From an uncultured delta proteobacterium (GTDB taxonomy: Bacteria > Desulfobacterota > Binatia > UBA9968), in NCBI GenBank assembly GCA_963840855.1, contig CAWJBB010000069.1, positions 56,290 to 120,289 on the forward strand: a stretch of 64,000 nucleotides of DNA, read 5' to 3'. How positions within the stretch are numbered: position 1 is the first letter of the stretch; every line of letters begins with the position of its first letter. A program made the translations under genes and the position numbers. The notes below the pieces were generated by a model, which was given only the letters and a program-made list of their open reading frames with translations, searched no databases and had not been told where the DNA came from. Shown one piece after another: positions 1 to 64,000 of this stretch.

Positions 1-153
1 CCAATCTGCGGACATGTAATGATCTGCGAGATTTATCGAACACAGAACGCTTTTCCGAGAAGTCGCTCGAGTTTCGGGTTCAGAAGGACAAGAAAAGGTA
101 GCTTTTGTGTTTTCCGGCGAAGCAAAAATGCTTCGCTCGGATAGAATGAACTA

Positions 154-173
154 CCCCGCAGCAAGCTGCGGGG
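154..173. repeat. GC-rich perfect hairpin CCCCGCAGC-AA-GCTGCGGGG
   Basis: 9-bp perfect inverted repeat in intergenic DNA. It resembles IS200/IS605-type end hairpins or REP-like elements; no transposase is nearby. Confidence 0.5.
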
Positions 174-322
174 AATTAGACCCATAGAGATTAAATAACC
201 CGGTCCCGCGGCCTTCTTGACGGCCAGAGCTACGCCGTAATAAGGAATTCTGTAGCATCAACGAGCAGTTGATTGGAGAGTCTATCGTAGGCCTGGAACC
301 CTTGATCCTCAGGAGGTAAAGT

Positions 323-1462
323 ATGGATGCCAGCTCTTTCAAAAGAGTTAAATCCGGCTTTTTTCTCGGCTTGTGGTTGCTCGCCACGAGTAGCCTGGCC
401 GCTGACATAAATCCCTCCCTGTTGAAGGCCAAAAAAGACGCTGAGGCCAAAGGCTACATCTTTGAAACCAGCCGCGATGCAATTGTCGCTAAGGCCAGAA
501 AGGAAGGCCGAGTTAAATCGCTCAGCAGCTTAGAGAACGATGTACATCCTCACCTGATAGAAAGTTTCAGGAAAAAATATCCCTTCCTCGCCGTTGAAAT
601 GGTCGACATCCAAGGACCCGATGCCGCCCAGCGCTTCGTGATGGAAATGAAGGCGGGCACTGTCCGCGAGTGGGACATTGCCAATGTCTCAACCGATTTC
701 TATCCGGAGTATCCTCCTTTTGCAAAAAAGTTTGACATTCTTGGAATGGCAGAGCACGGGATCCTGAAGATTTCGCCCAAGATGATCGACCCGCAGCATC
801 GCAACTTCGTATCTCTTACGACAGGTATCAGCGTGCCGGTTTACAACAAAAATCTCATTTCAGAGGACAAGGTCCCTAACAGGTGGGAGGATTTTCTTAA
901 GCCTGAGTTCAAGGGAAAAAAATTCCTGGTCGATCTCCGTCCCCATGTCTTCGCGGCTTTTCCCGCATGCCCGAAAGAAGGCCTTGGCCCAGAGTGGACG
1001 ATGAAGCTAGCGAGAGGGTTACGCGACCAAGAGCCGGTATGGTTTCGTGGCAACAGCAGGGGCATTAGCGCGATCCAGTCGGGAGAATATTCGCTTCACT
1101 TTGCCATCCACTACCAGTCGGTCGTAAGAGCGATGCAGAAAGATCGCGCGGGCGCGCTGCAGCTCAAGATCATCGAGCCGGTGCCGGTCCGGGACTCTAG
1201 CTTTGAGACGATACTGAGCTCGGCCCCGCATCCGTATGCCGCGCTGTTGCTCCTCGAGCATGAGGCCAGTCCTGAGGGACAGAATTTGGTCGATAAGTAC
1301 TACCCCCAAGTAGCGTCGGTTCATTCGCCGGGAAGCCACCTGTCCAGGTTGCTCAAAGGTAAAAAGCTTTGCGTCAACGACTTCGAGACTTTTCACAACT
1401 CCGCGAAGTGGATGGCGCAGGCGGTCGAGGCTTTTGGCTTTCCCAATGCAGAGGGGAAATAG
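323..1462 (+). CDS. ABC transporter substrate-binding protein (Fe3+/thiamine-type extracellular solute-binding family)
   Basis: AGGAGG RBS, signal peptide, motifs YNKNLI..VP..WEDFL.P.FKG and [14 protein letters not shown]. Confidence 0.85.
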
Positions 1463-1470
1463 ATGCGGCT

Positions 1471-1560
1471 CTCGCGCGCATCTCCAACCGCATCAGCAAC
1501 CATGTCCGCGGCGTCAACCGCGTCGTCTACGACATCTCCTCGAAGCCACCCGCCACGGAA
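1471..1560 (+). pseudogene. guaA: Orphan 3' fragment of GMP synthase
   Basis: Translates [30 protein letters not shown], matching the GuaA C-terminus (…[19 protein letters not shown]). No upstream guaA sequence. Confidence 0.85.
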
Positions 1561-1891
1561 GCCAGGACTTTCCTATCACTTGTTCGAGTTTGCGAATTTC
1601 TCTAGGTGAGCGGCGATCACGTTAGCCGCCAATTGATTCCCCGCAATATTCCAGTGTGTAGTCGCGCGCGTCTACGAGCAAACCCGTCTTGTTGGCCTCG
1701 CAAATATCCCAGCAGTTGCTTCCCGGGTTTAGGATTCTGTGATCAGTCATGATTTCAGTAACAATACTGAAGTCGCTGCCTGTTTTCCAGCAAGCGACGA
1801 TAGCCCGAATCGTATTATCTCCTCATTGAGAGCGGAGGCCAGCGGAGACGGGGCGTGAGCCGGCACCTATTCCGGAGGCACTCTTTAAAAT

Positions 1892-2857
1892 CTAAGATTT
1901 CGAGTCTTTTCGCTCTGATCTCGTCAGCCGTCGCCGCGTCTTTTGTGGGCACAAGAAGGAAATCGAATGAGCCCCGATTCTAACATCGATGATTTTGGAC
2001 TGCTTCTTTTTCTTGCGATCGTCATTTGACCACGGCTTATCATCAATGTGAACCGGAGACCCGTCCCATTCGATTTGTAGATGTCGGCCGCGTTGCACGG
2101 TAAGCTTCGCATCGACATTCCGTCCACGTATGCAGTGCGTGAGATATCGGCTCAGTTTCTTTTCTTCTCCGTGAACAAGCAGAACGACCTCGAGCAGACC
2201 ATCGTTGGTGTCCGCAGTCGGAGCGAGATCCAGGTTTGGACCGACATATCGTATATTCAATGCCTGCAGCAGAATGTAATCGCCCGACAGATCCTCATCA
2301 TCCAAAAGCACCGAAAGTTTCTTCGGAGTGTGTTTTTCTAGCCGTTCCTTTAGAATGGCGAGGACTCTCTCAATTTCGTCGTCGCGGCGAACATCAGCTG
2401 CCAGGAGGGGATGGTTGCGTTGCTCCAGCTTCAACATTGTCGAGGCAAACAGACCGAATCCAAAACCTTCAATGAAGTAATATGAACCCCATGGCCCATC
2501 CACCTCGCCTACGTCAAAGTTGACTCGGCGCGCAGAATCCCAGTCGGCAATGAGGGGGTCTAAAGCCCTTCCGGTCAACCCCAAGCTGTGACCGACATTA
2601 TTGGCGGTGCCCAGAGGGAGAATCGCAATCGGAGTCGGATTGCCGACCATTCGGCGGGCAACTTTTCCAACGGTGCCGTCTCCGCCGGCAACAGCGATAA
2701 TATCTGTGGATTTCTTCAGCGCCTTTTTCCAATCATTGTCTTTAGAAGAATAATATTTGACCTTATGGCCCGCGGCCTGGATCATATCGGTAATCCGATC
2801 ACCTGTAGGCTGTGAGTCGTCACCGGCGGATGGGTTATGAATCAATGTAACTTTAAT
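1892..2857 (-). CDS. Diacylglycerol kinase family (YegS/DgkB-like) lipid kinase
   Basis: HNPSAG, GGDGT and PLGTANN motifs. AAGGAG RBS lies 10 nt upstream of an ATT codon at 2857, the likely start position. Confidence 0.85.
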   Translation of the reverse strand: MKVTLIHNPSAGDDSQPTGDRITDMIQAAGHKVKYYSSKDNDWKKALKKSTDIIAVAGGDGTVGKVARRMVGNPTPIAILPLGTANNVGHSLGLTGRALDPLIADWDSARRVNFDVGEVDGPWGSYYFIEGFGFGLFASTMLKLEQRNHPLLAADVRRDDEIERVLAILKERLEKHTPKKLSVLLDDEDLSGDYILLQALNIRYVGPNLDLAPTADTNDGLLEVVLLVHGEEKKLSRYLTHCIRGRNVDAKLTVQRGRHLQIEWDGSPVHIDDKPWSNDDRKKKKQSKIIDVRIGAHSISFLCPQKTRRRLTRSERKDSKS

Positions 2858-2891
2858 TGGTTTGCTTCTCCTTCGTGTACAATTTACCGCT

Positions 2892-2961
2892 AGGATTGAA
2901 CTGAACGACGCAACGGACAAATCTCACAGGATTGAATCGTCGGAGAATTCAGTTCAATCCT
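2892..2961. repeat. 70-bp imperfect palindrome, copy 1
   Basis: AGGATTGAACTGAACGACGCAACGGACAAATCT-CACA-GGATTGAATCGTCGGAGAATTCAGTTCAATCCT, with a 14-bp perfect terminal IR. Confidence 0.95.
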
Positions 2962-2986
2962 GGCAGCGCCGCTTGGTTTTCTGCCA

Positions 2987-3976
2987 TCATTTGATCAGCC
3001 TATTCGCTCGGGCGAGCACCTCCGGCGGAATCGTCAAGCCTATCTGCTTTGCCGCTTTGAGATTGATGACGAAATCGAATTTCTTGGGCCGATCCACCGG
3101 TATGTCAGCGGGTTTTGTCCCCTTGAGAATCTTATCCACGATCTCAGCGGCGCGCCGGAGCATCTCTGAACGATCCTCTGAGTAAGTCATCAGTCCACCT
3201 GCCTCAACGTACCGAACGTTGGGATACACGCCTGGAAGCCGATTCTTTGCCGCTAGCTCTACGATCCGTTTTTGGTGAGAGCTGAGGAACCCGCCGCCGC
3301 CGCCCAACATAAGCGCCTGAGCACGCTTCTTTGTTGCAGCTTGAAATGCCCTTTCGATGTCGTCAGGCCCTTTCACCTCTAAGGATTGGATCCCTAACCG
3401 TAAATACCGAGCCACAGTCTCTGTCTCTTTCATCGCATAGTCCGCCTCTGGATTGGTCGGACTCCAGAGATATCCCACCTGCGAGAGTTTTGGAATTATT
3501 TCCTTGAGCAGTTCAAGCCGTTTTCCGTTTAGTTCGGTGTTAATAGAGGTCAGCCCCGTGATGTTTCCACCGGGGTGTGCGAGGCTCGCGATGATGCCAC
3601 GCCTTTCGGCATCCGCGCCGAATGCCATTACAACGGGGATCGTCTTGATCACTTTTTTAGCAACCTCCGCCGCTTCAGTCCCAGTGGTAACGATAACGTC
3701 GCAGTTGAGACGGACTAGCTCGGCGGCGAGGTCTGGCAACCGATCAACCTTCCCCTCCGAGAACCGGTACTCGATTGTGAAGTTCTGCTCCTCGACGTAA
3801 CCGATCTCGCGTAAACGATCACGAAATGGCTTCACGTAAATTGTTTCAGTAGAAGCATTGCTCGCTCCCAGAAAACATATCCGCGCCACTTTCTTCGGCT
3901 GCTGCGCCTCGGCTATGACTGCAACAGCAAGTAGGATCACTACGAACAGGATTGACAAGACACCAGCTTTTTTCAT
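2987..3976 (-). CDS. ABC transporter substrate-binding protein (ABC_sub_bind / putative Trp-Tyr-binding family)
   Basis: AEAQQ signal cleavage site, SLAHPGGNITG, KRLELLKE, and KPADIPV…INLKAAKQIGLTIP. Start placed at MKKAG. Confidence 0.92.
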   Translation of the reverse strand: MKKAGVLSILFVVILLAVAVIAEAQQPKKVARICFLGASNASTETIYVKPFRDRLREIGYVEEQNFTIEYRFSEGKVDRLPDLAAELVRLNCDVIVTTGTEAAEVAKKVIKTIPVVMAFGADAERRGIIASLAHPGGNITGLTSINTELNGKRLELLKEIIPKLSQVGYLWSPTNPEADYAMKETETVARYLRLGIQSLEVKGPDDIERAFQAATKKRAQALMLGGGGGFLSSHQKRIVELAAKNRLPGVYPNVRYVEAGGLMTYSEDRSEMLRRAAEIVDKILKGTKPADIPVDRPKKFDFVINLKAAKQIGLTIPPEVLARANRLIK

Positions 3977-4081
3977 TGCAGACACCATGTGCGCATTACG
4001 CGGAAGGTAGCAGAGAAAAGTGACATTTACGACAGAAGGCGAAAGGTATTCCGTCGAGTGGAAAAACCAGATTTTTAGCCT

Positions 4082-4151
4082 GAGATTGAACTGAACGACG
4101 CAACGGACAAATCTCACAGGATTTAGTAGACGGAGAATTCAGTTCAATCCT
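4082..4151. repeat. 70-bp imperfect palindrome, copy 2
   Basis: Near-identical to 2892-2961, same length and CACA centre. Confidence 0.95.
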
Positions 4152-4177
4152 GGCGTCGCTGTTTGTTTTTCCTGGCA

Positions 4178-5164
4178 TCACTTGATCACTTTATCCGCTC
4201 TATACAGTACGGACTGCGGGATGGTCAGGCCGATCTGCTTGGCAGCTTTAAGATTAATGATGAACTCGAATTTCGTCGGTTGCTCGACTGGGAGATCAGC
4301 GGGCTTGGCGCCTTTCAATATCTTGTCGACATACGTCGCGGCGCGGCGGAACAATTCGGGATAGTTCGTGCCGTAGGTCATGAGTCCGCCGGCGTCGACA
4401 TATTCCGGCCTGGCATAGGCCGCCGGCAGCCGATGCTTTGCCGCAAGGTCGACAACTTGTTGGCGCTGGAGATTGAGGATGGGATTCCCCAGCACCAGAA
4501 GCGCATGGGCGCGCCCCTTGGCGGCGGCTCGGACCACCGGCTCAATATCCTTGGGATCTTGGACGTCCAGATATCGAAGATAGATGTCGTAGGATCCGGC
4601 GGCGAGTACCGTCTCTCGTAAAACTTGTGCGTCGCCTGGGTTGGTCGAATTGCCGATGATAGCCACACGCGAAAGTTTGGGAACGATCTCTTTCAGGAGC
4701 TCCAGTTGTTTGCCGCTCATCTCCGGTGCCAGAGCCGCCAATCCAGTGATGTTCCCGCCAGGTTTCGCCAGACTGGCGATGAACCCGTTGCCGACGGGAT
4801 CGGTATCTTGCCCCATGACGATCGGTATCGTAGAAGTTGCTTCTTTGAGGACACGGGTTATCGTCGGCCCAGCGGAGACGATGACGTCGACCTTCAGACG
4901 CACGAGCTCGGCGGCAAGTTCATTGCGACGCTCGATTTTTCCTTCTGAAGAGCGCCACTCGATGATGATGTTCTTACCTTCAATGTACCCGATCTCGCGG
5001 AGACCTTGGCGGAAGCCTTCGATGCGAGCGGTCATAGCAGAAGCAGGCGCGTCGAGCTGAAATCCTATACGCGGGACCTTCGCCGACTGCTGCGCCTCGG
5101 CTATCAACACAACACCGAGCAGCGTCACTGCAACCAAGATTAACGACCAACGAGCTTTGATCAT
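4178..5164 (-). CDS. ABC transporter substrate-binding protein (ABC_sub_bind family)
   Basis: Paralog of 2987-3976; SLAKPGGNITG, KPADLPVEQPTKFEFIINLK. Confidence 0.93.
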   Translation of the reverse strand: MIKARWSLILVAVTLLGVVLIAEAQQSAKVPRIGFQLDAPASAMTARIEGFRQGLREIGYIEGKNIIIEWRSSEGKIERRNELAAELVRLKVDVIVSAGPTITRVLKEATSTIPIVMGQDTDPVGNGFIASLAKPGGNITGLAALAPEMSGKQLELLKEIVPKLSRVAIIGNSTNPGDAQVLRETVLAAGSYDIYLRYLDVQDPKDIEPVVRAAAKGRAHALLVLGNPILNLQRQQVVDLAAKHRLPAAYARPEYVDAGGLMTYGTNYPELFRRAATYVDKILKGAKPADLPVEQPTKFEFIINLKAAKQIGLTIPQSVLYRADKVIK

Positions 5165-5276
5165 TGCTCACCTCGTTCATGAGCAAACTTATCACGCTCG
5201 CGGTAATTGCGAAAACGATTAGTTACGGCATAAGAAAAACCCGATTTGTCGAGGGGAAAAAAGGCAATTTCGACGC

Positions 5277-5346
5277 AGGATTGAATTGTACGACGCAACG
5301 AACAAATCTCACAGGATTGTGTCGTCGGAGAAATTAGTTCAATCCT
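5277..5346. repeat. 70-bp imperfect palindrome, copy 3
   Basis: AGGATTGAATTGTACGACGCAACGAACAAATCT-CACA-GGATTGTGTCGTCGGAGAAATTAGTTCAATCCT. Confidence 0.93.
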
Positions 5347-5519
5347 CGCGGTTCCCGCGTCCTCGCGGCGCTCAAAGCCCACGATAATTATTCGTAGAGT
5401 TGTCTACTATTGGACAGTAATCCTTACCCATTGGCTTATGTTAAGGTTAGGAATTGAATAACGTGATTCGTTGGACGGCGGCCTACCAGATTCGGAAGGC
5501 CCAGCCTTTTTGGAGAAAC

Positions 5520-5780
5520 ATGATGGACAGAACATGGTCGGTAGAAATTGAAGGCAAGAAACACCTGATCGAAGTTGACTATGGCAGGAATGCCAGCCAG
5601 ACCGGCAAACTATTGGTCGACGGCAATGAATTGCAGACTTGGAAGAATGCTCAGCATTTGGACGTCCCTCCAGAGATTACTTTCCAGGTCGAAGGCAAAC
5701 CGGCCGTCTTACGCGCAAAGGGGTTTTTTAAACCCAGGATAGATTTCTTTTTTGGAGGGCAATTAATAGAACAAGCTTAA
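5520..5780 (+). CDS. Small beta-rich hypothetical protein, possibly FAIM-like fold
   Basis: GGAG RBS before ATG at 5520/5523; W.V.I.G..H.IE..G…VDG.E pattern. Confidence 0.6.
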   Translation: MMDRTWSVEIEGKKHLIEVDYGRNASQTGKLLVDGNELQTWKNAQHLDVPPEITFQVEGKPAVLRAKGFFKPRIDFFFGGQLIEQA

Positions 5781-5961
5781 TTCAAAATTAGGCATACCGG
5801 AGGGCGAGTTTTAAAGCCCCTCGACTGCCTTCTTACCGAGTCTATTCAATATACAGATTCTTAACTGTTCGGTACAAAGGATTTAGCAGGGATCAGCAGC
5901 AAGAGGCTAGGGCCTGCAAACGTGCACGCGCGCAGTCTTTAGCTGCGAGAAAGGGGATTAT

Positions 5962-6552
5962 ATGGAGAGAATTCTTTTTCTTCTTTTCATTCTCTATTCG
6001 CTTTTTGTTGCTTCAATTATCTCAGCTGCTGAGAGTCAAACATGGATGATACGACCCGGCGACAATCTTGATATCATTGCGACGACTCTGGAAATTCCCA
6101 AAGAAGAAATTAAAAAACATAATCCCGGGGTTTTGGAGAACAGTCTCCAAATCGGCCAGAAGCTGAAACTGCCGCTTCGCTCATATGTAGAGGTTAAGAC
6201 GCTGGAAGACGAACTGGGCAAAAAAGTTGAGCGGATTGGAAAGCTCGAAAGAAAAAGCAGTGATTCTGAGCAAAAAATCGCTAGCGCAGAATCGCAGTTG
6301 CGCTGGCATCCCGTTTGGCTTTGGGGATTCTGGATTTCTTTCGGCATTATTGCATTTATAGTTTCCGGCGCATATTGGATTTTTCGTCAAACGCACCCGC
6401 AGGTTTTTGAGCAACCGCATGACCGGTCCATCAGAGACTTAAGAGAAAGCAAAATACGAGCGCGGTCATCATTTCCGCACGACGAAGAAGGTGCAAGCAG
6501 CCGCGGAGGCAAATGGCAGCCGTCACTGAAGCCGCTTCCCGCACACCGTTAG
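5962..6552 (+). CDS. LysM peptidoglycan-binding membrane protein
   Basis: Signal peptide, LysM motif IRPGDNLDIIA…IKKHNP…LQIGQKLKLP, coiled coil, one TM helix. Confidence 0.8.
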   Translation: MERILFLLFILYSLFVASIISAAESQTWMIRPGDNLDIIATTLEIPKEEIKKHNPGVLENSLQIGQKLKLPLRSYVEVKTLEDELGKKVERIGKLERKSSDSEQKIASAESQLRWHPVWLWGFWISFGIIAFIVSGAYWIFRQTHPQVFEQPHDRSIRDLRESKIRARSSFPHDEEGASSRGGKWQPSLKPLPAHR

Positions 6553-6661
6553 CGGAAACAGATGAAGCTCAGGTGCCAAGCCGGCAGTTGGCGCTCCTCT
6601 AACGAACGAGCCCATCGCAACACAGCGGCCTTCATGACGCAGACTGTCAGAAGCAGCGTTA

Positions 6662-6694
6662 GGAATGGATTGATGGAGAATTCAGTTCAATTAG
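6662..6694. repeat. Isolated right arm (33 bp) of the 70-bp palindrome
   Basis: GGAATGGATTGATGGAGAATTCAGTTCAATTAG aligns without gaps to the right arm. Confidence 0.8.
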
Positions 6695-6718
6695 GGGTCT
6701 GTTCTTGGGGAAAACATA

Positions 6719-7705
6719 TTAGCTTGCCGTGGCGGCTACAATAACACTTGCGCGATTTCCTAATGGCCTACGGTCGACTTGGCGCCAACCACTCGTTTGA
6801 AGCCAGTTACGAACTTCTTCCTCGCTATAAATATCGCCTTCTCCGGTTCGTAGTAGGAAGGCGCCAGCCATCAGCGCAGCGAACATCGGTTCTGTGTGAG
6901 TGGAATTAGTCCAAAAGTCGACGAGTAACAGCGTTGCATCATCTCGCACGTTTTGGCGGAGACGCCGAAGGAGTACAAGATTATGCTCCGGTAAAAGTAA
7001 ATGCATCACGTTGGCGATAATGATAACGTCGTTATCCTGCGGAATTGGATCGGTAAAGAAATCGCCTTCCACTACGCTGATCCGATTCGCAATGGTTTGA
7101 GGTATCCGTCGCCGAGCAACAGCGGCAACTTGTGGGCGTTCAAACAAAATTGCTTCCAAATGGCTTGCCTGCCTTAACACCGCGCTGAGGAAGGAGCCCG
7201 TCCCTCCTCCGAGATCTAATACGCGATGATGAGAAGTAAAATCATACGTAGCAGCAAGCGCATTCGCAGCCTCCACTGTGAATGATTCTACCCCTTCTGA
7301 ATAAATTCGTTGCTCTTCTTCTGTGAGTTTGAGATCCTTGAACACGGGCTTGCCCGTCCGGACTGCTTCTTCTAGTTTCATCCACATGGAATAATTCAGC
7401 CGGTCCAAGTACCGCAAGAGTGGCCGCAAATCTTCGTTGCCACGGCCGCTCAAGAAACTGAGCGCCGCCGCGCTATTGTGGTATCGCCCGCCGTGATTTT
7501 CCACAAAGCCTAACGCAACCATGGCATCAGTCAGTATTCGCATCGTTCGACCTGGCATCCCGATGCGTTGCGTTAGTTCATCCAAGGTAGCCGGACTATC
7601 AGCCAGCTGCTCAAATATCCCTACCTCATTAGCGACGAATAGGAGTTTGGACGCCATGAATCCGCAGCCAACCTGAAATATCGTGTCGGGTTTTACGTCG
7701 TTCAT
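6719..7705 (-). CDS. SAM-dependent O-methyltransferase (Methyltransf_2 with dimerisation domain)
   Basis: LDLGGGTG motif I, GDFF motif, ANVMH, N-terminal winged-helix dimerisation region. Confidence 0.9.
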   Translation of the reverse strand: MNDVKPDTIFQVGCGFMASKLLFVANEVGIFEQLADSPATLDELTQRIGMPGRTMRILTDAMVALGFVENHGGRYHNSAAALSFLSGRGNEDLRPLLRYLDRLNYSMWMKLEEAVRTGKPVFKDLKLTEEEQRIYSEGVESFTVEAANALAATYDFTSHHRVLDLGGGTGSFLSAVLRQASHLEAILFERPQVAAVARRRIPQTIANRISVVEGDFFTDPIPQDNDVIIIANVMHLLLPEHNLVLLRRLRQNVRDDATLLLVDFWTNSTHTEPMFAALMAGAFLLRTGEGDIYSEEEVRNWLQTSGWRQVDRRPLGNRASVIVAATAS

Positions 7706-7819
7706 GGATCGCTCCTTCCACGAATTCTAAACAGCTTCAGCTAGGAGTATATTCAACGATCGATATGGCCCGGAGCCTAATTCGATTTCGGGCAACCGTC
7801 AAGATTTATCATTTACGCT

Positions 7820-7852
7820 AGGATTGAACTGAACGACGCGTCAAACCAATCC
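7820..7852. repeat. Isolated left arm (33 bp) of the 70-bp palindrome
   Basis: AGGATTGAACTGAACGACGCGTCAAACCAATCC aligns without gaps to the left arm. Confidence 0.85.
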
Positions 7853-8052
7853 CAAACAACGTAATGTATTGGCGGCCAAGGTGCCGGAATCACATGAAAA
7901 TCCCAGCCTTAGGAGGTAGAGACTAGCGTCACTTTGGAAGCGAGACCGTGAGCACCAAAAATGGTCTATCTATTCGCGCCGTAATAAGGTCTTTTTCCTT
8001 GCGCGATGAACTACCGGAATTAGGTGCACAGGTGTTGGAAATGATCGGCAGC

Positions 8053-9102
8053 CTAGTTTGCCGAGCGTGGCTCATCAAGAAATAACTGTACTTCGCGAAA
8101 AAGATGGATGCGATTCTTCTCCAGGAAAACTACGTGAGTGCCCTCCCCGATTTGAACAAGACGTTTATAGTGGGTGTTGCTGAGTTTGCCGAAGACCGCC
8201 TGCGCCCCTGTGACCGGGGTAACGTCATCCCACTCTGCGAGCACAATTAAGGTAGGTGCCTTAATTTCGGATGGCTCCCATAGAGGCTTCCCGGCAAACC
8301 AGTACTCCTGAGTATCTTGGACAGTGCCGTTTGGAGTGCGCACAACCGGCGGTGTCTGCTTGGCGCCGACTGGGTCGGTGGCAAGTGTGGCCGCAGACCA
8401 CGCTTCGAACCAAGCTGCCGGCATCAAGTCTTTTTTCTTTTCTTCCGGCGCGCCAGTTTGAAGACGGCTCCTCGCTTGCTCCATCGTCCATGCTTGATAT
8501 GCGCCAAGCCTTGCGGGGCTACCGCTCGCCGGCGCCTTGCGTATCCAGCCCGGTGCATAGAGCACCAGACGATTGACTTTGTCGCTGTTTTGCGTGGCGT
8601 ATCGGCCCATGATCGCGGTACCCCAAGACCAGCCCATTAAATTGAGTTTGGTCACGCCTCGACGGACCAGGATATGATCAACAGCTGCCCCTACGTCCCT
8701 AACTGCAACATCGGTTCTGACGATGGGTGGATTGTCAGCGGCCGGCTTTTCCATCTCTAGGGGGCGCGTGGAACGACCGTAGCCCCGCAAATCAACCAGA
8801 TAAACATCGTAGCCGCGGCGTGCGATGTAATCCATCCACGAGAAACCATCCAAAGGCAAATCGAATGTACTGCTCGCTGCCTGTGTGGTACCGTGCACAT
8901 AGAGCAGCGTCTTCTCCCCGCTGAATTGGGCCATGCCTTCGGGGCGCTTATTCCTGACATACAGTTGAATGCCAGGGTCATGCGATTGAATCATATAGCT
9001 CTCTGTAACGAGCTTGAGTTCTGCTTGAGAGGTGATTCCGGCGCAGCCCATCAACACCAAGAACGAGAGGATGCTGACCCGATTCCATTCTGAATAGATC
9101 AT
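8053..9102 (-). CDS. Alpha/beta hydrolase, probable lipoprotein
   Basis: VHG, DLRGYGRS, GWSWG nucleophile elbow, EWD and GTH; lipobox-like LMGC. Confidence 0.88.
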   Translation of the reverse strand: MIYSEWNRVSILSFLVLMGCAGITSQAELKLVTESYMIQSHDPGIQLYVRNKRPEGMAQFSGEKTLLYVHGTTQAASSTFDLPLDGFSWMDYIARRGYDVYLVDLRGYGRSTRPLEMEKPAADNPPIVRTDVAVRDVGAAVDHILVRRGVTKLNLMGWSWGTAIMGRYATQNSDKVNRLVLYAPGWIRKAPASGSPARLGAYQAWTMEQARSRLQTGAPEEKKKDLMPAAWFEAWSAATLATDPVGAKQTPPVVRTPNGTVQDTQEYWFAGKPLWEPSEIKAPTLIVLAEWDDVTPVTGAQAVFGKLSNTHYKRLVQIGEGTHVVFLEKNRIHLFREVQLFLDEPRSAN

Positions 9103-9135
9103 ATGCTCCTCCTATAGCTCACCATCCATACTGCG

Positions 9136-9208
9136 GCCCAACCGCACATGTTGACCGGCCGCGGCGAGCGAATGCGAGCCAGAGGACCGGTCGAGCGTGG
9201 AGTTGGGC
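9136..9208 (-). mobile_element. Integron attC site
   Basis: Minus strand: GCCCAAC-TCCAC-GCTCGACCGG…CCGGTCAAC-ATGTGCG-GTTGGGC, giving R'' RYYYAAC, R' GTTRRRY and a paired L box with an extra base. Lies 30 bp after the stop at 9239. Confidence 0.82.
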
Positions 9209-9238
9209 GATACGGTGCGCCTGGCTGATGCGTGCTCC

Positions 9239-10390
9239 CTATTCCGATTCGGCACACGACCACTCAAAGAGATTGTCGTACACCAGTCCCCAAGGCGGCC
9301 GCAGAAAGCCGAGCGCACGAACATCTTCGTACCAGTAGCCGAACGGTGAGGATCGCGAGAACGTCCCTCCACCGATCACCCGACAAATCCGCCCCGTGGC
9401 AGACTCCGCCAATTCTGCGATAGCCGTTTTCGCCTGCGCCGCCCGGCGCCGCCCTTCGTTCCCCTCCTCGACGGCGCGGAGCATGCCGTCGTACGCTTGC
9501 TCAATCAACCAGCCTTCCATCTCGGCTCTCGACCATTCGACCCGCTCGTAGGCGCGCAAAGTATCGCGCCGCCTGACCATGTGCTGGCGCGCCGACGTGA
9601 CTGCGGTCTCGACGACTCCAACGATGACCGAAGCGAAAGCACATTGGATGAATCCGCCGGTGGCTTCTATCCTTTTCAGAAGGTTCCCCGGGTGGGCACT
9701 ACGCTGGCCAGGGAAGTTCGCGAACGCCATCGCGTGACTCTGAGTGGCTACCATTCCATGACCATCCCAGGGTGCTGTTAGAGTCACCCCCGTTGTGCCG
9801 TCCCAGGGCACGCCCCGCATATCGAGGAAGAACAAGTCGGGGGTTGTCTCTCCCTCTGGGAGAGCCGTCGTGATCATATAGGAGGTTATCCCGGAACCGC
9901 TCCCGAACTGCTTCTGGCCGGTGATCAGATAACGGCCGTCGCTGCCCGCAGGGCGCGCAGTCGCCTTCGTCTTCGCCATGTCGCCACCACTACCAGGCTC
10001 TGATGTGATGGTTCCCCACCAGGCGCCTTCTCTCACCGTTTGGAAAATCTCAGAGCGTTGCGCGACCCATGCCTCCTGAGATGGCGGAGGCACTTCCGGT
10101 GAGGTCAGCCATACAGCGAGGACCGACGGGTGCATCGCACAAACAAGCGCAACGGAAGGATCCCCGTGCGCCAGAATTCGCAGCGTTTCGCAAACGGGAC
10201 GTGTCGAACGGCGCAGGTCCTGCCAGACACCGCCCTCCTCGACCGGGACGCCGGTGAGGAGAAACCCGGCATCCCGCAGCGACGCGAAGTCAGCAGTGAC
10301 CAATGCGCGCCGTTGCTGGCGCTCAGTGCGCTCGGCGGCAAAGCGGGACGATATGTCCCCCAGATTCTTGAGGACGGTATGGATGTCCAT
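9239..10390 (-). CDS. Acyl-CoA dehydrogenase family protein (possibly DszC/SfnB-like flavin monooxygenase)
   Basis: TSEPGSGGD, ITGQKQFGSG, WDGHGM.AT.SH, GGGTF…YEDVR. Start moved to the ATG after an AGGAGG RBS. Confidence 0.85.
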   Translation of the reverse strand: MDIHTVLKNLGDISSRFAAERTERQQRRALVTADFASLRDAGFLLTGVPVEEGGVWQDLRRSTRPVCETLRILAHGDPSVALVCAMHPSVLAVWLTSPEVPPPSQEAWVAQRSEIFQTVREGAWWGTITSEPGSGGDMAKTKATARPAGSDGRYLITGQKQFGSGSGITSYMITTALPEGETTPDLFFLDMRGVPWDGTTGVTLTAPWDGHGMVATQSHAMAFANFPGQRSAHPGNLLKRIEATGGFIQCAFASVIVGVVETAVTSARQHMVRRRDTLRAYERVEWSRAEMEGWLIEQAYDGMLRAVEEGNEGRRRAAQAKTAIAELAESATGRICRVIGGGTFSRSSPFGYWYEDVRALGFLRPPWGLVYDNLFEWSCAESE

Positions 10391-10426
10391 CGCTTCCCTC
10401 CTTGCCAATAACTCGTCGGTCAAGTC

Positions 10427-10484
10427 GCCTAACGTACCGCTCAGCCGGCGCTTTTAGTGATCGGTCTGAAGCGAAAAGTTAGGC
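10427..10484 (-). mobile_element. Integron attC site (58 bp)
   Basis: Minus strand: GCCTAAC-TTTTC-GCTTCAGACCG…CGGCTGAGC-GGTAC-GTTAGGC, with perfect R boxes and two extrahelical bases. Lies 24 bp after the stop at 10509. Confidence 0.88.
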
Positions 10485-10508
10485 AATTCAAAGTCGAGCA
10501 ATAACCCT

Positions 10509-11552
10509 TCACGTTCGTTGTCTGATGTAGCGCAATACACCAAGGTCACCAGCCCGTGAAGAAGCGCGGAACATATCCGCCGCCTCTTTAGCGAACATAA
10601 CATCAACGTCAGCCTTCTCCCGCGTCAAGCCCTGCTCGTAAATATAACGTGCTAATGTTTCCAGCGCCGAGCGATTAGCCTCAACTCCATAGGCGAAAGG
10701 GTCTTTCCCGAAGAAGCGGAAGTTTTCCTCGAGATGCCAGTGAAGCCAAGGCAGGGATGTTTGGTATACGCTCGGATCACCAAGATTTTGATAACAATGC
10801 CTCTTGGCGTCTTCAAACGCCTTCATGAGACTTGCGGCGATCCACTGGTTGTGATCGTAGATGTCTCGCTTGATGGCGATCGTATGCATAATTGGAAAGA
10901 TTCCAGTTTTCTTGTAATAGGCCATTTCCACATCTCGATAATTCGGGAAAAGACGGTACACATTGGGAGAGCCGTTCAAAAAAGAGGATGGCGCCAGGGA
11001 GGTAATCATTGCATCCAGCTCGCCGGCTTCAAGCATTCCATTGATTGTTTTACCAGGCGGGATTTCTTGAAGATGGATTCTGGGAGGAAGGTTTAGTTCT
11101 ACTCGTTCAACCGGATCTGGAGCTTCAATCCCGCCTCGGTACCAGGATACTTTCGTCAGATCAACACCATACTCATCCTGCAAGATTCCCCGTGCCCAAA
11201 CTGCAGCGGTCTGTGAATACTCTGGTCCGCCGACCTTTTTTCCTTCGAGGTCTTTAGGCTCCCGGATTCCTGAGCGCGCATTGATGTAGATGTCCGCATG
11301 CCGGAAAACTTTGGAGGGGAAAACAGGGATAGCAATGTACGGTTTCGGAATGCGTTCGCGTGTGGTGACGTAACCTGAAGTTGAAATCTCAGTTACGTCA
11401 AATTCCGAGTGATGGAGCACCCGCCAGAATGTTTCCCAAGGCTTCAGTTGAACGTAATTGAGCTCGATCCCTTCAGGTTGAACTGTGCCATCGATCAACG
11501 CAGCAGTGCGGTCGTAATAACGGAGCGCCATGTTGAGGCGTAGTTTAGACAT
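10509..11552 (-). CDS. 4,5-dihydroxyphthalate decarboxylase-like protein (periplasmic-binding fold)
   Basis: YDRTAALIDG.V.PEGI, AIPVFPS..FRH, EYSQTAAVWARGIL, TGIFPIMH motifs. Confidence 0.85.
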   Translation of the reverse strand: MSKLRLNMALRYYDRTAALIDGTVQPEGIELNYVQLKPWETFWRVLHHSEFDVTEISTSGYVTTRERIPKPYIAIPVFPSKVFRHADIYINARSGIREPKDLEGKKVGGPEYSQTAAVWARGILQDEYGVDLTKVSWYRGGIEAPDPVERVELNLPPRIHLQEIPPGKTINGMLEAGELDAMITSLAPSSFLNGSPNVYRLFPNYRDVEMAYYKKTGIFPIMHTIAIKRDIYDHNQWIAASLMKAFEDAKRHCYQNLGDPSVYQTSLPWLHWHLEENFRFFGKDPFAYGVEANRSALETLARYIYEQGLTREKADVDVMFAKEAADMFRASSRAGDLGVLRYIRQRT

Positions 11553-11623
11553 ACACGCCTCCTACTGTTTTCAGGGTAACTCGAGGAAATGTCCGGCGAG
11601 GCATTTCCTTAAATGAATATTTC

Positions 11624-11677
11624 GCCTAACTATTAGGTGAGCCGCCATAGGCAGCGACAAAGGCCGGTCGGCTCATC
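11624..11677 (-). mobile_element. Degenerate attC (R' and L boxes kept, R'' lost)
   Basis: Minus strand: GATGAGCCGACC…GGCGGCTCACC-TAATA-GTTAGGC. Confidence 0.55.
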
Positions 11678-11837
11678 TCCGGCGACGGCCTCGACAATGA
11701 AATCCAAATCGGCTGCAATATCCACCAGCTACCCCAATTTGTCAACGTTTCGTTTCCCGACAAAAGCCGCCAGGGCGGCGGGTTATCTCCCTAACGAACG
11801 GCCGCTTATCGCGGCCAGACCATCGCAAAGTTCCCGC

Positions 11838-11907
11838 AGGATTGAACTGAACGACGCAACGGACAAATCTCACAGGATTGAGTCGATGGAGAATTCAGTT
11901 CAATCCT
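11838..11907. repeat. 70-bp imperfect palindrome, copy 4
   Basis: Near-identical to copy 1. Confidence 0.95.
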
Positions 11908-11931
11908 GGCATCGCAGCTTGGTTTTCTGCA

Positions 11932-12912
11932 TCACTTGAGCACTTTATCCGCCCGCGCCAGCACGTTCGGCGGAATCGTGAGACCGATTTGCTTCGCCGT
12001 CTTGAGATTGATCACCAACTCGAACTTCATCGGCTGCTCCACGGGCAGGTCGGCGGGCTTCGTTCCTTTTAGGATCTTGTCGACATATCGAGCGCCGTCT
12101 CGGCCCTCGGTACCGTAACCGGGTCCGTAGGACATCAGGCAACCATTGTCCACATAATCTCCCCGAGCGCATATCACCGGCAACCGATTGTGGATCGCAA
12201 GGTCCGCGATCAGTTTTTGGTTAGAATTGGCCAACGGGTTCAGCGTCACGGCGAGAGCGGCGCTACGCGCCTTAATTGCCTCTTTGAACGCATCCGGGTA
12301 TTTGTCGGCACTGTTTACCTCCATAGAATAAAGTTGCAGACCCAGTTCCCGTGCCGGCAGTAGGCTTTCTTTCCATTGTGGTGCAGAGCCTGGAGCCTGG
12401 GGATCCCACAGGACCGCAACTCGGGAAAGCTTTGGAACGGTTTCCTTAAGCAGCTCCAGTCGTTTGCCAGTCAAAATCGCCGCAATGTTGGTGATTCCCG
12501 TGCTGTTTCCTCCAGGTCGCGCCAAGCTTTCGACCAGCCCTGCCACAACAGGATCAGTCACACCCATAAAAACGATGGGAATCGTCTTAGTAGCGTTCTT
12601 GGCAGCTAGAGCAGCATTGGTTGTGACCGCCACGAGTACGTCAATCTTTAGATGCACCAGCTCGGAGGCAAGGTCGGGAAGCCGATCGAACTTGCTCCGC
12701 ATATCGGGAATCAATGGCGATGTTCTGTCCCTCAATATAGCCGAGATCACGCAGACCTTGCCGAATGCCTCCAGACGGGGCGCGTCAGCGGAAGCGGAGA
12801 CAGCCGCCAAATAACCTACTCGCGGGACTTTCTTGGGCTGCTGCGCCGTGGCGGGAAAGCTAAACGCAAAGAGCATGGCGCAAAGAGCAAGGACGGTGAT
12901 TTTTCTCTTCAT
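11932..12912 (-). CDS. ABC transporter substrate-binding protein (ABC_sub_bind family) with a short internal compensated frameshift
   Basis: Family motifs intact. About 22 residues near 12697-12763 read correctly (QGLRDLGYIEGQNIAIDSRYAE) only in another frame. Confidence 0.88.
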   Translation of the reverse strand: MKRKITVLALCAMLFAFSFPATAQQPKKVPRVGYLAAVSASADAPRLEAFGKVCVISAILRDRTSPLIPDMRSKFDRLPDLASELVHLKIDVLVAVTTNAALAAKNATKTIPIVFMGVTDPVVAGLVESLARPGGNSTGITNIAAILTGKRLELLKETVPKLSRVAVLWDPQAPGSAPQWKESLLPARELGLQLYSMEVNSADKYPDAFKEAIKARSAALAVTLNPLANSNQKLIADLAIHNRLPVICARGDYVDNGCLMSYGPGYGTEGRDGARYVDKILKGTKPADLPVEQPMKFELVINLKTAKQIGLTIPPNVLARADKVLK

Positions 12913-13079
12913 ATTTTTCTTTGCCTCTCGTCACTCGTCACATGACACTCGTCCCCCTCACCTTATTGCGCACCTCGTTTCGTGCGTTACTTATCACGCG
13001 GATAGCGATAAAGGAAAGTGTGATTTGCGGGCGGAAGCGGACAGGTATTAGTCTGAGTAGGAAAGGCCGGATTTCTCCT

Positions 13080-13108
13080 AAGATTGAACTGACGCTTCTG
13101 TGGAATCC
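13080..13108. repeat. Degenerate left arm of the 70-bp palindrome (4-bp deletion)
   Basis: AAGATTGAACT----GACGCTTCTGTGGAATCC against the left-arm consensus. Confidence 0.6.
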
Positions 13109-13155
13109 AGGTCCCAAATATTTGTGATCTCGGATTCAATGGGAGATGGGTAGAT

Positions 13156-15110
13156 TTATTTCGGACGCTGGATGCGCAGCGCCCTGATGCGGGAGTTGAG
13201 CGTCGAAGGATTCATGCCGAGCAGCGCGGCGGCGCCGTCTTTGCCGGCCACGCGCCACGCTGTGGATTCCAGGGCACGCAGGATATTCTCGCGCTCTAAC
13301 TGTTGCAGGTCGCGAATTCGAAGAATGCGGTTTGAAGCCTCCGGCGTCGTCTCTTCTGCTGGCCGCCTTTCAGGAATTGTCTGACCGCCGGCATCCGGTA
13401 GAGCGCGGTCGAGATTGAGACGGCCGTCCCGAGAAGTAATGACCGCGCGCTCGATGACGTTTTGCAACTCGCGCACGTTGCCCGGCCATGAATAAGCCAT
13501 GAGCCGTCGCTTGTATTCGTCGGATAACGGTTCGATCTTCCGTCCCAACCGTTGGGCGAACTTGGCGGCGAAAGCGGAGGCGAGCAGAATGACATCATCG
13601 CTCCGCTTCCTCAAGGGCGGCACTTCGATGGGAAAAACGTTCAACCGATAATACAGGTCTTCTCTGAACGCTCCGTCTCTTACGGCTTGGCCGAGATCTC
13701 GATTCGTCGCGGCCATCACGCGAACGTCCACTTTATTCGTATGTGAACTGCCGACGGGCGCGATTTCGCCCTCCTGCAAGACGCGCAGTAGTTTAGCTTG
13801 TAAATCAAGGGACAATTCGGCAATCTCGTCGAGAAAAATCGTCCCATGATCCGCCAGCGCGAAGCGTCCCTCACGTTTTTGAGTCGCTCCTGTAAAAGCG
13901 CCCTTTTCATGTCCGAAAAATTCGCTCTCCATAAGCGCAGCCGGGATCGCCGCACAGTTGATCGTGATGAGCGGCTTGTCGCGCCGGCGGCTGGCCCCAT
14001 GGATCGCCCGAGCGATCAGCTCTTTTCCCGTGCCGGTCTCGCCGAGAATCAGAACCGTCGCGTCAGTGACCGCGACTTGCTCGACGTCTTCCAAGACACG
14101 CTTCAGCGCATCGCTCTGTCCGAGAATTTCGTCAAACCCGCGGAGGCTTTTGATCTCCTCCCGCAGATACGCCGCTTCCGCCGCCAGCGAATGAATTTTG
14201 CGGTCGGCTTCGAGTCTATCATTGATGTTTCTCAGGATAACGGAGTAGAAGCTCCGCCGCTCAATCTCAAAATGCGACAAGGTCGCCTCGGCTGGAAACT
14301 CCTTCCCGCCTACGGGCAAGGCTTGAAGCCCGCCTGGAATCCATAAGGACCGGCGTCCTGGGGTGCCGGCGCCAAGTTCGTGAATTAGGGTCGTGAGTTT
14401 CCTCCGACTTTCCTCAGAGAGAAGCGTGCTGAAACTTTCACCCATCACCTGTTGGGCCTCGCAATGAAAGGCTTGCTCCGCGGCGGGATTCATCCGGGTC
14501 ACCTTCAGGCTCTCATCGAATTCGATGACGGCATCCATGGCGCTGTCGAACAGCCCGCGTAGTTTTTCTTCGCGCTCCCGAACTTGTTTCTCGGCCCGCA
14601 GTCTTTGCATTTCGGCGGTCGCGCGAGCGGCAAAAATATTGAAAAGCGCAAGCACCCGCGGCTCTTCTGGCATGGGCCGTCGATCGATCACCGCCAAGTG
14701 CCCTAAAATTCTGCCGTCAACGTCCTTTAAAGGCATTCCCATGTAGCTGACGGCGCCGACGTCTTTAATGTCCGGATCATCGGGGTACAGTTCGAGCAAA
14801 TTGTCAGGGAAATGGACAAAGATTGGCCGTGTCGATGACTTGCTCGCACGGTGTTCCGGCGATATCGATCTCGTAATTTTGGATCCATTGCCCGTCCATC
14901 CAAAAGGCAAGCGCCCGAAGCCGGCGGACTTTCTTGGATATACTCCGTGACCCAAGCGCCATGGGTATTCAGCGCTCTGGCCAGATTTTCAACGAGGGCT
15001 GCAAAAAAGCGCTCCCCCGTCTCCTTCGCCGTTCCTTCGAGGATGCTTCGCAGCGCAACTCCTTCATCGAGTCCGCCAAGGGGAAGCGTTATCGGGTGCG
15101 TGTCGGGCAT
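13156..15110 (-). CDS. Sigma-54-dependent activator (GAF-PAS-AAA+-HTH, FhlA-like), frameshifted near the N-terminus
   Basis: GETGTGKE, GAFTGA, FLDEI, WPGNVREL and C-terminal HTH. The N-terminus lies in ORF 14727-15110. Confidence 0.9.
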
Positions 15111-15320
15111 TGGAAATAGCTAGTGCATCGCGCCGGGATCGCAGCGATAAACCGGCGACCGTACCATGGTTTTGTACCCGCAATATCCGAGACCGGCAAG
15201 CTCATGTCAAGCGCACAAAACTCGGGAAGCACTGAGGGGATTTTTCTGGAGTGGGGATGGCGGAGCACTCGTTTTTCACAAACTTTTTTTACGGCGCCAG
15301 GGGCGATGCGGCAAGGTCGG

Positions 15321-16183
15321 TTATCGACCGGTAATGAGTACGACGCCGGCGACCATTAAAATCACGCCGAAGATGATGCGCGAGTTGACGGTCTCGAGGT
15401 CGCGCAGAAACAGCAAACTAAGAAAGACGGTAAACAGCGGCGTGGTATTGAGCAAAGGAATGATCACCGATAATTGGCCGCGTCCCAATGCAATAAAATT
15501 AAGAATCTGGGCCACCACCGCGACCAGGGCGGCGGCAAAAAAGAACCCAAAACTCTTGCGCTCCATGCGGAATTGCCCCGTCCTGCCGGTGGTGAAAACG
15601 AACATCAATAGCAGAATAAGCGACACGGTCGTGACCACCGCCACCGCCACGAACGGATCAGGAATGATTGCCAGGGCTTGTTTGCGCAGGGTTTGCGAAA
15701 TCGTGGAAATCAACGCGGCGCTGATGGGAAATGCCGTGTCGATAAGGCGCCAATTGGTGTCACCCTTTTGTTTGCCGGAAATCAGCCAGAGGCTACCAAC
15801 GATCAAAGTCGTTCCGAGATAAACCGAAAATCCGGGTTGCTCGTTAAAAATCGTCACAGCCACCAGCGCGGCAAAAAAAGGCTCCACGCCGCGCAGCGGC
15901 CCGGCGCGGGCAACGCCGATGCGGGTGATGCCTTCGTAAAATAGAGCGCGGGCGAGGAGCGGCTGTATACAGCCACTGATCGCGTAGTAGATCATCGCCG
16001 GTGACCTGAGAAAATCCAGGGAGGTGGTCGCAATCAGATAGCTCCACACGCAGAAAATGGAAACGGTGTAGCTCACGAGCATGGCGGCAAAAATATTGGA
16101 CCGCCGCAGTCCGAACCGGACCAAAACAGAATCTCCCGCCCAGCCCATGGCGGAACAGATGGCGACGATTTCAGCGAACAAAG
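15321..16183 (-). CDS. DMT/EamA family transporter
   Basis: About 10 hydrophobic helices in two EamA repeats; start approximate. Confidence 0.85.
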
Positions 16184-16312
16184 GTGACGACTTTCTAAGG
16201 ATTGTTGGAAGATTCAAATAAACTGAGGGGGCGCTATTTTGCAACCTTTGACGTGTTACTCAATAAGACAACGGCTCGTAAAACCTAGTTACCGGCTGTA
16301 TCACTCGAGGGC

Positions 16313-16393
16313 GTCATTCCCGCGAGAGCGGGAAGGTTGATTTGAAACGGCGTTGGCGCGAAGACCGGATGCCCGCTTTTTGCGGGCAGGATG
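16313..16393. repeat. dRS3/REP-like double hairpin
   Basis: GTCATTCCCGCGAGAGCGGGAA … GGATGCCCGCTTTTTGCGGGCA; same family as 55864-55942. Confidence 0.7.
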
Positions 16394-16588
16394 GATGGGA
16401 GATCACCGACTGCTTTGGCAATTGTCTGGGACAGATCAGCAGCGCTGAAAAATTCTTTTTACAGGCTGGTCAAAGGGTCTCAGAGGCACGGCGTGGGATA
16501 CATCAACGGGCGGAAATCGTACTCTCGTTTCTCGTACTCGTGATGGGGCGAACACAAGCGACGAACACGAACAACGAAAACTACCCGC

Positions 16589-16798
16589 CTAGGCGATGTC
16601 GCGAATGCGCGAAAAGGTGGCTTGCAGCTTGCTCAGCTCAGCCCTAAACCAGCGCTGCGTTCGCTGATGGCGGTTGAGGTGTGGTTTGAGCAAAGACTTG
16701 GGGTACATCTTGGCGCCGCAGGAGTTGCATGTCGCCGCCGAAAAGCTTTTTTTCCTATAAACGATGGTTTTTAAAGCGCCGGCCGATACCGTTTGCAT
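16589..16798 (-). CDS. 69-aa protein with a C2H2 zinc-finger motif
   Basis: GGAGGAGG RBS; CNSC-x12-HLNRH gives C-x2-C-x12-H-x3-H. Confidence 0.75.
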   Translation of the reverse strand: MQTVSAGALKTIVYRKKSFSAATCNSCGAKMYPKSLLKPHLNRHQRTQRWFRAELSKLQATFSRIRDIA

Positions 16799-16828
16799 GA
16801 TCTCCTCCTCCGTTGAAAGAGGTTTGGA

Positions 16829-16843
16829 GCAAAGCACATGCCA
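16829..16843 (-). promoter_or_regulatory. Sigma-54 (-24/-12) promoter
   Basis: TGGCATGTGCTTTGC (GG-N10-GC), 30 bp upstream of the ATG at 16798. Confidence 0.75.
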
Positions 16844-17128
16844 GCCATTACAGCAGGCTGCCAACCTGTGCCAGCCATGATTTTTCTGGTTTCTCGCTCG
16901 AGTGAAAGCAATGGACGGCGTCGCCTGTGAACTTTGTTGCGACAACGTCGTGCCAGCAGTCATATTTTGTGGCGCCGTGCGATGAAGGACAGCCAATCGA
17001 GTGCTTGGCAATTTGCAGCCAGTAAGCGGCGCCTTTTTTTACCCCCTTGGCTTGAGAAAGGCGGGCGGAAGTGAATCTCCAAAAAATCTATTTCAGATGG
17101 CTTTCTCGTGTCAATCCGGCTGAGCACG

Positions 17129-18106
17129 CTATGCTTTGCCGAGGGCTTGGCGTGCGGCGTGGATGATTCGGTTCTTATCGGGAACGAAACTCTTTTCAAG
17201 CGCCGGGCTGGCCGGCACCGGCGCCAGCGGCGCGGCGACGCGCAGGATGGGGCTATCGAGATAATAAAACACGGCTTGCTGCGCTTGGGCGATGATCTCG
17301 GCCGCTATGCCTCCTTGCTCCACGGCTTCGTGGACGATGACCAGGCGGCTGGTTTTCTTGACGGACTCGGCAATGGTCTCGATATCGAGAGGGGAAAGGC
17401 TGCGCGGATCGATGACCTCTACTGAGATGCCCGAGCCAGACAGTTCTTCGGCTGCGGCCAGCGCCGCGCCAAGCATATTGGCTAAGGCAACGATGGTCAG
17501 GTCTATTCCTTCCCGGACGATTGACGCTTTCCCGATAGGCACAACCACGTCACCTTCGGGAACCTGACCGCGCGACCAGTAGAGGCCACGGTGTTCTATA
17601 AAAACCACCGGGTTTTCTTCGCGGATGGCGGACTTGAGTAATCCTCGCGCGTCGGCCGGATTCGACGGCATGACGACTTTTAAGCCGGGCACGTGAGTCA
17701 ACCATGCCTCCAAGCTTTGCGAATGGTGCGCGCCCATGGCGCCGCTGATGCCACACTGGACCCTGACGGTGAGAGGAATTTTTAACTGCCCCCCGGACAT
17801 GTAGTGAAGCTTCGCAGCGTGATTGACTAACTGGTCCAGCGCCAGCGTGATGAAATCGATGAACATGATCTCGACCACAGGCTTGAGTCCCGCCGTGGCG
17901 GCGCCGATCGCCAGGCCCATGACCGTAGCCTCGCTTATGGGTGTATTCACCACACGGTTAGGGCCGAATTTTTCCGCGAGACCTTTCGTCACGCCGAAGG
18001 GACCGCCGAGGGACACGTCTTCACCGAAGAGGTAAACCGACGTATCGCGGTTCATCTCTTCAGCCAGTCCGGCGCCGATGGCGTCTAAAAAGGTTTGTTC
18101 AGTCAT
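17129..18106 (-). CDS. TPP-dependent dehydrogenase E1 beta subunit (AcoB/PdhB-like)
   Basis: GEDV, NTPISE, EIMFIDF, HHSQS and VEVIDPRSL motifs. Confidence 0.93.
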   Translation of the reverse strand: MTEQTFLDAIGAGLAEEMNRDTSVYLFGEDVSLGGPFGVTKGLAEKFGPNRVVNTPISEATVMGLAIGAATAGLKPVVEIMFIDFITLALDQLVNHAAKLHYMSGGQLKIPLTVRVQCGISGAMGAHHSQSLEAWLTHVPGLKVVMPSNPADARGLLKSAIREENPVVFIEHRGLYWSRGQVPEGDVVVPIGKASIVREGIDLTIVALANMLGAALAAAEELSGSGISVEVIDPRSLSPLDIETIAESVKKTSRLVIVHEAVEQGGIAAEIIAQAQQAVFYYLDSPILRVAAPLAPVPASPALEKSFVPDKNRIIHAARQALGKA

Positions 18107-18170
18107 AACTGCTTTGGTTCCAATGGTTCCAGTGGTTTCAATCGTTCCAATCGTTGAACAAAGAGGTGTA

Positions 18171-19142
18171 TCAGTCAGCGGTCACCTGAGTCGCGACTTC
18201 CTCGTTCGATGGCCAGGGAGAGGAAAGAGAGAACGCGGCGGCCTTTTCGGCGCGGGCGCGCGCGTCGTTTTCGAGATCTTCAAGCTCTTTGTCAGATATG
18301 ATTTTCTTGCTCTTTAACAGCCGAGATACGCGCGCGATGGGATCTTTCTTTTTCCACTCGGTGAGCTGCGAAAGCTCCCGGTATTTCGCCGGGTCCCCTT
18401 CATAGTGGCCGCGCATGCGGTGCGTGAGGCATTCGACGAAAACCGGTCCTTGACCCTTTCGACAATGCTCGACCGCTTTGCTCATCGCCCGGCGCACCGC
18501 CAGCAAATCATTTCCATCCACCGTGCTTGCGGGGATGCCGTAAGTCTTGGCATGCTGCGCCAAGCGCTCGATTTTCGTATGAGCCGAGAGCGGCGTGAAC
18601 TCGGCGTAACCGTTGTTTTCGCAGACGAAGATGACGGGAAGTTGCCAGAGGCTGGCGATGTTAAGCGACTCGTGAAAATGGCCGGCTTGACCGGCCCCGT
18701 CGCCGAAGAAGACCACGGCAACCTGGCGTTGTTTCTTTTCCTTGGCGGCGAATGCCGCACCGAGAGCCAGGGGAATTGTGCCGCCGACGACGCCGGTGGC
18801 CGTAATGAAACCCGCTTCGGCCGCGACGATATGCATTGAGCCGCCTTTACCGCCGCAGTAACCGTTGGCGCGGCCGGCGATCTCGGCCATGAGCCGATTG
18901 ATGTCGGCGCCTTTGGCAATGGCGTGGCCATGCGAGCGGTGGCCGCCGAAGACGTAGTCATCGTTGCGCAAGAGGCTGCAAGCGCCCACCGCCACTGCTT
19001 CCTGGCCGATGCCCAGATGGAGCAGGCCGACGATTTCGCGCGCGGCGTAGAGCTCCGAGACTTTCTCTTCAAAAGCGCGGATGAGCCACATGCGGCGCAG
19101 TAGGTCGACTAGCGCCTTCGGAGTTTCTTTTTTAGCCGCCAT
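18171..19142 (-). CDS. TPP-dependent dehydrogenase E1 alpha subunit (AcoA/PdhA-like)
   Basis: GQEA, HRSHGH, GKGGSMH, GDG…ENN TPP motif, RMRGH. Confidence 0.93.
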   Translation of the reverse strand: MAAKKETPKALVDLLRRMWLIRAFEEKVSELYAAREIVGLLHLGIGQEAVAVGACSLLRNDDYVFGGHRSHGHAIAKGADINRLMAEIAGRANGYCGGKGGSMHIVAAEAGFITATGVVGGTIPLALGAAFAAKEKKQRQVAVVFFGDGAGQAGHFHESLNIASLWQLPVIFVCENNGYAEFTPLSAHTKIERLAQHAKTYGIPASTVDGNDLLAVRRAMSKAVEHCRKGQGPVFVECLTHRMRGHYEGDPAKYRELSQLTEWKKKDPIARVSRLLKSKKIISDKELEDLENDARARAEKAAAFSLSSPWPSNEEVATQVTAD

Positions 19143-19264
19143 AAATTTTTGTTCGCAAGAATCCTGGAACGCGCCATTAGATCAAGGGACTGTTAAAATG
19201 CGCCGACCCGTCCAACTTTCTCTGCCCGAATCAGGGAAACGCGGGACTCCGGACTTGAAATCGT

Positions 19265-20236
19265 CTAAGCCAGGGCCGCGCGAATCGCTTTTGTGATGCG
19301 AGCCTCGGTTGGCCCGATGTATTCTTCCAGCGGCGGGCTGTAGGGCACGGGCACATCCAGCGTCGAGACGCGCCGGATCGCGGTTTTTAGTTTATCGAAG
19401 CCGGACTCGGCGATGCGCGCGGCGATTTCAGCGGCAACGCCGCAACTCTGATGAGTTTCATCGGCGATAACCACACGGCCGGTTTTTTCCACGGAAGATA
19501 AGACCGTCGCCAAGTCGAACGGCACCAGAGTGCGCGGGTCGACGACTTCGACTTCGATTTTTTCCTTGGCAAGCTGTTCGGCGGCTTTCAGACATACTTG
19601 AACCGTGTACGATGTCGCGATCAACGTGACATCACTGCCCTGGCGTTTCACATCCGCCACCCCGAACGGAATCGGCATATCGTTTTCGGGCACATCGCCG
19701 CGGATATCCAATAATTTTGTGTGATCGACGAAGATGGTTGGATTGTCACTGGCAACGGCCGTCTTGAGCAGGCCTTTGACGTCGCGCGGCGAGGATGGGA
19801 TCGCGATTTCCAACCCCGGGCAATTCCACAGCATGGCTTGGGGGCTGCCCGAGTGTTGGGCCGCGCCGCCGCCGCGAAGACCATGAAATAAATGAAAGAC
19901 AACGGGAACACGAGTCTGCCCGCCGGACATGGAGAAAGCATTGGCCGCTTCGTTGGCGACCTGGGGCCAGGCCTCGTAGATAAAACTGCCAGTGCTGAGA
20001 TCGACGACGGGACGAAGTCCCGCCATCGCCGCGCCCGTCGCCAGGCCGCAGAAACCGAGCTCGGAGATCGGCGGTGAGATCATGCGCTCGCCGTATCTCT
20101 GCAACAGGTTTTGGTAGATATGGCGATGGGGACTCAGGCTCAGAAAGGTGCCGTTGATCAAATGCACTCGCGGGTCAGCGGCCATGATTTCGTCCAATGC
20201 CTCGAATTTCGCTTCGTAGTAAGCAAGTTCTCTCAT
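19265..20236 (-). CDS. Second E1 beta subunit (divergent)
   Basis: PPISE, AAQHS, EVVDPRTL, DVPVPYS; lacks the N-terminal GEDV. Confidence 0.9.
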   Translation of the reverse strand: MRELAYYEAKFEALDEIMAADPRVHLINGTFLSLSPHRHIYQNLLQRYGERMISPPISELGFCGLATGAAMAGLRPVVDLSTGSFIYEAWPQVANEAANAFSMSGGQTRVPVVFHLFHGLRGGGAAQHSGSPQAMLWNCPGLEIAIPSSPRDVKGLLKTAVASDNPTIFVDHTKLLDIRGDVPENDMPIPFGVADVKRQGSDVTLIATSYTVQVCLKAAEQLAKEKIEVEVVDPRTLVPFDLATVLSSVEKTGRVVIADETHQSCGVAAEIAARIAESGFDKLKTAIRRVSTLDVPVPYSPPLEEYIGPTEARITKAIRAALA

Positions 20237-20342
20237 GTAGAATCCTCAGGGTTCCTGGTTTCAAGTTTATGGTTTCTAGTTGGAACTCTTGAGTCGCGGT
20301 CTTGATAACCAGAAACTAGTAACCAGAAACTAGAAACTTTAG

Positions 20343-21362
20343 TTACGCGAAGTAATCCCTTTCGGCTTCTTCCAGTTTCGGGTAGGGGCTGTTGACCGCG
20401 AACTCGACGGCGGCGGCAATCTGGGATTTCACTTGGCCCTCGATGCCGGTAATTTCATCCTTGGTCGCTTGCTCCGTTTCCACCAATTCACGAATAAAGA
20501 TCAGCAGCGGGTCGCAGCTGCGATACCACTCGCGGGCTTTTTCCGGAACGCTGCTCACATCCCATGCGAGCGAAGTATCCGTCGGCCGCGGCACCGTCGG
20601 CCAGTTCGTCTCGCTGCCGGGATATCGAACGGTTTGCGCTTCGACGAACTGCGGCCCCTCGCCGCGGCGAATTTTCTCCACCGCTTCGGCGATCGTCGCG
20701 TGCACCAGGCCGGCATCCATGCCGTCGATCTGCTGCGCTGGAACTTTGTAGGCTTTAGGCAGTTCGGTCAGCGGATACGCCGCCATCGTCGATGACTGCG
20801 CGGCCGCGACGGCGCGGCCGGCGCCGTATTTGCCGTTGTTCTCGCAGAGAAACAGCACCGGCAATTTGTAGAGCGAAGCGAGGTTAAACGCTTCCGGCGC
20901 GGCGCCTTCTTCCAGAGAGCCATCGCCGAACAGGCAGACGGTGATGCGCCCATTTTTCTGGGCTTTTGAAGCATAAGCGGTGCCGGTCGAGAGCGGAATG
21001 ATTCCCGCGACAACGCCGGAGCTGTGCAGAAAACCGAGTGACGGCGCGACGGAATGGAACGAGCCGCCCTTTCCCTTATTCAAGCCGTCGGCTCGTCCCA
21101 AGATTTCGGCATAGAGGTTTTTCGGCTCGACGCCGCGGGCGAGTAGATGACCATGGTTTCTGTGCGTTGTGAAGAGATAATCATCAGAGCGCAGACAGGA
21201 AATCGCCGGCACGCCGGTTCCCTCTTGCCCGACGTAAAGGTGGTAGTGTCCGCCAAATACTCCTTTGTCATGGAGCGGCACCAGATTCTCTTCAAAGTGG
21301 CGGATGACGAACATCCGGCGGCACATTTCCAACAACTGTTCTCGCGGCATTCTGGGTATCAT
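20343..21362 (-). CDS. Second E1 alpha subunit (divergent)
   Basis: GQEG, THRNHGH, GKGGSFH, GDG…ENN; RYPGS replaces RxxGH. Confidence 0.9.
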   Translation of the reverse strand: MIPRMPREQLLEMCRRMFVIRHFEENLVPLHDKGVFGGHYHLYVGQEGTGVPAISCLRSDDYLFTTHRNHGHLLARGVEPKNLYAEILGRADGLNKGKGGSFHSVAPSLGFLHSSGVVAGIIPLSTGTAYASKAQKNGRITVCLFGDGSLEEGAAPEAFNLASLYKLPVLFLCENNGKYGAGRAVAAAQSSTMAAYPLTELPKAYKVPAQQIDGMDAGLVHATIAEAVEKIRRGEGPQFVEAQTVRYPGSETNWPTVPRPTDTSLAWDVSSVPEKAREWYRSCDPLLIFIRELVETEQATKDEITGIEGQVKSQIAAAVEFAVNSPYPKLEEAERDYFA

Positions 21363-21656
21363 GATGATTTGTGACTTAGTTCAATTCAGCGACGTTTGTC
21401 AACGTCCCAGGGAAACGTCAAATTCAGTTTCACTTTACTGAATTGAATTCACAACTGGCGTTTGTCGAAAAATCCTCCCTTCCCCCCTTTTGAAAAAGAG
21501 GAGAATAAAAAGTCTCCTTTTGTAAAGGGAGATTTAGAGGGATTTTTAATCTGCTCAACACGATTTGGACGAGACCCTGGTCAACGTCCATTTGACAATG
21601 TTCGGGCGTGGAAGCTAGATTTCATTCGACGTATCATCTCCAAGGAGGTAACGACG

Positions 21657-22655
21657 ATGCGTAGCCGGTGGTGGTCGATGCTCTGGTTTCTCGGGGTTTC
21701 ATTGACGCTGCCGCTTCCCGTATCCGCGCAGGTCAAGGGACTCAAGAAAGTCCACGTGGGGGTGCCCGCCATCAGCATGGGCAACATCATTATTTACTTT
21801 TCCAAGGACGCCAAGATTTACGAGAAGCACGGTTTGGACGCTGAACCAGTATCGATGTCAGGTTCCGGCATCGCCTCACGAGCTCTGATCGCCGGCAGCG
21901 TGATCATATCGCCTATTACCACTCCAGCGGTGATGAGCGCCGTACTTGCCGGTTCGGATATGGTGATTTTGGCCCATACTATGCCAGGCGTGATCCAATC
22001 GCTGGTGGTGCGGCCGGACATAAAACGACCCGAGGATCTCAAGGGAAAAACAATTGGCGTCACGACATTCGGGTCGCTGGGCGATTTCCTTGTACGGCAC
22101 CTTGCCAGGCAAAAAGGACTCAATCCGGACAAGGACTTTGCGCTACGTCAAATCGGTGCTGACCCCGAGCGGTTTATTATGCTGCGGCAGGGAAGCATTC
22201 AAGCGGCAACTCTCTCCCATCCGACGTTCATCCTAGCACAACGGCTGGGATTCCAGGTGTTATGGGACTTTTTCAGAGACGTCGAATATCCGTGGAGTGA
22301 GATCGCCACCACCCGCAGTCTGATTAAGCAAGACCGTGACCTCGTGATGCGCTACATGCGCGCCCACCTCGAAGGCATCGCCCGTTTCAAGCAGGAGCCC
22401 GATTTAGCCAAGAAAGTCATCAAAAAAATGCTCCGACTGGACGACGAGTCGCTGGCGCAAGAGTCCTGGGAGTTGTTCGCAAAACACCGTATCGCCGCGC
22501 CCTATCCGAACATCAAGGGAATGAAAACAAGCTACGAATACGTCGCGCAAACCCGGCCTGACGTGTGGAAGCACAAGCCGGAGGAATTCGTCGATTCGAG
22601 TTTTGTCGAGGAATTGGATAAGAGCGGCTTCATCAAGAAACTCTACGAGAAGTAA
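21657..22655 (+). CDS. ABC substrate-binding protein, SsuA/THI5/NitT-TauT family
   Basis: AAGGAGG RBS, signal peptide, IKRPEDLKGKTIGV, DSSFVEELDKSGFI. Confidence 0.88.
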   Translation: MRSRWWSMLWFLGVSLTLPLPVSAQVKGLKKVHVGVPAISMGNIIIYFSKDAKIYEKHGLDAEPVSMSGSGIASRALIAGSVIISPITTPAVMSAVLAGSDMVILAHTMPGVIQSLVVRPDIKRPEDLKGKTIGVTTFGSLGDFLVRHLARQKGLNPDKDFALRQIGADPERFIMLRQGSIQAATLSHPTFILAQRLGFQVLWDFFRDVEYPWSEIATTRSLIKQDRDLVMRYMRAHLEGIARFKQEPDLAKKVIKKMLRLDDESLAQESWELFAKHRIAAPYPNIKGMKTSYEYVAQTRPDVWKHKPEEFVDSSFVEELDKSGFIKKLYEK

Positions 22656-22690
22656 TCAGCGCGGGAATGGCGCAATTTCGTTGATACGCG

Positions 22691-23125
22691 ATGGACCAGG
22701 ACGAATATTTGAAGAATCGCGTCGATGACCAGATCGCCTGGTACGAACGCAAAAGCGCCAGCAATCAACGCTGGTTTCGCCGGTTGCGCATCATCGAGAT
22801 CGTGGCCGCCGCTTTGATTCCATTGCTCGCGGCGTATGGCGATTGGGATCCGCTGAAAATCGCAGTCGCGGCGCTGGGCTTAGTGATTGCCGTCATTGCC
22901 GGCATCCTCGGACTGTTCCAATTTCAAGAGAACTGGACATCTTGTCGCAGCACCTGTGAATCTCTCAAACAGGAGAAATATCTCTTCCTCACGAAAACTG
23001 GGTCTTACGATCAGAAAGAGCCGTTTCCGCTGTTCGTGCAGCGTGTCGAGGGACTTATGGCCAGGGAACATTCCGCATGGGCGCAATCCGTTCGCACCGC
23101 CGGCAAGGAAAAGAGCCAGGAGTAA
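22691..23125 (+). CDS. DUF4231/SLATT-domain two-TM protein
   Basis: Y…RVDDQIAWY..KS..NQ, two TM helices, ENW…R.T.E.LK.EK…EH..W. Confidence 0.85.
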   Translation: MDQDEYLKNRVDDQIAWYERKSASNQRWFRRLRIIEIVAAALIPLLAAYGDWDPLKIAVAALGLVIAVIAGILGLFQFQENWTSCRSTCESLKQEKYLFLTKTGSYDQKEPFPLFVQRVEGLMAREHSAWAQSVRTAGKEKSQE

Positions 23126-23161
23126 TTATTGAATGATGGATATTCTGGCGCAATATTGGAT

Positions 23162-24155
23162 CTAATCAAGCCCGGTCAAGAGCACCGCAGCGCCTTGGAC
23201 TTGTCCCGCGCGCAAGCGCGCTAGAGCTTCATTGGCTTCTTCGAGTCGAAAGGTTTGAACTTCTGTTCGCACCGGGACTTTTGGCGCGAGGGCCATAAAT
23301 TCCTCAGCCGTCGCGGCGCGTGAGGTTGGCGACTGAACAGATGGAACGTTCTTCCCACAGGATTGAGTACGGAAAGGACGGGATGTCGCTCATGTGTATG
23401 CCGCCGCAGACGACGATTCCGCCTTTGCCCACGGCAGAAAGAGCTTGCGGAACCAGCTCGCCAACGGGCGCGAAGATAATTGCGGCGTCGAGCTTCACCG
23501 GCGGCGATTCATTCGACCCGCCGGCCCAGACGGCGCCAAGTCCAAGCGCGAAACGTTTTGCTTCTTCGTCTCCTGGGCGTGTGAAGGCGTAAATCTCGCG
23601 TTTCTGGTAGCGCGCTACCTGAGCGACGATATGCGCGGCGGCGCCAAAGCCGTAAATTCCGAGGCGCTTTCCTTCTCCGGCTTTGACGAGACTTCGATAG
23701 CCGATCAAGCCGGCGCACAAAAGCGGCGCCGCTTCGGCGTCACTGTATGATTCGGGAATAGGAAAACAATAACGCTGATCGGCGACGGTGTATTCGGCAT
23801 AGCCGCCGTCAAGCGTGTAGCCAGTAAATTTAGCGCTATCGCACAGATTTTCCTGCCCCGACCGGCAGTGCGAGCACTCGCCGCATGTCCATCCGAGCCA
23901 TGGCACGCCGACCCGGTCACTGATTCTGAATCGATCGACTCCGTCTCCCAGCTGTTCGACCGTGCCAACGATCTCATGTCCAGGCACAAGCGGCAGTTTA
24001 GGCTGAGCTAACTCCCCGTCGACAACGTGCAAGTCCGTTCGACACACGGCGCATGCGCGCACACGAATTAAAACCTGCCCCGCGTTGGGCTTCGGAATCG
24101 GCGAATCCGCCAGCCGCAACGGTTGTCCAGCGTCTTCGAAAAGCATCGCGCGCAT
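23162..24155 (-). CDS. Zn-dependent alcohol dehydrogenase (AdhP-like), frameshift near 23305
   Basis: CRTDLH, GHE, 4-Cys structural Zn site. The C-terminus (EEFMALAPKV…GAAVL) continues in another frame to TAG at 23162. Confidence 0.9.
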
Positions 24156-24352
24156 AGACTAAATGTATTCCTATCGGTCTTACTTACGAAGCCAAATGCA
24201 TCGCTAGGCGCGCCTACGAACAGGCCAGCGTACGACAATCGAGTTTTGCGAAGCATACGGGGAGATGTACGCAGACATGGCCGGGCGCGCTGACCCGCTG
24301 ACACCGCTGCATAACCAAGGAGAATCGCTTAGGATTGTGCTTAACGATTTCG

Positions 24353-24661
24353 CTAGTCCAGATCGATATCTTTAAGTGGCTTGGTGATCGGCTCTTCCTT
24401 GGCTTTCTTGAAGAGTTCTTGGAACTTCGCTTCGAGGACTTTTGATTTGTTTTTTTCTGCTTCCACGATTTTCTGATACTTTTCGTCACGGCGGGCCGCT
24501 TCACCGTGCACCATCTTGACGGCGTCCTTCAAATCCACTGCCATTTGCGGTCTGACCGGCACCTTATGATCGAGAACCACCGCCAGTCCCGGGTCAATGG
24601 TCAGCGTGGCATCACAGCAGGGGCAGGTAACGGTTATGTTAGAACTGCTATTCTCAGGCAT
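24353..24661 (-). CDS. Hypothetical protein with N-terminal CPCC motif and coiled coil
   Basis: GGAGG RBS; protein-like composition. Confidence 0.7.
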   Translation of the reverse strand: MPENSSSNITVTCPCCDATLTIDPGLAVVLDHKVPVRPQMAVDLKDAVKMVHGEAARRDEKYQKIVEAEKNKSKVLEAKFQELFKKAKEEPITKPLKDIDLD

Positions 24662-24798
24662 TTGATCCTCCGGGTTTCCACATAGGTATGAGCCCCGTCA
24701 TTAAGTTTTGGATTTTTGATTGCCGATTTTGGATTGAAATACGAATCCGTTTCCGAAATCTCCAATCTAAGATCCAAACTTGAAAATCCAGAAATAGG

Positions 24799-25167
24799 TT
24801 AGCCTCTCAACTCGATCTGTTCTCCATCCGGACCGCCGAAGACGACGCGGCGCCAGCCTTTCTCTCTCGGCTCGCGCGCGGCAGTGTCATGGGGGGCCCG
24901 GATCAATTGTACACCGTCTTTCCGAAGTTGGTCTACCGTCTGGTCGAAGCTGTCCGTCTCCAAACAAAAATGGAACCCCTGCATCGCACCATCGGAATGG
25001 TGGGTGAGTTCCAGTACGGTGTCGCCGAGTCTGAGGTAGGCGATCTGCAATCCGCCGCTGGCGGTTTGTTGAAAATAATGCTTGAAACCGAAATGCCTCT
25101 CGTAAAAAGCGACGGAACGGTTGAGATCGCTGACGTGAATGGCCACATGGTCGATGCGTTTGAACAT
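24799..25167 (-). CDS. VOC/glyoxalase family protein
   Basis: IDHVAI.V.DL.RS..FY, HFC, PDGEQIEL. Confidence 0.9.
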   Translation of the reverse strand: MFKRIDHVAIHVSDLNRSVAFYERHFGFKHYFQQTASGGLQIAYLRLGDTVLELTHHSDGAMQGFHFCLETDSFDQTVDQLRKDGVQLIRAPHDTAAREPREKGWRRVVFGGPDGEQIELRG

Positions 25168-25291
25168 AATCGCAAACCTCGCCGGTTATCGCAGGATGAT
25201 AGTCCGCGGCGTCATAGTTTTGCAAGTAGCTCGCAAACATGTGAAATAGAACCACGGGAAGTTTGTTCATGGAGGCGGATCCCACACACTC

Positions 25292-25972
25292 ATGCCCATC
25301 TACCGGTTAATCCAAGAAGTGGTTTTCCCGCGGCCCGAGCAGGCTGATCCCAGCGGTCTCCTGGCGGTCGGCGGTGACCTCTCCAGCGAGCGTTTGCTGG
25401 AAGCCTACCGTCTGGGCATTTTCCCGTGGTACTCCGGCGACGAACCGATTCTGTGGTGGTCGCCTGATCCGCGCCTGGTGCTCGATCTTGGCGATTTCAA
25501 GATCTCCCGGAGCCTGCGCAAGACCCTCAACAAAGAAATTTTTGATGTGACCTTCGACCGGGCCTTCGGCGACGTTATTCGTGCCTGCGCCTTGGCGCCG
25601 CGCGACGGGCAACGCGGCACCTGGATCACCGATGATATGCAAGAGGCCTACGTGCGCCTTCACAAGCTCGGGTATGCTCATTCTGTGGAATCATGGTTTG
25701 ACGGTAAGTTGGCCGGCGGTCTGTACGGTGTTTCGCTCGGCAAGGCATTTTTCGGTGAATCGATGTTTCACCGGACAGCCGATGCTTCAAAGGTAGCGTT
25801 GGCGGCGCTGGTGGAACGGCTCAAGTTGTGGAAATTTCATTTTATCGACGCGCAAATGACCACTGCGCACTTGTTGCGTCTAGGCGCGAAGGAATTGCCC
25901 AGGCGAGTTTTTCTCAAGCGCCTCGGCGAAGCACTGCGCGGCCCGAGCAAGAAGGGCAGGTGGGATGTATGA
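25292..25972 (+). CDS. aat: Leucyl/phenylalanyl-tRNA--protein transferase
   Basis: GLLAVGGDL, AY..GIFPW, WWSPDPR, AHSVE, GGLYGV, FFGESMF, DASK. Confidence 0.97.
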   Translation: MPIYRLIQEVVFPRPEQADPSGLLAVGGDLSSERLLEAYRLGIFPWYSGDEPILWWSPDPRLVLDLGDFKISRSLRKTLNKEIFDVTFDRAFGDVIRACALAPRDGQRGTWITDDMQEAYVRLHKLGYAHSVESWFDGKLAGGLYGVSLGKAFFGESMFHRTADASKVALAALVERLKLWKFHFIDAQMTTAHLLRLGAKELPRRVFLKRLGEALRGPSKKGRWDV

Positions 25973-25977
25973 GGTCC

Positions 25978-26499
25978 CTATTCGCTCGTGCGCAGCACAG
26001 TTTCCAGACTGCGCGCCGTGGGAAACTCGAGAGTTAGCAAAATCAAACTCAATGCCGACAGGGCGTACTGATCCGAGAAATAGCGGCCCACGATGGCAAG
26101 CACCAAGCCGTAAACCGCAAGGGCTTCGATGATGGCATAGAGGACAATTTTGCGTGTTACGTAAGTCGATACCAGTAAAGCGGCCTCTTTTTCGTGGAGA
26201 CCATTGTAGCTGTCTAAAGCGCGTAGCATTTTAGTTTTGGACGATGCCGCGGCGATCGCGGCTGGCGTCAAATAACGCTTTTTCCAGTATACATAGTAGC
26301 CCAAGTCCACGATCGCCAGCGCCCAGAAGATCATTCTCGCAGTATCGGCAAACCATAGACCGCCCGCGTATTTCGGGTTTGCCAGAACGTTGTCGGCGAT
26401 CACGATATAGATCACGATGAAAATTGTGAAGGCGCTCCAGAGAATGACTGCGGCGCCGCGCTGGTCCATTAATACTTGGCGAAATTCAGGACGAATCAT
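25978..26499 (-). CDS. Hypothetical membrane protein (about 4 TM helices)
   Basis: Hydrophobic segments; fills the intergenic space. Confidence 0.7.
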   Translation of the reverse strand: MIRPEFRQVLMDQRGAAVILWSAFTIFIVIYIVIADNVLANPKYAGGLWFADTARMIFWALAIVDLGYYVYWKKRYLTPAAIAAASSKTKMLRALDSYNGLHEKEAALLVSTYVTRKIVLYAIIEALAVYGLVLAIVGRYFSDQYALSALSLILLTLEFPTARSLETVLRTSE

Positions 26500-26694
26500 T
26501 GTCGCTTCTTATCACATTTCAGTCCCGCCTGCTGCATGGCAAGCATCTTAGTCTTGAGTCTCGGGGAAATCGTGCTCGTTTTTTCGAACACGAACCACGA
26601 ACACGAATAATGAAAGCTGCGCGCCTGTGAACTTGTTGGTTTCAGCGCCGGATGGTATAGGGGCAGCAGCGACTCAGTTTGGAGGGAAGCAATC

Positions 26695-28287
26695 ATGGCC
26701 GAATTCGATATCGTCATCCACGGCGGTCGGCTGATCGACGGCACGGGCAATCCCTGGTTCTACAATGACGTGGGGATCAAAGACGGCAAGATCGCGAGCA
26801 TCGGCAGAATCAATCCTGAAGCCGGTCAGAGGGCGATCTCGGCCAAAGGCATGGTCGTCACTCCGGGTTATATCGATATGCACACGCATAGCGACCAGCC
26901 GATCATCAATGACGGCAACGCCGAGAGCAAAGTCCGGCAGGGCGTAACGCTGGACATCATCGGCGAAAGTCAGACGGTGGCGCCGTTGGAAGGCGCGATC
27001 TTAGAGGAATACCGGTTGGAGCACCGCAAACGCAACGGCATCGAAACCGACTGGAAAACCTTCACGGAGTATTTCGATCGAGTGATGAAAGGCGGCGTTT
27101 CGATCAACGTCGCCTCAGGTGTATCGCCGCAGCAAGTCAAGCGCGTTGTTTGCGGTTTCGACGAGCGGCCGGCCAATCTCGCCGAGCAGGAAGAGATGAA
27201 TCGTTTTGTCTCACAAGCGATGGAAGAGGGCGCCCTCGGCCTCACCGCGGCGTGGCACTCCAAAGGGCCGGAATATCCCAACGAAGTGGTTGAGATGGCG
27301 AAAGTCGCGCGCCGTTACGGCGGCTACTATGGGGTGCACGTTGGCAGCGAGGGTTTCGATATTTTTGAAGAGCTGGCCAAGACCTTGCGTATCGCGAGAG
27401 AGTCCGGGATTCCCATTCACGTCTACCACCTCAAGATGCGCGCCAAGAGCAACTGGGGGCGCGTGCGCGAAGTGGTCGAGCAGATCGAGGAGGCCCGCCG
27501 CGAAGGACTGGAGATCACGGCCAATCAATACCCTTATACAGCGATGCAACATCCGTGGCGCCGGCTGTTTCCGCGCTGGGTGCAGGACGCGCCGGTCAAT
27601 GAGACCATCGCGCAGTTCAAAATCGCAAGTTTTCGTGAACGCGTGATAAAAGATCCCGAGTTCGATCAATATGTAAACGAGCATGGCGGTTGGGAAGGCA
27701 TCGTCGCAGCGCGCCTGGACACGGCGGGCTTGAAGAAATTCGAAGGTATGACGATTGCCGAGATCGCCCAGATCCGAGAAGAAGACCCGATTAGCACCTG
27801 CTTTGATTTGATCTACGAAGAAGGGGCGTTCATTCACGGCGTGCACCACACGATGAACGAAGAAGATGTGAAAGCCGTGATGCGCGTGCCGTGGGTGTCC
27901 ATCGGCTCGGACGGCAGCGCCTTGAACCTGAAATATCCGGGCAAGCCGCACCCGCGCAGTTTTGGAACAAACCCCCGCGTGCTCGGCAAGTACACGCGGG
28001 AGGAACATGTGCTTCAACTGGAAGACGCGGTGCGCAAGATGACGTCGATGCCTGCGCAAGTGCTCGGACTAAAAGACCGGGGTTTGTTGCGCGAAGGTTA
28101 TTGGGGCGACGTGGTTGTCTTGGACCCCGATACGGTGGCGGACACGGCGACCTACGATAATCCCAAACAATATCCTAAGGGAATTCCTTACGTGGTGGTG
28201 AACGGGGCCGTGGTTATCGATAATAACCACCACACCGGCGCGCGGCCCGGACGAGTGGTCTACGGGCCGGGCAAGACGACGCCATAG
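26695..28287 (+). CDS. N-acyl-D-amino-acid deacylase (D-aminoacylase family)
   Basis: PGYIDMHTHSD, QGVT, YPYTA, GSDG, PHPRSFGT.PRVLG. Confidence 0.93.
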   Translation: MAEFDIVIHGGRLIDGTGNPWFYNDVGIKDGKIASIGRINPEAGQRAISAKGMVVTPGYIDMHTHSDQPIINDGNAESKVRQGVTLDIIGESQTVAPLEGAILEEYRLEHRKRNGIETDWKTFTEYFDRVMKGGVSINVASGVSPQQVKRVVCGFDERPANLAEQEEMNRFVSQAMEEGALGLTAAWHSKGPEYPNEVVEMAKVARRYGGYYGVHVGSEGFDIFEELAKTLRIARESGIPIHVYHLKMRAKSNWGRVREVVEQIEEARREGLEITANQYPYTAMQHPWRRLFPRWVQDAPVNETIAQFKIASFRERVIKDPEFDQYVNEHGGWEGIVAARLDTAGLKKFEGMTIAEIAQIREEDPISTCFDLIYEEGAFIHGVHHTMNEEDVKAVMRVPWVSIGSDGSALNLKYPGKPHPRSFGTNPRVLGKYTREEHVLQLEDAVRKMTSMPAQVLGLKDRGLLREGYWGDVVVLDPDTVADTATYDNPKQYPKGIPYVVVNGAVVIDNNHHTGARPGRVVYGPGKTTP

Positions 28288-28348
28288 AAACAAGAAAATT
28301 CACCACAAAGGACCTAGCGCGGCAAAGCCGCAACCAAAACTAGGAATA

Positions 28349-28459
28349 TCTCGCGCAAAGACGCCAAGGCCGCAAAGGTCGGAGAAAAATGGTGAAGATC
28401 GTTTGTAAGATTATCAATCTTTCCCTTCCGAACTTGGCGTGCTTTGCGCCTTGGTGCGA
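28349..28459. repeat. Imperfect intergenic inverted repeat (CGCAAAG/CGCCAAG units)
   Basis: CTCGCGCAAAGACGCCAAGG…CTTGGCGTGCTTTGCGCCTTGGTGCGAG between convergent genes. Confidence 0.65.
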
Positions 28460-28614
28460 GTCAATCCCCGCATTCGAGTATTTCAGGTTACCGGAAAATT
28501 TGCGCGAGCCGCGAAAACTCTTAAACATAGTAGGACAAAGAACTCATTGAGCGCGAAGAGCGCAAGATAAAAATTTTGTGACAATTGTGTTTTTGAGGTT
28601 ATATTTCTACCGCC

Positions 28615-29682
28615 TCAACGGCCTAAGAAAATCTGGCTAAACTCCTTGCCGGTTTGATCCATAATCGGGCCGATAAAGTCGGCGTCGACGAGAAACATTT
28701 CCTTCTCCAGCAATTCCGGGAATCTTTGCTTGACGCCTTTGCGCGCGACGACGCGGCCAAAGGTGGTGATCATCGTTTGGCCTTCCTCCGATAGCGCCCA
28801 GTCTGTGAACAGCGCGGCCGCGTGTGGGTGCGGCGCGTGGCGCGATACCATTAGTTTGTTTGCTTGCCCGAAATAAGGATCCAGCATCACCTGCTCGATA
28901 GGCGCTCCTCTCGCTTTCAAGTCCAACACCGTATGCCCCGACAGCACGATGGCTATCGGCCGTTCGCCCGCGGTCAATAGCTGGCTTTGCCCCGTGCGAC
29001 CACGGGCGAGCCGCAGATCCTGTTTGGCGAGGGCGCGCATGTACTGAAGCCCCTTCTCTCGCCCCATGTGCCTCAATAAAATTGCGAACCACTCGTAGGC
29101 CTCGTCGTCGAGATACATGTTCCCTTTCCACTTGGGCTGAAGGAGATCCTCGTAGCTCTTCGGCACGTCGCCGCGCTTGACGAGATTGGTGTTGTAGCCG
29201 AGCACGATCGGGATCACGTAGAGAGAAGTAAAAAATCCTTCTTTGTCCCGGTTCGAACCCGAGTAGAATTCCCGCTGCGGCGAGAGGTAAGGATCGATGG
29301 CGCCGATCTTTTTGAGCGCTGACCCTTGCTCGGCGGAGCCGTTGGTGACATCGAACAGATGATTGCCGGAATTCATCTCGGTTTGGATCTTGATCACCTG
29401 GCGGTTGCCGGAAACGCGGTAGGGATTGACCCTAACGAAGGGATAGCGCTTCTGAAAAACGCGTATGAACGGATCGATCTGCTGCGCCTGCAGAGAACTG
29501 TAGAAAGATACTTCACCCTCGGCCTTGGCTTTTTCGACAAGGATTTTCTGCCGTTGGTCGGGAGGTAGCTTGTTGAGTTTGGCCAAGACCGCGCCGGCGG
29601 GTTCTGGAGCAGCGCCGGCGAGCACCACGCTTGGTGGAAGAGCGAGCAGGAACGCGAAAACAATCTGAACGAAGCATTTCAT
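28615..29682 (-). CDS. ABC substrate-binding protein (Fe3+/thiamine-type)
   Basis: AKAEGEV.FY, YNTNLV…PKSYEDLL.PKWKG, APHPHAAALF.DW.LSEEGQ. Confidence 0.88.
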   Translation of the reverse strand: MKCFVQIVFAFLLALPPSVVLAGAAPEPAGAVLAKLNKLPPDQRQKILVEKAKAEGEVSFYSSLQAQQIDPFIRVFQKRYPFVRVNPYRVSGNRQVIKIQTEMNSGNHLFDVTNGSAEQGSALKKIGAIDPYLSPQREFYSGSNRDKEGFFTSLYVIPIVLGYNTNLVKRGDVPKSYEDLLQPKWKGNMYLDDEAYEWFAILLRHMGREKGLQYMRALAKQDLRLARGRTGQSQLLTAGERPIAIVLSGHTVLDLKARGAPIEQVMLDPYFGQANKLMVSRHAPHPHAAALFTDWALSEEGQTMITTFGRVVARKGVKQRFPELLEKEMFLVDADFIGPIMDQTGKEFSQIFLGR

Positions 29683-29847
29683 AGAATCTAACCTCCGCCA
29701 TATTACCGCTGTAGACGACATATCTATGACTTGTCCGCTTATCGTAGGCGATCTTGCGTGTCAAGCGCAGCGACCCCCTCATTGACAGCATTTTTCGGAT
29801 TCGATAGCGTTTCGAACATTCGAGCATCGATGCTTTTCGAGGGGGTC

Positions 29848-30699
29848 ATGGAAGAGCTTCAACCGGTCAAAAGCGGCAAAGTCCAAGTCGACGACGTTAG
29901 CCTTTATTACGAGCTTTACGGCGAAGGCGATCCGCTGGTTCTTGTCGCCGGCACGGGCATCAGTCTGGCGCCCTGGCGCGTGGCTCAGGTGCCGGAGTTT
30001 GCCAAGCATTATCAAGTCCTCATCTACGACCACCGCGGCCTGGGCCGGAGCGACAAACCGGACATGCCCTATACTACGCAGCTTTTCGCCAAAGACTGCG
30101 TTGGCTTGATGGACGCTCTGGGAATAAGAAAGGCGCACATGATGGGTCATTCGATGGGGGCCCGCGTGTGCCAGTGGATCGCGCTGGATTACCCGGAAAA
30201 AGTGCGCAGTCTCGTGCTGTCGGGGCCGGGGTCGGGGAAATACCATGACAGCCTCGATTATCCGCGCGGGGTGCCCATGGACGCGGCGCTGGAGATGATC
30301 GAAAAAGGATACGAGAAATACCAGAGCGACCACTGGGGACCGGGTTTTATGTTCAGCGAGCAGTTTCTGAAGGAACACCCGGAAGTCGTGAAAAAGTATC
30401 AAGACCTCATCGTCGACGAAGTGCCGCCGCTGAAATGTTACCTGCGCCATGTGGTCGCGCGTCAGTGCCACGAAACGACGCATCTCATTCATAAAATAAA
30501 GGCCCCGACGCTGGTGATCGTAGGCAGCATGGACACCCACGAGGGCGGTACGGGCAGCCACGTCGAGTCGGCTAAGGTTCTCGCGGAAAAAATACGTAAC
30601 GCGGAACTTGTGCTCATCGAGGGCGGCCGGCACGGCTATCTCCGCGAGATGCCGGAGCGGGGCCACCCGCCGATCCTGGATTTCCTGCGGCGTCATTGA
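29848..30699 (+). CDS. Alpha/beta hydrolase (enol-lactone hydrolase-like)
   Basis: YDHRGLGRSD, GHSMG, PTLVIVG..D, GGRH. Confidence 0.9.
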   Translation: MEELQPVKSGKVQVDDVSLYYELYGEGDPLVLVAGTGISLAPWRVAQVPEFAKHYQVLIYDHRGLGRSDKPDMPYTTQLFAKDCVGLMDALGIRKAHMMGHSMGARVCQWIALDYPEKVRSLVLSGPGSGKYHDSLDYPRGVPMDAALEMIEKGYEKYQSDHWGPGFMFSEQFLKEHPEVVKKYQDLIVDEVPPLKCYLRHVVARQCHETTHLIHKIKAPTLVIVGSMDTHEGGTGSHVESAKVLAEKIRNAELVLIEGGRHGYLREMPERGHPPILDFLRRH

Positions 30700-30737
30700 G
30701 GCGTAAAATTCGCCGCGACGACCGATCGAGAGTTGTT

Positions 30738-32024
30738 ATGGACAAAAATGACATTGTCGAAAAGCAGAAAAAGTATCTTTTCTCTTGCGTTTCCACCTAC
30801 TATGACGAGCCGTTGGTCGTCGATCATGCCAAGGGTCACCTGGTTTACGACGCCGACGGCAAACAGTACTTGGACTTCTTCGGCGGCATACTTACCGTGA
30901 GCGTGGGGCATTGCAACGACAAGGTAACCCAAGCCATCGACGAACAGACCCACAAGCTGCAACATATGTCGACGCTTTACGCCAACGAACCGCAGGTGCG
31001 GCTGGCGGAGAAGCTCGCGCAGATCACCCCCGGACGTTTAGAGAAGTCATTTTTTACTAACAGCGGCACGGAGGCCAACGAGACGGCGGTCTTGCTCGCG
31101 CAGATTTACACCAAGTGCCAGGACGTGATCACCCTGCGCCACAGCTACAGCGGGCGGTCTTATTTGGCTTTGAGTTTATCGGCGCAATCGAGCTGGCGAC
31201 TCACGCCCAACGTTGTGCCCGGGGTTCATCATATCGCCAACGCCTACTGTTATCGTTGCCCCTTCGGCTTGACCTATCCAAGCTGCGATCTTAGATGCGC
31301 CAAAGACGCCGAAGAAGCGATTCAGACGATGACCTCCCAGGGCCGGGTGGCGGCCTTCCTTGCCGAGCCGATTCAAGGGGTCGGTGGCTTCATCACCCCG
31401 CCCAAGGAATATTTCAAAGAAATCGTCGGTATCATCAAAAAATATGGCGGCTTGTTTATCTGCGACGAGGTGCAGACCGGCTGGGGCCGTACTGGCGGTA
31501 AAATGTTCGGCATCGAACATTGGGGTGTCGATCCCGACATCATGACTTTCGCCAAAGGTATGGCCAATGGGGTGCCCATCGGCGCGACCATCGCCACGCC
31601 CGAAGTTGCCGACAGCTTGCAAGGCAACACGATCTCAACGTTTGGTGGCAACCCGGTGACCTGCACGGCGGCGCGCGCGACCATCGAGGTCATCGAAGAG
31701 GAAAACCTGGTGGAGAACGCCCGGATCATGGGCAACCGGTTGCGCGAAGGTCTAAACGCGCTAAAGGAGAAATACCCGATCATCGGCGACGTGCGCGGCA
31801 TGGGGTTGATGCAAGGCATGGAACTGGTGGGGGAGAAAAAGCAGCCCGATGTCGAAGGCTCTAAACGGCTTATGGAACTGACGAAAAATAATGGTCTCCT
31901 CCTCGGTAAGGGCGGCACCTACGGGAATGTAATTCGTGTTGCGCCGTCGCTGAACGTCAATCAGGATGAGATCGATCATGCGTTGAGAGTGCTGGATCAG
32001 TCTTTCGCGCAGCTGGGGCTATGA
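30738..32024 (+). CDS. Class III PLP aminotransferase (AGXT2/GabT-like)
   Basis: NSGTEANE, EPIQG, DEVQTGWGRTG, AKG lysine, TFGGNP. Confidence 0.93.
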   Translation: MDKNDIVEKQKKYLFSCVSTYYDEPLVVDHAKGHLVYDADGKQYLDFFGGILTVSVGHCNDKVTQAIDEQTHKLQHMSTLYANEPQVRLAEKLAQITPGRLEKSFFTNSGTEANETAVLLAQIYTKCQDVITLRHSYSGRSYLALSLSAQSSWRLTPNVVPGVHHIANAYCYRCPFGLTYPSCDLRCAKDAEEAIQTMTSQGRVAAFLAEPIQGVGGFITPPKEYFKEIVGIIKKYGGLFICDEVQTGWGRTGGKMFGIEHWGVDPDIMTFAKGMANGVPIGATIATPEVADSLQGNTISTFGGNPVTCTAARATIEVIEEENLVENARIMGNRLREGLNALKEKYPIIGDVRGMGLMQGMELVGEKKQPDVEGSKRLMELTKNNGLLLGKGGTYGNVIRVAPSLNVNQDEIDHALRVLDQSFAQLGL

Positions 32025-32141
32025 CGTTTCGTAAAAACACTGATTCGAATTGACAAGATCTCGTATAGTTCACACGGCAAGATGATCAACAGCGAAGCGA
32101 CGAATCTTTGTTCCCGTGGCCCACATCAGGGGACCTGAACC

Positions 32142-33143
32142 ATGCACACGCTCGCTCGCAGAATTGTTGGGGCCGTGCCGGTCATCATCGGCATCTCCTT
32201 TCTCATTTTTCTCTTGATGCACATCGCCCCCGGGGATCCGGTATCCTTGTTGCTCGGCGATAACGCCACTCCTGAAGATATTGCGCGCACGCGCCACGAA
32301 TGGGGACTCGACCGGCCGCTGATGGTGCAGTACTGGGAATTTCTTAGCCGGGCTGTGCGCGGTGACTTTGGCCGGTCGCTCAAGTTCAACGAGCCGGTCA
32401 TGAAATTGGTCTGGGAGCGGCTGCCCGCGACCCTCGAGCTGGCGTTCGCGAGTTTCCTGGTGGCCATTCTCGTAGCGATTCCCCTCGGGGTCTATTCCGC
32501 CATCAAACATAACTCCCTACTCGACCACGCGGGCATGAGCGTGGCGCTCATCGGCGTTTCTCTGCCTAATTTTTGGCTTGGAATCATGCTCATCTATTTT
32601 CTCGGCGGCCAGTTAAACCTCTTGCCTGTGGCCGGGCGCATCGAGTATGGCATCGAAGTGCAGCCGATTACCCGGCTATACCTGGTGGACAGTTTGCTTG
32701 CGGGAAATTTCACGGCTTTTTGGAGCGCTTTGCGGCACCTGTTGATGCCGGCGTTTACTCTCGGCACAAGTCTGGCGGCCATCGTTACGCGCATTGCGCG
32801 CTCCAGCGTGCTCGAAGTCATGCGCCAGGATTTTGTTACCACCGCCCGCGCCAAGGGGCTCAGCGAAAAGGTCGTGATCTGGCGCCATATTCTAAGAAAC
32901 GCGATGATCACGATCGTGACCATCCTCGGCTTGCAACTGGGCGCGCTGCTGAACGGCTCGGTGATTACCGAGACGGTTTTTTCGTATCCCGGCATCGGCG
33001 ACCTGTTGATTCAGTCCATCTCAGCCCGCGACTATAAGCTGACACAGGTCCTGATTCTGTTTTTTGCGGTGATGTATTTTGCCGTGAACTTGTTGGTCGA
33101 TATGCTTTATAGCTGGATAGACCCACGCATCAAGCTCTCATAG
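32142..33143 (+). CDS. Peptide/nickel ABC transporter permease (DppB-like)
   Basis: PGDP, GDFGRS, RLPATLEL, TARAKGL. Confidence 0.93.
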   Translation: MHTLARRIVGAVPVIIGISFLIFLLMHIAPGDPVSLLLGDNATPEDIARTRHEWGLDRPLMVQYWEFLSRAVRGDFGRSLKFNEPVMKLVWERLPATLELAFASFLVAILVAIPLGVYSAIKHNSLLDHAGMSVALIGVSLPNFWLGIMLIYFLGGQLNLLPVAGRIEYGIEVQPITRLYLVDSLLAGNFTAFWSALRHLLMPAFTLGTSLAAIVTRIARSSVLEVMRQDFVTTARAKGLSEKVVIWRHILRNAMITIVTILGLQLGALLNGSVITETVFSYPGIGDLLIQSISARDYKLTQVLILFFAVMYFAVNLLVDMLYSWIDPRIKLS

Positions 33144-33240
33144 CGAGAGCCGGCTTGATCGAAGCGCGGGGGAATACTATGAAGAGAAGCGGCTTGTTAT
33201 TGGACGAACGGCAATGCCAAACCGGTTGCGGAGTTGACTC

Positions 33241-34083
33241 ATGATGTCCGTTATCCGCTTCCTCAAAATCTGGGTGGGCGGCATGATTCTGATCGTGCTT
33301 TTAATCTGCGGCTTGGGCGCGCCATGGCTGGCTCCCCATGATCCCCAGGCGCAGACCCTAGAGGACCGGCTCAAGCCGCCGCGCTGGATGGACAGTGGTT
33401 CGCCGGCGTACTTGCTAGGCACAGATAACCTCGGCCGCGATATGCTGAGTCGGATTATCTATGGCTCACGGATTTCGCTGCTGGTAGGAGCGGCAACGGT
33501 CATTTTGGCCGGTTTAATCGGCTGCGCATTGGGCGCCGCGTCGGGTTATTTCGGCAAGGTTACCGACGAAATTGTCAGCAAGATCTCAGAAATTTTCTTG
33601 GCTTTTCCTTTTCTCCTCATCGCCATAGCCATCATGGCCTTCTTGGGACAGGGGCTTTTTAATCTTATTTTTGCGCTAATGCTCAGCCGCTGGGTGCAGT
33701 ATTGCCGGGTCGTGCGGGGTGAAGTGCTTTCGCTGAAGGAGCGCGATTTTGTCACTGCGGCCAAAGCTCTGGGCGGCAGAGACTTCTATGTTCTCCTGCG
33801 CCATGTCGTGCCCAATACCTTTTCCAGTATCACCGTCATTGCGACGTTCGCCATGGCGGTCGTAATCATTTCGGAAGCGAGCTTGAGCTTCCTCGGGTTG
33901 GGGGTACCGGCCCATATCGCCACCTGGGGCTCCATGCTGAGCGAAGGGCGGAGCTATATCAATCGCGCGCCCTGGCTGACGATCTTTCCCGGTATGGCGA
34001 TTTTCGTAACGGTATTCGGCATCAATTTGCTCGGCGACGGGCTGAGGGATATCTTCGATCCCAAGCTGCGCAGGCAGAGATAG
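33241..34083 (+). CDS. Peptide/nickel ABC transporter permease (DppC-like)
   Basis: LGTDNLGRD.LSR..YG.R.SL, EASLSFLGLG, GDGLRD..DP. Confidence 0.93.
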   Translation: MMSVIRFLKIWVGGMILIVLLICGLGAPWLAPHDPQAQTLEDRLKPPRWMDSGSPAYLLGTDNLGRDMLSRIIYGSRISLLVGAATVILAGLIGCALGAASGYFGKVTDEIVSKISEIFLAFPFLLIAIAIMAFLGQGLFNLIFALMLSRWVQYCRVVRGEVLSLKERDFVTAAKALGGRDFYVLLRHVVPNTFSSITVIATFAMAVVIISEASLSFLGLGVPAHIATWGSMLSEGRSYINRAPWLTIFPGMAIFVTVFGINLLGDGLRDIFDPKLRRQR

Positions 34084-34150
34084 AAAACGAGACAGGCAGA
34101 GGGACCGAGCACATGAGTTTACGCTTCTGATGTAAACGCAAGGAGGGGCT

Positions 34151-35690
34151 ATGGCAAGAAAGACGCGGGGAATCACCAGACGCGACTTTTTGAAACGGAG
34201 CGCAGCGGCGGGCGTCGGCGCGATGGTTGGAGCGTTATGTTGCGCGCGACGCTTTCGCGGCCACGCGTGATCGCGTGACTATTTACCACTCGAGCGTGGC
34301 TGATTCGACCCATCCTTATAATCACAGCTCCAGTCCGATCTACGGCAACTGGCAGCATGTCATCGAACCTCTGGTGGAACTCGACTACCAGAAAAAAGAT
34401 TATGTCGGCGTGCTCGCCGAGTCGTGGCAGTTTCAGGGAAACAAATGGGTGTTCAAGCTCAGAAAAGGCGTCAAGTTTCATAACGGCGCGCCGTTAACGT
34501 CGAAAGACGTGGCATTTTCCATCGAGAAAATGCGCGACGAAAAGGGCGGCAGCCTGCAAGCGCCGAATTTTAAGGACGTCACCGAGATCCAAACACCCGA
34601 TGATCAGACCGTCATCTTTGTCACCAAGCAGCCCTTCGCCGTGTTCCTAGACCGGCTGGAGAATCGTTTTATTGTCAGCAAAGAGGCTGTCGAGAAATCC
34701 GGCGACCCGTGGTACCAGAACCTGATCGGCACCGGGCCTTACAAGTTCGTGAGCCATCAGCGCGGCGGCAACATGGTCTTCACCCGCAACGACGAGTACT
34801 GGGGTGGCAAGGCGGCGATCAAAGAGGTGGTCTTCCGAAAAGTCACGGAGGAAGCGGCGCGCCTCGCCGCCCTCGAATCCGGTCAAGCCGACTTCATCAA
34901 CAATATTCCGGTGCATGAGGTGGCGCGGTTGCAACGCCACCCGCGCGTCCGAATCGACCAGGTCGAAGGGCTGCGAATGTTTTTTTTGGCGATGAACTTT
35001 GCGATGAAGCCATTCGACAACAAACTCGTGCGCCAGGCGGTCAATTATTCCATAGACGCGCCTTCCATCGTGAAAAATATCTTTGATAATATCGGCTATC
35101 CCTGCAACGGCCCGGTGGGCGCCAACGTCATCGGCGCCGATCCGAAACACAAACGCTACCCCTATGATCCGAAAACGGCTAGGGAGCTTCTGGCAAAGGC
35201 TGGGTACCCCAATGGGTGCGACGTGCAGCTTTACTTTTCAGCCGGACGCTATCCCAAAGACAAGGAGGTCTGCCAGGTCGTCGCCGCGCAAATGGTCAAG
35301 GGCGGCTTCAGAGTCGAACTGATCTCGCAGGAGTGGGCCCTGTTTTGGGACAGGGAAGGCGTGAACGGCGGCAAGCTGCCGTTTTATTACATCGGGCGCG
35401 GTTCATTGACCGATGCGGATACGCTGTATGACCAGTACTTCCGCACGGGCACGACCAAACGAACCAATTACAGCAATCCAAAGCTCGACAAGATTATCGA
35501 AGAGCAGCAGAAGACCGCCGACACTAAGAAGCGGGTGGCATTGCTGCAGCAAGCGGGAAAATTCATCATGGATGAAGCGCTTTTCGTGCCGCTCTATAAT
35601 CTCGCGGATATCTACGGGGCAGCGAAAAATCTCGCCTGGAAGAAGCGGCCGGATGAAAAAATTCTCGGCTGGGAAATGAAAATTCAATAG
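34151..35690 (+). CDS. Family 5 (DppA-like) solute-binding protein with Tat signal, frameshift near 34228
   Basis: The ATG at 34151 follows AGGAGG and gives MARKTRGITRRDFLK. The body is in another frame: LRKGVKFHNG, GTGPYKF. Confidence 0.88.
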
Positions 35691-35780
35691 TAGAAGTGAT
35701 TCCTTACCGCTGGGTTTTTAGTTTGCGTGTCCTCGTGGAAGTGCAATAGAGGAACCGATCTCAATCAAGGGAGGTGAGAT

Positions 35781-37313
35781 ATGCGCTTAACCCATGACGG
35801 AGTCAATCGGAGAGATTTTTTAAAGCAAAGCGCCTTGGCCGGAATGAGCCTTGTTGCAAACGCTTCTTTGCCAAAAGCCGGCCACTCGGCTTCAGCAGAT
35901 CGGCTGACGATATTAACCAGCGTGAGTTTGAGTTCTCTCCATCCCTACAATTATTCGTCAAGCCCGGAATATGGCATCTGGAATCACATGGCCGAGTCTC
36001 TAGTGGAAGTTGATTACGTCAAGATGGGCTACGCCGGCGTGCTCGCCGAATCATGGGAATTTCAAGGTAAGAAATGGGTTTTCAATCTCAGAAAAGGGGT
36101 GCGTTTTCACGATGGGTCGCCGTTTACCGCCAAGGACGTGATTCATTCTTTCCAGCGGCTCTTGAACGATAAGACAAGCCCGCAGCGTTACGTTTTGACG
36201 GATATCACCGAAATGAAAGCCGGGGACGATCACACTCTCATCTTGACGACCAAGGAACCGACCGCGGTCATGATTGAACGATTGACGAACCGAAACATCC
36301 TCAGTAAGACGGCGGCTGATAAATACGGCAGTGACGTTGATCAGTATCCAACCGGGACCGGTCCGTACAAGTTCGTCAGCTGGCAGAGAGATGGCCAGCT
36401 CGTATTGACGCGCAACGACGACTATTGGAGAGGCAAAGCGGCGATCAAAGAAATCGTAACAAAGAAAGTAGGAGAGGATGCGGCCCGCGTCTCGGCCTTG
36501 CTGGCCGGGCAAGGCGATGTCATTAACAATGTTCCCGTGGAAGAGATCGGACGCATCGAAGGCAATCCGAGGACTCGTATCGAGAGAGCGCAGGGACAGC
36601 GGATGTATTTTCTGGCGCTTAACCCCGTCTTTAAGCCATTCGACAATAAGCTCGTACGGCAGGCCTTTAATTATGCCATCGATCCTTCGGTCATTATCAA
36701 GCATATCTACGAAGGAAATGGCTACGTCATGGACGGGCCGGTGGCGTCGAATGTGATTGGGGCCGATCCCAGTATCAAACGATATCCGCTCGATCCGAAT
36801 AAGGCGAAGGATCTTTTGGCGAAAGCGGGCTATCCGAACGGCGTTGACGTCAAGCTTTACCTGGCCCCCGACCGTTATCCCAAGGCTCGGGAAGTTTGCC
36901 AAGTGATCGCGGATCAGTTGCGCAAAGCGGGAGTTAGAACGGAGCTGGTGACACAAGAGTTTGCCATATGGTGGGGCCAAGAAGGGGTCAACGGCGGTAA
37001 ACTTCCCTTCTATTACGTTGGCCGCCCGGCCGTCGATGCGGACACGCTGTACGAACAGTACTTCCGTTCCGGCGTGACAAAGCGGATTCAATATAAGAAT
37101 CCTGAGTTGGACAAACTCATCGACGAAGAGCAAACCACCGGGGATATGAAAAAACGAATTGAGCTATTGCGACAGGCGGGTCGTATACTCATGGAAGACG
37201 TTCCGTACGTTCCCTTGTATACGCTGGCTGAGATCTATGGTGTCGCGCGGAACGTGATCTGGAAGGCAAAACCGGGAGAAAGTGTTCTAGCTTACGAGAT
37301 GAAAATCCGCTGA
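35781..37313 (+). CDS. Family 5 (DppA-like) solute-binding protein with Tat signal
   Basis: NRRDFLK Tat motif; tandem paralog of 34151-35690. Confidence 0.92.
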   Translation: MRLTHDGVNRRDFLKQSALAGMSLVANASLPKAGHSASADRLTILTSVSLSSLHPYNYSSSPEYGIWNHMAESLVEVDYVKMGYAGVLAESWEFQGKKWVFNLRKGVRFHDGSPFTAKDVIHSFQRLLNDKTSPQRYVLTDITEMKAGDDHTLILTTKEPTAVMIERLTNRNILSKTAADKYGSDVDQYPTGTGPYKFVSWQRDGQLVLTRNDDYWRGKAAIKEIVTKKVGEDAARVSALLAGQGDVINNVPVEEIGRIEGNPRTRIERAQGQRMYFLALNPVFKPFDNKLVRQAFNYAIDPSVIIKHIYEGNGYVMDGPVASNVIGADPSIKRYPLDPNKAKDLLAKAGYPNGVDVKLYLAPDRYPKAREVCQVIADQLRKAGVRTELVTQEFAIWWGQEGVNGGKLPFYYVGRPAVDADTLYEQYFRSGVTKRIQYKNPELDKLIDEEQTTGDMKKRIELLRQAGRILMEDVPYVPLYTLAEIYGVARNVIWKAKPGESVLAYEMKIR

Positions 37314-37535
37314 CGGCACAGGTCCGGTCGGCTCTTTGGCGCAAGGGGGGACAGGCCGATCGGATTATAGGGGGCGGTAACCCACGCTACGCTGAATTCA
37401 TGGCGCCGATGTCAAGAATTTGACAACTGAGAAACGTTTTTTGTCTATTTGCTGGCAAATGCATTCCGCTTGAAGAACCATTTGGTAAAAAGAAGCCGTC
37501 ACGTGAAGATCTGGCTCCGATCTTCATGAAGATTT

Positions 37536-37550
37536 TGGCACGCTCGTTGC
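37536..37550 (+). promoter_or_regulatory. Sigma-54 (-24/-12) promoter
   Basis: TGGCACGCTCGTTGC, a near-perfect match to the consensus. Confidence 0.75.
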
Positions 37551-37566
37551 TTTCTAAAAACGCATT

Positions 37567-38115
37567 GTGACCAACTTGCCCCACCCGATAGAGCTGGCCA
37601 GCCGGCCGGCCAACTACTATTCCTACACATTGCGCTGCGTTGGGCAAAACCTGGAAGGTATGGACCTCAAGTCCCTCGAGGTTAAAACTCAGGGTGACAA
37701 GTTTATCGTCCAGGGGTGCAGCAAGAAAGCCTCAACAAACACGATGGACATCCTGAAGCGCTACGGTCCCGACGACATCAAGAAACTGGATGAAATGGGC
37801 AAGGCGCAGCGAAAACGTGGTTCCCGGCCGTCGAATCTCCTGAGCCTATCCCAAGTGCTCCGCTTCTGCGGGAACTATGTCGACCGGCTCCGCGGGCGCT
37901 TGATCCGGGTATCCTGGCAGGACCAGAACGACAAGATTCAGTCGATTACAATTCAGTTCGAGCCATACGAAGAGGGCCGAAGCGGAAAAAGCGATTCGCC
38001 GGTCACGACCATTGAGGAGCTTTGCATCCACGTCTATAAACAGCGGAAAAAGATCACCACCGGCATCGAGAAACCCTGGCAGCGCCACGGCCCCGGTGCG
38101 TTTGAGGGATTCTAA
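37567..38115 (+). CDS. Hypothetical protein
   Basis: 182-aa ORF downstream of a sigma-54 promoter; start uncertain. Confidence 0.7.
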   Translation: MTNLPHPIELASRPANYYSYTLRCVGQNLEGMDLKSLEVKTQGDKFIVQGCSKKASTNTMDILKRYGPDDIKKLDEMGKAQRKRGSRPSNLLSLSQVLRFCGNYVDRLRGRLIRVSWQDQNDKIQSITIQFEPYEEGRSGKSDSPVTTIEELCIHVYKQRKKITTGIEKPWQRHGPGAFEGF

Positions 38116-38168
38116 ATCGCACCACCCATGATCTGGTGCGAACAAAGGCCGCCATCAACTCGGCGGTC

Positions 38169-39812
38169 TCACGCCTGATATTTTATTTCCCCGCCGACAA
38201 TCGTCATTTCGACTTTTAGGTCCTTGATTTTCTCCGGTTGAATCTCGAACGGGTCTTCGGCCAACACCGCGATGTCCGCGAGTTTGCCGGCTTCAAGAGT
38301 TCCCTTATCGTTTTCCTCGAAGCCCACCCATGAAGCGGTGGTTGTGTGCATCGCGAATGCTTCGGCGACGCTGATTCGTTCTTCCGGCACCCACACCTCG
38401 CCCCAGCGCATCCTGCGCGAGACGCAGGCCGAAATATCTCGCAAGGCGTCCACCGGCCAATAGCCTGGGGAGTCGGAGCCGCCGGCGATGATCACGCCGT
38501 TCCTTAGGAGCGTTCTGAACGGGAAGGCTTTCGTGAGCCGTTTCTCGCCGACGCAATCGAGAATGGCGTCACCGACATAATAGCCAATGGCAATGTTGGG
38601 GATCGCCACAATGCCCGAGCGCACCATGCGCTGCATCCGCTCCTGTGTCGCCAACCAGTTGCCCATATGCTCGATGCGGTGGCGGTGGTCCTTGCGCGGC
38701 GAGTTTTCAATGGCGCTCTCATATGCATCCAGCGCCATGTCGAAAGCGCGGTCGCCGATGGCATGCACGCAGCAGCGCAATCCCGCTTCGTGGCATTTGC
38801 GCACGGTTTCATTCAGTTCGTCTTGCTGAATTCTGATGATGCCGTGATTGTGCTCATCGTCTTCATAGGGCTCGTAAAAGCACGCGTTGCGTCCAGTGAT
38901 GCCGCCATCGATGCTCATCTTGACGCCGCCCACTCTCAGCCACTCGTTGCCGAAACCGGTGATCAGGCCGAGCTCAATCAGACTTTTCGATTCGATCATG
39001 GATTCGATGACGCGCGGCAAAATGCTCACCCGGGCGTGCATGCGGCCTTCCTTATAAATCTCCTGATAAGCGCGCACAGGATCGGCATAGCGTACGATGT
39101 CGTGAACCGTCGTCACGCCGCGTTCCAGACACTGATTCAAGGCAAAAACAATACCGCTTTTCAGCTGGAGATAGTTGAACTCCGGCGCGACTTTTTTAAG
39201 AATTAATTGTGCGCGCTCGTGCAGCTCGCCGGTGGGTTCCCCGGTCTGGGGATTTTTTGTGATATGTCCGCCGGCGGGGTCGGGTGTGTCGCGGGTGATC
39301 TTGGCGGTTTCGAGGGCTTTACTATTTCCGATAGTGATATGGGCGCCGAAAGAAATCGAAACCGGATTGTCAGGTACGACACCGTCCAGATCGCGCTTGT
39401 CGGGAAATCGTTTATCCGTCAGGCGGAAATCTTGCATCGGGCTGCCATGGGCGACGATCCATGATCCCGTCGGCGCGCTGGCCGACGCGCTGGCGAGCCG
39501 TTGCAGAATATCTGCGATCGAGTGGACGCCGACGTAGAAGTCGCGGCAGTCGACCAGCTCCATCTCCGCGGTGCCTTTTTCCGAGAGATGGACGTGAGTA
39601 TCCGTCAGACCGGGGATGGCCGGGCGGCCATGGAGATCGATGACCTGTGTATCGGGACCCGCGAGCCGGCGCATGTCATCGGAATCTCCCGTCGCGACAA
39701 TCCGGCCGCCGATGCAAGCCAGGGCCTGACAAGTTGAAGTTTCCGTTACGAAAGTACGAATCTTGCCGTTGTGAAGAACTAAATCGGGATAAGGTAAAGG
39801 TCGTGCCTTCAT
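38169..39812 (-). CDS. Amidohydrolase, YtcJ-like (Amidohydro_3)
   Basis: PGLTDTHVH, K..IDG, HAIGDRA, RHRIEH, GSDSP, GKLAD. Confidence 0.92.
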   Translation of the reverse strand: MKARPLPYPDLVLHNGKIRTFVTETSTCQALACIGGRIVATGDSDDMRRLAGPDTQVIDLHGRPAIPGLTDTHVHLSEKGTAEMELVDCRDFYVGVHSIADILQRLASASASAPTGSWIVAHGSPMQDFRLTDKRFPDKRDLDGVVPDNPVSISFGAHITIGNSKALETAKITRDTPDPAGGHITKNPQTGEPTGELHERAQLILKKVAPEFNYLQLKSGIVFALNQCLERGVTTVHDIVRYADPVRAYQEIYKEGRMHARVSILPRVIESMIESKSLIELGLITGFGNEWLRVGGVKMSIDGGITGRNACFYEPYEDDEHNHGIIRIQQDELNETVRKCHEAGLRCCVHAIGDRAFDMALDAYESAIENSPRKDHRHRIEHMGNWLATQERMQRMVRSGIVAIPNIAIGYYVGDAILDCVGEKRLTKAFPFRTLLRNGVIIAGGSDSPGYWPVDALRDISACVSRRMRWGEVWVPEERISVAEAFAMHTTTASWVGFEENDKGTLEAGKLADIAVLAEDPFEIQPEKIKDLKVEMTIVGGEIKYQA

Positions 39813-40131
39813 GGCGCAGGCTCCTCCTTGTTCACTCGATACTGTTAGGCTATAGGTCGCTTCGTTAAACGAAGTCAACCGCAGACCACGGCTATGCCGC
39901 AAAGAAAAAGCACATAGAATACTGCGCCAAGCCAGTTCAACTAGTTCAAGCCGTTCAAATCGTTCAAATCGTTCAAACCATCCGGGCCCGCGTGCTTATT
40001 TTCGGATTGCTGATCCCATTAGTTTGGATCGGCCAGGTCATTGGCCGCCGTTTTGGCGTTCAAGAACAGATATAGCGTGACGAGGATGCGTTTTCGATGT
40101 AGGGATAAGCTAGAATCAAAGGAGAACGACA

Positions 40132-40977
40132 ATGGGAAAAGAAACTTTCACATGGCCGAATAACGCGCGGATCGCGTTCGTGCTCGGCATCGCCTTCGAA
40201 TGTTGGGACAGGAACAAGCCGTCGCGCGGCGGGGCGCTGCAGGCGCCGCTACCGGCAAATGCGCTTTGCAAGCGCGACTATTCCACTGAGACGTTCAGGG
40301 ATTTTGGCGGCAAAATCGGCGTCAGGCGGCTCCTCGATATTTGCGACAAGTACGGTCTGAAAGTGAGCATGCCGATCAATGGTCTCACCTGTGAGTATTG
40401 GCCCGAACTCGTGAGGTATGCCCATAACCGCGGTCATGAACTGGTCGCTCATGGTTGGGATCAAGGCGAGTATCTGTACATGCTCACGCGCGAGCAAGAG
40501 CGGGAAAATATCTTTAATACCGTAGACGCGATTACGAAATTGACCGGGGAGAAGCCTACGGGCTGGTCTTCGCCGGGCGTGCGTTCGACGCACAATACTC
40601 TGGAATTAAACGTCGAAGCCGGCCTGCTCTACAACTGCGACTACCATGACGACGAGATGCCGTATCCGCGCATGATCGGCGACAAGATGCTGATCATGAT
40701 TCCGCACCAGTACACGATCAACGATCACCGCGTGGAAGAGGAAGGCACTCGCCATGACTTTTTTGACAAGTTCAAAGACGAGTTCGATTACCGTTACAAA
40801 ATCGGCGACGCGGAGCCAACGATGATGAATGTGATCACCCACGCCTATCTGAGTTCGCGGGTTCCGCTGATTGACACGTTTGAACAGATCATCAGGTACG
40901 CCAAAAGCCACGAGGATGTCTGGTTCGCCCGGCGCGGCGACATCGCGGCGTGGGCGAGGAAATATTACGAGGGATGA
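40132..40977 (+). CDS. Polysaccharide deacetylase family protein (PuuE-like)
   Basis: GHELVAHGW, P.GW.SPG, DDEMPY, VWFA…IA.W. Confidence 0.88.
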   Translation: MGKETFTWPNNARIAFVLGIAFECWDRNKPSRGGALQAPLPANALCKRDYSTETFRDFGGKIGVRRLLDICDKYGLKVSMPINGLTCEYWPELVRYAHNRGHELVAHGWDQGEYLYMLTREQERENIFNTVDAITKLTGEKPTGWSSPGVRSTHNTLELNVEAGLLYNCDYHDDEMPYPRMIGDKMLIMIPHQYTINDHRVEEEGTRHDFFDKFKDEFDYRYKIGDAEPTMMNVITHAYLSSRVPLIDTFEQIIRYAKSHEDVWFARRGDIAAWARKYYEG

Positions 40978-41084
40978 TAGTTATTGTTCCAGCCGTTCAA
41001 AACGTTCAAATCGTTCAAGTCGTCGGAATCATGCGTAGATTACCCTGACACCTGCCCCCCGAAGCCTGAAACCTAAAAGGGCCG

Positions 41085-42164
41085 TTATTTCCGCCGGATA
41101 AATAGCCGCTGCATGAGGCCATCCCACTCGGCGTATTTTTTCTCCGCCTCCTCGACCGAGTACTTTTCGTCGATGTAGGACTTTTTGAATCTCTGTGCCA
41201 GCGAACCAATATCATTGCGCGGCGACCAGAGCCCGCCCTTCATGATTAGCTGCTGTCCTTCTTTGGAGTGAAGATAGTCGAGGAATAGAAGGGCAGCATG
41301 GGGATGGGGTGCCTTCATGGTCATACCGGAATAGGCGACCGTGGTCACGACGGGCTCTAACGGCCGCCATTCCACCGGCGCGCCTTTCTGTTTTGCCTGC
41401 GTGATGTTGGCGTCAAAAATCGTCGGCGATAACGGCACCTCGCCGGATACAACCAGACCCGCCAAAGCCGCGCCCGACATGTTTTGAACCTGCACATCTT
41501 GATCCGCCATCTTCTCCAGGAACTCACGTCCCACGGATTCCAGAGTGCTGCCGATCCACCGAGTCCCCGTGGTGGTACTGACAATCGACATTTTTCCTTT
41601 CCATTTCGGGTTCAATAGATCATTCATCGTTTTTGGCGCCTCGCCGGGAGGAATCAGCGCGGTGTTGAACCCCAAGCTGTTGTAGGTCTCGTAGTGCCCG
41701 ATAAAGTAAAACCCGTTTTTCCCTTTCATTTTGACTTCATCCGGGTATTGACTCGCATCCGGAATATAGTGTTCTAGAAATACGCCCTCCCGTTTCATGA
41801 TATCCATCTGTTCGCCGGTGGTCGCGATGACGTCCGCGATATATTGGCCCGCCTTGATCTCTTCGAGCGCCCGCTTGATGAGGTTCCTGCCATCGGTGCG
41901 GAACTCGGAAACTTTGATGAACGGAAATTTTTTCTCGAACTCCTTAGCGACGGTCCGATACCAGGTATGCGAGCCGTAGAGCGTAAAAGCGCCCTCTTTC
42001 TTGGCGCCTTCGATAAGAACCTTTTCTCGGTCGGCGCCTTGATACAGCGCCAGTTGGGAAATCGACATGGGCGGGCTGGCGGCAAACGCATTTGTCGCCG
42101 TGAACGTTGAAATCGCGAAGGTAAGTGAAATACCTGCCGTTCGAATAACTCGAAGCAGCGACAT
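41085..42164 (-). CDS. ABC substrate-binding protein (Fe3+/thiamine-type)
   Basis: LIEGAKKEG, DLLNPKWKGK, APHPHAALLFLD…SKEGQ. Confidence 0.88.
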   Translation of the reverse strand: MSLLRVIRTAGISLTFAISTFTATNAFAASPPMSISQLALYQGADREKVLIEGAKKEGAFTLYGSHTWYRTVAKEFEKKFPFIKVSEFRTDGRNLIKRALEEIKAGQYIADVIATTGEQMDIMKREGVFLEHYIPDASQYPDEVKMKGKNGFYFIGHYETYNSLGFNTALIPPGEAPKTMNDLLNPKWKGKMSIVSTTTGTRWIGSTLESVGREFLEKMADQDVQVQNMSGAALAGLVVSGEVPLSPTIFDANITQAKQKGAPVEWRPLEPVVTTVAYSGMTMKAPHPHAALLFLDYLHSKEGQQLIMKGGLWSPRNDIGSLAQRFKKSYIDEKYSVEEAEKKYAEWDGLMQRLFIRRK

Positions 42165-42383
42165 GGTTGCCTCCTTTGTCGGATCTTTGAGCAGTGGATG
42201 CTATGAATTACAGCGGTTCCTGTCAATCCAAAAATAAACCGAGACTCTTGGTTTTCCCCGGACTCCGAATAAGTTGACACTCCTGGTTCTCTGTCATAGG
42301 GTACGGCACCGGCAGGCAACGATCGCCGGTCGTTGCGGGTTTGCAAACCGTCCTTAATTCGCCTGTCGGAATGAGGTGGCGCT

Positions 42384-42752
42384 ATGGAAATAGAGACTCT
42401 CGCAAATGTCGCGCTGGTCAAAGTCGAGGGGCGCATCGACCATATATCGACGCCGGTGTTTGAAAGCGAATTGTTGCCACAAGTCGAAGGGTGCACCGGC
42501 GAAGAGAAGAAGTTGCTGCTCGATTGCAGCGGTTTAGCTTACATGAGCAGCGCCGGGCTGCGCGTGCTCATGATCGCGGCCAAACGGTGCCGCCAGCAAA
42601 ACGGCAAAATGGTGTTGGCGGCGCTGCAGCCGACGATACAGGAGATTTTCCGCATTAGCCGTTTTGATACCGTGTTTGAAGTATTTCCCTCGGTGCGGGC
42701 GGCTTTGGAAGCAATTTCTCCCGCCGCCGCCGCTGCCTATGAACGCCGCTAA
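42384..42752 (+). CDS. STAS-domain anti-sigma factor antagonist (RsbV-like)
   Basis: GRID, LLDCSGLAYMSSAGLRVL with the phospho-acceptor Ser. Confidence 0.93.
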   Translation: MEIETLANVALVKVEGRIDHISTPVFESELLPQVEGCTGEEKKLLLDCSGLAYMSSAGLRVLMIAAKRCRQQNGKMVLAALQPTIQEIFRISRFDTVFEVFPSVRAALEAISPAAAAAYERR

Positions 42753-43185
42753 CAAAGCGATGCCAGCCGCCGAGAGCGCGAGCCTGATCGTTCCCGCCAG
42801 AATCGACGCGCTGTCGCAGTGCACTGAGTTTGTCACCGCGCGTGCCGTCGAAGCCGGCTTTACGCCCTCGCGATTGTGTGAAATCGAGCTGGTGGTGGAA
42901 GAGGTTGTCACCAATATCTGCCGCCATGGCTATGACGATCAACCGGGACAGATGGAGCTTCGTTGCCGGCCCGTCGATACGCAACGGTTACTGCTGGAAT
43001 TCATCGACGGCGGCCGCCCCTTCGATATTCTCGCTGCGCCGGCGCCGGATCTCACAGTAGACCTCGACCAGCGTGAACCGGGCGGCCTCGGCGTGCCGCT
43101 GATCCGCGCCATGGTTGACGAGGCGAGCTACAAGCGGGAGGGAAACCGGAACATATTGCGTTTGATTGTGCGGGCGGAGCGTTAG
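42739..43185 (+). CDS. Anti-sigma factor / Ser kinase (RsbW-like, HATPase_c_2)
   Basis: EEVVTNICRHG, D.G.PFD, GGLG..LI…VDE..Y…GN. Confidence 0.92.
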   Translation: MNAANKAMPAAESASLIVPARIDALSQCTEFVTARAVEAGFTPSRLCEIELVVEEVVTNICRHGYDDQPGQMELRCRPVDTQRLLLEFIDGGRPFDILAAPAPDLTVDLDQREPGGLGVPLIRAMVDEASYKREGNRNILRLIVRAER

Positions 43186-43232
43186 ATGGCAAGCGATCCA
43201 GCGGCGATGTTAGCGTCGACTGGGGAGGAACG

Positions 43233-44196
43233 ATGCGTGTGTATTTTTGGGGTACGCGAGGTTCACTGCCGGTTGGGCCGGACGGCGCGGTAATACGTCA
43301 AAAAATCAAACAGGCCTTGCTCAAAGCCAATGGCCGGCGGTTTGACAACGAAACCGACGTGGAGCGTTTTATTGACGCTGAACTCGACTTCTCCATCCGT
43401 CATAGCTATGGCGGCAACTCTTCCTGCGTGGAGATCATCGGCGGCGAGCGATTACACGCTGTGCGACATGGGTTCCGGCCTGCGTTGTTTTGGCCAGCAA
43501 GTCATGCAGAAAGCTGGCCCGGGCCAACCGCAGGTTTACAACTTCTTCATGTCGCACGTGCATTGGGACCACATCATGGGTTTCCCTTTTTTCACCCCCG
43601 CCTATATTCCCGGCAATACGATTGTGATTCATGGCGGCCATTCGCTCGCCGTCCTCGAAGAAGCGTTTCGCCGCCAGCAGTCCGACCCCTGTTTTCCGGT
43701 CGATTGGGATCAGTTGCGGGCGAATATCAGTTTCGTCCACCTGGAAACCGGGCGTTGGTACGAGATCGACGGCCTGAGCGTTAAAGCGAAGCTCCAACCT
43801 CATCCGGGTGATTCCTACGGATACCGTTTTGAAAAGGACGGTAAAGCGTTCGTGTATTCAACCGACGCCGAGCACAAGCAGCAATCGGAAACAGAGACTC
43901 AAGCGATGATCGATTTCTATCGCAACGCGGATCTGGTGGTTTTCGACGCCATGTATTCGCTCAATGAGATGATTACTGCGAAGCAAGATTGGGGACATTC
44001 GAGCAACGTGGTGGGCGTCGATCTTTGCGTACGCGCCAAAGCCAAGCACTACTGCATGTTTCATCACGAGCCGGCCTACGGCGACGAAACGATTCACGCC
44101 GTGCTCGGAGAAACGCGGCGCTACGCCGAAATCGTGGGCGAGGATCACCTGCTCCAGGTTTCCACGGCTTACGACGGTTTAGCCATCGAAGTGTAA
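43233..44196 (+). CDS. MBL-fold metallo-hydrolase (RNase Z/phosphodiesterase-like), frameshift near 43445
   Basis: WGTRGSLP, YGGNSSCVE, then DMGSG, SHVHWDH, HPG..YGYR, STDAE, WGHS, FHHEP. Confidence 0.88.
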
Positions 44197-44200
44197 GGTC

Positions 44201-46368
44201 GTGGCGGCGCTCCAAGACGGTCTCGAAAACAGCGCCGCGCGCGGCTGGTCGTCGAAACTATGGATCGTGCGCTTGAGCGCGGGGCATGGCCGAGCCGCGG
44301 CGGCTGGCCTGTTGCTGATTCTCGCGCTCTGTCACCATGGGATCGGCGAACAAGCGTGGACCCCGGTGCGGAATCTCCTTTTCGATGCTTACCAGCGGCT
44401 CATGCCGCGGCAAATGTCCCACGATAAGGTGGTGATCGTCGATATCGATGATCGAAGCTCGGCCCTCTTTGGGCGCTGGCCATGGCCGCGCACCCGACTG
44501 GCCCGGCTCATGGAGGAAACCCATCGTCTGGGCGCTCTCGCCGTGGGGCTCGACCTAATCATGCCGGAAGCCGATGACCTATCGCCGGCTAAGGTTGCCG
44601 GCGATAGACCGGACGTCAGCGCAGCGTTGCGCGGCGCGCTCGCTTCCCTGCCGTCCAATGACGCTGTTTTGGCTGACACGTTGCGCCGGTTGCCCGCGGT
44701 GATTTCGCGGGCGGCGTTGACCGAGGAGTTGGCGCAAGATGTTGCCAGCCGCAAGCAAACTCCCGTGGTGATCGCCGGGGAATCGCCGCTAGCGTATCTG
44801 CCATCCTTTAAAGGCCATCTGAGCAATATTCCCGAGCTGGAAGCCGCGGCCGCCGGACTTGGCTATCTTAATGACACGCGCGATGGCGATGGCGTCGTGC
44901 GCGCCATGCCGCTCGTGATCGCAGTGCGCGGCGAGCTAGCGCCGGCATTTGCCCTGGAGCTCCTGCGCGTGGCCACGCACGAAACCTACTACACCGTTCA
45001 AAGCAGCGCCGAAGGGGTGCTTGGCATACAGGTCGGCGAGTCATTTATTCCGACGGATGCCGATGGCGGGATTCGACTCCGCTATTCTCCCGCTTATGCG
45101 GCGCGGCGGGTGTCGGCCGCGGCGATTCTGCGCGGCGAGCTGGCGCATGGCGCGCTGGCCAATCAAGTGGCGATCATCGGCGTAACGGCAGTGGGGATCA
45201 GTGATGTCGCGGCCACGCCGGTGGCGGCGCGTATGGATGGCGTCGATATCCAGGCTCAGGTGATTGAGAATATCCTTGATGGAACGCGGTTACAGCGGCC
45301 GGACGTGGCGCGGCGGTTGGAGTTACTGGGCTTCGTGGTACTGGCGCTGCTGCTGATTTTGTTTCTGCCGCGGCTTGCGCCGATTTACGGTGTGGTGATC
45401 TATTTCGCGGGGGCCGTGGTACTGGGGCTGATCAGTTGGTTGTCTTTTCATCACTTCAATGTTCTTTACGATCCTACTTTGCCGGCGGCGGGCAACGGTC
45501 TCATCGTCGCACTCTTGCTAACGGCCGGCTTCTCGGCGTCGGACCGGCGCCGGCGTGAGCTCGACGCGGCATTGGAAGCGGCGCGGGTCGAGCGTTTCCG
45601 CATCGCCGGAGAATTGCGCGCTGCCCGAGAAATTCAAATGGGCATGTTGCCCGATCCCAAGGCAATCGAAGGGCTGCCGGGCAATGTGGAATTTTTCGCC
45701 ATGCTCGAGCCCGCGCAAGAAGTGGGCGGCGATCTCTACGACGGCTTTATGCTCGATGACCATCGCTTTTGCTTTCTAATCGGCGATGTTTCCGGAAAAG
45801 GCGTGCCCGCTTCGCTCTTCATGGCCTTAACCAAGACGCTCTGCAAAAGCCTGGCGCGGCGTGAACAAGTCCCTCTGGGGCAATTGCTGCGCTCGGTCAA
45901 CGAAGACATTTCGCGGGACAATCCCGCGTTCATGTTTGTCACCGCTGTGATCGGCGTTATCGACGTCCGCAGCGGCGAAGTGGATCTGTGCAATGCGGGT
46001 CACGACGCGCCGGTCCTTTTACGCGTCAATCAGCCGCCGCAATTCCTGGAAGAAGCCCGCGGACCCCCCTGGGCGTCATCGATGACTTTCCGTACGAGCC
46101 TGGACAGATTAAGCTTGAGTCCAACGATATTTTGCTATTGATGACCGACGGGATTACCGAGGCCACGGATCAGCAATACAACATGTATGGCTCGGCGCGG
46201 CTGTTGCAATGTTTTTCCGGGAATGGGCGGGGTCATAGCGCCACGGTTGTCTGTGAAAAACTCTACGCGGACGTCAAGCGTTTTACCCAGGGCGCGCCGG
46301 TGTCGGACGATATTACGATTATGGCCCTTCGCTTCATGGCACCGCCGGGCAAAACTAGCGCACGATAA
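44201..46368 (+). CDS. CHASE2-domain sensor with SpoIIE/PP2C phosphatase (RsbU-like), frameshift near 46068
   Basis: VVIVDIDD.S…GRWPWPR, DGDGVVR, three TM helices, EVGGDLYD, GDVSGKG, NAGH. After the shift: TDGITEA, DDIT. Confidence 0.9.
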
Positions 46369-46960
46369 CTTCGACGCGCCGATTGCGGGGTTCCGGTTGT
46401 TCGTCCGGGGTGGGTACCAATGGTTCTCGTTCGCCGCGCCCCACGGCACGAATGAAGCTCGCTTTGATGCCCCTTTGAATCAGCATGGCGCGCACGGCTT
46501 CGGCGCGCTCCAATGACAAGCGGTCGTTGTCGGTGTCCGCGCCGACGCGGTCGGTATGGCCAGTGACCTGCACTTCGGCCGCGGCCCGTTTAGCCACTTC
46601 GGCAAGGAGCTCGGCCAACGCGGGCTGCGAAGCCGCGCTTACTTCCGTGCTTTTGGTGTCGAAATAGAGCGTAAAGCTGATGCTCTTGGGTGGTTGCGCG
46701 GCGAGGGCGTCGGCGAAGGTGCGATTGATTTCTTCCGTTGTGACGGTTGACTTTTCGACGTTTCCGCGCGCATCGACGGCCGCCGCGCTCAGCGGGACTT
46801 CTAGAATCGTTTGACGGTCGCCCTCACCGACGGTCACGGCGCTGGGTACACCGGTCTCTTCAGGTAGAAGGACGACGAAGGTTTTGACACTGGCGCAGCT
46901 GGCAAGAAGCAGCGCGGACGCCGCGACGATAATGCAAGAATACAGCCCCCTTTGTGACAT
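46355..46960 (-). CDS. OmpA-family peptidoglycan-binding lipoprotein
   Basis: Lipobox LASC, GHTD.VG…N..LS..RA, GRGE, NRRVEV. Confidence 0.92.
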   Translation of the reverse strand: MSQRGLYSCIIVAASALLLASCASVKTFVVLLPEETGVPSAVTVGEGDRQTILEVPLSAAAVDARGNVEKSTVTTEEINRTFADALAAQPPKSISFTLYFDTKSTEVSAASQPALAELLAEVAKRAAAEVQVTGHTDRVGADTDNDRLSLERAEAVRAMLIQRGIKASFIRAVGRGEREPLVPTPDEQPEPRNRRVEVIVR

Positions 46961-46981
46961 TACGCACATGTGAATGACCGA

Positions 46982-47431
46982 TTACTCCTCTACCTTTACA
47001 GCGAAGGTTGTGCCGCGGACGCCGAGGATCGTCGTCGGAGTTTTGACTTTCATGGCATCGGGGGATCGTTTGGCGATTTGCCCGGACACAATGGCGAGGG
47101 TGCCGCGTTGCATATCGGCGAGAAATTCACCGTTGTTGGTGGTTGGATCGAAGCGAAACTGTTTGAGCTCGATCCGGCTATTCGGCCCGGCCGATAACCG
47201 GGAATTATCGATGAACGTGACGCCGACGGAGCTATTGGCACCCGTTGTCAGCACATCCGCTTGTTCGAGCAGATCGCCAGCCTTGGCAGGTTGTTGCACA
47301 TTGTTACGCCACACTGATACTTGCCCCGAGACGTTCTTGATCTGGCCGATTTCCGCCCATGCGGCGCGTTCGAATCCGCAAACTAATAAGCCGAATAAAA
47401 TTACCGGCAATGCGCGATGGATAAATCTCAT
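46982..47431 (-). CDS. Secreted stand-alone FecR-domain protein
   Basis: Signal peptide, TG..S.V…F.D.S.L…NS.I, TPT…GVRGT.F.V.V. Confidence 0.9.
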   Translation of the reverse strand: MRFIHRALPVILFGLLVCGFERAAWAEIGQIKNVSGQVSVWRNNVQQPAKAGDLLEQADVLTTGANSSVGVTFIDNSRLSAGPNSRIELKQFRFDPTTNNGEFLADMQRGTLAIVSGQIAKRSPDAMKVKTPTTILGVRGTTFAVKVEE

Positions 47432-47627
47432 TTCGTTTTCCTCCAAACTGCAAAATTTGTCGCTCAGCGCGAGAAGCCAACCCCATCTTCTATCAAGAAC
47501 GGGCAACGCGCTTCAACAGTATATTTTCGCTCAATCGGTTCGACTAAAGGCAGGTGCAAGTAGTATACCATAATTACGCCGCTGTTGGCTGTCGCACAAA
47601 GTGACCAATGCGGTAAAAGGAGGAAAG

Positions 47628-48467
47628 ATGATGACACAACAGATCGACGATCCCATGATACCCGTTCCAATTCCGCAACAGGTGCCGGCCAAGGAAGGAA
47701 TGGCTGAACTCCCGGGCACCCGCCTTGGGTATTGGGACACCGGCGGCGACGGAACTCCAGTCGTGTTCCTGCATCCGGCGTCGGGCAGCGCGCTGGTTTG
47801 GCTATACCAGCAACCGGTGTTCGCCAAGGCCGGCTATCGCGTGATCGCTTATTCGCGCCGCAACCATTACAACTCCGACCTGGCCCCCGAGGACAACCCA
47901 GGGATCGGCTCGGAAGACCTGCACAACCTGATCGAATTGCTGGGCGTGGCGAGGTTCCATGCGGTGAGCTCGGCCGCCGGCGGCAGCGTCGCCACGGATT
48001 ATGCGTTCTCGCACCCGGAGCGGCTGCTGAGCCTGACCGTATCCAGCAACAATCTCGCCGCGCGCAACGGCTACATTGCCGAGACAGCCGCCATGATCAG
48101 GCCCAAGGAGACGGAAAGCCTGCCGCGGTGGTATTGGGAACTCGGCCCTTCGTACCGCGCCGCCAACCCCGAGGGCGTCGAGCGATGGAAGGAGCTCAAC
48201 CACAAGTCCGAGACCGGCAAGGGAGCCCGGCAAAAGGTAGCCAACGTAGTTACGCCGGCAAAGCTGGAGACCTTGAAAGTTCCGGCTCTGTTGATTGCCG
48301 GCGCGGCCGACCTGGCAACCCCCCCGTCCATCATGCGGATGATCGCGCGCCATGTCCCCGACAACGAGGTCGTGGTCGCAGCCGAGTGCGGGCATTCGTC
48401 CTACTGGGAGCGCCCCGAATTCTTCAACCGCACGGTGCTCGAATTCATCGGCCGCCATGCAAAATAA
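47628..48467 (+). CDS. Alpha/beta hydrolase fold protein with an atypical nucleophile elbow
   Basis: VVFLH, YSRR, HAVSSAAGG, G..D, GHS.YWE.PE.FN. Confidence 0.82.
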   Translation: MMTQQIDDPMIPVPIPQQVPAKEGMAELPGTRLGYWDTGGDGTPVVFLHPASGSALVWLYQQPVFAKAGYRVIAYSRRNHYNSDLAPEDNPGIGSEDLHNLIELLGVARFHAVSSAAGGSVATDYAFSHPERLLSLTVSSNNLAARNGYIAETAAMIRPKETESLPRWYWELGPSYRAANPEGVERWKELNHKSETGKGARQKVANVVTPAKLETLKVPALLIAGAADLATPPSIMRMIARHVPDNEVVVAAECGHSSYWERPEFFNRTVLEFIGRHAK

Positions 48468-48484
48468 TTGAAAGGAGACCGCCA

Positions 48485-49612
48485 TTGAAAATCGCTGCAA
48501 TAGAAACACTTGAGCTCGCCAACATTCCGGTCTCGCCGCCGTTGTTCAAATCGCCGATGTTCCAATCGGTTACTCTGCTGAAGGTCAAAACAGACGATGG
48601 AATTATCGGGATCTCTCAGATCAGCGGCACGATGCTGCGGACCACCGTTTCGTTTATCCAGCAGGATCTCGCTCCATTTCTCAAGGAGAAAGACCCGCTA
48701 GATACCGAGCGTCTGATGCAGGAGATGTTGTGGAACTTCAACACCCGGGCCCATGCGGGGGTATGGAGCTCCGCCGTCAGCGCCATCGACGTCGCCCTCT
48801 GGGACATCAAGGGAAAGTACTTCAATATCCCTGTTTGGCGTCTGCTGGGGGGCGCGCAAAAATCCGTGCCGGCCTACTTCACGTATGGCTTCAGGAATTA
48901 CTCGCAGGAAGAATTGGTTGAAGCGGCCAAGCACTTCGTGGCGCTGGGGCACAAGAGGCTCAAGATCGTCGTGGGCCGGTTAAACATTCGCGGCCAGGTG
49001 GACAGTTCCGGCGCCAGTATCGAGCATCGGGAAGATAATCCGGCCGAAGATGAAGCCCGCGTCAAGGCGGTCAGGGAGGCCGTTGGCGACGACGTTGAGT
49101 TGATGGTCGACGCCAATTGCCTGATGAAGTTCGACGCGGCGCTGCGTTGGTGCAAGCGTCTAGAGCCCTATAACCTGATGTGGTTCGAGGAGCCTATCTT
49201 GTACAACGATACTCGCTTGCTGGCCGAGTTGCGCAAACGCACGAGCATTCCCATCGGCGCCGGACAACGAGAGAATTTCTCCAAACTATGTGAATTAGCC
49301 ACGGAGCGGTCGGTCGACTTTTTGCAACCCCATGTCGGCGCGGTTGGCGGCTTCACGATGGGCATGAAGGTGGCGGCTGTGGCTCAGGCCTTCAATCTTC
49401 CGATTGGCAACGGCGACTACTACGACCTTCATTTGCATGGGGCTGTCCCCAATGGATGGAGAACCGAGTTTCGTGTGCCTAACTGGTTGGCCGCTAACGT
49501 TATCTACAAAGATCCACCCAATCCAGTGAACGGTTGGGTGACTTTAACCGACAGGCCGGGACTGGGACTCGAGCTCAACGAAGACGCGGCGAAGGAGTAT
49601 AAGGTTCAGTAG
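48485..49612 (+). CDS. Mandelate racemase/muconate lactonizing enzyme family protein
   Basis: AAAGGAG RBS with TTG start; SAIDVALWDIKGK, MVDAN, WFEEP, PGLG. Confidence 0.92.
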   Translation: MKIAAIETLELANIPVSPPLFKSPMFQSVTLLKVKTDDGIIGISQISGTMLRTTVSFIQQDLAPFLKEKDPLDTERLMQEMLWNFNTRAHAGVWSSAVSAIDVALWDIKGKYFNIPVWRLLGGAQKSVPAYFTYGFRNYSQEELVEAAKHFVALGHKRLKIVVGRLNIRGQVDSSGASIEHREDNPAEDEARVKAVREAVGDDVELMVDANCLMKFDAALRWCKRLEPYNLMWFEEPILYNDTRLLAELRKRTSIPIGAGQRENFSKLCELATERSVDFLQPHVGAVGGFTMGMKVAAVAQAFNLPIGNGDYYDLHLHGAVPNGWRTEFRVPNWLAANVIYKDPPNPVNGWVTLTDRPGLGLELNEDAAKEYKVQ

Positions 49613-49638
49613 CTGAAAGGAATGTTTTAGGACACCTC

Positions 49639-49980
49639 ATGCCATTGTTCGAGTTCCGGTGCAGAAAATGTGAAGCAGTAACCGAGGTCCTTATCCTGCG
49701 CGTCGGGTCTGATAACCACGCCGTAATTTGCGCTCAGTGCGGCAGTGGCGCTACCGCCAAGCTCATTTCCCGGGTGAGCTTCAAGGTCGCGAAGCGGGCC
49801 AAGTACAGCGAAGATTTTCTCGACAAGGCCCAGCCTTTCTTGAAAACCCAAAAACAGACAGCTCGATTCTTCGGCGAGGCCAAGGGCTCGGATGATTCGA
49901 AGACGTTTCAGCTCGCCGAGCAGATAGGGGAAAGCATCGATCGGACTCTGGCGCGCGTCCGGTCTAAACAACAGGCGTGA
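49639..49980 (+). CDS. FmdB-family zinc-ribbon protein
   Basis: MPLFEFRC.KC…C..CGS…KLIS. Confidence 0.85.
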   Translation: MPLFEFRCRKCEAVTEVLILRVGSDNHAVICAQCGSGATAKLISRVSFKVAKRAKYSEDFLDKAQPFLKTQKQTARFFGEAKGSDDSKTFQLAEQIGESIDRTLARVRSKQQA

Positions 49981-50212
49981 GGCGGAAGGCATGAGGCGCG
50001 GGAAAGAAGGATCAGACTGACGCCTGTTGCCTCTGCCTCGCGTTAACGCCAGATTCTAAACTCAACATTCGGATTCTCCCATCTCTTTCCTCCCCCGCGC
50101 GCGGGGGAGGATGAAGGAGGGGGCTTTGAACGGCTTGGAACGATTGGAACGTTTGGATCGGGAGCGCTGCCATGATGTCGCAGCGCGACATTTTTATCTG
50201 GAGGAAATAGCA

Positions 50213-51351
50213 ATGTGGAACGGTTTCAAGGTTATCGATGCGGATGCTCACCATCATGAGCCCCAGGATCTATGGGCCCGCTACTTAGAGCCGGAATATC
50301 AAGGACCGGGTGCCCAGGGTCATTGGCATGCGGCGCAATTTCTTTGTCTATGCGCAAGACGCGAAAGCATTCGCCTCGATCGAATCGGGAGCAGTATATT
50401 CCCGCCCATCACGACAAGTGGATGGCGGAGAAGTATGGCGAGGCTTATGACAAATGGTGGTCTCCCGACATTCGTCTCAAGGACATGGATCGCTATGGGT
50501 GGGACATACAGGTCATTCTTTCGACCAACGGGAACCGCATCATGGAAGTCGGTCTCGAAGATCCGGAGATCGCGTTCGCCATGGCGCGAGCGTACCACAA
50601 CTGGTGTTACGACTATGCGAGCACCGACTCGAAGCGCCTGAAATTCACCGCCACTTTGCCTGCGGGCGACGCTCAAGCAATGGCTGCGGAAGCGCGTCGC
50701 GCGGTGGAGAAGCTCGGCGCCGTCTCGATGCGTAATCCGCTGTTGCCCAACGGCAAATGGCTGCACGAACCCGAATACGACGCCTTGTGGCAGCTTGCCA
50801 GCGATCTTGATTTCCCGATCTCCGTCCACGGCGAGTCTCGCCACTTGAGGGCCGCGCCGTTTCGGGCGCTTCGCAAGGAGACGATTTTCAGCGCACTCGA
50901 TCATGTCATCGGCTTTCCGATGGATAACATGGCGACCATGGCGCACTTTATTTTCGGCGGCGTCCTGGAGCGCTTCCCCAGACTCCGGCTCGGCATACTC
51001 GAATCCAACGCAGGCTGGGTGAATTTCTGGCTGCCGCGCATGGACGATCACTCCCATGGGCGCCGGCTCATCCTGGGCGCTGGTTTGCCTATGAAACCGA
51101 GCGATTACGTCAAGCGCCAATGCGTGATCTCGGCGGATCCGGACGAGCCTGGCCTGGACACTATCGTCAATTTCTTGGGTGACGAGAACCTTGTCTGGAA
51201 CACAGATTATCCCCATCCGGATGCGCCTGACCCGGCCCAGGTTTTGCCCTGGTTCGCGGATCAGCCAATTTCGGACGAGAGCAAACGAAAAATTTTATGG
51301 GATAATGCCGTCCGGCTTTACGGCCCCCGCATCCTGGAACGCGCGCCGTAG
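50213..51351 (+). CDS. Amidohydrolase_2 family protein, frameshifted in the N-terminal part
   Basis: VIDADAH, VHG, GGVLERFPRLR…LE, TDYPHPD, ILWDNA.RLY. Confidence 0.85.
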
Positions 51352-51501
51352 AATATTTCTCGTGTTCGTGCTCGTGGTTCGTGTTCGTCCGAGCACGGGC
51401 ACGTCGCACGAGCATGATCGCCCTCATGGAATGTTGGAGTATCGGAGTGTTGGGCCAAAAACCCATCACTCCATTACTCCACCACTCCAATCATCTCCTC
51501 C

Positions 51502-51792
51502 CTACAGGCAAGCTTTGCAGATTTCTTCGACATGCCGATGATCCCAATCCATGCTGGCGCGCCAGGTTGCGCTCTCGAGAATGCAGCCGACTCCATAGCG
51601 CCTGGCCATCTCGGCGTAGGTTTGGAAATACTTCCGCAGCGCCGCGGTGCCTTCGGTGTGCTTCAACAAGTCGAACGCGGCAAAATAGGGCAACTCAAGC
51701 CCTTCGCGAAAAATCAGCGTCGTCTCGATGCCGCCGTCGGTGAGAAAAAATTCGCCGCCGAGTTGCGGCAGGTTATTTCTGTAGCGCGCCAT
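51502..51792 (-). pseudogene. Homocysteine S-methyltransferase family gene with a large internal deletion
   Basis: The N-terminus LTDGGIETTL…TWRAS..W is fused directly to the C-terminal DHRHVEEI; GGCC is missing. Confidence 0.8.
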
Positions 51793-51841
51793 GGCTTAGC
51801 TCCACTGGTTGTTGTTACTTGCCACCATAGTTCCAACTCGG

Positions 51842-52783
51842 TTATATGTGCAACCGAGGTTTGTTCTCCTTCAACCACTGCGCGAGGCGCGCGATGCCTT
51901 CTTCGAGATAGATCGTCGGTGCCCAGCCCAGTTCGCGTTTGGCGAGAGAAATATCCAGCGGGCTGCGCAGGCGGTGGGGGGCGACTTCGGCGGCGTTGGG
52001 ATGTTGGCCGATTTCGAATTTCAGATCCGGCAACGCATTGCGAATCGCGCGAACCAGATCTTCACTGTTGTAGGCCTTATCCAGGCCGATGTTATAGGCG
52101 CGGCTGAGCGGTTTTTCGGTAAAAAGCGCGCGGCGCACCGCGTCGGCAACGTCGTCGATATAGATCAGATCGTCCAGCGGGCGGGTGAGAAAGGGCCGGC
52201 AGGCTTGGCCGAGAATACCTTTCTTGAGTTCCAGCGGAATGCTCCGATACAAGCCTGGGCCGTACACCGACGAGTAGCGCAGGGCGACGAAGTCGACGCC
52301 GTGTTTTTCTTTGTAAAAATTTCCCATCCATTCGGAGACTGTCTTCGCGGCGCGGTAAAAATAGGTCGGATAGATCGTCACCGCGTCGTCTTCTTTGACC
52401 AGGCTGCCGTCCGGTTTTTGCAGCTGGCCGTAGATCGACGCGGAGCTGGAATAGACGACGCGTTGGATCTTGAGATCTTTCGCCGCTTCTAAAATATTGG
52501 TCATGGCGTGATAGCAGTAATTCAACACGGTGGGGGTTTCGTCGCGCGGCGGATGGGCGGCGTGAAAGATATGCGTCGGTTTTTCCTTTTCGCAGAGGGC
52601 GCGGAAAGCCGCGCTGTCGGTGACGTTCATGATGTGACTGGACGCCCTTATCCCGAGCAGCGAGAGGTCCGGCGAGCGCGGCGCGACGTCGATGGGAACG
52701 ATTTCGTGACCGAGGGATTCCATGAGCAGTGTTGTGTGGGAACCGATAAAGCCGTTGGCGCCGGTGATCAGTATCTTTGCCAT
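51842..52783 (-). CDS. NAD-dependent epimerase/dehydratase (extended SDR)
   Basis: ITGANGFIG, SSSASIYG, YRAAK, VYGPG. Confidence 0.9.
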   Translation of the reverse strand: MAKILITGANGFIGSHTTLLMESLGHEIVPIDVAPRSPDLSLLGIRASSHIMNVTDSAAFRALCEKEKPTHIFHAAHPPRDETPTVLNYCYHAMTNILEAAKDLKIQRVVYSSSASIYGQLQKPDGSLVKEDDAVTIYPTYFYRAAKTVSEWMGNFYKEKHGVDFVALRYSSVYGPGLYRSIPLELKKGILGQACRPFLTRPLDDLIYIDDVADAVRRALFTEKPLSRAYNIGLDKAYNSEDLVRAIRNALPDLKFEIGQHPNAAEVAPHRLRSPLDISLAKRELGWAPTIYLEEGIARLAQWLKENKPRLHI

Positions 52784-52887
52784 TGACCTCCAAGTGCTGC
52801 GTCTAGAAGTCATTCTTCAAACCGTACGGATGAGTCGTTAAATCGTTCCTTTTCGATCGAATTCTTTAATTCCGCGATCAATTGCGT

Positions 52888-54207
52888 TCATGACCGCGCG
52901 GCGTCAACGCAGCCGCGAATCTCCTCCTCGGTGAGCGCTCTTCTCTTTACCGCCAATTCACCTTGGATGCGTTCCCAGAGCTCGGAAGGGTTTCTTCCGG
53001 AACGGTCATGCCCATTTCCCGCAGGCGCATCCTGAGCGTGTGGATGCCGGATTTAAGGTCGAGATGGCTCCGTCTTTCATTGCCGACCAGCTCCGGTCTG
53101 ACGGGCGCGAACAACAACGAATCGGCCTGCAAAAGAAAACTGTGGGTGTCGCTCGAGTCGTTGAAAGCGTAATTGCCCACCAGCGGCTTGTCTTTGGGTG
53201 TAGGCCATCGTGACAACTCTTCAAACAGCTTCGACAGGCCTGTCAGTCTGGTCAAGTCGACTCCTGTTTTGACGCCATAGAGAGCTTCTATTGCGACGAC
53301 CACTTCCGCCAAGGTGGCGTTGCCCGCTCTCGCCCCCGCGCCATTGATGGTGACATCGACTTGCGAGGCTCCAGCTTCAACGCCGGCTAGAGCGTTGGCG
53401 GTGGCGAGCCCCAGATCGTTGTGGGTGTGCATGCCGATGGTCAATCCTGGCGCTACCTTCTTGACTTCCGCGACCGCATAGCGACAAGCGGCGGGTCCCA
53501 TACTGCCCGCGGCGTCGACGAAGTTGAGCGCGTAGACGCCGGCTCTTTCGCACGTGCGTCCGAGATTACGCAAGAAATCAATGGACGCCATGGAAAAGAA
53601 ATTGGCGATGGGGCGCGGCCTGCATGCCGCGCCTTTTGATCGCCGCGGCCATCTGCTCGACGTACTCCAGCAGCGCCGCCTCGCTGTCTACTGCGGCCGA
53701 TCGCGCCACGGTCTCGGAGTCTTCTGCGACCTTCCTGGAAGCGGCGTAGATGGGTTGCCATTCCGGCAGAGGAAAGATCGTGTAGGAAATGATCTCGACG
53801 CCGTGATCTCGAGCCAGATCCATTTGCGCTTCCGAGCTGGCGCCGTAGAGTTGGAGCTTGGCTTTGAGTCTCATTTTACCCAGCCGGTCGAGCACCTTTA
53901 CGGCTTCGTCCGTTTCGCCGCCGGTTTTGGGCGCGAGAAACTGAATCACCGCGACGCCGGCTTCATCCAGAGCCGCCGCCAAGGTGGCGTATTCTTTTTC
54001 CCCGAAATAGCCCTGGGACGCTTCGCGCAGCGTGACGTCACAGATCTCCACGCGCTCGGGCAGGCTCATCGCGCCGAGCACCTCGGGCGCGAAATTTAGC
54101 GGCCCGACGAACCATTTGCCGGTTTGATAGGCCGGGGCGACTCTAATCCTGTCCAGGGCCACATGGAGCGCTTCCAAGCGAGCAGTTGGAATCATCGGTT
54201 TTGCCAT
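52888..54207 (-). CDS. DRE-TIM acyl-CoA condensing enzyme (LeuA/homocitrate synthase/AksA-like), frameshifts near 53600 and 52980
   Basis: DVTLREASQ, HTHNDLGLATANALA.VEAGA, G.G.RAGN, KPLVG..AF, split across ORFs. Confidence 0.82.
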
Positions 54208-54218
54208 GGCAACACCTC

Positions 54219-55754
54219 TCAACTTTTCATTTTTCGCGCCAGGTCGGCATCCGCTACGTTGATATAATCTTTTGGCGAAGGCTTCCAGACCAGGCGCCGC
54301 TTGGCCGCATAGATATCGATGGGGTTGTACAGCGGCACGATGGGAGCGTCGTCAAGCAGGATCTTGATGGCAGCTTGGAGGATCGGCGCGCGCTTCTCGA
54401 GATCAAAAATTTGCCGCTGCTGCTGGATCAAACGGTCGAATTGGGCATTCGAGTAGGAGAGTCTCTTGGAAACTCCGGTCTCAAAGTATTCGTTAAAAAA
54501 ATCGTCCGGGTCGACCACCGTTCCCCGGCCCCTGAAACAGATGGGACATTTCCCGGCCCGGTGCAGATCGTTGAAGATGCCCCATTCGGGAGTGTGAAAG
54601 CGGGTTTTGATGCCGACTTTCGCTAACTGTCCGGCGATCGCCTGAGCTATTTCCCGGTCCTTGGTGTAGCGCCCCGTCGAGGTGTAAAAGTCGATTTCAA
54701 ACCCGTTGGCAAAGCCCGCTGCGGTCAGGAGCTCCTTCGCCTTCTGAGGATTGTAGGAATAAGGCTTGAAAGATGGGTCTTCACCGAAGCCATGCGGGCC
54801 CAAGATGCCGTCCAGGCGATAGGCTTTGCCATCCAGGACGTATTTGATGAGAGCGTCTTTGTCGAGCGCGTAGTGAATCGCCTGGCGCACCAGCTTGTTG
54901 TCAAGCGGTTTGTGGGCCGGGTCGAGCAATAGGAAAATAATCCTTGCGCTTCTGGCTTCTTCGAGTCGGACCGTTGAATTTCCCCTCAGGCGATCGGTTT
55001 CGTGCGGCGGAACATTGGCAATCAGATCCGCCTGGCCAGATTCGAGCAACGCCAACCGCGCGGCGTCTTCGGCGACGGGTTTCCAAATGATGCGGTCGAC
55101 CTTGGCTGCTCCCCGCCAGTATTGCGGGTTTTTTTCAGCCACGACTCTTTCGCCGCGCACCCATTCGACAAACTTGAATGGGCCGGTGCCGGCCGGCTTC
55201 TTGCCAAACGTTGCTTCGTCGCCGGACTCCTTGGCGGCGGCCTCGCTCAGAATGTACGCGTTGTCGAGGTAGTCCAGAAGGGAGACCACAGGCTTCGTCG
55301 TTGTAACGACCACGGTGTAAGGGTCGGGCGCCTGTATCGATTGAATGCTCCTGGCGAGATTGATCTGACGGCTGAGCTTCGGGTCCACGGATCTCTTGAG
55401 GCTATAGATGACATCGGCGGCGGTCATTTCCACGCCGTTGTGAAATTTGACGTTCTTGTGCAGTCTGAAGGTCCATCCTTTTTCAGTGCCGGACCAGGAC
55501 TCCGCCAAGACGCCCACGTACCTTTTCTTGACAAAATCGTATTCGGCCAGAGGCTCGAGGAAATGGCGCCAGACGGCGTAATTCGCCGTCGTATTGTGCC
55601 AGTAGGGATTGAGGGATTCGAGATCGACGCCGTGGCCGACAACGACCGTTTTCCCCTTGGTTTGCGCGGCAAGCTTGGAGGCGGGCAGGAAACCCAGGTA
55701 GGCGGCAAAGAAGACGGTTAGACTAATGGCTGCGGCTCTTGACAAGACTGGCAT
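54219..55754 (-). CDS. Family 5 (DppA-like) solute-binding protein
   Basis: VKFHNG, PAGTGPFKF, VRQAI; paralog of the two genes at 34-37 kb. Confidence 0.92.
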   Translation of the reverse strand: MPVLSRAAAISLTVFFAAYLGFLPASKLAAQTKGKTVVVGHGVDLESLNPYWHNTTANYAVWRHFLEPLAEYDFVKKRYVGVLAESWSGTEKGWTFRLHKNVKFHNGVEMTAADVIYSLKRSVDPKLSRQINLARSIQSIQAPDPYTVVVTTTKPVVSLLDYLDNAYILSEAAAKESGDEATFGKKPAGTGPFKFVEWVRGERVVAEKNPQYWRGAAKVDRIIWKPVAEDAARLALLESGQADLIANVPPHETDRLRGNSTVRLEEARSARIIFLLLDPAHKPLDNKLVRQAIHYALDKDALIKYVLDGKAYRLDGILGPHGFGEDPSFKPYSYNPQKAKELLTAAGFANGFEIDFYTSTGRYTKDREIAQAIAGQLAKVGIKTRFHTPEWGIFNDLHRAGKCPICFRGRGTVVDPDDFFNEYFETGVSKRLSYSNAQFDRLIQQQRQIFDLEKRAPILQAAIKILLDDAPIVPLYNPIDIYAAKRRLVWKPSPKDYINVADADLARKMKS

Positions 55755-55813
55755 CGTTTTTTCTCCTCTCTCATCTGGACGGCGCCTCCAGTAAAAACCC
55801 TTTGTAGCAGCTT

Positions 55814-55980
55814 CTAGTGTAGTGTCTCAAAATTTCGTTTACAAAACCGAAAGGCCCGCGATCGTCATTCCCGCGAAAGCGGGAATCCAGAAGTCCCTGG
55901 ATTCCGGCTCGCGCTAGCTGTCGCCAGCTTGGCCGGAATGACATTTAAATAAGTCCCCCGATTAAGAGACACTACACTAG
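55814..55980. mobile_element. MITE (167 bp) with 15-bp terminal inverted repeats
   Basis: CTAGTGTAGTGTCTC…GAGACACTACACTAG, with an internal GTCATTCCCGCGAAAGCGGGAATCCAG hairpin set. Confidence 0.85.
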
Positions 55981-57330
55981 TTGGAGTTGCTCCGCAGCGC
56001 TTCCGTCAACGAACGCACTGAGGCTAGCTGTTCAAGATGAGCCACAGCATCGATGACCTTAGCGCGCTGCGGTCCCGTTAGTTTTTTGCCGGCGCATTGC
56101 TGGAACTTCTCGACTACTTCGTCCCAGCCTTGAAGATCCGGTGCCGGCAGAAGGGGCTCGGTTATCTCTTCCCCGGTTTTCAATATGACCCTCAGGGATT
56201 TTGCGTCGGAATGATGGTGAACCTTACCGATGAGTTCCATAATTTCGCGATCTCGAAATCTTTCGTCGGTAAAATCCTCCGGCGTCAGACGACCGTAGGC
56301 CAAGGCGACAGCGAGGCAGTACGCCATGCTAAATCTTCCTTCTTCTCCGCTCTGGGGCGAGAGCCTGAGCAGAGGAAAGGGTTTCAGGTGACACTCGATC
56401 CGCTCAACGTCGCCGGGCGCCAAGGGATTCTTGTGAAGTAGTCGCAGCATCGCCTCGACCGGCGCGTGGGTTGCTGCCGCCGCGGAATACTTTTTTACCT
56501 TGACTTTGTTTTTCTCCCAGTCAAATTCGCGGCCAAGGTTCTCGCCCAACCGGGCGAGAATATTTTCATCGAGTGGACCGAGAGCGGAAAAGAGGCCGTG
56601 GCTCCCTTCCAGCGCCGCTGTATCACCCGTGCCGCCCTCACGCGCGATGATCGCGCACGTAACCCCGGTGGCGGCCGCTTGCCCCGCTCTCAATGGTTTC
56701 GCCATGGTACCGCCGTCACGACCGAGCGCGCCGCAGGAGCCCGCCGCGAGACCGATGGCATTGAGAGTCTGGTTTACGGTCAGACCTAAGATCTTGCCTG
56801 CAGAGCACGCGGCGGCTACCGGTCCCAAAATTCCGTTAGCATGCCAGCCCCGGGCGCCGGGGCCGCTTCCCTCGAAGCGGTTGGCAAAAAGCGGATCCAT
56901 CGACATGCGCACCTCGCGGCCCGCGATGAATGCCGCGAGCAGGCTATGTCCCGACGCGGCCTCACGCTCGGCCAGAGCGGTTGCGGATGCAAGAATATAT
57001 GTGGAAACGTGGCCGCCGTCGTCATAGTCAAGTAGCGTGCGCGAGGGTAGCGTTGGCGAAGGCCGCGTCGCGGGCGCTGGCAGAAAGCTTCGAGCCCCAC
57101 AAAGTGCAGGGGCCACGCCACCCTTCTTGCTCCGCCAGCCGGAAGATTCTCTTTCCAGGGTCGTGTGTAGTCGCAAGAACGGCTACGCCGAAACAGTCGA
57201 GTATAGCGAGCTTGGCATTGGCAATGACCGGAGCGGGGATCTGATTTAGAGTTATGCCGGCGGAGAACTCGGCAAGTTTCTTTGACAGGTTGAGTGTTCC
57301 GCCCACTTGTGAATCCGTACCCACCATCAT
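55977..57330 (-). CDS. MmgE/PrpD family protein, frameshifted near 57035
   Basis: AKLAILDCFGV, ANATLAH, LDYDD, GWH, MAKP, FSM.YC.A. Confidence 0.85.
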
Positions 57331-57395
57331 GTATTATGATCGCCGGGAACTTTCTTGAGCCGTTTTGGACGATGCATGCTTCGCCGCAAACAGTT

Positions 57396-58454
57396 TTACT
57401 TCCAACCGAACAGCGTCTTGGCATTTTCCGACAGGATCTTCTTCTTGGCTTGGTCGGAAACATCCGTGCGCGCGCGAATGCTTGATACGGCCTCGGGGAA
57501 AAGGTTATCCGCTTCCGGATAGGCGGAGCCGAAGATAATCTGGTCCTCGCCGACGGTTTCCAGGACGTAGGGCAAGGATTGTTCATTGTAGGTGGTAGCG
57601 AAATACCAATTCCCTCCGGTGACGTGCGCGCTGGGCGCCTTCTTGAGCCACGGGGCCTCTTCCTGGTTTCTTCCTTCGAAGTCCTTATCCATTCGTTCCA
57701 TGAGAAAGGGAACCCAACCGATGCCGGTGTTGAAAACGCCGATGCGAAGTTTTGGGAACTTGTCAGGGATACCGCCGTACATCAGCGCCGTGCAGGTATG
57801 AAAAGTTTCCATCGACCCGCCCACCGTATCTTGAAAGAGAAAAGTATCCGCGCGCAGGTCCTGTCCCGGTCCCTGGTAGGAAAGATTGTGAATCAACAGC
57901 GGCACGTTGAGGCGTTCTATTTCCTGGTAGATAGGCCAGTAGGTCGGCGCTCCCACGTGCTCGGGGAGTCCCAGCGAAGAGAGCGCGATTCCCACCAAAC
58001 CGAGTTCTGTAACCGCGCGCTTGATCTCGGTGACCGCGGCGGCAACGTTCTGAAACGGCACAACGGCCGCCGCTTTGAGACGCGGGTTGGCTTTGCAGAT
58101 GCCGGCGATGTGGTCGTTGTAGCCGCGGCAATAGGCGATCACAAGGTTCTCGTCCCGGGCTCTGGCCGAATAGCCGGTGGGCAACCCGTTGCGGGGAATT
58201 TGGCTCAATAGCAAAGCGCGCGTCGGGAAGAGGACGGAAACGTCAACCCCTTCCTGATCCATGGCGCGACGGTAGTGATCCGGAGTCCAGTCGTCGGGCT
58301 TGATCCGGCCATATTCGCTGGCGTCCCAGCCGGTGGCCGGTAGCAGGGGACCTGCCTGATCGCTGTATGGGCTTCCCATAAAAGGCCGTACGTCGGAGTC
58401 GTCGGTTTTTTGCATGAAATGCACGTCAGCGTCGATTACTGAAAAGTCAGCCAT
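57396..58454 (-). CDS. Amidohydrolase_2 family protein with degenerate C-terminal active-site motif
   Basis: DADVH, LLIH, GSAYPE in place of SDYPH. Confidence 0.85.
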   Translation of the reverse strand: MADFSVIDADVHFMQKTDDSDVRPFMGSPYSDQAGPLLPATGWDASEYGRIKPDDWTPDHYRRAMDQEGVDVSVLFPTRALLLSQIPRNGLPTGYSARARDENLVIAYCRGYNDHIAGICKANPRLKAAAVVPFQNVAAAVTEIKRAVTELGLVGIALSSLGLPEHVGAPTYWPIYQEIERLNVPLLIHNLSYQGPGQDLRADTFLFQDTVGGSMETFHTCTALMYGGIPDKFPKLRIGVFNTGIGWVPFLMERMDKDFEGRNQEEAPWLKKAPSAHVTGGNWYFATTYNEQSLPYVLETVGEDQIIFGSAYPEADNLFPEAVSSIRARTDVSDQAKKKILSENAKTLFGWK

Positions 58455-58505
58455 GTTCTCCCTCCCTGAAGCTGCGGATAATATGTGGTCGCACGTCCCC
58501 GGCGT

Positions 58506-59576
58506 TCATACCCATCCGAATAAGCGCTTGCCGTTGTCGTGTAGAATCTTGCCCTTGGCGTCCTCTGAGATATCCGACCGGTCGAGCAGGTCGGCGGTGA
58601 AAGCAGAGCCGCTGTGCGGGTAGTCCGTGGCAAAAATAATGAGGTCTCCGCCGAGGCGCTCCAGGACGTGAGGAAGCGATTTTTCTTCGGGCTCGGCCGA
58701 GTAGAAAAAATTTCCTCCGGTCATGTACGAGCTGGGTTTTCTTTTTAAAAGCGGCGCGTCGGCGCGGCGCTTTTCCCACTTGGCGTCCAGGTAATCCATC
58801 CAGTACGGTACCCAGGCCGCGCGGTTTTCGAGAAAAGCAACGCGCAGCTTCGGATATTTCTCGACAACGCCGCCGTAGATCAAGGCCGCACAATCATACA
58901 ACGTCGCCACCGGTCTGCCGACGGTATGCTGTAAGAGGAAAGTGTCGGCGCGCCGGTCGCCCGCCGGTCCTTGAATGGAAGCGTGAATCATCAGCGGCAC
59001 GTTGAGTCGCTCCATCTCTTCATAAATGGGCCAGAAGGTGGACGAACCGATGTGCTCCTTGAGGCCGAAGGAAGAAAGCACGACGCCGGACAGATCGAGT
59101 TTGGTGACGGCGCGCTTGAGCTCAGCCACGGCGGCAGGGACGTCCTGAAAGGGGAGCAGGGCAACACCCTTGAGCTGTGACGCTTCACGACAGACACTCC
59201 CGATGTAGTCGTTGTAGGCGCGGCAGAAAGCGCCGGCAAAATTTTTGTCGCGCTGGGTTCCCACGTCCATCGCCCGGCTGGGGAAGAGCAGCGAATAGAC
59301 GATCCCTTCCTCTTTCATGACGGCCAAGCGTTTTTCCAGATCGTCGGGAGCGCGTGGCCGACGCCTGACGCGAACGTGCCACTCGTCCATGCCGAGAAGA
59401 GAGCCCTGCTTGTTGCGGTAGGGTTCCGGCATCAGCGGGCGCAAATCGTCATCGGTCTCAATGACATGAGCGTCCATGTCGTAGATTTGAATTTTTGATT
59501 TCAATGCTTCGCGGCTCTCATGGGCCGCTTCATGGGTTTGGTGTTCCACTACGCCTCCTTGTTCCTGCGGTTTCAC
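58506..59576 (-). CDS. Amidohydrolase_2 family protein
   Basis: DMDAH, MIH, GGV.EKYP.LR..FLE, ATDYPH. Confidence 0.9.
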   Translation of the reverse strand: MKPQEQGGVVEHQTHEAAHESREALKSKIQIYDMDAHVIETDDDLRPLMPEPYRNKQGSLLGMDEWHVRVRRRPRAPDDLEKRLAVMKEEGIVYSLLFPSRAMDVGTQRDKNFAGAFCRAYNDYIGSVCREASQLKGVALLPFQDVPAAVAELKRAVTKLDLSGVVLSSFGLKEHIGSSTFWPIYEEMERLNVPLMIHASIQGPAGDRRADTFLLQHTVGRPVATLYDCAALIYGGVVEKYPKLRVAFLENRAAWVPYWMDYLDAKWEKRRADAPLLKRKPSSYMTGGNFFYSAEPEEKSLPHVLERLGGDLIIFATDYPHSGSAFTADLLDRSDISEDAKGKILHDNGKRLFGWV

Positions 59577-59597
59577 GCTTGCTGGGCAAAAGCTGGG

Positions 59598-60599
59598 TTA
59601 TTTGCTGTACAGCTCGTTCATAGTCTTCTGGTGCTTGTCCGCGCCCGCGCGAGCTTGGGCCGACAGGAACCGGAGCTTCTTCCGATCGATATCGTCCTTG
59701 ACGGAAAGGTCGTCGCGCATAACCGAATTGCCGGTCTTGGCCATCAGTGTCTGTCCTTCTTTGGACAAAATAAAATCCACCAGCAGCCGGGCGGCGTTGG
59801 GATTGCGCGCCATGCCCAATATCGCAACGGTGTGGAGATCGGCGTAAAGCGGATCTTCGAGGCGTGCCCAATCAACGGGAAGGCCTTTTTCTCTGAATTT
59901 ATTGATGCCGTCGTGATTGAGCGGCAACGCCAATTCCACCTCGCCGCCGCCCAACCATTGCTGAACCATCAAGGTCGTGCCCCGTCCGGGCTTGGGGTTG
60001 TGGGCGGCGAACTTGCGTAGAAAATCCATGCCTTTCTCGGCGCCGAAGAAATCCAACATCGCATAGATCCAGCCGTAGTTGTTCAGATTGATAGCCGATT
60101 TGCCCTTCCAACGCTCGCGCAGTAAGTCAACATAACGCCTCGGGATATCGGCTCCGGTCACCGCGCGGTTATTGTACGCGACGGTCTGGATCGTGAAATA
60201 GACACCGCTGTAAAGACCGCGCTCCTCTGGCGGCCGTTCCCGCGAGGTGTATTTCTGAAAGATGGTCGGCACTTCCATCAGCATCAAGTCGAGGGAGTCG
60301 GCGCCGGTGAGAACCAGATCGGCATTGTCTCTTTTGCCCACCCGGCGCTCCGTCAGAATCTTGGTGACCAGGGTCGAACTCCCTTGCCGGTTAACTTCTA
60401 CTTTGACGCCGGGATACTTTGCGGAAAAGGCCTCGGCGAGCGGCTGCGAGTCCTCCACATTGAGTGAAGTGTAAAGCACCACCTGGCCTTCCTTTTTCGC
60501 TTCTTCGTAGGCGGCGCCGGAAGCTATCGCAGCGGAGAAAAGCATCAGCAGCGCGACCGCGCCGAAAACGCGGATGCCGCGGTTTTTCCAATCCTTCAT
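59598..60599 (-). CDS. ABC substrate-binding protein (Fe3+/thiamine-type)
   Basis: AKKEGQVVLYTS, DLL.ERWKGK, NAARLLVDFILSKEGQ. Confidence 0.9.
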   Translation of the reverse strand: MKDWKNRGIRVFGAVALLMLFSAAIASGAAYEEAKKEGQVVLYTSLNVEDSQPLAEAFSAKYPGVKVEVNRQGSSTLVTKILTERRVGKRDNADLVLTGADSLDLMLMEVPTIFQKYTSRERPPEERGLYSGVYFTIQTVAYNNRAVTGADIPRRYVDLLRERWKGKSAINLNNYGWIYAMLDFFGAEKGMDFLRKFAAHNPKPGRGTTLMVQQWLGGGEVELALPLNHDGINKFREKGLPVDWARLEDPLYADLHTVAILGMARNPNAARLLVDFILSKEGQTLMAKTGNSVMRDDLSVKDDIDRKKLRFLSAQARAGADKHQKTMNELYSK

Positions 60600-60621
60600 G
60601 ACACGTCTCCTTCGAACACTG

Positions 60622-61633
60622 CTATTTGGTAAACAATGCCACCATCATCTTGTCGTACTCCTCGACGTTGGCGCGCGCCTCCGGGCCGACGACACGAAGA
60701 GTCTTGCGATCGAATTGATACTTTGTCGGCACATCATCGCGCACCGTGGTCTTGTCCAGCTCGGCCAGGATGGTTTGACCCTCCTTGGAGACAATAAAGT
60801 CGACCAGCAGCCGCGCCGCGTTGGGACGTTGCGCATTTCCCAAAATGCCAATGCCGTGCACATCCGCATAGAGGGGGTCCTGAATATTCGACAATGCTAC
60901 CGGCGCCTTTTTGTTGATAAAGGCGATCACGCCGTCGTGGTTCAGCGCTACGCCGATCTCTGCGTCTCCGGCAATGACACTTTGCATGAGCAAGGTGGTG
61001 CCGCGGTATGCGCGAGGGTTCAGCGCGGCGAGCTTTTTTAGAAAGTCCGAGCCTTTATCCTTGCCGAAAAAGTCCAACATGGAATAAATCCACGTCGGAT
61101 TACCCAAGTTGACGGCGAACTTGCCGCGCCAGCGCTCCTGGAGCAGGTCCTGGTAGCGCCGTGGCGCCGTGTCCGCGCCAAGCAAGTTCTTGTTGTAGGC
61201 GATGCTGTGAACGCTCATGTAGGTCGCGGTCCAGAAATCCCCTTTTTCGGCCTTCCACTCCGCCGAGTTGTATTTCTGGAAAATTCCCCGGGTTTGCAGC
61301 AGGTCGAGATACTCCGCTCCAACCAGGACAACGTCCGCAACGTCTTTGCCGGCGCGGCGCTCGGTGAGGACTTTTTGCAGGACGCTGTTGGCGCTTTGAC
61401 GATTGACGTTCACGTCGACGCCGGGATACTTTTTTGTGAACGCCGCTATTATCTTCTCGTTGTCCGCCACATTGAGCGAGGTGTACCACACCGCCTGCTT
61501 TTCGCTTTTAGCTGCCTCGTACCAGTCGCTGGCAAAGACTATTTGTGGGTTGGAAAAGCGCAGCACAAAGTAGGGGGAGATGCAAAACGAAAAATAGCAA
61601 AATGAGTTTTTTCGGGCCTGCGCGCAAGATCAT
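60622..61633 (-). CDS. ABC substrate-binding protein (Fe3+/thiamine-type), frameshift in the signal peptide
   Basis: Tandem paralog of 59598-60599. The AAGGAGG + ATG at 61633 is out of frame with the body. Confidence 0.85.
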
Positions 61634-61682
61634 GGGTTTCCTCCTTCAGAAAGCTTCCTCAGAAAAGAAGCCAAAGGACAAA

Positions 61683-63014
61683 TTACGTTCTTAGTAAATT
61701 CGTGAGTTCCGTGACCGACCGTAGCTCTTCCAGACGCATGACATGATCGGCAATTGCCCGTGTCCGTTCCGGTGAAAAAACCCGGCTCACCGATTGGGCG
61801 AATTTTTCGCTGATTTGCGACTGCTCCGTGAGATTGGTTGGCGGTTGGAAAGTCTCCGACAATTTTTTGCCGTTCTTTAGAGTTACGGTGAGAACGTCTT
61901 CCTTGGGCAGGTGGCGGGTGCGACCGATCAACTCTTGAATCCGCGGCTCGTGCAACCGATGATCGGTAAAATCGTCCGGCGTGACGTCGCCATACACTAA
62001 TGCCACCGCCAAACAGAAAGGCATGCTGAATCTTCCTTCATAACCGCGCGTGGGTTTGGCGCGCACCAGCGGATAGGAACGCAGGTCGCACTCCATTGCT
62101 TCGACGTCACCTGGAGCAATTTTGTCACGCTGCACCAGGCGCAGCATCGCTTCAAGGCCGGAGTGCGTCGCGGTGCAGGAGGCAAAGGGCTTGATTCTGA
62201 GGCTATGGCCTAGATCCCAAACCGCACCAAGGTCTTTCCCCAGGGATACGAGAATCTGTTCGCTCAGAGGACCTACGGCTTCCAAAAGCCCGTAGCGCTC
62301 TTCCAGGGCGGTCTCATCGCTGGTGAATCCTTCTCGCGCCAGCAGTGCAGATGTTACGCCTGTCGTCGCCGCATGGCCGCAACGAAACGGCTTTGCCATG
62401 GTGCCGCCGTCGCGGGTGAGCGCGCCGCAGGATCCAGCCGCGAGCCCGAGGGCAGCTAAAGTCTGTTTCGCATCGAGCTTGAGCACTTTACTGGCGCAGC
62501 ACGCCGCCGCGATGGGACCGAGAATACCGTTAGAATGCCAGCCGCGTGCTCCAGGGCCGATACCGCTGCCACGATGGGAAAAAATGCTATCGAGACTTGC
62601 CCTTACTTCACGTCCGACGATAAAAGCTTCCAAGGCTTCACGGCCGCCGGCGTTGGCGTCTTCAGTCAACGCGATCGACGACGCCAGCGTGTAGGTCGTC
62701 GAATGATTGCGGTCGTCATAATCGAGTCCATGCGCCAGTGTGCCGTTTAACAGGGCGGCGTCCCGGGCATTGCTTTGGATCTCCATGCCCCAGACCGTAC
62801 AATTACCCGACGCGACATTGGCCCGAGCAAACCTGCGCAGACAGTCGCCAATTTCCTGTGTCCCGGCTAAGACGGCGACACCAAGACAGTCCAAGATCGC
62901 CAGCTTGGCATTCGCCACGACGGATGCCGGCGCTTGCTCTAAACGAAAACCGTGGCTGAAACCCGCAATCTTACGGGAAAGATCGAGAATTGAGGGGTGA
63001 AGAGTGTCGTTCAT
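61683..63014 (-). CDS. MmgE/PrpD family protein
   Basis: NGTLAHGLDYDD, GWH, MAKPF, KPFASC..TH, FSMPFC. Confidence 0.92.
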   Translation of the reverse strand: MNDTLHPSILDLSRKIAGFSHGFRLEQAPASVVANAKLAILDCLGVAVLAGTQEIGDCLRRFARANVASGNCTVWGMEIQSNARDAALLNGTLAHGLDYDDRNHSTTYTLASSIALTEDANAGGREALEAFIVGREVRASLDSIFSHRGSGIGPGARGWHSNGILGPIAAACCASKVLKLDAKQTLAALGLAAGSCGALTRDGGTMAKPFRCGHAATTGVTSALLAREGFTSDETALEERYGLLEAVGPLSEQILVSLGKDLGAVWDLGHSLRIKPFASCTATHSGLEAMLRLVQRDKIAPGDVEAMECDLRSYPLVRAKPTRGYEGRFSMPFCLAVALVYGDVTPDDFTDHRLHEPRIQELIGRTRHLPKEDVLTVTLKNGKKLSETFQPPTNLTEQSQISEKFAQSVSRVFSPERTRAIADHVMRLEELRSVTELTNLLRT

Positions 63015-63049
63015 TATTGACCTCGAATTCATGCGCGGTGGCGACGGGA

Positions 63050-64000
63050 TCATTCTTTATACAAGCTGTCGATATAACCGCTCTCATCGAGTTTGCGGAT
63101 AAAACGATTATCGATAAGATCTTCAACTCGAATGCTCTTAACCTTGGGGTTCAGAGTCGCCATCATGCGCTGAATGTTGCGCAGACCGTCCACCTGAGCA
63201 TAGGGTTTTTTCTCAACGCCCACCTGCAAGTCCTGGTAGCCATCCTCCAACAAAGCCGGATTGCTCAGCTTCATGTGGCGCGACATGGTTTGGAGAACTG
63301 CGCTGCGGTTAGCCGGCGCGGCGACGAATGCTTGCGCTTCGATCAACGCTTTCAACACCGCCTCGACAACTTCGGGATGCTCACGCAGGTAGTTGCCGCT
63401 GACAGCGACCGTGCCGCTCATGAATGGAATCTTCGCGCGATAGAGATCAACGAGCACGGTTAGTCCTTTTGATTTGGGGCCGCGGCTCAGAAAGGGATCG
63501 AGCAGTGTCGCGTCGATATTTCCCGCCTCGACCGCCTGGGCGAGAATGGTCTGATTGCCGAGACCATTGATGCTGATGCGATCGCGGGTGGCATCCAATC
63601 CCAGATGCTCGAGTGTTAAATAGGTCGCCATCCACGTGGTGCCGCCGATGTTAGTGACGCCGAAGCGTTTGCCGCGCAGATCCTTCGCTTCCTTGATTTC
63701 CGGACGCACGACGAGGTGATAGTAAAGCCGGTTGCCCTGGCCGGCAATGATCTTGAGATCCTGCCCGCCGGAAACGGCGAACAAGAACGGCGAGCCGCCA
63801 CTGGCGGCAAATTGAACCTCTCCGGTCGAGAGCGCGGTCATCTGCAGCGGGCTGCTGCGCAAATAAACCACCTCCATGTCAACGCCGTGCTTGGCAAAGA
63901 GACCCTTTTCCTGGGCAATCCATAGAACCGTTGAGCGCGCGGCCACCGCCGATTGGCTTATGCGGACTTTTGCCGGCGCTGGTTTAGCGGGCCCTTGCGC
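63050..64000 (-). CDS. ABC substrate-binding protein, SsuA/THI5/NitT-TauT family (5' end outside the window)
   Basis: EKGLFAKHG, DLRGKRFGV, DNRFIRKLDESGYID. Confidence 0.88.
   Translation of the reverse strand, partial: AQGPAKPAPAKVRISQSAVAARSTVLWIAQEKGLFAKHGVDMEVVYLRSSPLQMTALSTGEVQFAASGGSPFLFAVSGGQDLKIIAGQGNRLYYHLVVRPEIKEAKDLRGKRFGVTNIGGTTWMATYLTLEHLGLDATRDRISINGLGNQTILAQAVEAGNIDATLLDPFLSRGPKSKGLTVLVDLYRAKIPFMSGTVAVSGNYLREHPEVVEAVLKALIEAQAFVAAPANRSAVLQTMSRHMKLSNPALLEDGYQDLQVGVEKKPYAQVDGLRNIQRMMATLNPKVKSIRVEDLIDNRFIRKLDESGYIDSLYKE

Follow-up and report, generated by a model that had tools for sequence, protein, structure and literature searches.

What kind of element is the 70-bp palindrome that recurs, whole or as single arms, between the genes of an array in this 64-kb window (the whole stretch of DNA that was analysed, part of contig C69)? 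It had been proposed to be a recombination or end-junction site of a size-constrained, non-integron gene-capture system served by a trans-acting enzyme. Four full copies are located at 2892-2961, 4082-4151, 5277-5346 and 11838-11907 (like the solitary arms, they are treated as unstranded), with 77-95% identity to the first copy over 93 nt. Read on the + strand, the first copy consists of a left arm (Box B side), a CACA centre and a right arm (Box A side). The first, second and fourth copies lie 25, 26 and 24 nt, respectively, 3' of the binding-protein gene on their right, and the third, the most diverged of the four, is bordered on its right side by a 1.3-kb segment with two + strand genes. 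A solitary right arm (6661-6694), in which similarity ends at the palindrome centre, is found 24 nt 3' of an O-methyltransferase gene, and a solitary left arm (7816-7854) is found upstream of the same gene. Two weaker arms are genuine, though decayed. The left arm at 13072-13108 scores under the arm-HMM threshold; its Box B has undergone a small deletion, and the beginning of the usual binding-protein leader comes next. The right arm at 1732-1768, downstream of a kinase gene, comes after the decayed remains of a binding-protein C-terminal tail and spacer (together 1732-1850, - strand), and for this reason the kinase stop codon (1892) is 124 nt from the arm and not 25. The palindrome core, a 13-mer searched with up to two mismatches, was matched at 12 places in the window, compared with 1.55 expected; none of 100 shuffles reached this count. 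Folding z-scores for the first copy are -6.6 on the + strand and -5.0 on the - strand; those of the remaining copies are weaker. The positions and arm-to-arm distances of the original prediction were thus recovered, as were, from the coordinates, the stop codons 24-26 nt from an arm in four modules, the methyltransferase module included.

Pfam searches agreed with the gene identities that had been assigned. All of the array genes are on the - strand except where noted. The first (1892-2920) belongs to the diacylglycerol/lipid kinase family (DAGK_cat, YegS_C), with an ORF start that is over-extended into the palindrome. It is followed by two genes of the ABC_sub_bind family (PF04392), at 2987-4117 (ORF start also over-extended; the domain begins at residue 95) and 4178-5164. 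The segment at 5347-6660 carries two + strand ORFs, 5454-5780 (no family) and 5962-6552 (LysM); bp 5368-5806 are 91% identical to a sequence in a genome of the same genus, where no palindrome precedes them. Next come the O-methyltransferase gene (6719-7705; Methyltransf_2 and Dimerisation), flanked by its left and right arms, and a three-gene segment (7855-11837) between the left arm at 7816-7854 and the fourth palindrome. This segment encodes an alpha/beta hydrolase (8053-9102), an acyl-CoA dehydrogenase-like protein (9239-10423) and a weak periplasmic-binding-like protein (10509-11552), and it includes a conserved leader (11623-11834) that is found again in congeners. A third ABC_sub_bind gene (11932-12912) and, at the upstream end of the array, a gene for a sigma-54-dependent activator (GAF-PAS-AAA-HTH; 13156-14955) complete the region.

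In gene orientation, the element has a regular anatomy: stop codon, spacer of about 25 nt, Box A, variable centre of about 32 nt, Box B, leader and next gene. Box A (GGATTGAACTGAATTCTCC) and Box B (GCGTCGTTCAGTTCAATCC) are near-invariant, each 19 nt in length, and contain inverted copies of a 13-14-nt core. The cores are spaced 42 nt apart, a spacing matched by no known tyrosine recombinase core site. Across 51 distinct full copies the boxes are conserved at about 90-99% and the centre is variable; by eye only, an 11-6-11 layout with mirrored CG and AATC/GATT, like that of the 28-bp XerC-spacer-XerD sites of dif modules, may be discerned in the consensus centre. Conservation is highest outside this centre, in the boxes. 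Compensatory stem changes were not in excess among these 51 copies, as double changes did not rise above expectation. The boxes are conserved as sequence and not as structure. No promoter or terminator signal above chance was found at the element, and the 64-kb window gave no match at the Rfam gathering score to any family of that database, which does not include the IntegronFinder attC covariance model.

The element is not restricted to the window. In this genome, 83 nhmmer hits, which resolve into 71 right and 61 left arms (132 in all), are distributed over 15 of the 93 contigs, and 131 of the 132 arms share the orientation common to their contig, with no sign of inversion. The repeat is clustered rather than dispersed: zones of 3 kb to either side of the arms make up 4.0% of the genome. 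We also found the element in 10 of 40 related genomes, belonging to several genera (76-93% identity), and at nine loci of public MAGs. The palindrome system is common to a family of soil bacteria. Related MAGs bear the title Candidatus Binatia or uncultured delta proteobacterium.

The proposed size constraint on modules did not survive this wider survey. Gaps between arms range from 248 to 12042 bp, and their mode of about 1.1 kb arises because the binding-protein paralogues are 325-335 aa in length; likewise, the 1.19-kb period in the window corresponds to a single ABC_sub_bind gene together with its leader. Could the array then be a plain tandem duplication of the binding-protein gene unit, with a fortuitously palindromic junction that has no site-specific function? 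The arm spacing mode (1.10-1.12 kb), the leader common to neighbouring units and the presence of an ABC_sub_bind gene in 17 of the 30 short left-to-right modules are what such duplication would give. The other 13 short modules (248-1345 bp) contain no such gene, and genes of 971 and 1979 aa are also found between sites. Among the cargo of this genome are an NMT1-type binding protein, methyltransferases, SnoaL/DUF4440, an AurF-like protein, a metallo-beta-lactamase fold, a response regulator, PAP2, hybrid kinases, a Rieske protein and BenE, and TENA, methyltransferase and SnoaL genes are carried in other MAGs, so that the cargo extends beyond ABC_sub_bind genes. Furthermore, the palindromes are 85-95% identical where the adjoining coding sequences are only 69-70% identical, the element spans genera, and the same boxes surround a recombinase gene in many contigs (see below). 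Nor do the element-bearing genes form one clade: in the binding-protein tree, genes that bear the element are intermingled with genes that lack it, requiring 14 parsimony changes against 18.4 in shuffles. Mixed cargo, non-clade distribution and recombinase bracketing largely refute tandem duplication, which we regard as very improbable.

Comparison of paralogous segments indicates what the site marks. Identity breakpoints between such segments coincide with the boxes or with the palindrome centre, and several duplicated segments begin or finish at the centre. Contigs C69 and C85 share 1553 bp at 100% identity, beginning at the outer edge of the left arm at 7816-7854; beyond the outer edge of Box B they differ, one carrying a methyltransferase gene there and the other a binding-protein gene. 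A near-identical TENA cassette occurs in three contexts, its identity spanning from Box A to Box A. For a binding-protein pair of 92% identity, the difference is confined to the 3' flank: the contig C7 paralogue of the gene at 11932-12912 has neither spacer nor palindrome. The site thus marks junctions between exchangeable segments, as had been proposed, and these breakpoints suggest that recombination may take place there. Homologous recombination between repeats could also generate breakpoints at repeat edges. Contig comparison revealed no recombination product, yielding only ambiguous joints at repeats, and no empty site that would define the ends or a target-site duplication was identified; the spacer is kept in none of 40 element-less binding-protein genes.

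A search for a recombinase gene near the arms identified a candidate trans-acting enzyme. A gene for a 307-aa Xer-like tyrosine recombinase sits exactly between the boxes, in the order Box A, leader, recombinase, Box B, and so fills the position of the 32-nt centre. In genome G002, two 307-aa ORFs of this type contain Phage_integrase and SAM_1 domains. Their alignment with E. coli XerD covers the full length (E-value: 4e-39) and matches up the conserved arginine, H-x-x-R, histidine and tyrosine motifs. They fall under every curated NCBIfam cut-off, including that of the integron integrase (IntI) model (60-65 bits against a cut-off of 265). Among testable metagenome loci of orthologues with at least 70% identity, Box A is found 66-73 nt upstream of the ATG in 13 of 17 and Box B 9-33 nt downstream of the gene in 19 of 23; the frequencies in random control windows are 3.4% and 2.1%, respectively. 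Recombinase loci of the relatives have Box B in five of six cases and Box A in four of six, and homologues of 49-57% identity have neither (Box A 0/4, Box B 0/6). The arrangement right arm, recombinase, left arm is seen repeatedly within binding-protein arrays. Box A precedes the recombinase gene and Box B follows it, the reverse of the box order at all remaining genes, which speaks against the boxes acting as a directional promoter or terminator. At the level of whole genomes the link is weak, the recombinase occurring in 3 of the 10 relatives that bear the element and in 1 of the 30 that lack it; it was not found at E ≤ 1e-45 in the element-rich genomes G018 and G005, both of which are very fragmented assemblies. 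The sole copy in the assembly of the present genome (contig C93, 38565-37651) retains Box A together with the same leader, and a search of 250 nt showed no Box B. This copy is frameshifted, so the arrays here may be static now or may be served by an unassembled copy.

Taken together, these results point to a system that shuffles genes and is probably not a classical integron. Specifically, the boxes may be the cognate sites of the Xer-like recombinase in cassette-like arrays, a reading to which we assign a probability of roughly 45%. The 70-bp palindrome would represent the shorter version of a repeat system associated with a recombinase, with the boxes serving as recognition sites of the 307-aa enzyme. 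Recombination from site to site would excise, insert or swap the segments in between, and the genes between sites would behave as cassettes. ABC_sub_bind genes would make up most of these, giving rise to the regular period, and several other cargoes would occupy a former binding-protein chassis. The anatomy, the distribution, the bracketing of the recombinase gene and the breakpoints are direct observations, and from these we infer that the recombinase acts on the boxes and where it would cut. Alternatively, the recombinase unit may not mobilize the palindromes at all but be an insertion element for which they are the target.

A somewhat unlikely alternative is a structural or regulatory repeat of the REP/BIME type, that is, a protein-binding or mRNA 3'-end element of one binding-protein gene set that spread mainly by gene duplication. 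Reshuffling would then be due to homologous recombination between repeats and conserved gene tails, and the recombinase gene would be a mere neighbour or an element inserting into palindromes. Most right arms are indeed preceded by a conserved binding-protein tail and the conserved 25-nt spacer, most left arms are followed by a conserved leader of about 140 nt, and a binding-protein tail remnant is retained at the TENA and kinase genes. Arms found as singlets and in mosaic combinations, sequence conservation across genera, different 3' repeats on other binding-protein paralogues and the lack of a recombination product among the contigs fit this alternative as well. It is less easily reconciled with four observations. 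First, element-bearing genes are scattered over the paralogue tree. Second, the repeats cluster in about 4% of the genome and are not dispersed. Third, the recombinase gene is found at fixed distances between the boxes in independent contigs, with a box order opposite to that of other genes. Fourth, promoter and terminator signals do not exceed chance and stem covariation is absent. REPIN-RAYT systems, as outlined in PMC3116915 and PMC3337134, comprise hairpin-forming doublets of inverted short repeats, singlet remnants and a repeat-flanked enzyme gene, and persist for long periods within a lineage. The element described here resembles them in each of these respects, but its flanked gene encodes an Xer-like tyrosine recombinase, whereas RAYT is a Y1 (HUH) transposase of the IS200/IS605 type, and its repeats are clustered and tied to gene modules. 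The genome has 10 matches to Y1_Tnp (PF01797), all of them at least 36 kb from any arm or on contigs without arms. MITEs and insertion sequences have terminal inverted repeats and a target-site duplication, with an autonomous partner that encodes a transposase; here inverted boxes are present, and the partner gene encodes a tyrosine recombinase and not a DDE transposase.

The attC sites of integrons are imperfect palindromes of 57-141 nt with the consensus RYYYAAC ... GTTRRRY. From ATTGAAC to GTTCAAT the palindrome measures 64 nt, with both boxes matching this consensus at six of seven positions, and it could in principle be a lineage-specific attC recombined by an integron integrase encoded elsewhere in the genome (CALIN arrays). 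Such an integrase is encoded on contig C1 (45987-46880; TIGR02249, 442 bits against a curated cut-off of 265), the arrays are co-oriented with the element 3' of genes, and the cargo in other MAGs is small and diverse. By eye, the motif G|TTARCC occurs at a fixed 11 nt before 11 of the 71 right arms here and in 12 rows from relatives; when folded, 13 curated upstream sequences form imperfect palindromes with ..AAC at the start and GTTA.. at the end, and in G002 such junctions are found 5-8 kb from an integron integrase. The TTARCC motif is, however, mirrored at the opposite end and may be the outer part of a longer palindrome. Arms are absent from the integrase contigs of this genome, C1 included, and no palindrome or repeat array adjoins the integrase genes here or at nine loci of relatives. 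Integrases track the element only weakly, occurring in 5 of the 10 relatives that carry it and 8 of the 30 that do not (a tally that includes G009), and a crude, non-specific scan for AAC...GTT palindromes gave 21.3 per 100 kb in arrays against 19.4, which is no enrichment. Together with the conservation of sequence over structure, the abundance of half sites and the large genes between sites, these results make the integron explanation unlikely. Integron and CALIN arrays are described as co-oriented single genes with attC sites of about 60-70 nt bearing AAC...GTT boxes and an Xer-derived IntI (PMC4889954, PMC4792948). Co-oriented single genes are also seen here, each with an imperfect palindrome of about this length and such boxes on its 3' side, as is hypervariable content; in contrast, our arrays have no linked integrase, many of their cassettes have a long leader of their own, and the bracketed recombinase scores far under the IntI cut-off.

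Two other systems use tyrosine recombinases in a comparable setting. In shufflons, the Rci recombinase inverts segments between inverted 19-bp repeats (sfx) within the 3' end of one gene. Many short-repeat copies in one region and a dedicated tyrosine recombinase gene beside or within them are common to both, but here whole genes lie between the sites and there is no evidence of inversion. The dif modules of Acinetobacter plasmids, as outlined in PMC13141974, PMC6449649 and PMC7399989, depend on XerC/XerD and on 28-bp pdif sites (XerC-spacer-XerD) of alternating orientation. Like the arrays described here, they are non-integron modules of at least about 1 kb that lie side by side, carry unrelated cargo and are bounded by short Xer-type sites, a role that the boxes would fill here, and an Xer-family enzyme features in both, ours being a candidate from its position between the boxes. 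The present sites differ from those of dif modules in being chromosomal 70-bp palindromes with two 19-nt boxes, in being almost uniformly co-oriented within a contig, and in having a dedicated Xer-like gene within the site in place of host XerC/XerD.

The arrangement described in the original prediction was found in the window, with full copies of the 70-bp palindrome at 2892, 4082, 5277 and 11838 and a solitary right arm (6661-6694) and left arm (7816-7854). The right arm carries a conserved Box A and the left arm a conserved Box B, and the centre between them is variable. With up to two mismatches allowed, the 13-nt core occurs 12 times in the window compared to an expected 1.55, a count reached in 0 of 100 shuffles. 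Folding z-scores against shuffled sequences were -6.6 and -5.0 for the first palindrome copy, with the remaining copies weaker. No Rfam match reached the gathering score anywhere in the window. Pfam assignments agreed with the cargo identities proposed earlier (DAGK_cat/YegS_C, three ABC_sub_bind proteins and an O-methyltransferase), and further window genes encode LysM, alpha/beta hydrolase, acyl-CoA dehydrogenase-like and sigma-54 activator proteins. Both of the weak arms are copies in decay. In that at 13072-13108, Box B carries a deletion and the usual leader comes next; that at 1732-1768 comes after the decayed tail and spacer of a binding-protein gene. The kinase gene therefore sits in a former binding-protein chassis. 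Scans for sigma-70 promoters (10 vs 8.0) and terminators (10 vs 12.9) were at chance. As bp 5347-11837 have no collinear counterpart in four same-genus genomes, where only short pieces are found, this region is highly variable.

Two other features of the window were observed. The first is a conserved leader of approximately 200 nt at 11623-11834 (also at 7990-8100 of the extracted locus L051), which contains two direct repeats of GGAGATAGGCCGC type, a hairpin with a T-run and a sequence that matches a promoter well (TTGACA-17-GATATT). All four same-genus genomes have this leader at 69-79% identity and, in the related genome G002, it follows the Box B of a recombinase gene. The second is a 599-aa ORF (13156-14955) that, like those at 43518-45317 and 26175-27974 of contig C35 from the same genome (G000), belongs to a set found at the upstream ends of two arrays. 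Pfam identifies the window ORF as a sigma-54-dependent activator (GAF-PAS-AAA-HTH); those on C35 are presumed to be the same based on equal length only.

Alignment of 51 distinct full copies from G000 and its relatives showed that the most conserved parts of the element are two 19-nt boxes, which in gene orientation read GGATTGAACTGAATTCTCC (Box A) and GCGTCGTTCAGTTCAATCC (Box B). These hold a 13-14-nt core as inverted copies, separated by 32 variable nucleotides. Stem positions are nearly invariant and, where both sides vary, double changes are no more common than independence predicts, so that no covariation beyond chance was found; one stem pair, for example, is AT in 27 copies, AA in nine, TT in six and TA in three. 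What is constrained is the sequence, as it would be in a protein-binding site. By eye, the consensus centre might be read as 11-6-11 with mirrored CG and AATC/GATT, and such a centre, resembling a Xer core site, would put the crossover at CACA. Right arms fall into classes according to their gene-side flank; in most, this flank holds the final codons of a binding-protein gene and then a 25-nt spacer, both conserved. In 11 of 71 right arms (assessed by eye), unrelated sequence ending in G is followed by TTARCC, five bases and the core, and 12 rows of this type were found in relatives. TTARCC is mirrored as GGCTAA after many left arms and may therefore form the outer portion of a longer palindrome. 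Left arms mostly precede one of a few conserved leaders, and many that seem solitary have a diverged right arm ahead that was missed by the profile.

The G000 assembly consists of 7.10 Mb in 93 contigs (completeness 94%, contamination 8%), with the window corresponding to C69:56290-120289. A profile built from the four palindrome copies gave 83 hits in this assembly, and separate arm profiles identified 132 arms (71 right and 61 left) on 15 contigs, all but one of which follow the orientation of their contig. Zones of ±3 kb around the arms make up 4.0% of the genome. Read in gene orientation, a stop codon is followed by approximately 25 nt, the right arm, the left arm, a leader of approximately 110-140 nt and the next gene. 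There are 35 adjacent right-left pairs (full palindromes), and transitions between successive arms are left to right in 44 cases, right to right in 19, left to left in 10 and right to left in nine; bracket-type nesting of modules was inconsistent in both orientations. The size constraint proposed for the modules is refuted by the spread of left-to-right gaps, of which the shortest is 248 bp and the longest 12042 bp; a cluster lies at 1092-1122 bp. Among the 30 gaps under 1400 bp, 17 contain an ABC_sub_bind gene and 13 (248, 601, 604, 704, 812, 844, 887, 1067, 1111, 1157, 1184, 1185 and 1345 bp) do not. Hence it is the length of a single gene family, and not a constraint of the system, that sets the period. 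Other cargo in G000 includes an NMT1-type binding protein, a 298-aa methyltransferase, SnoaL/DUF4440, AurF-like, metallo-beta-lactamase fold, response regulator, PAP2 and Rieske proteins, BenE and hybrid histidine kinases; those with GAF domains lie inside arrays at C50 100337-102286 and C27 162297-164168.

A 1314-bp repeat of G000 (C85 105125-106438), presumably an insertion sequence, is 99-100% identical at seven or more places in the genome. This copy has a left arm approximately 190 bp away, and a binding-protein gene is cut short by it. In locus L002 (C35), a Y2_Tnp (IS91-type) and Phage_integrase gene pair (12583-14504) abuts a palindrome with a shortened left arm. Binding-protein paralogues without the palindrome (on C6, C32, C34, C72 and C40) carry GCGTGAG-type and AAAATCYAAAATC-type runs in their 3' flanks, and so different ABC_sub_bind subsets have different intergenic repeats. 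Frameshifts split many ABC_sub_bind genes and several recombinase copies in G000 arrays and metagenome loci, which could reflect pseudogene decay or assembly error in repeat-rich regions.

The element was detected by BLAST in 10 of 40 relatives (9/24 of the same family, 1/5 of a second family and 0/11 of a third), with 76-93% identity across several genera. An exact-arm scan of one genome per species returned nine loci, from MAGs titled uncultured delta proteobacterium or Candidatus Binatia and from three records labelled otherwise (two of Acidobacteria type and one Bacteroidetes). Besides binding proteins, these loci carry TENA/THI-4, small methyltransferase and SnoaL/DUF4440 genes and small ORFs without known function.

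Several duplicated segments have a boundary at the palindrome. A near-identical TENA cassette, whose 3' end carries a remnant binding-protein tail, spacer and right arm, is present in three contexts, two of them within one MAG, and the identity of this pair runs from the upstream Box A core to just beyond the downstream Box A core. C69 64111-65663 is 100% identical to C85 104930-103378, with identity beginning at the outer edge of Box B; past this edge is a methyltransferase gene in one contig and a binding-protein gene in the other. The segments shared by C10/C27, C50/C50, C46/C50 and C35/C35 are bounded at the centre-proximal arm end. The binding-protein gene at 11932-12912 of the window is 92% identical to a C7 paralogue without the last codons, spacer and palindrome. 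When 55 binding-protein paralogues were placed on a tree, those carrying Box A and/or Box B (25) were scattered among the rest; this requires 14 parsimony changes, compared to 18.4 on average and never fewer than 12 in 1000 shuffles. A search for empty sites found the spacer in 0 of 40 element-less binding-protein genes. Simple co-duplication does not explain this pattern of junctions and tree; homologous recombination at the repeats could. Of 24 public runs available as Logan contigs, the best contained 0.41 of the words, and four were compared with the window. The contigs of these four break at the repeats. One run (X3) has a 5358-nt contig that spans 6511-11869 with 38 differences, and all joints in the four runs that could mark a circular junction or a deleted module have short sides or can be explained by repeat copies.

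In G002, two 307-aa ORFs beside such junctions encode Phage_integrase and SAM_1 domains. They align over their full length with E. coli XerD (E-value: 4e-39), preserve the arginine, H-x-x-R, histidine and tyrosine motifs, and score below all curated NCBIfam cut-offs (XerD 199/330, XerC 198-202/335, integron integrase 60-65/265). Each gene has Box A upstream and Box B just past its stop codon. The boxes were counted at 34 metagenome loci with relatives of this recombinase. For orthologues with at least 70% identity, Box A lies 66-73 nt ahead of the match start at 13 of 17 testable loci and Box B 9-33 nt past the match end at 19 of 23, compared to 3.4% and 2.1% of random windows, respectively. 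Neither box was found with homologues of 49-57% identity (Box A 0/4, Box B 0/6). The order right arm, recombinase, left arm recurs within binding-protein arrays, and the recombinase is the sole gene consistently inside the palindrome; the remaining genes sit between palindromes, and their box order is therefore opposite to that of the recombinase. One copy is present in G000 (C93 38565-37651); it has the same leader along with Box A, is split by frameshifts and has no Box B. The clade occurs in G000, G002, G003, G017 and G033, that is, in 3/10 element-bearing relatives and 1/30 others, although these are fragmented MAGs and kin are not independent. Homologues of approximately 50% identity (loci L100, L101 and L106) have a different conserved palindrome, GGGTGGTAGAAT ... 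ATTCTACCACCC, approximately 57-100 nt 3' of the gene, which hints that other recombinase branches may have cognate repeats of their own.

The finding that a Xer-like recombinase gene lies between the two boxes lends weight to the suggestion of a trans-acting enzyme. It likewise strengthens the original prediction of a cassette system bounded by recombination sites, but no recombination event was observed. We consider it possible, with a probability of roughly 0.3, that these arrays form an integron-independent chromosomal cassette platform in which the box-housed recombinase excises and inserts single-gene modules at the 70-bp sites and thereby drives ABC_sub_bind and other accessory genes to expand and turn over in Binatia-like soil bacteria. 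This would be a second, independently evolved cassette system based on a Xer relative. The nearest known systems are dif modules, REPIN-RAYT systems and integrons (PMC4889954), and no description of such a platform was found in the literature searched. A serious rival is that the palindrome is a REP-like repeat; a RAYT link was rejected, as none of the 10 Y1_Tnp matches in G000 is near an arm. If the recombinase acts on the sites, an uncultured but widespread lineage of soil bacteria would have a cassette system that falls outside the integron paradigm. Its defined enzyme and short defined sites would be directly testable in E. coli, and it would provide both a mechanism for the large, fast-changing solute-binding protein families of these genomes and a natural comparison for the origin of integron integrases from Xer recombinases. 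Otherwise, the palindrome still represents a repeat family that is new and well delimited, and its association with a recombinase is unusual.

That the palindrome arrays are themselves integrons is improbable. In favor of this reading, 13 of the sequences upstream of TTARCC form imperfect palindromes when folded, with ..AAC at the start and GTTA.. at the end, like integron attC sites. An integron integrase match (E-value ≤ 1e-40) is present in 13 of 40 relatives, a tally that includes the unpublished genome G009. The integrase occurs in 5/10 element-bearing and 8/30 element-free relatives, the latter figure resting partly on G009. G000 encodes an integron integrase above the cut-off on C1 and a fragment on C21, and no arm lies on either contig. 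Ten curated attC-like hairpins align too loosely to warrant a covariance model. An AAC...GTT palindrome scanner was too unspecific to bear on attC sites (1386 sites), showing no enrichment in arrays (21.3 vs 19.4 per 100 kb) and only noise clusters. A canonical integron was rejected: the integrase genes examined in G000 and relatives adjoin neither a palindrome nor a repeat array.

Locus L001 (C1:40000-59999) holds, at 518-694, 2602-5848 and 5952-7013, the integron integrase, three consecutive tyrosine recombinase ORFs next to it in a trio arrangement, and a block of GTTCAAGG-type heptamer repeats. These repeats form inverted arrays, similar to the TTGAAC repeats near the integrase of relative G011 (L064 5042-5884). 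Just 3' of the integron integrase genes of relatives (L053, L063, L064 and L066) is a TATACTGACCAG..ATATTGG-type motif, which also adjoins two left arms in G000 (C50 ~66250-66340 and C65 ~13800).
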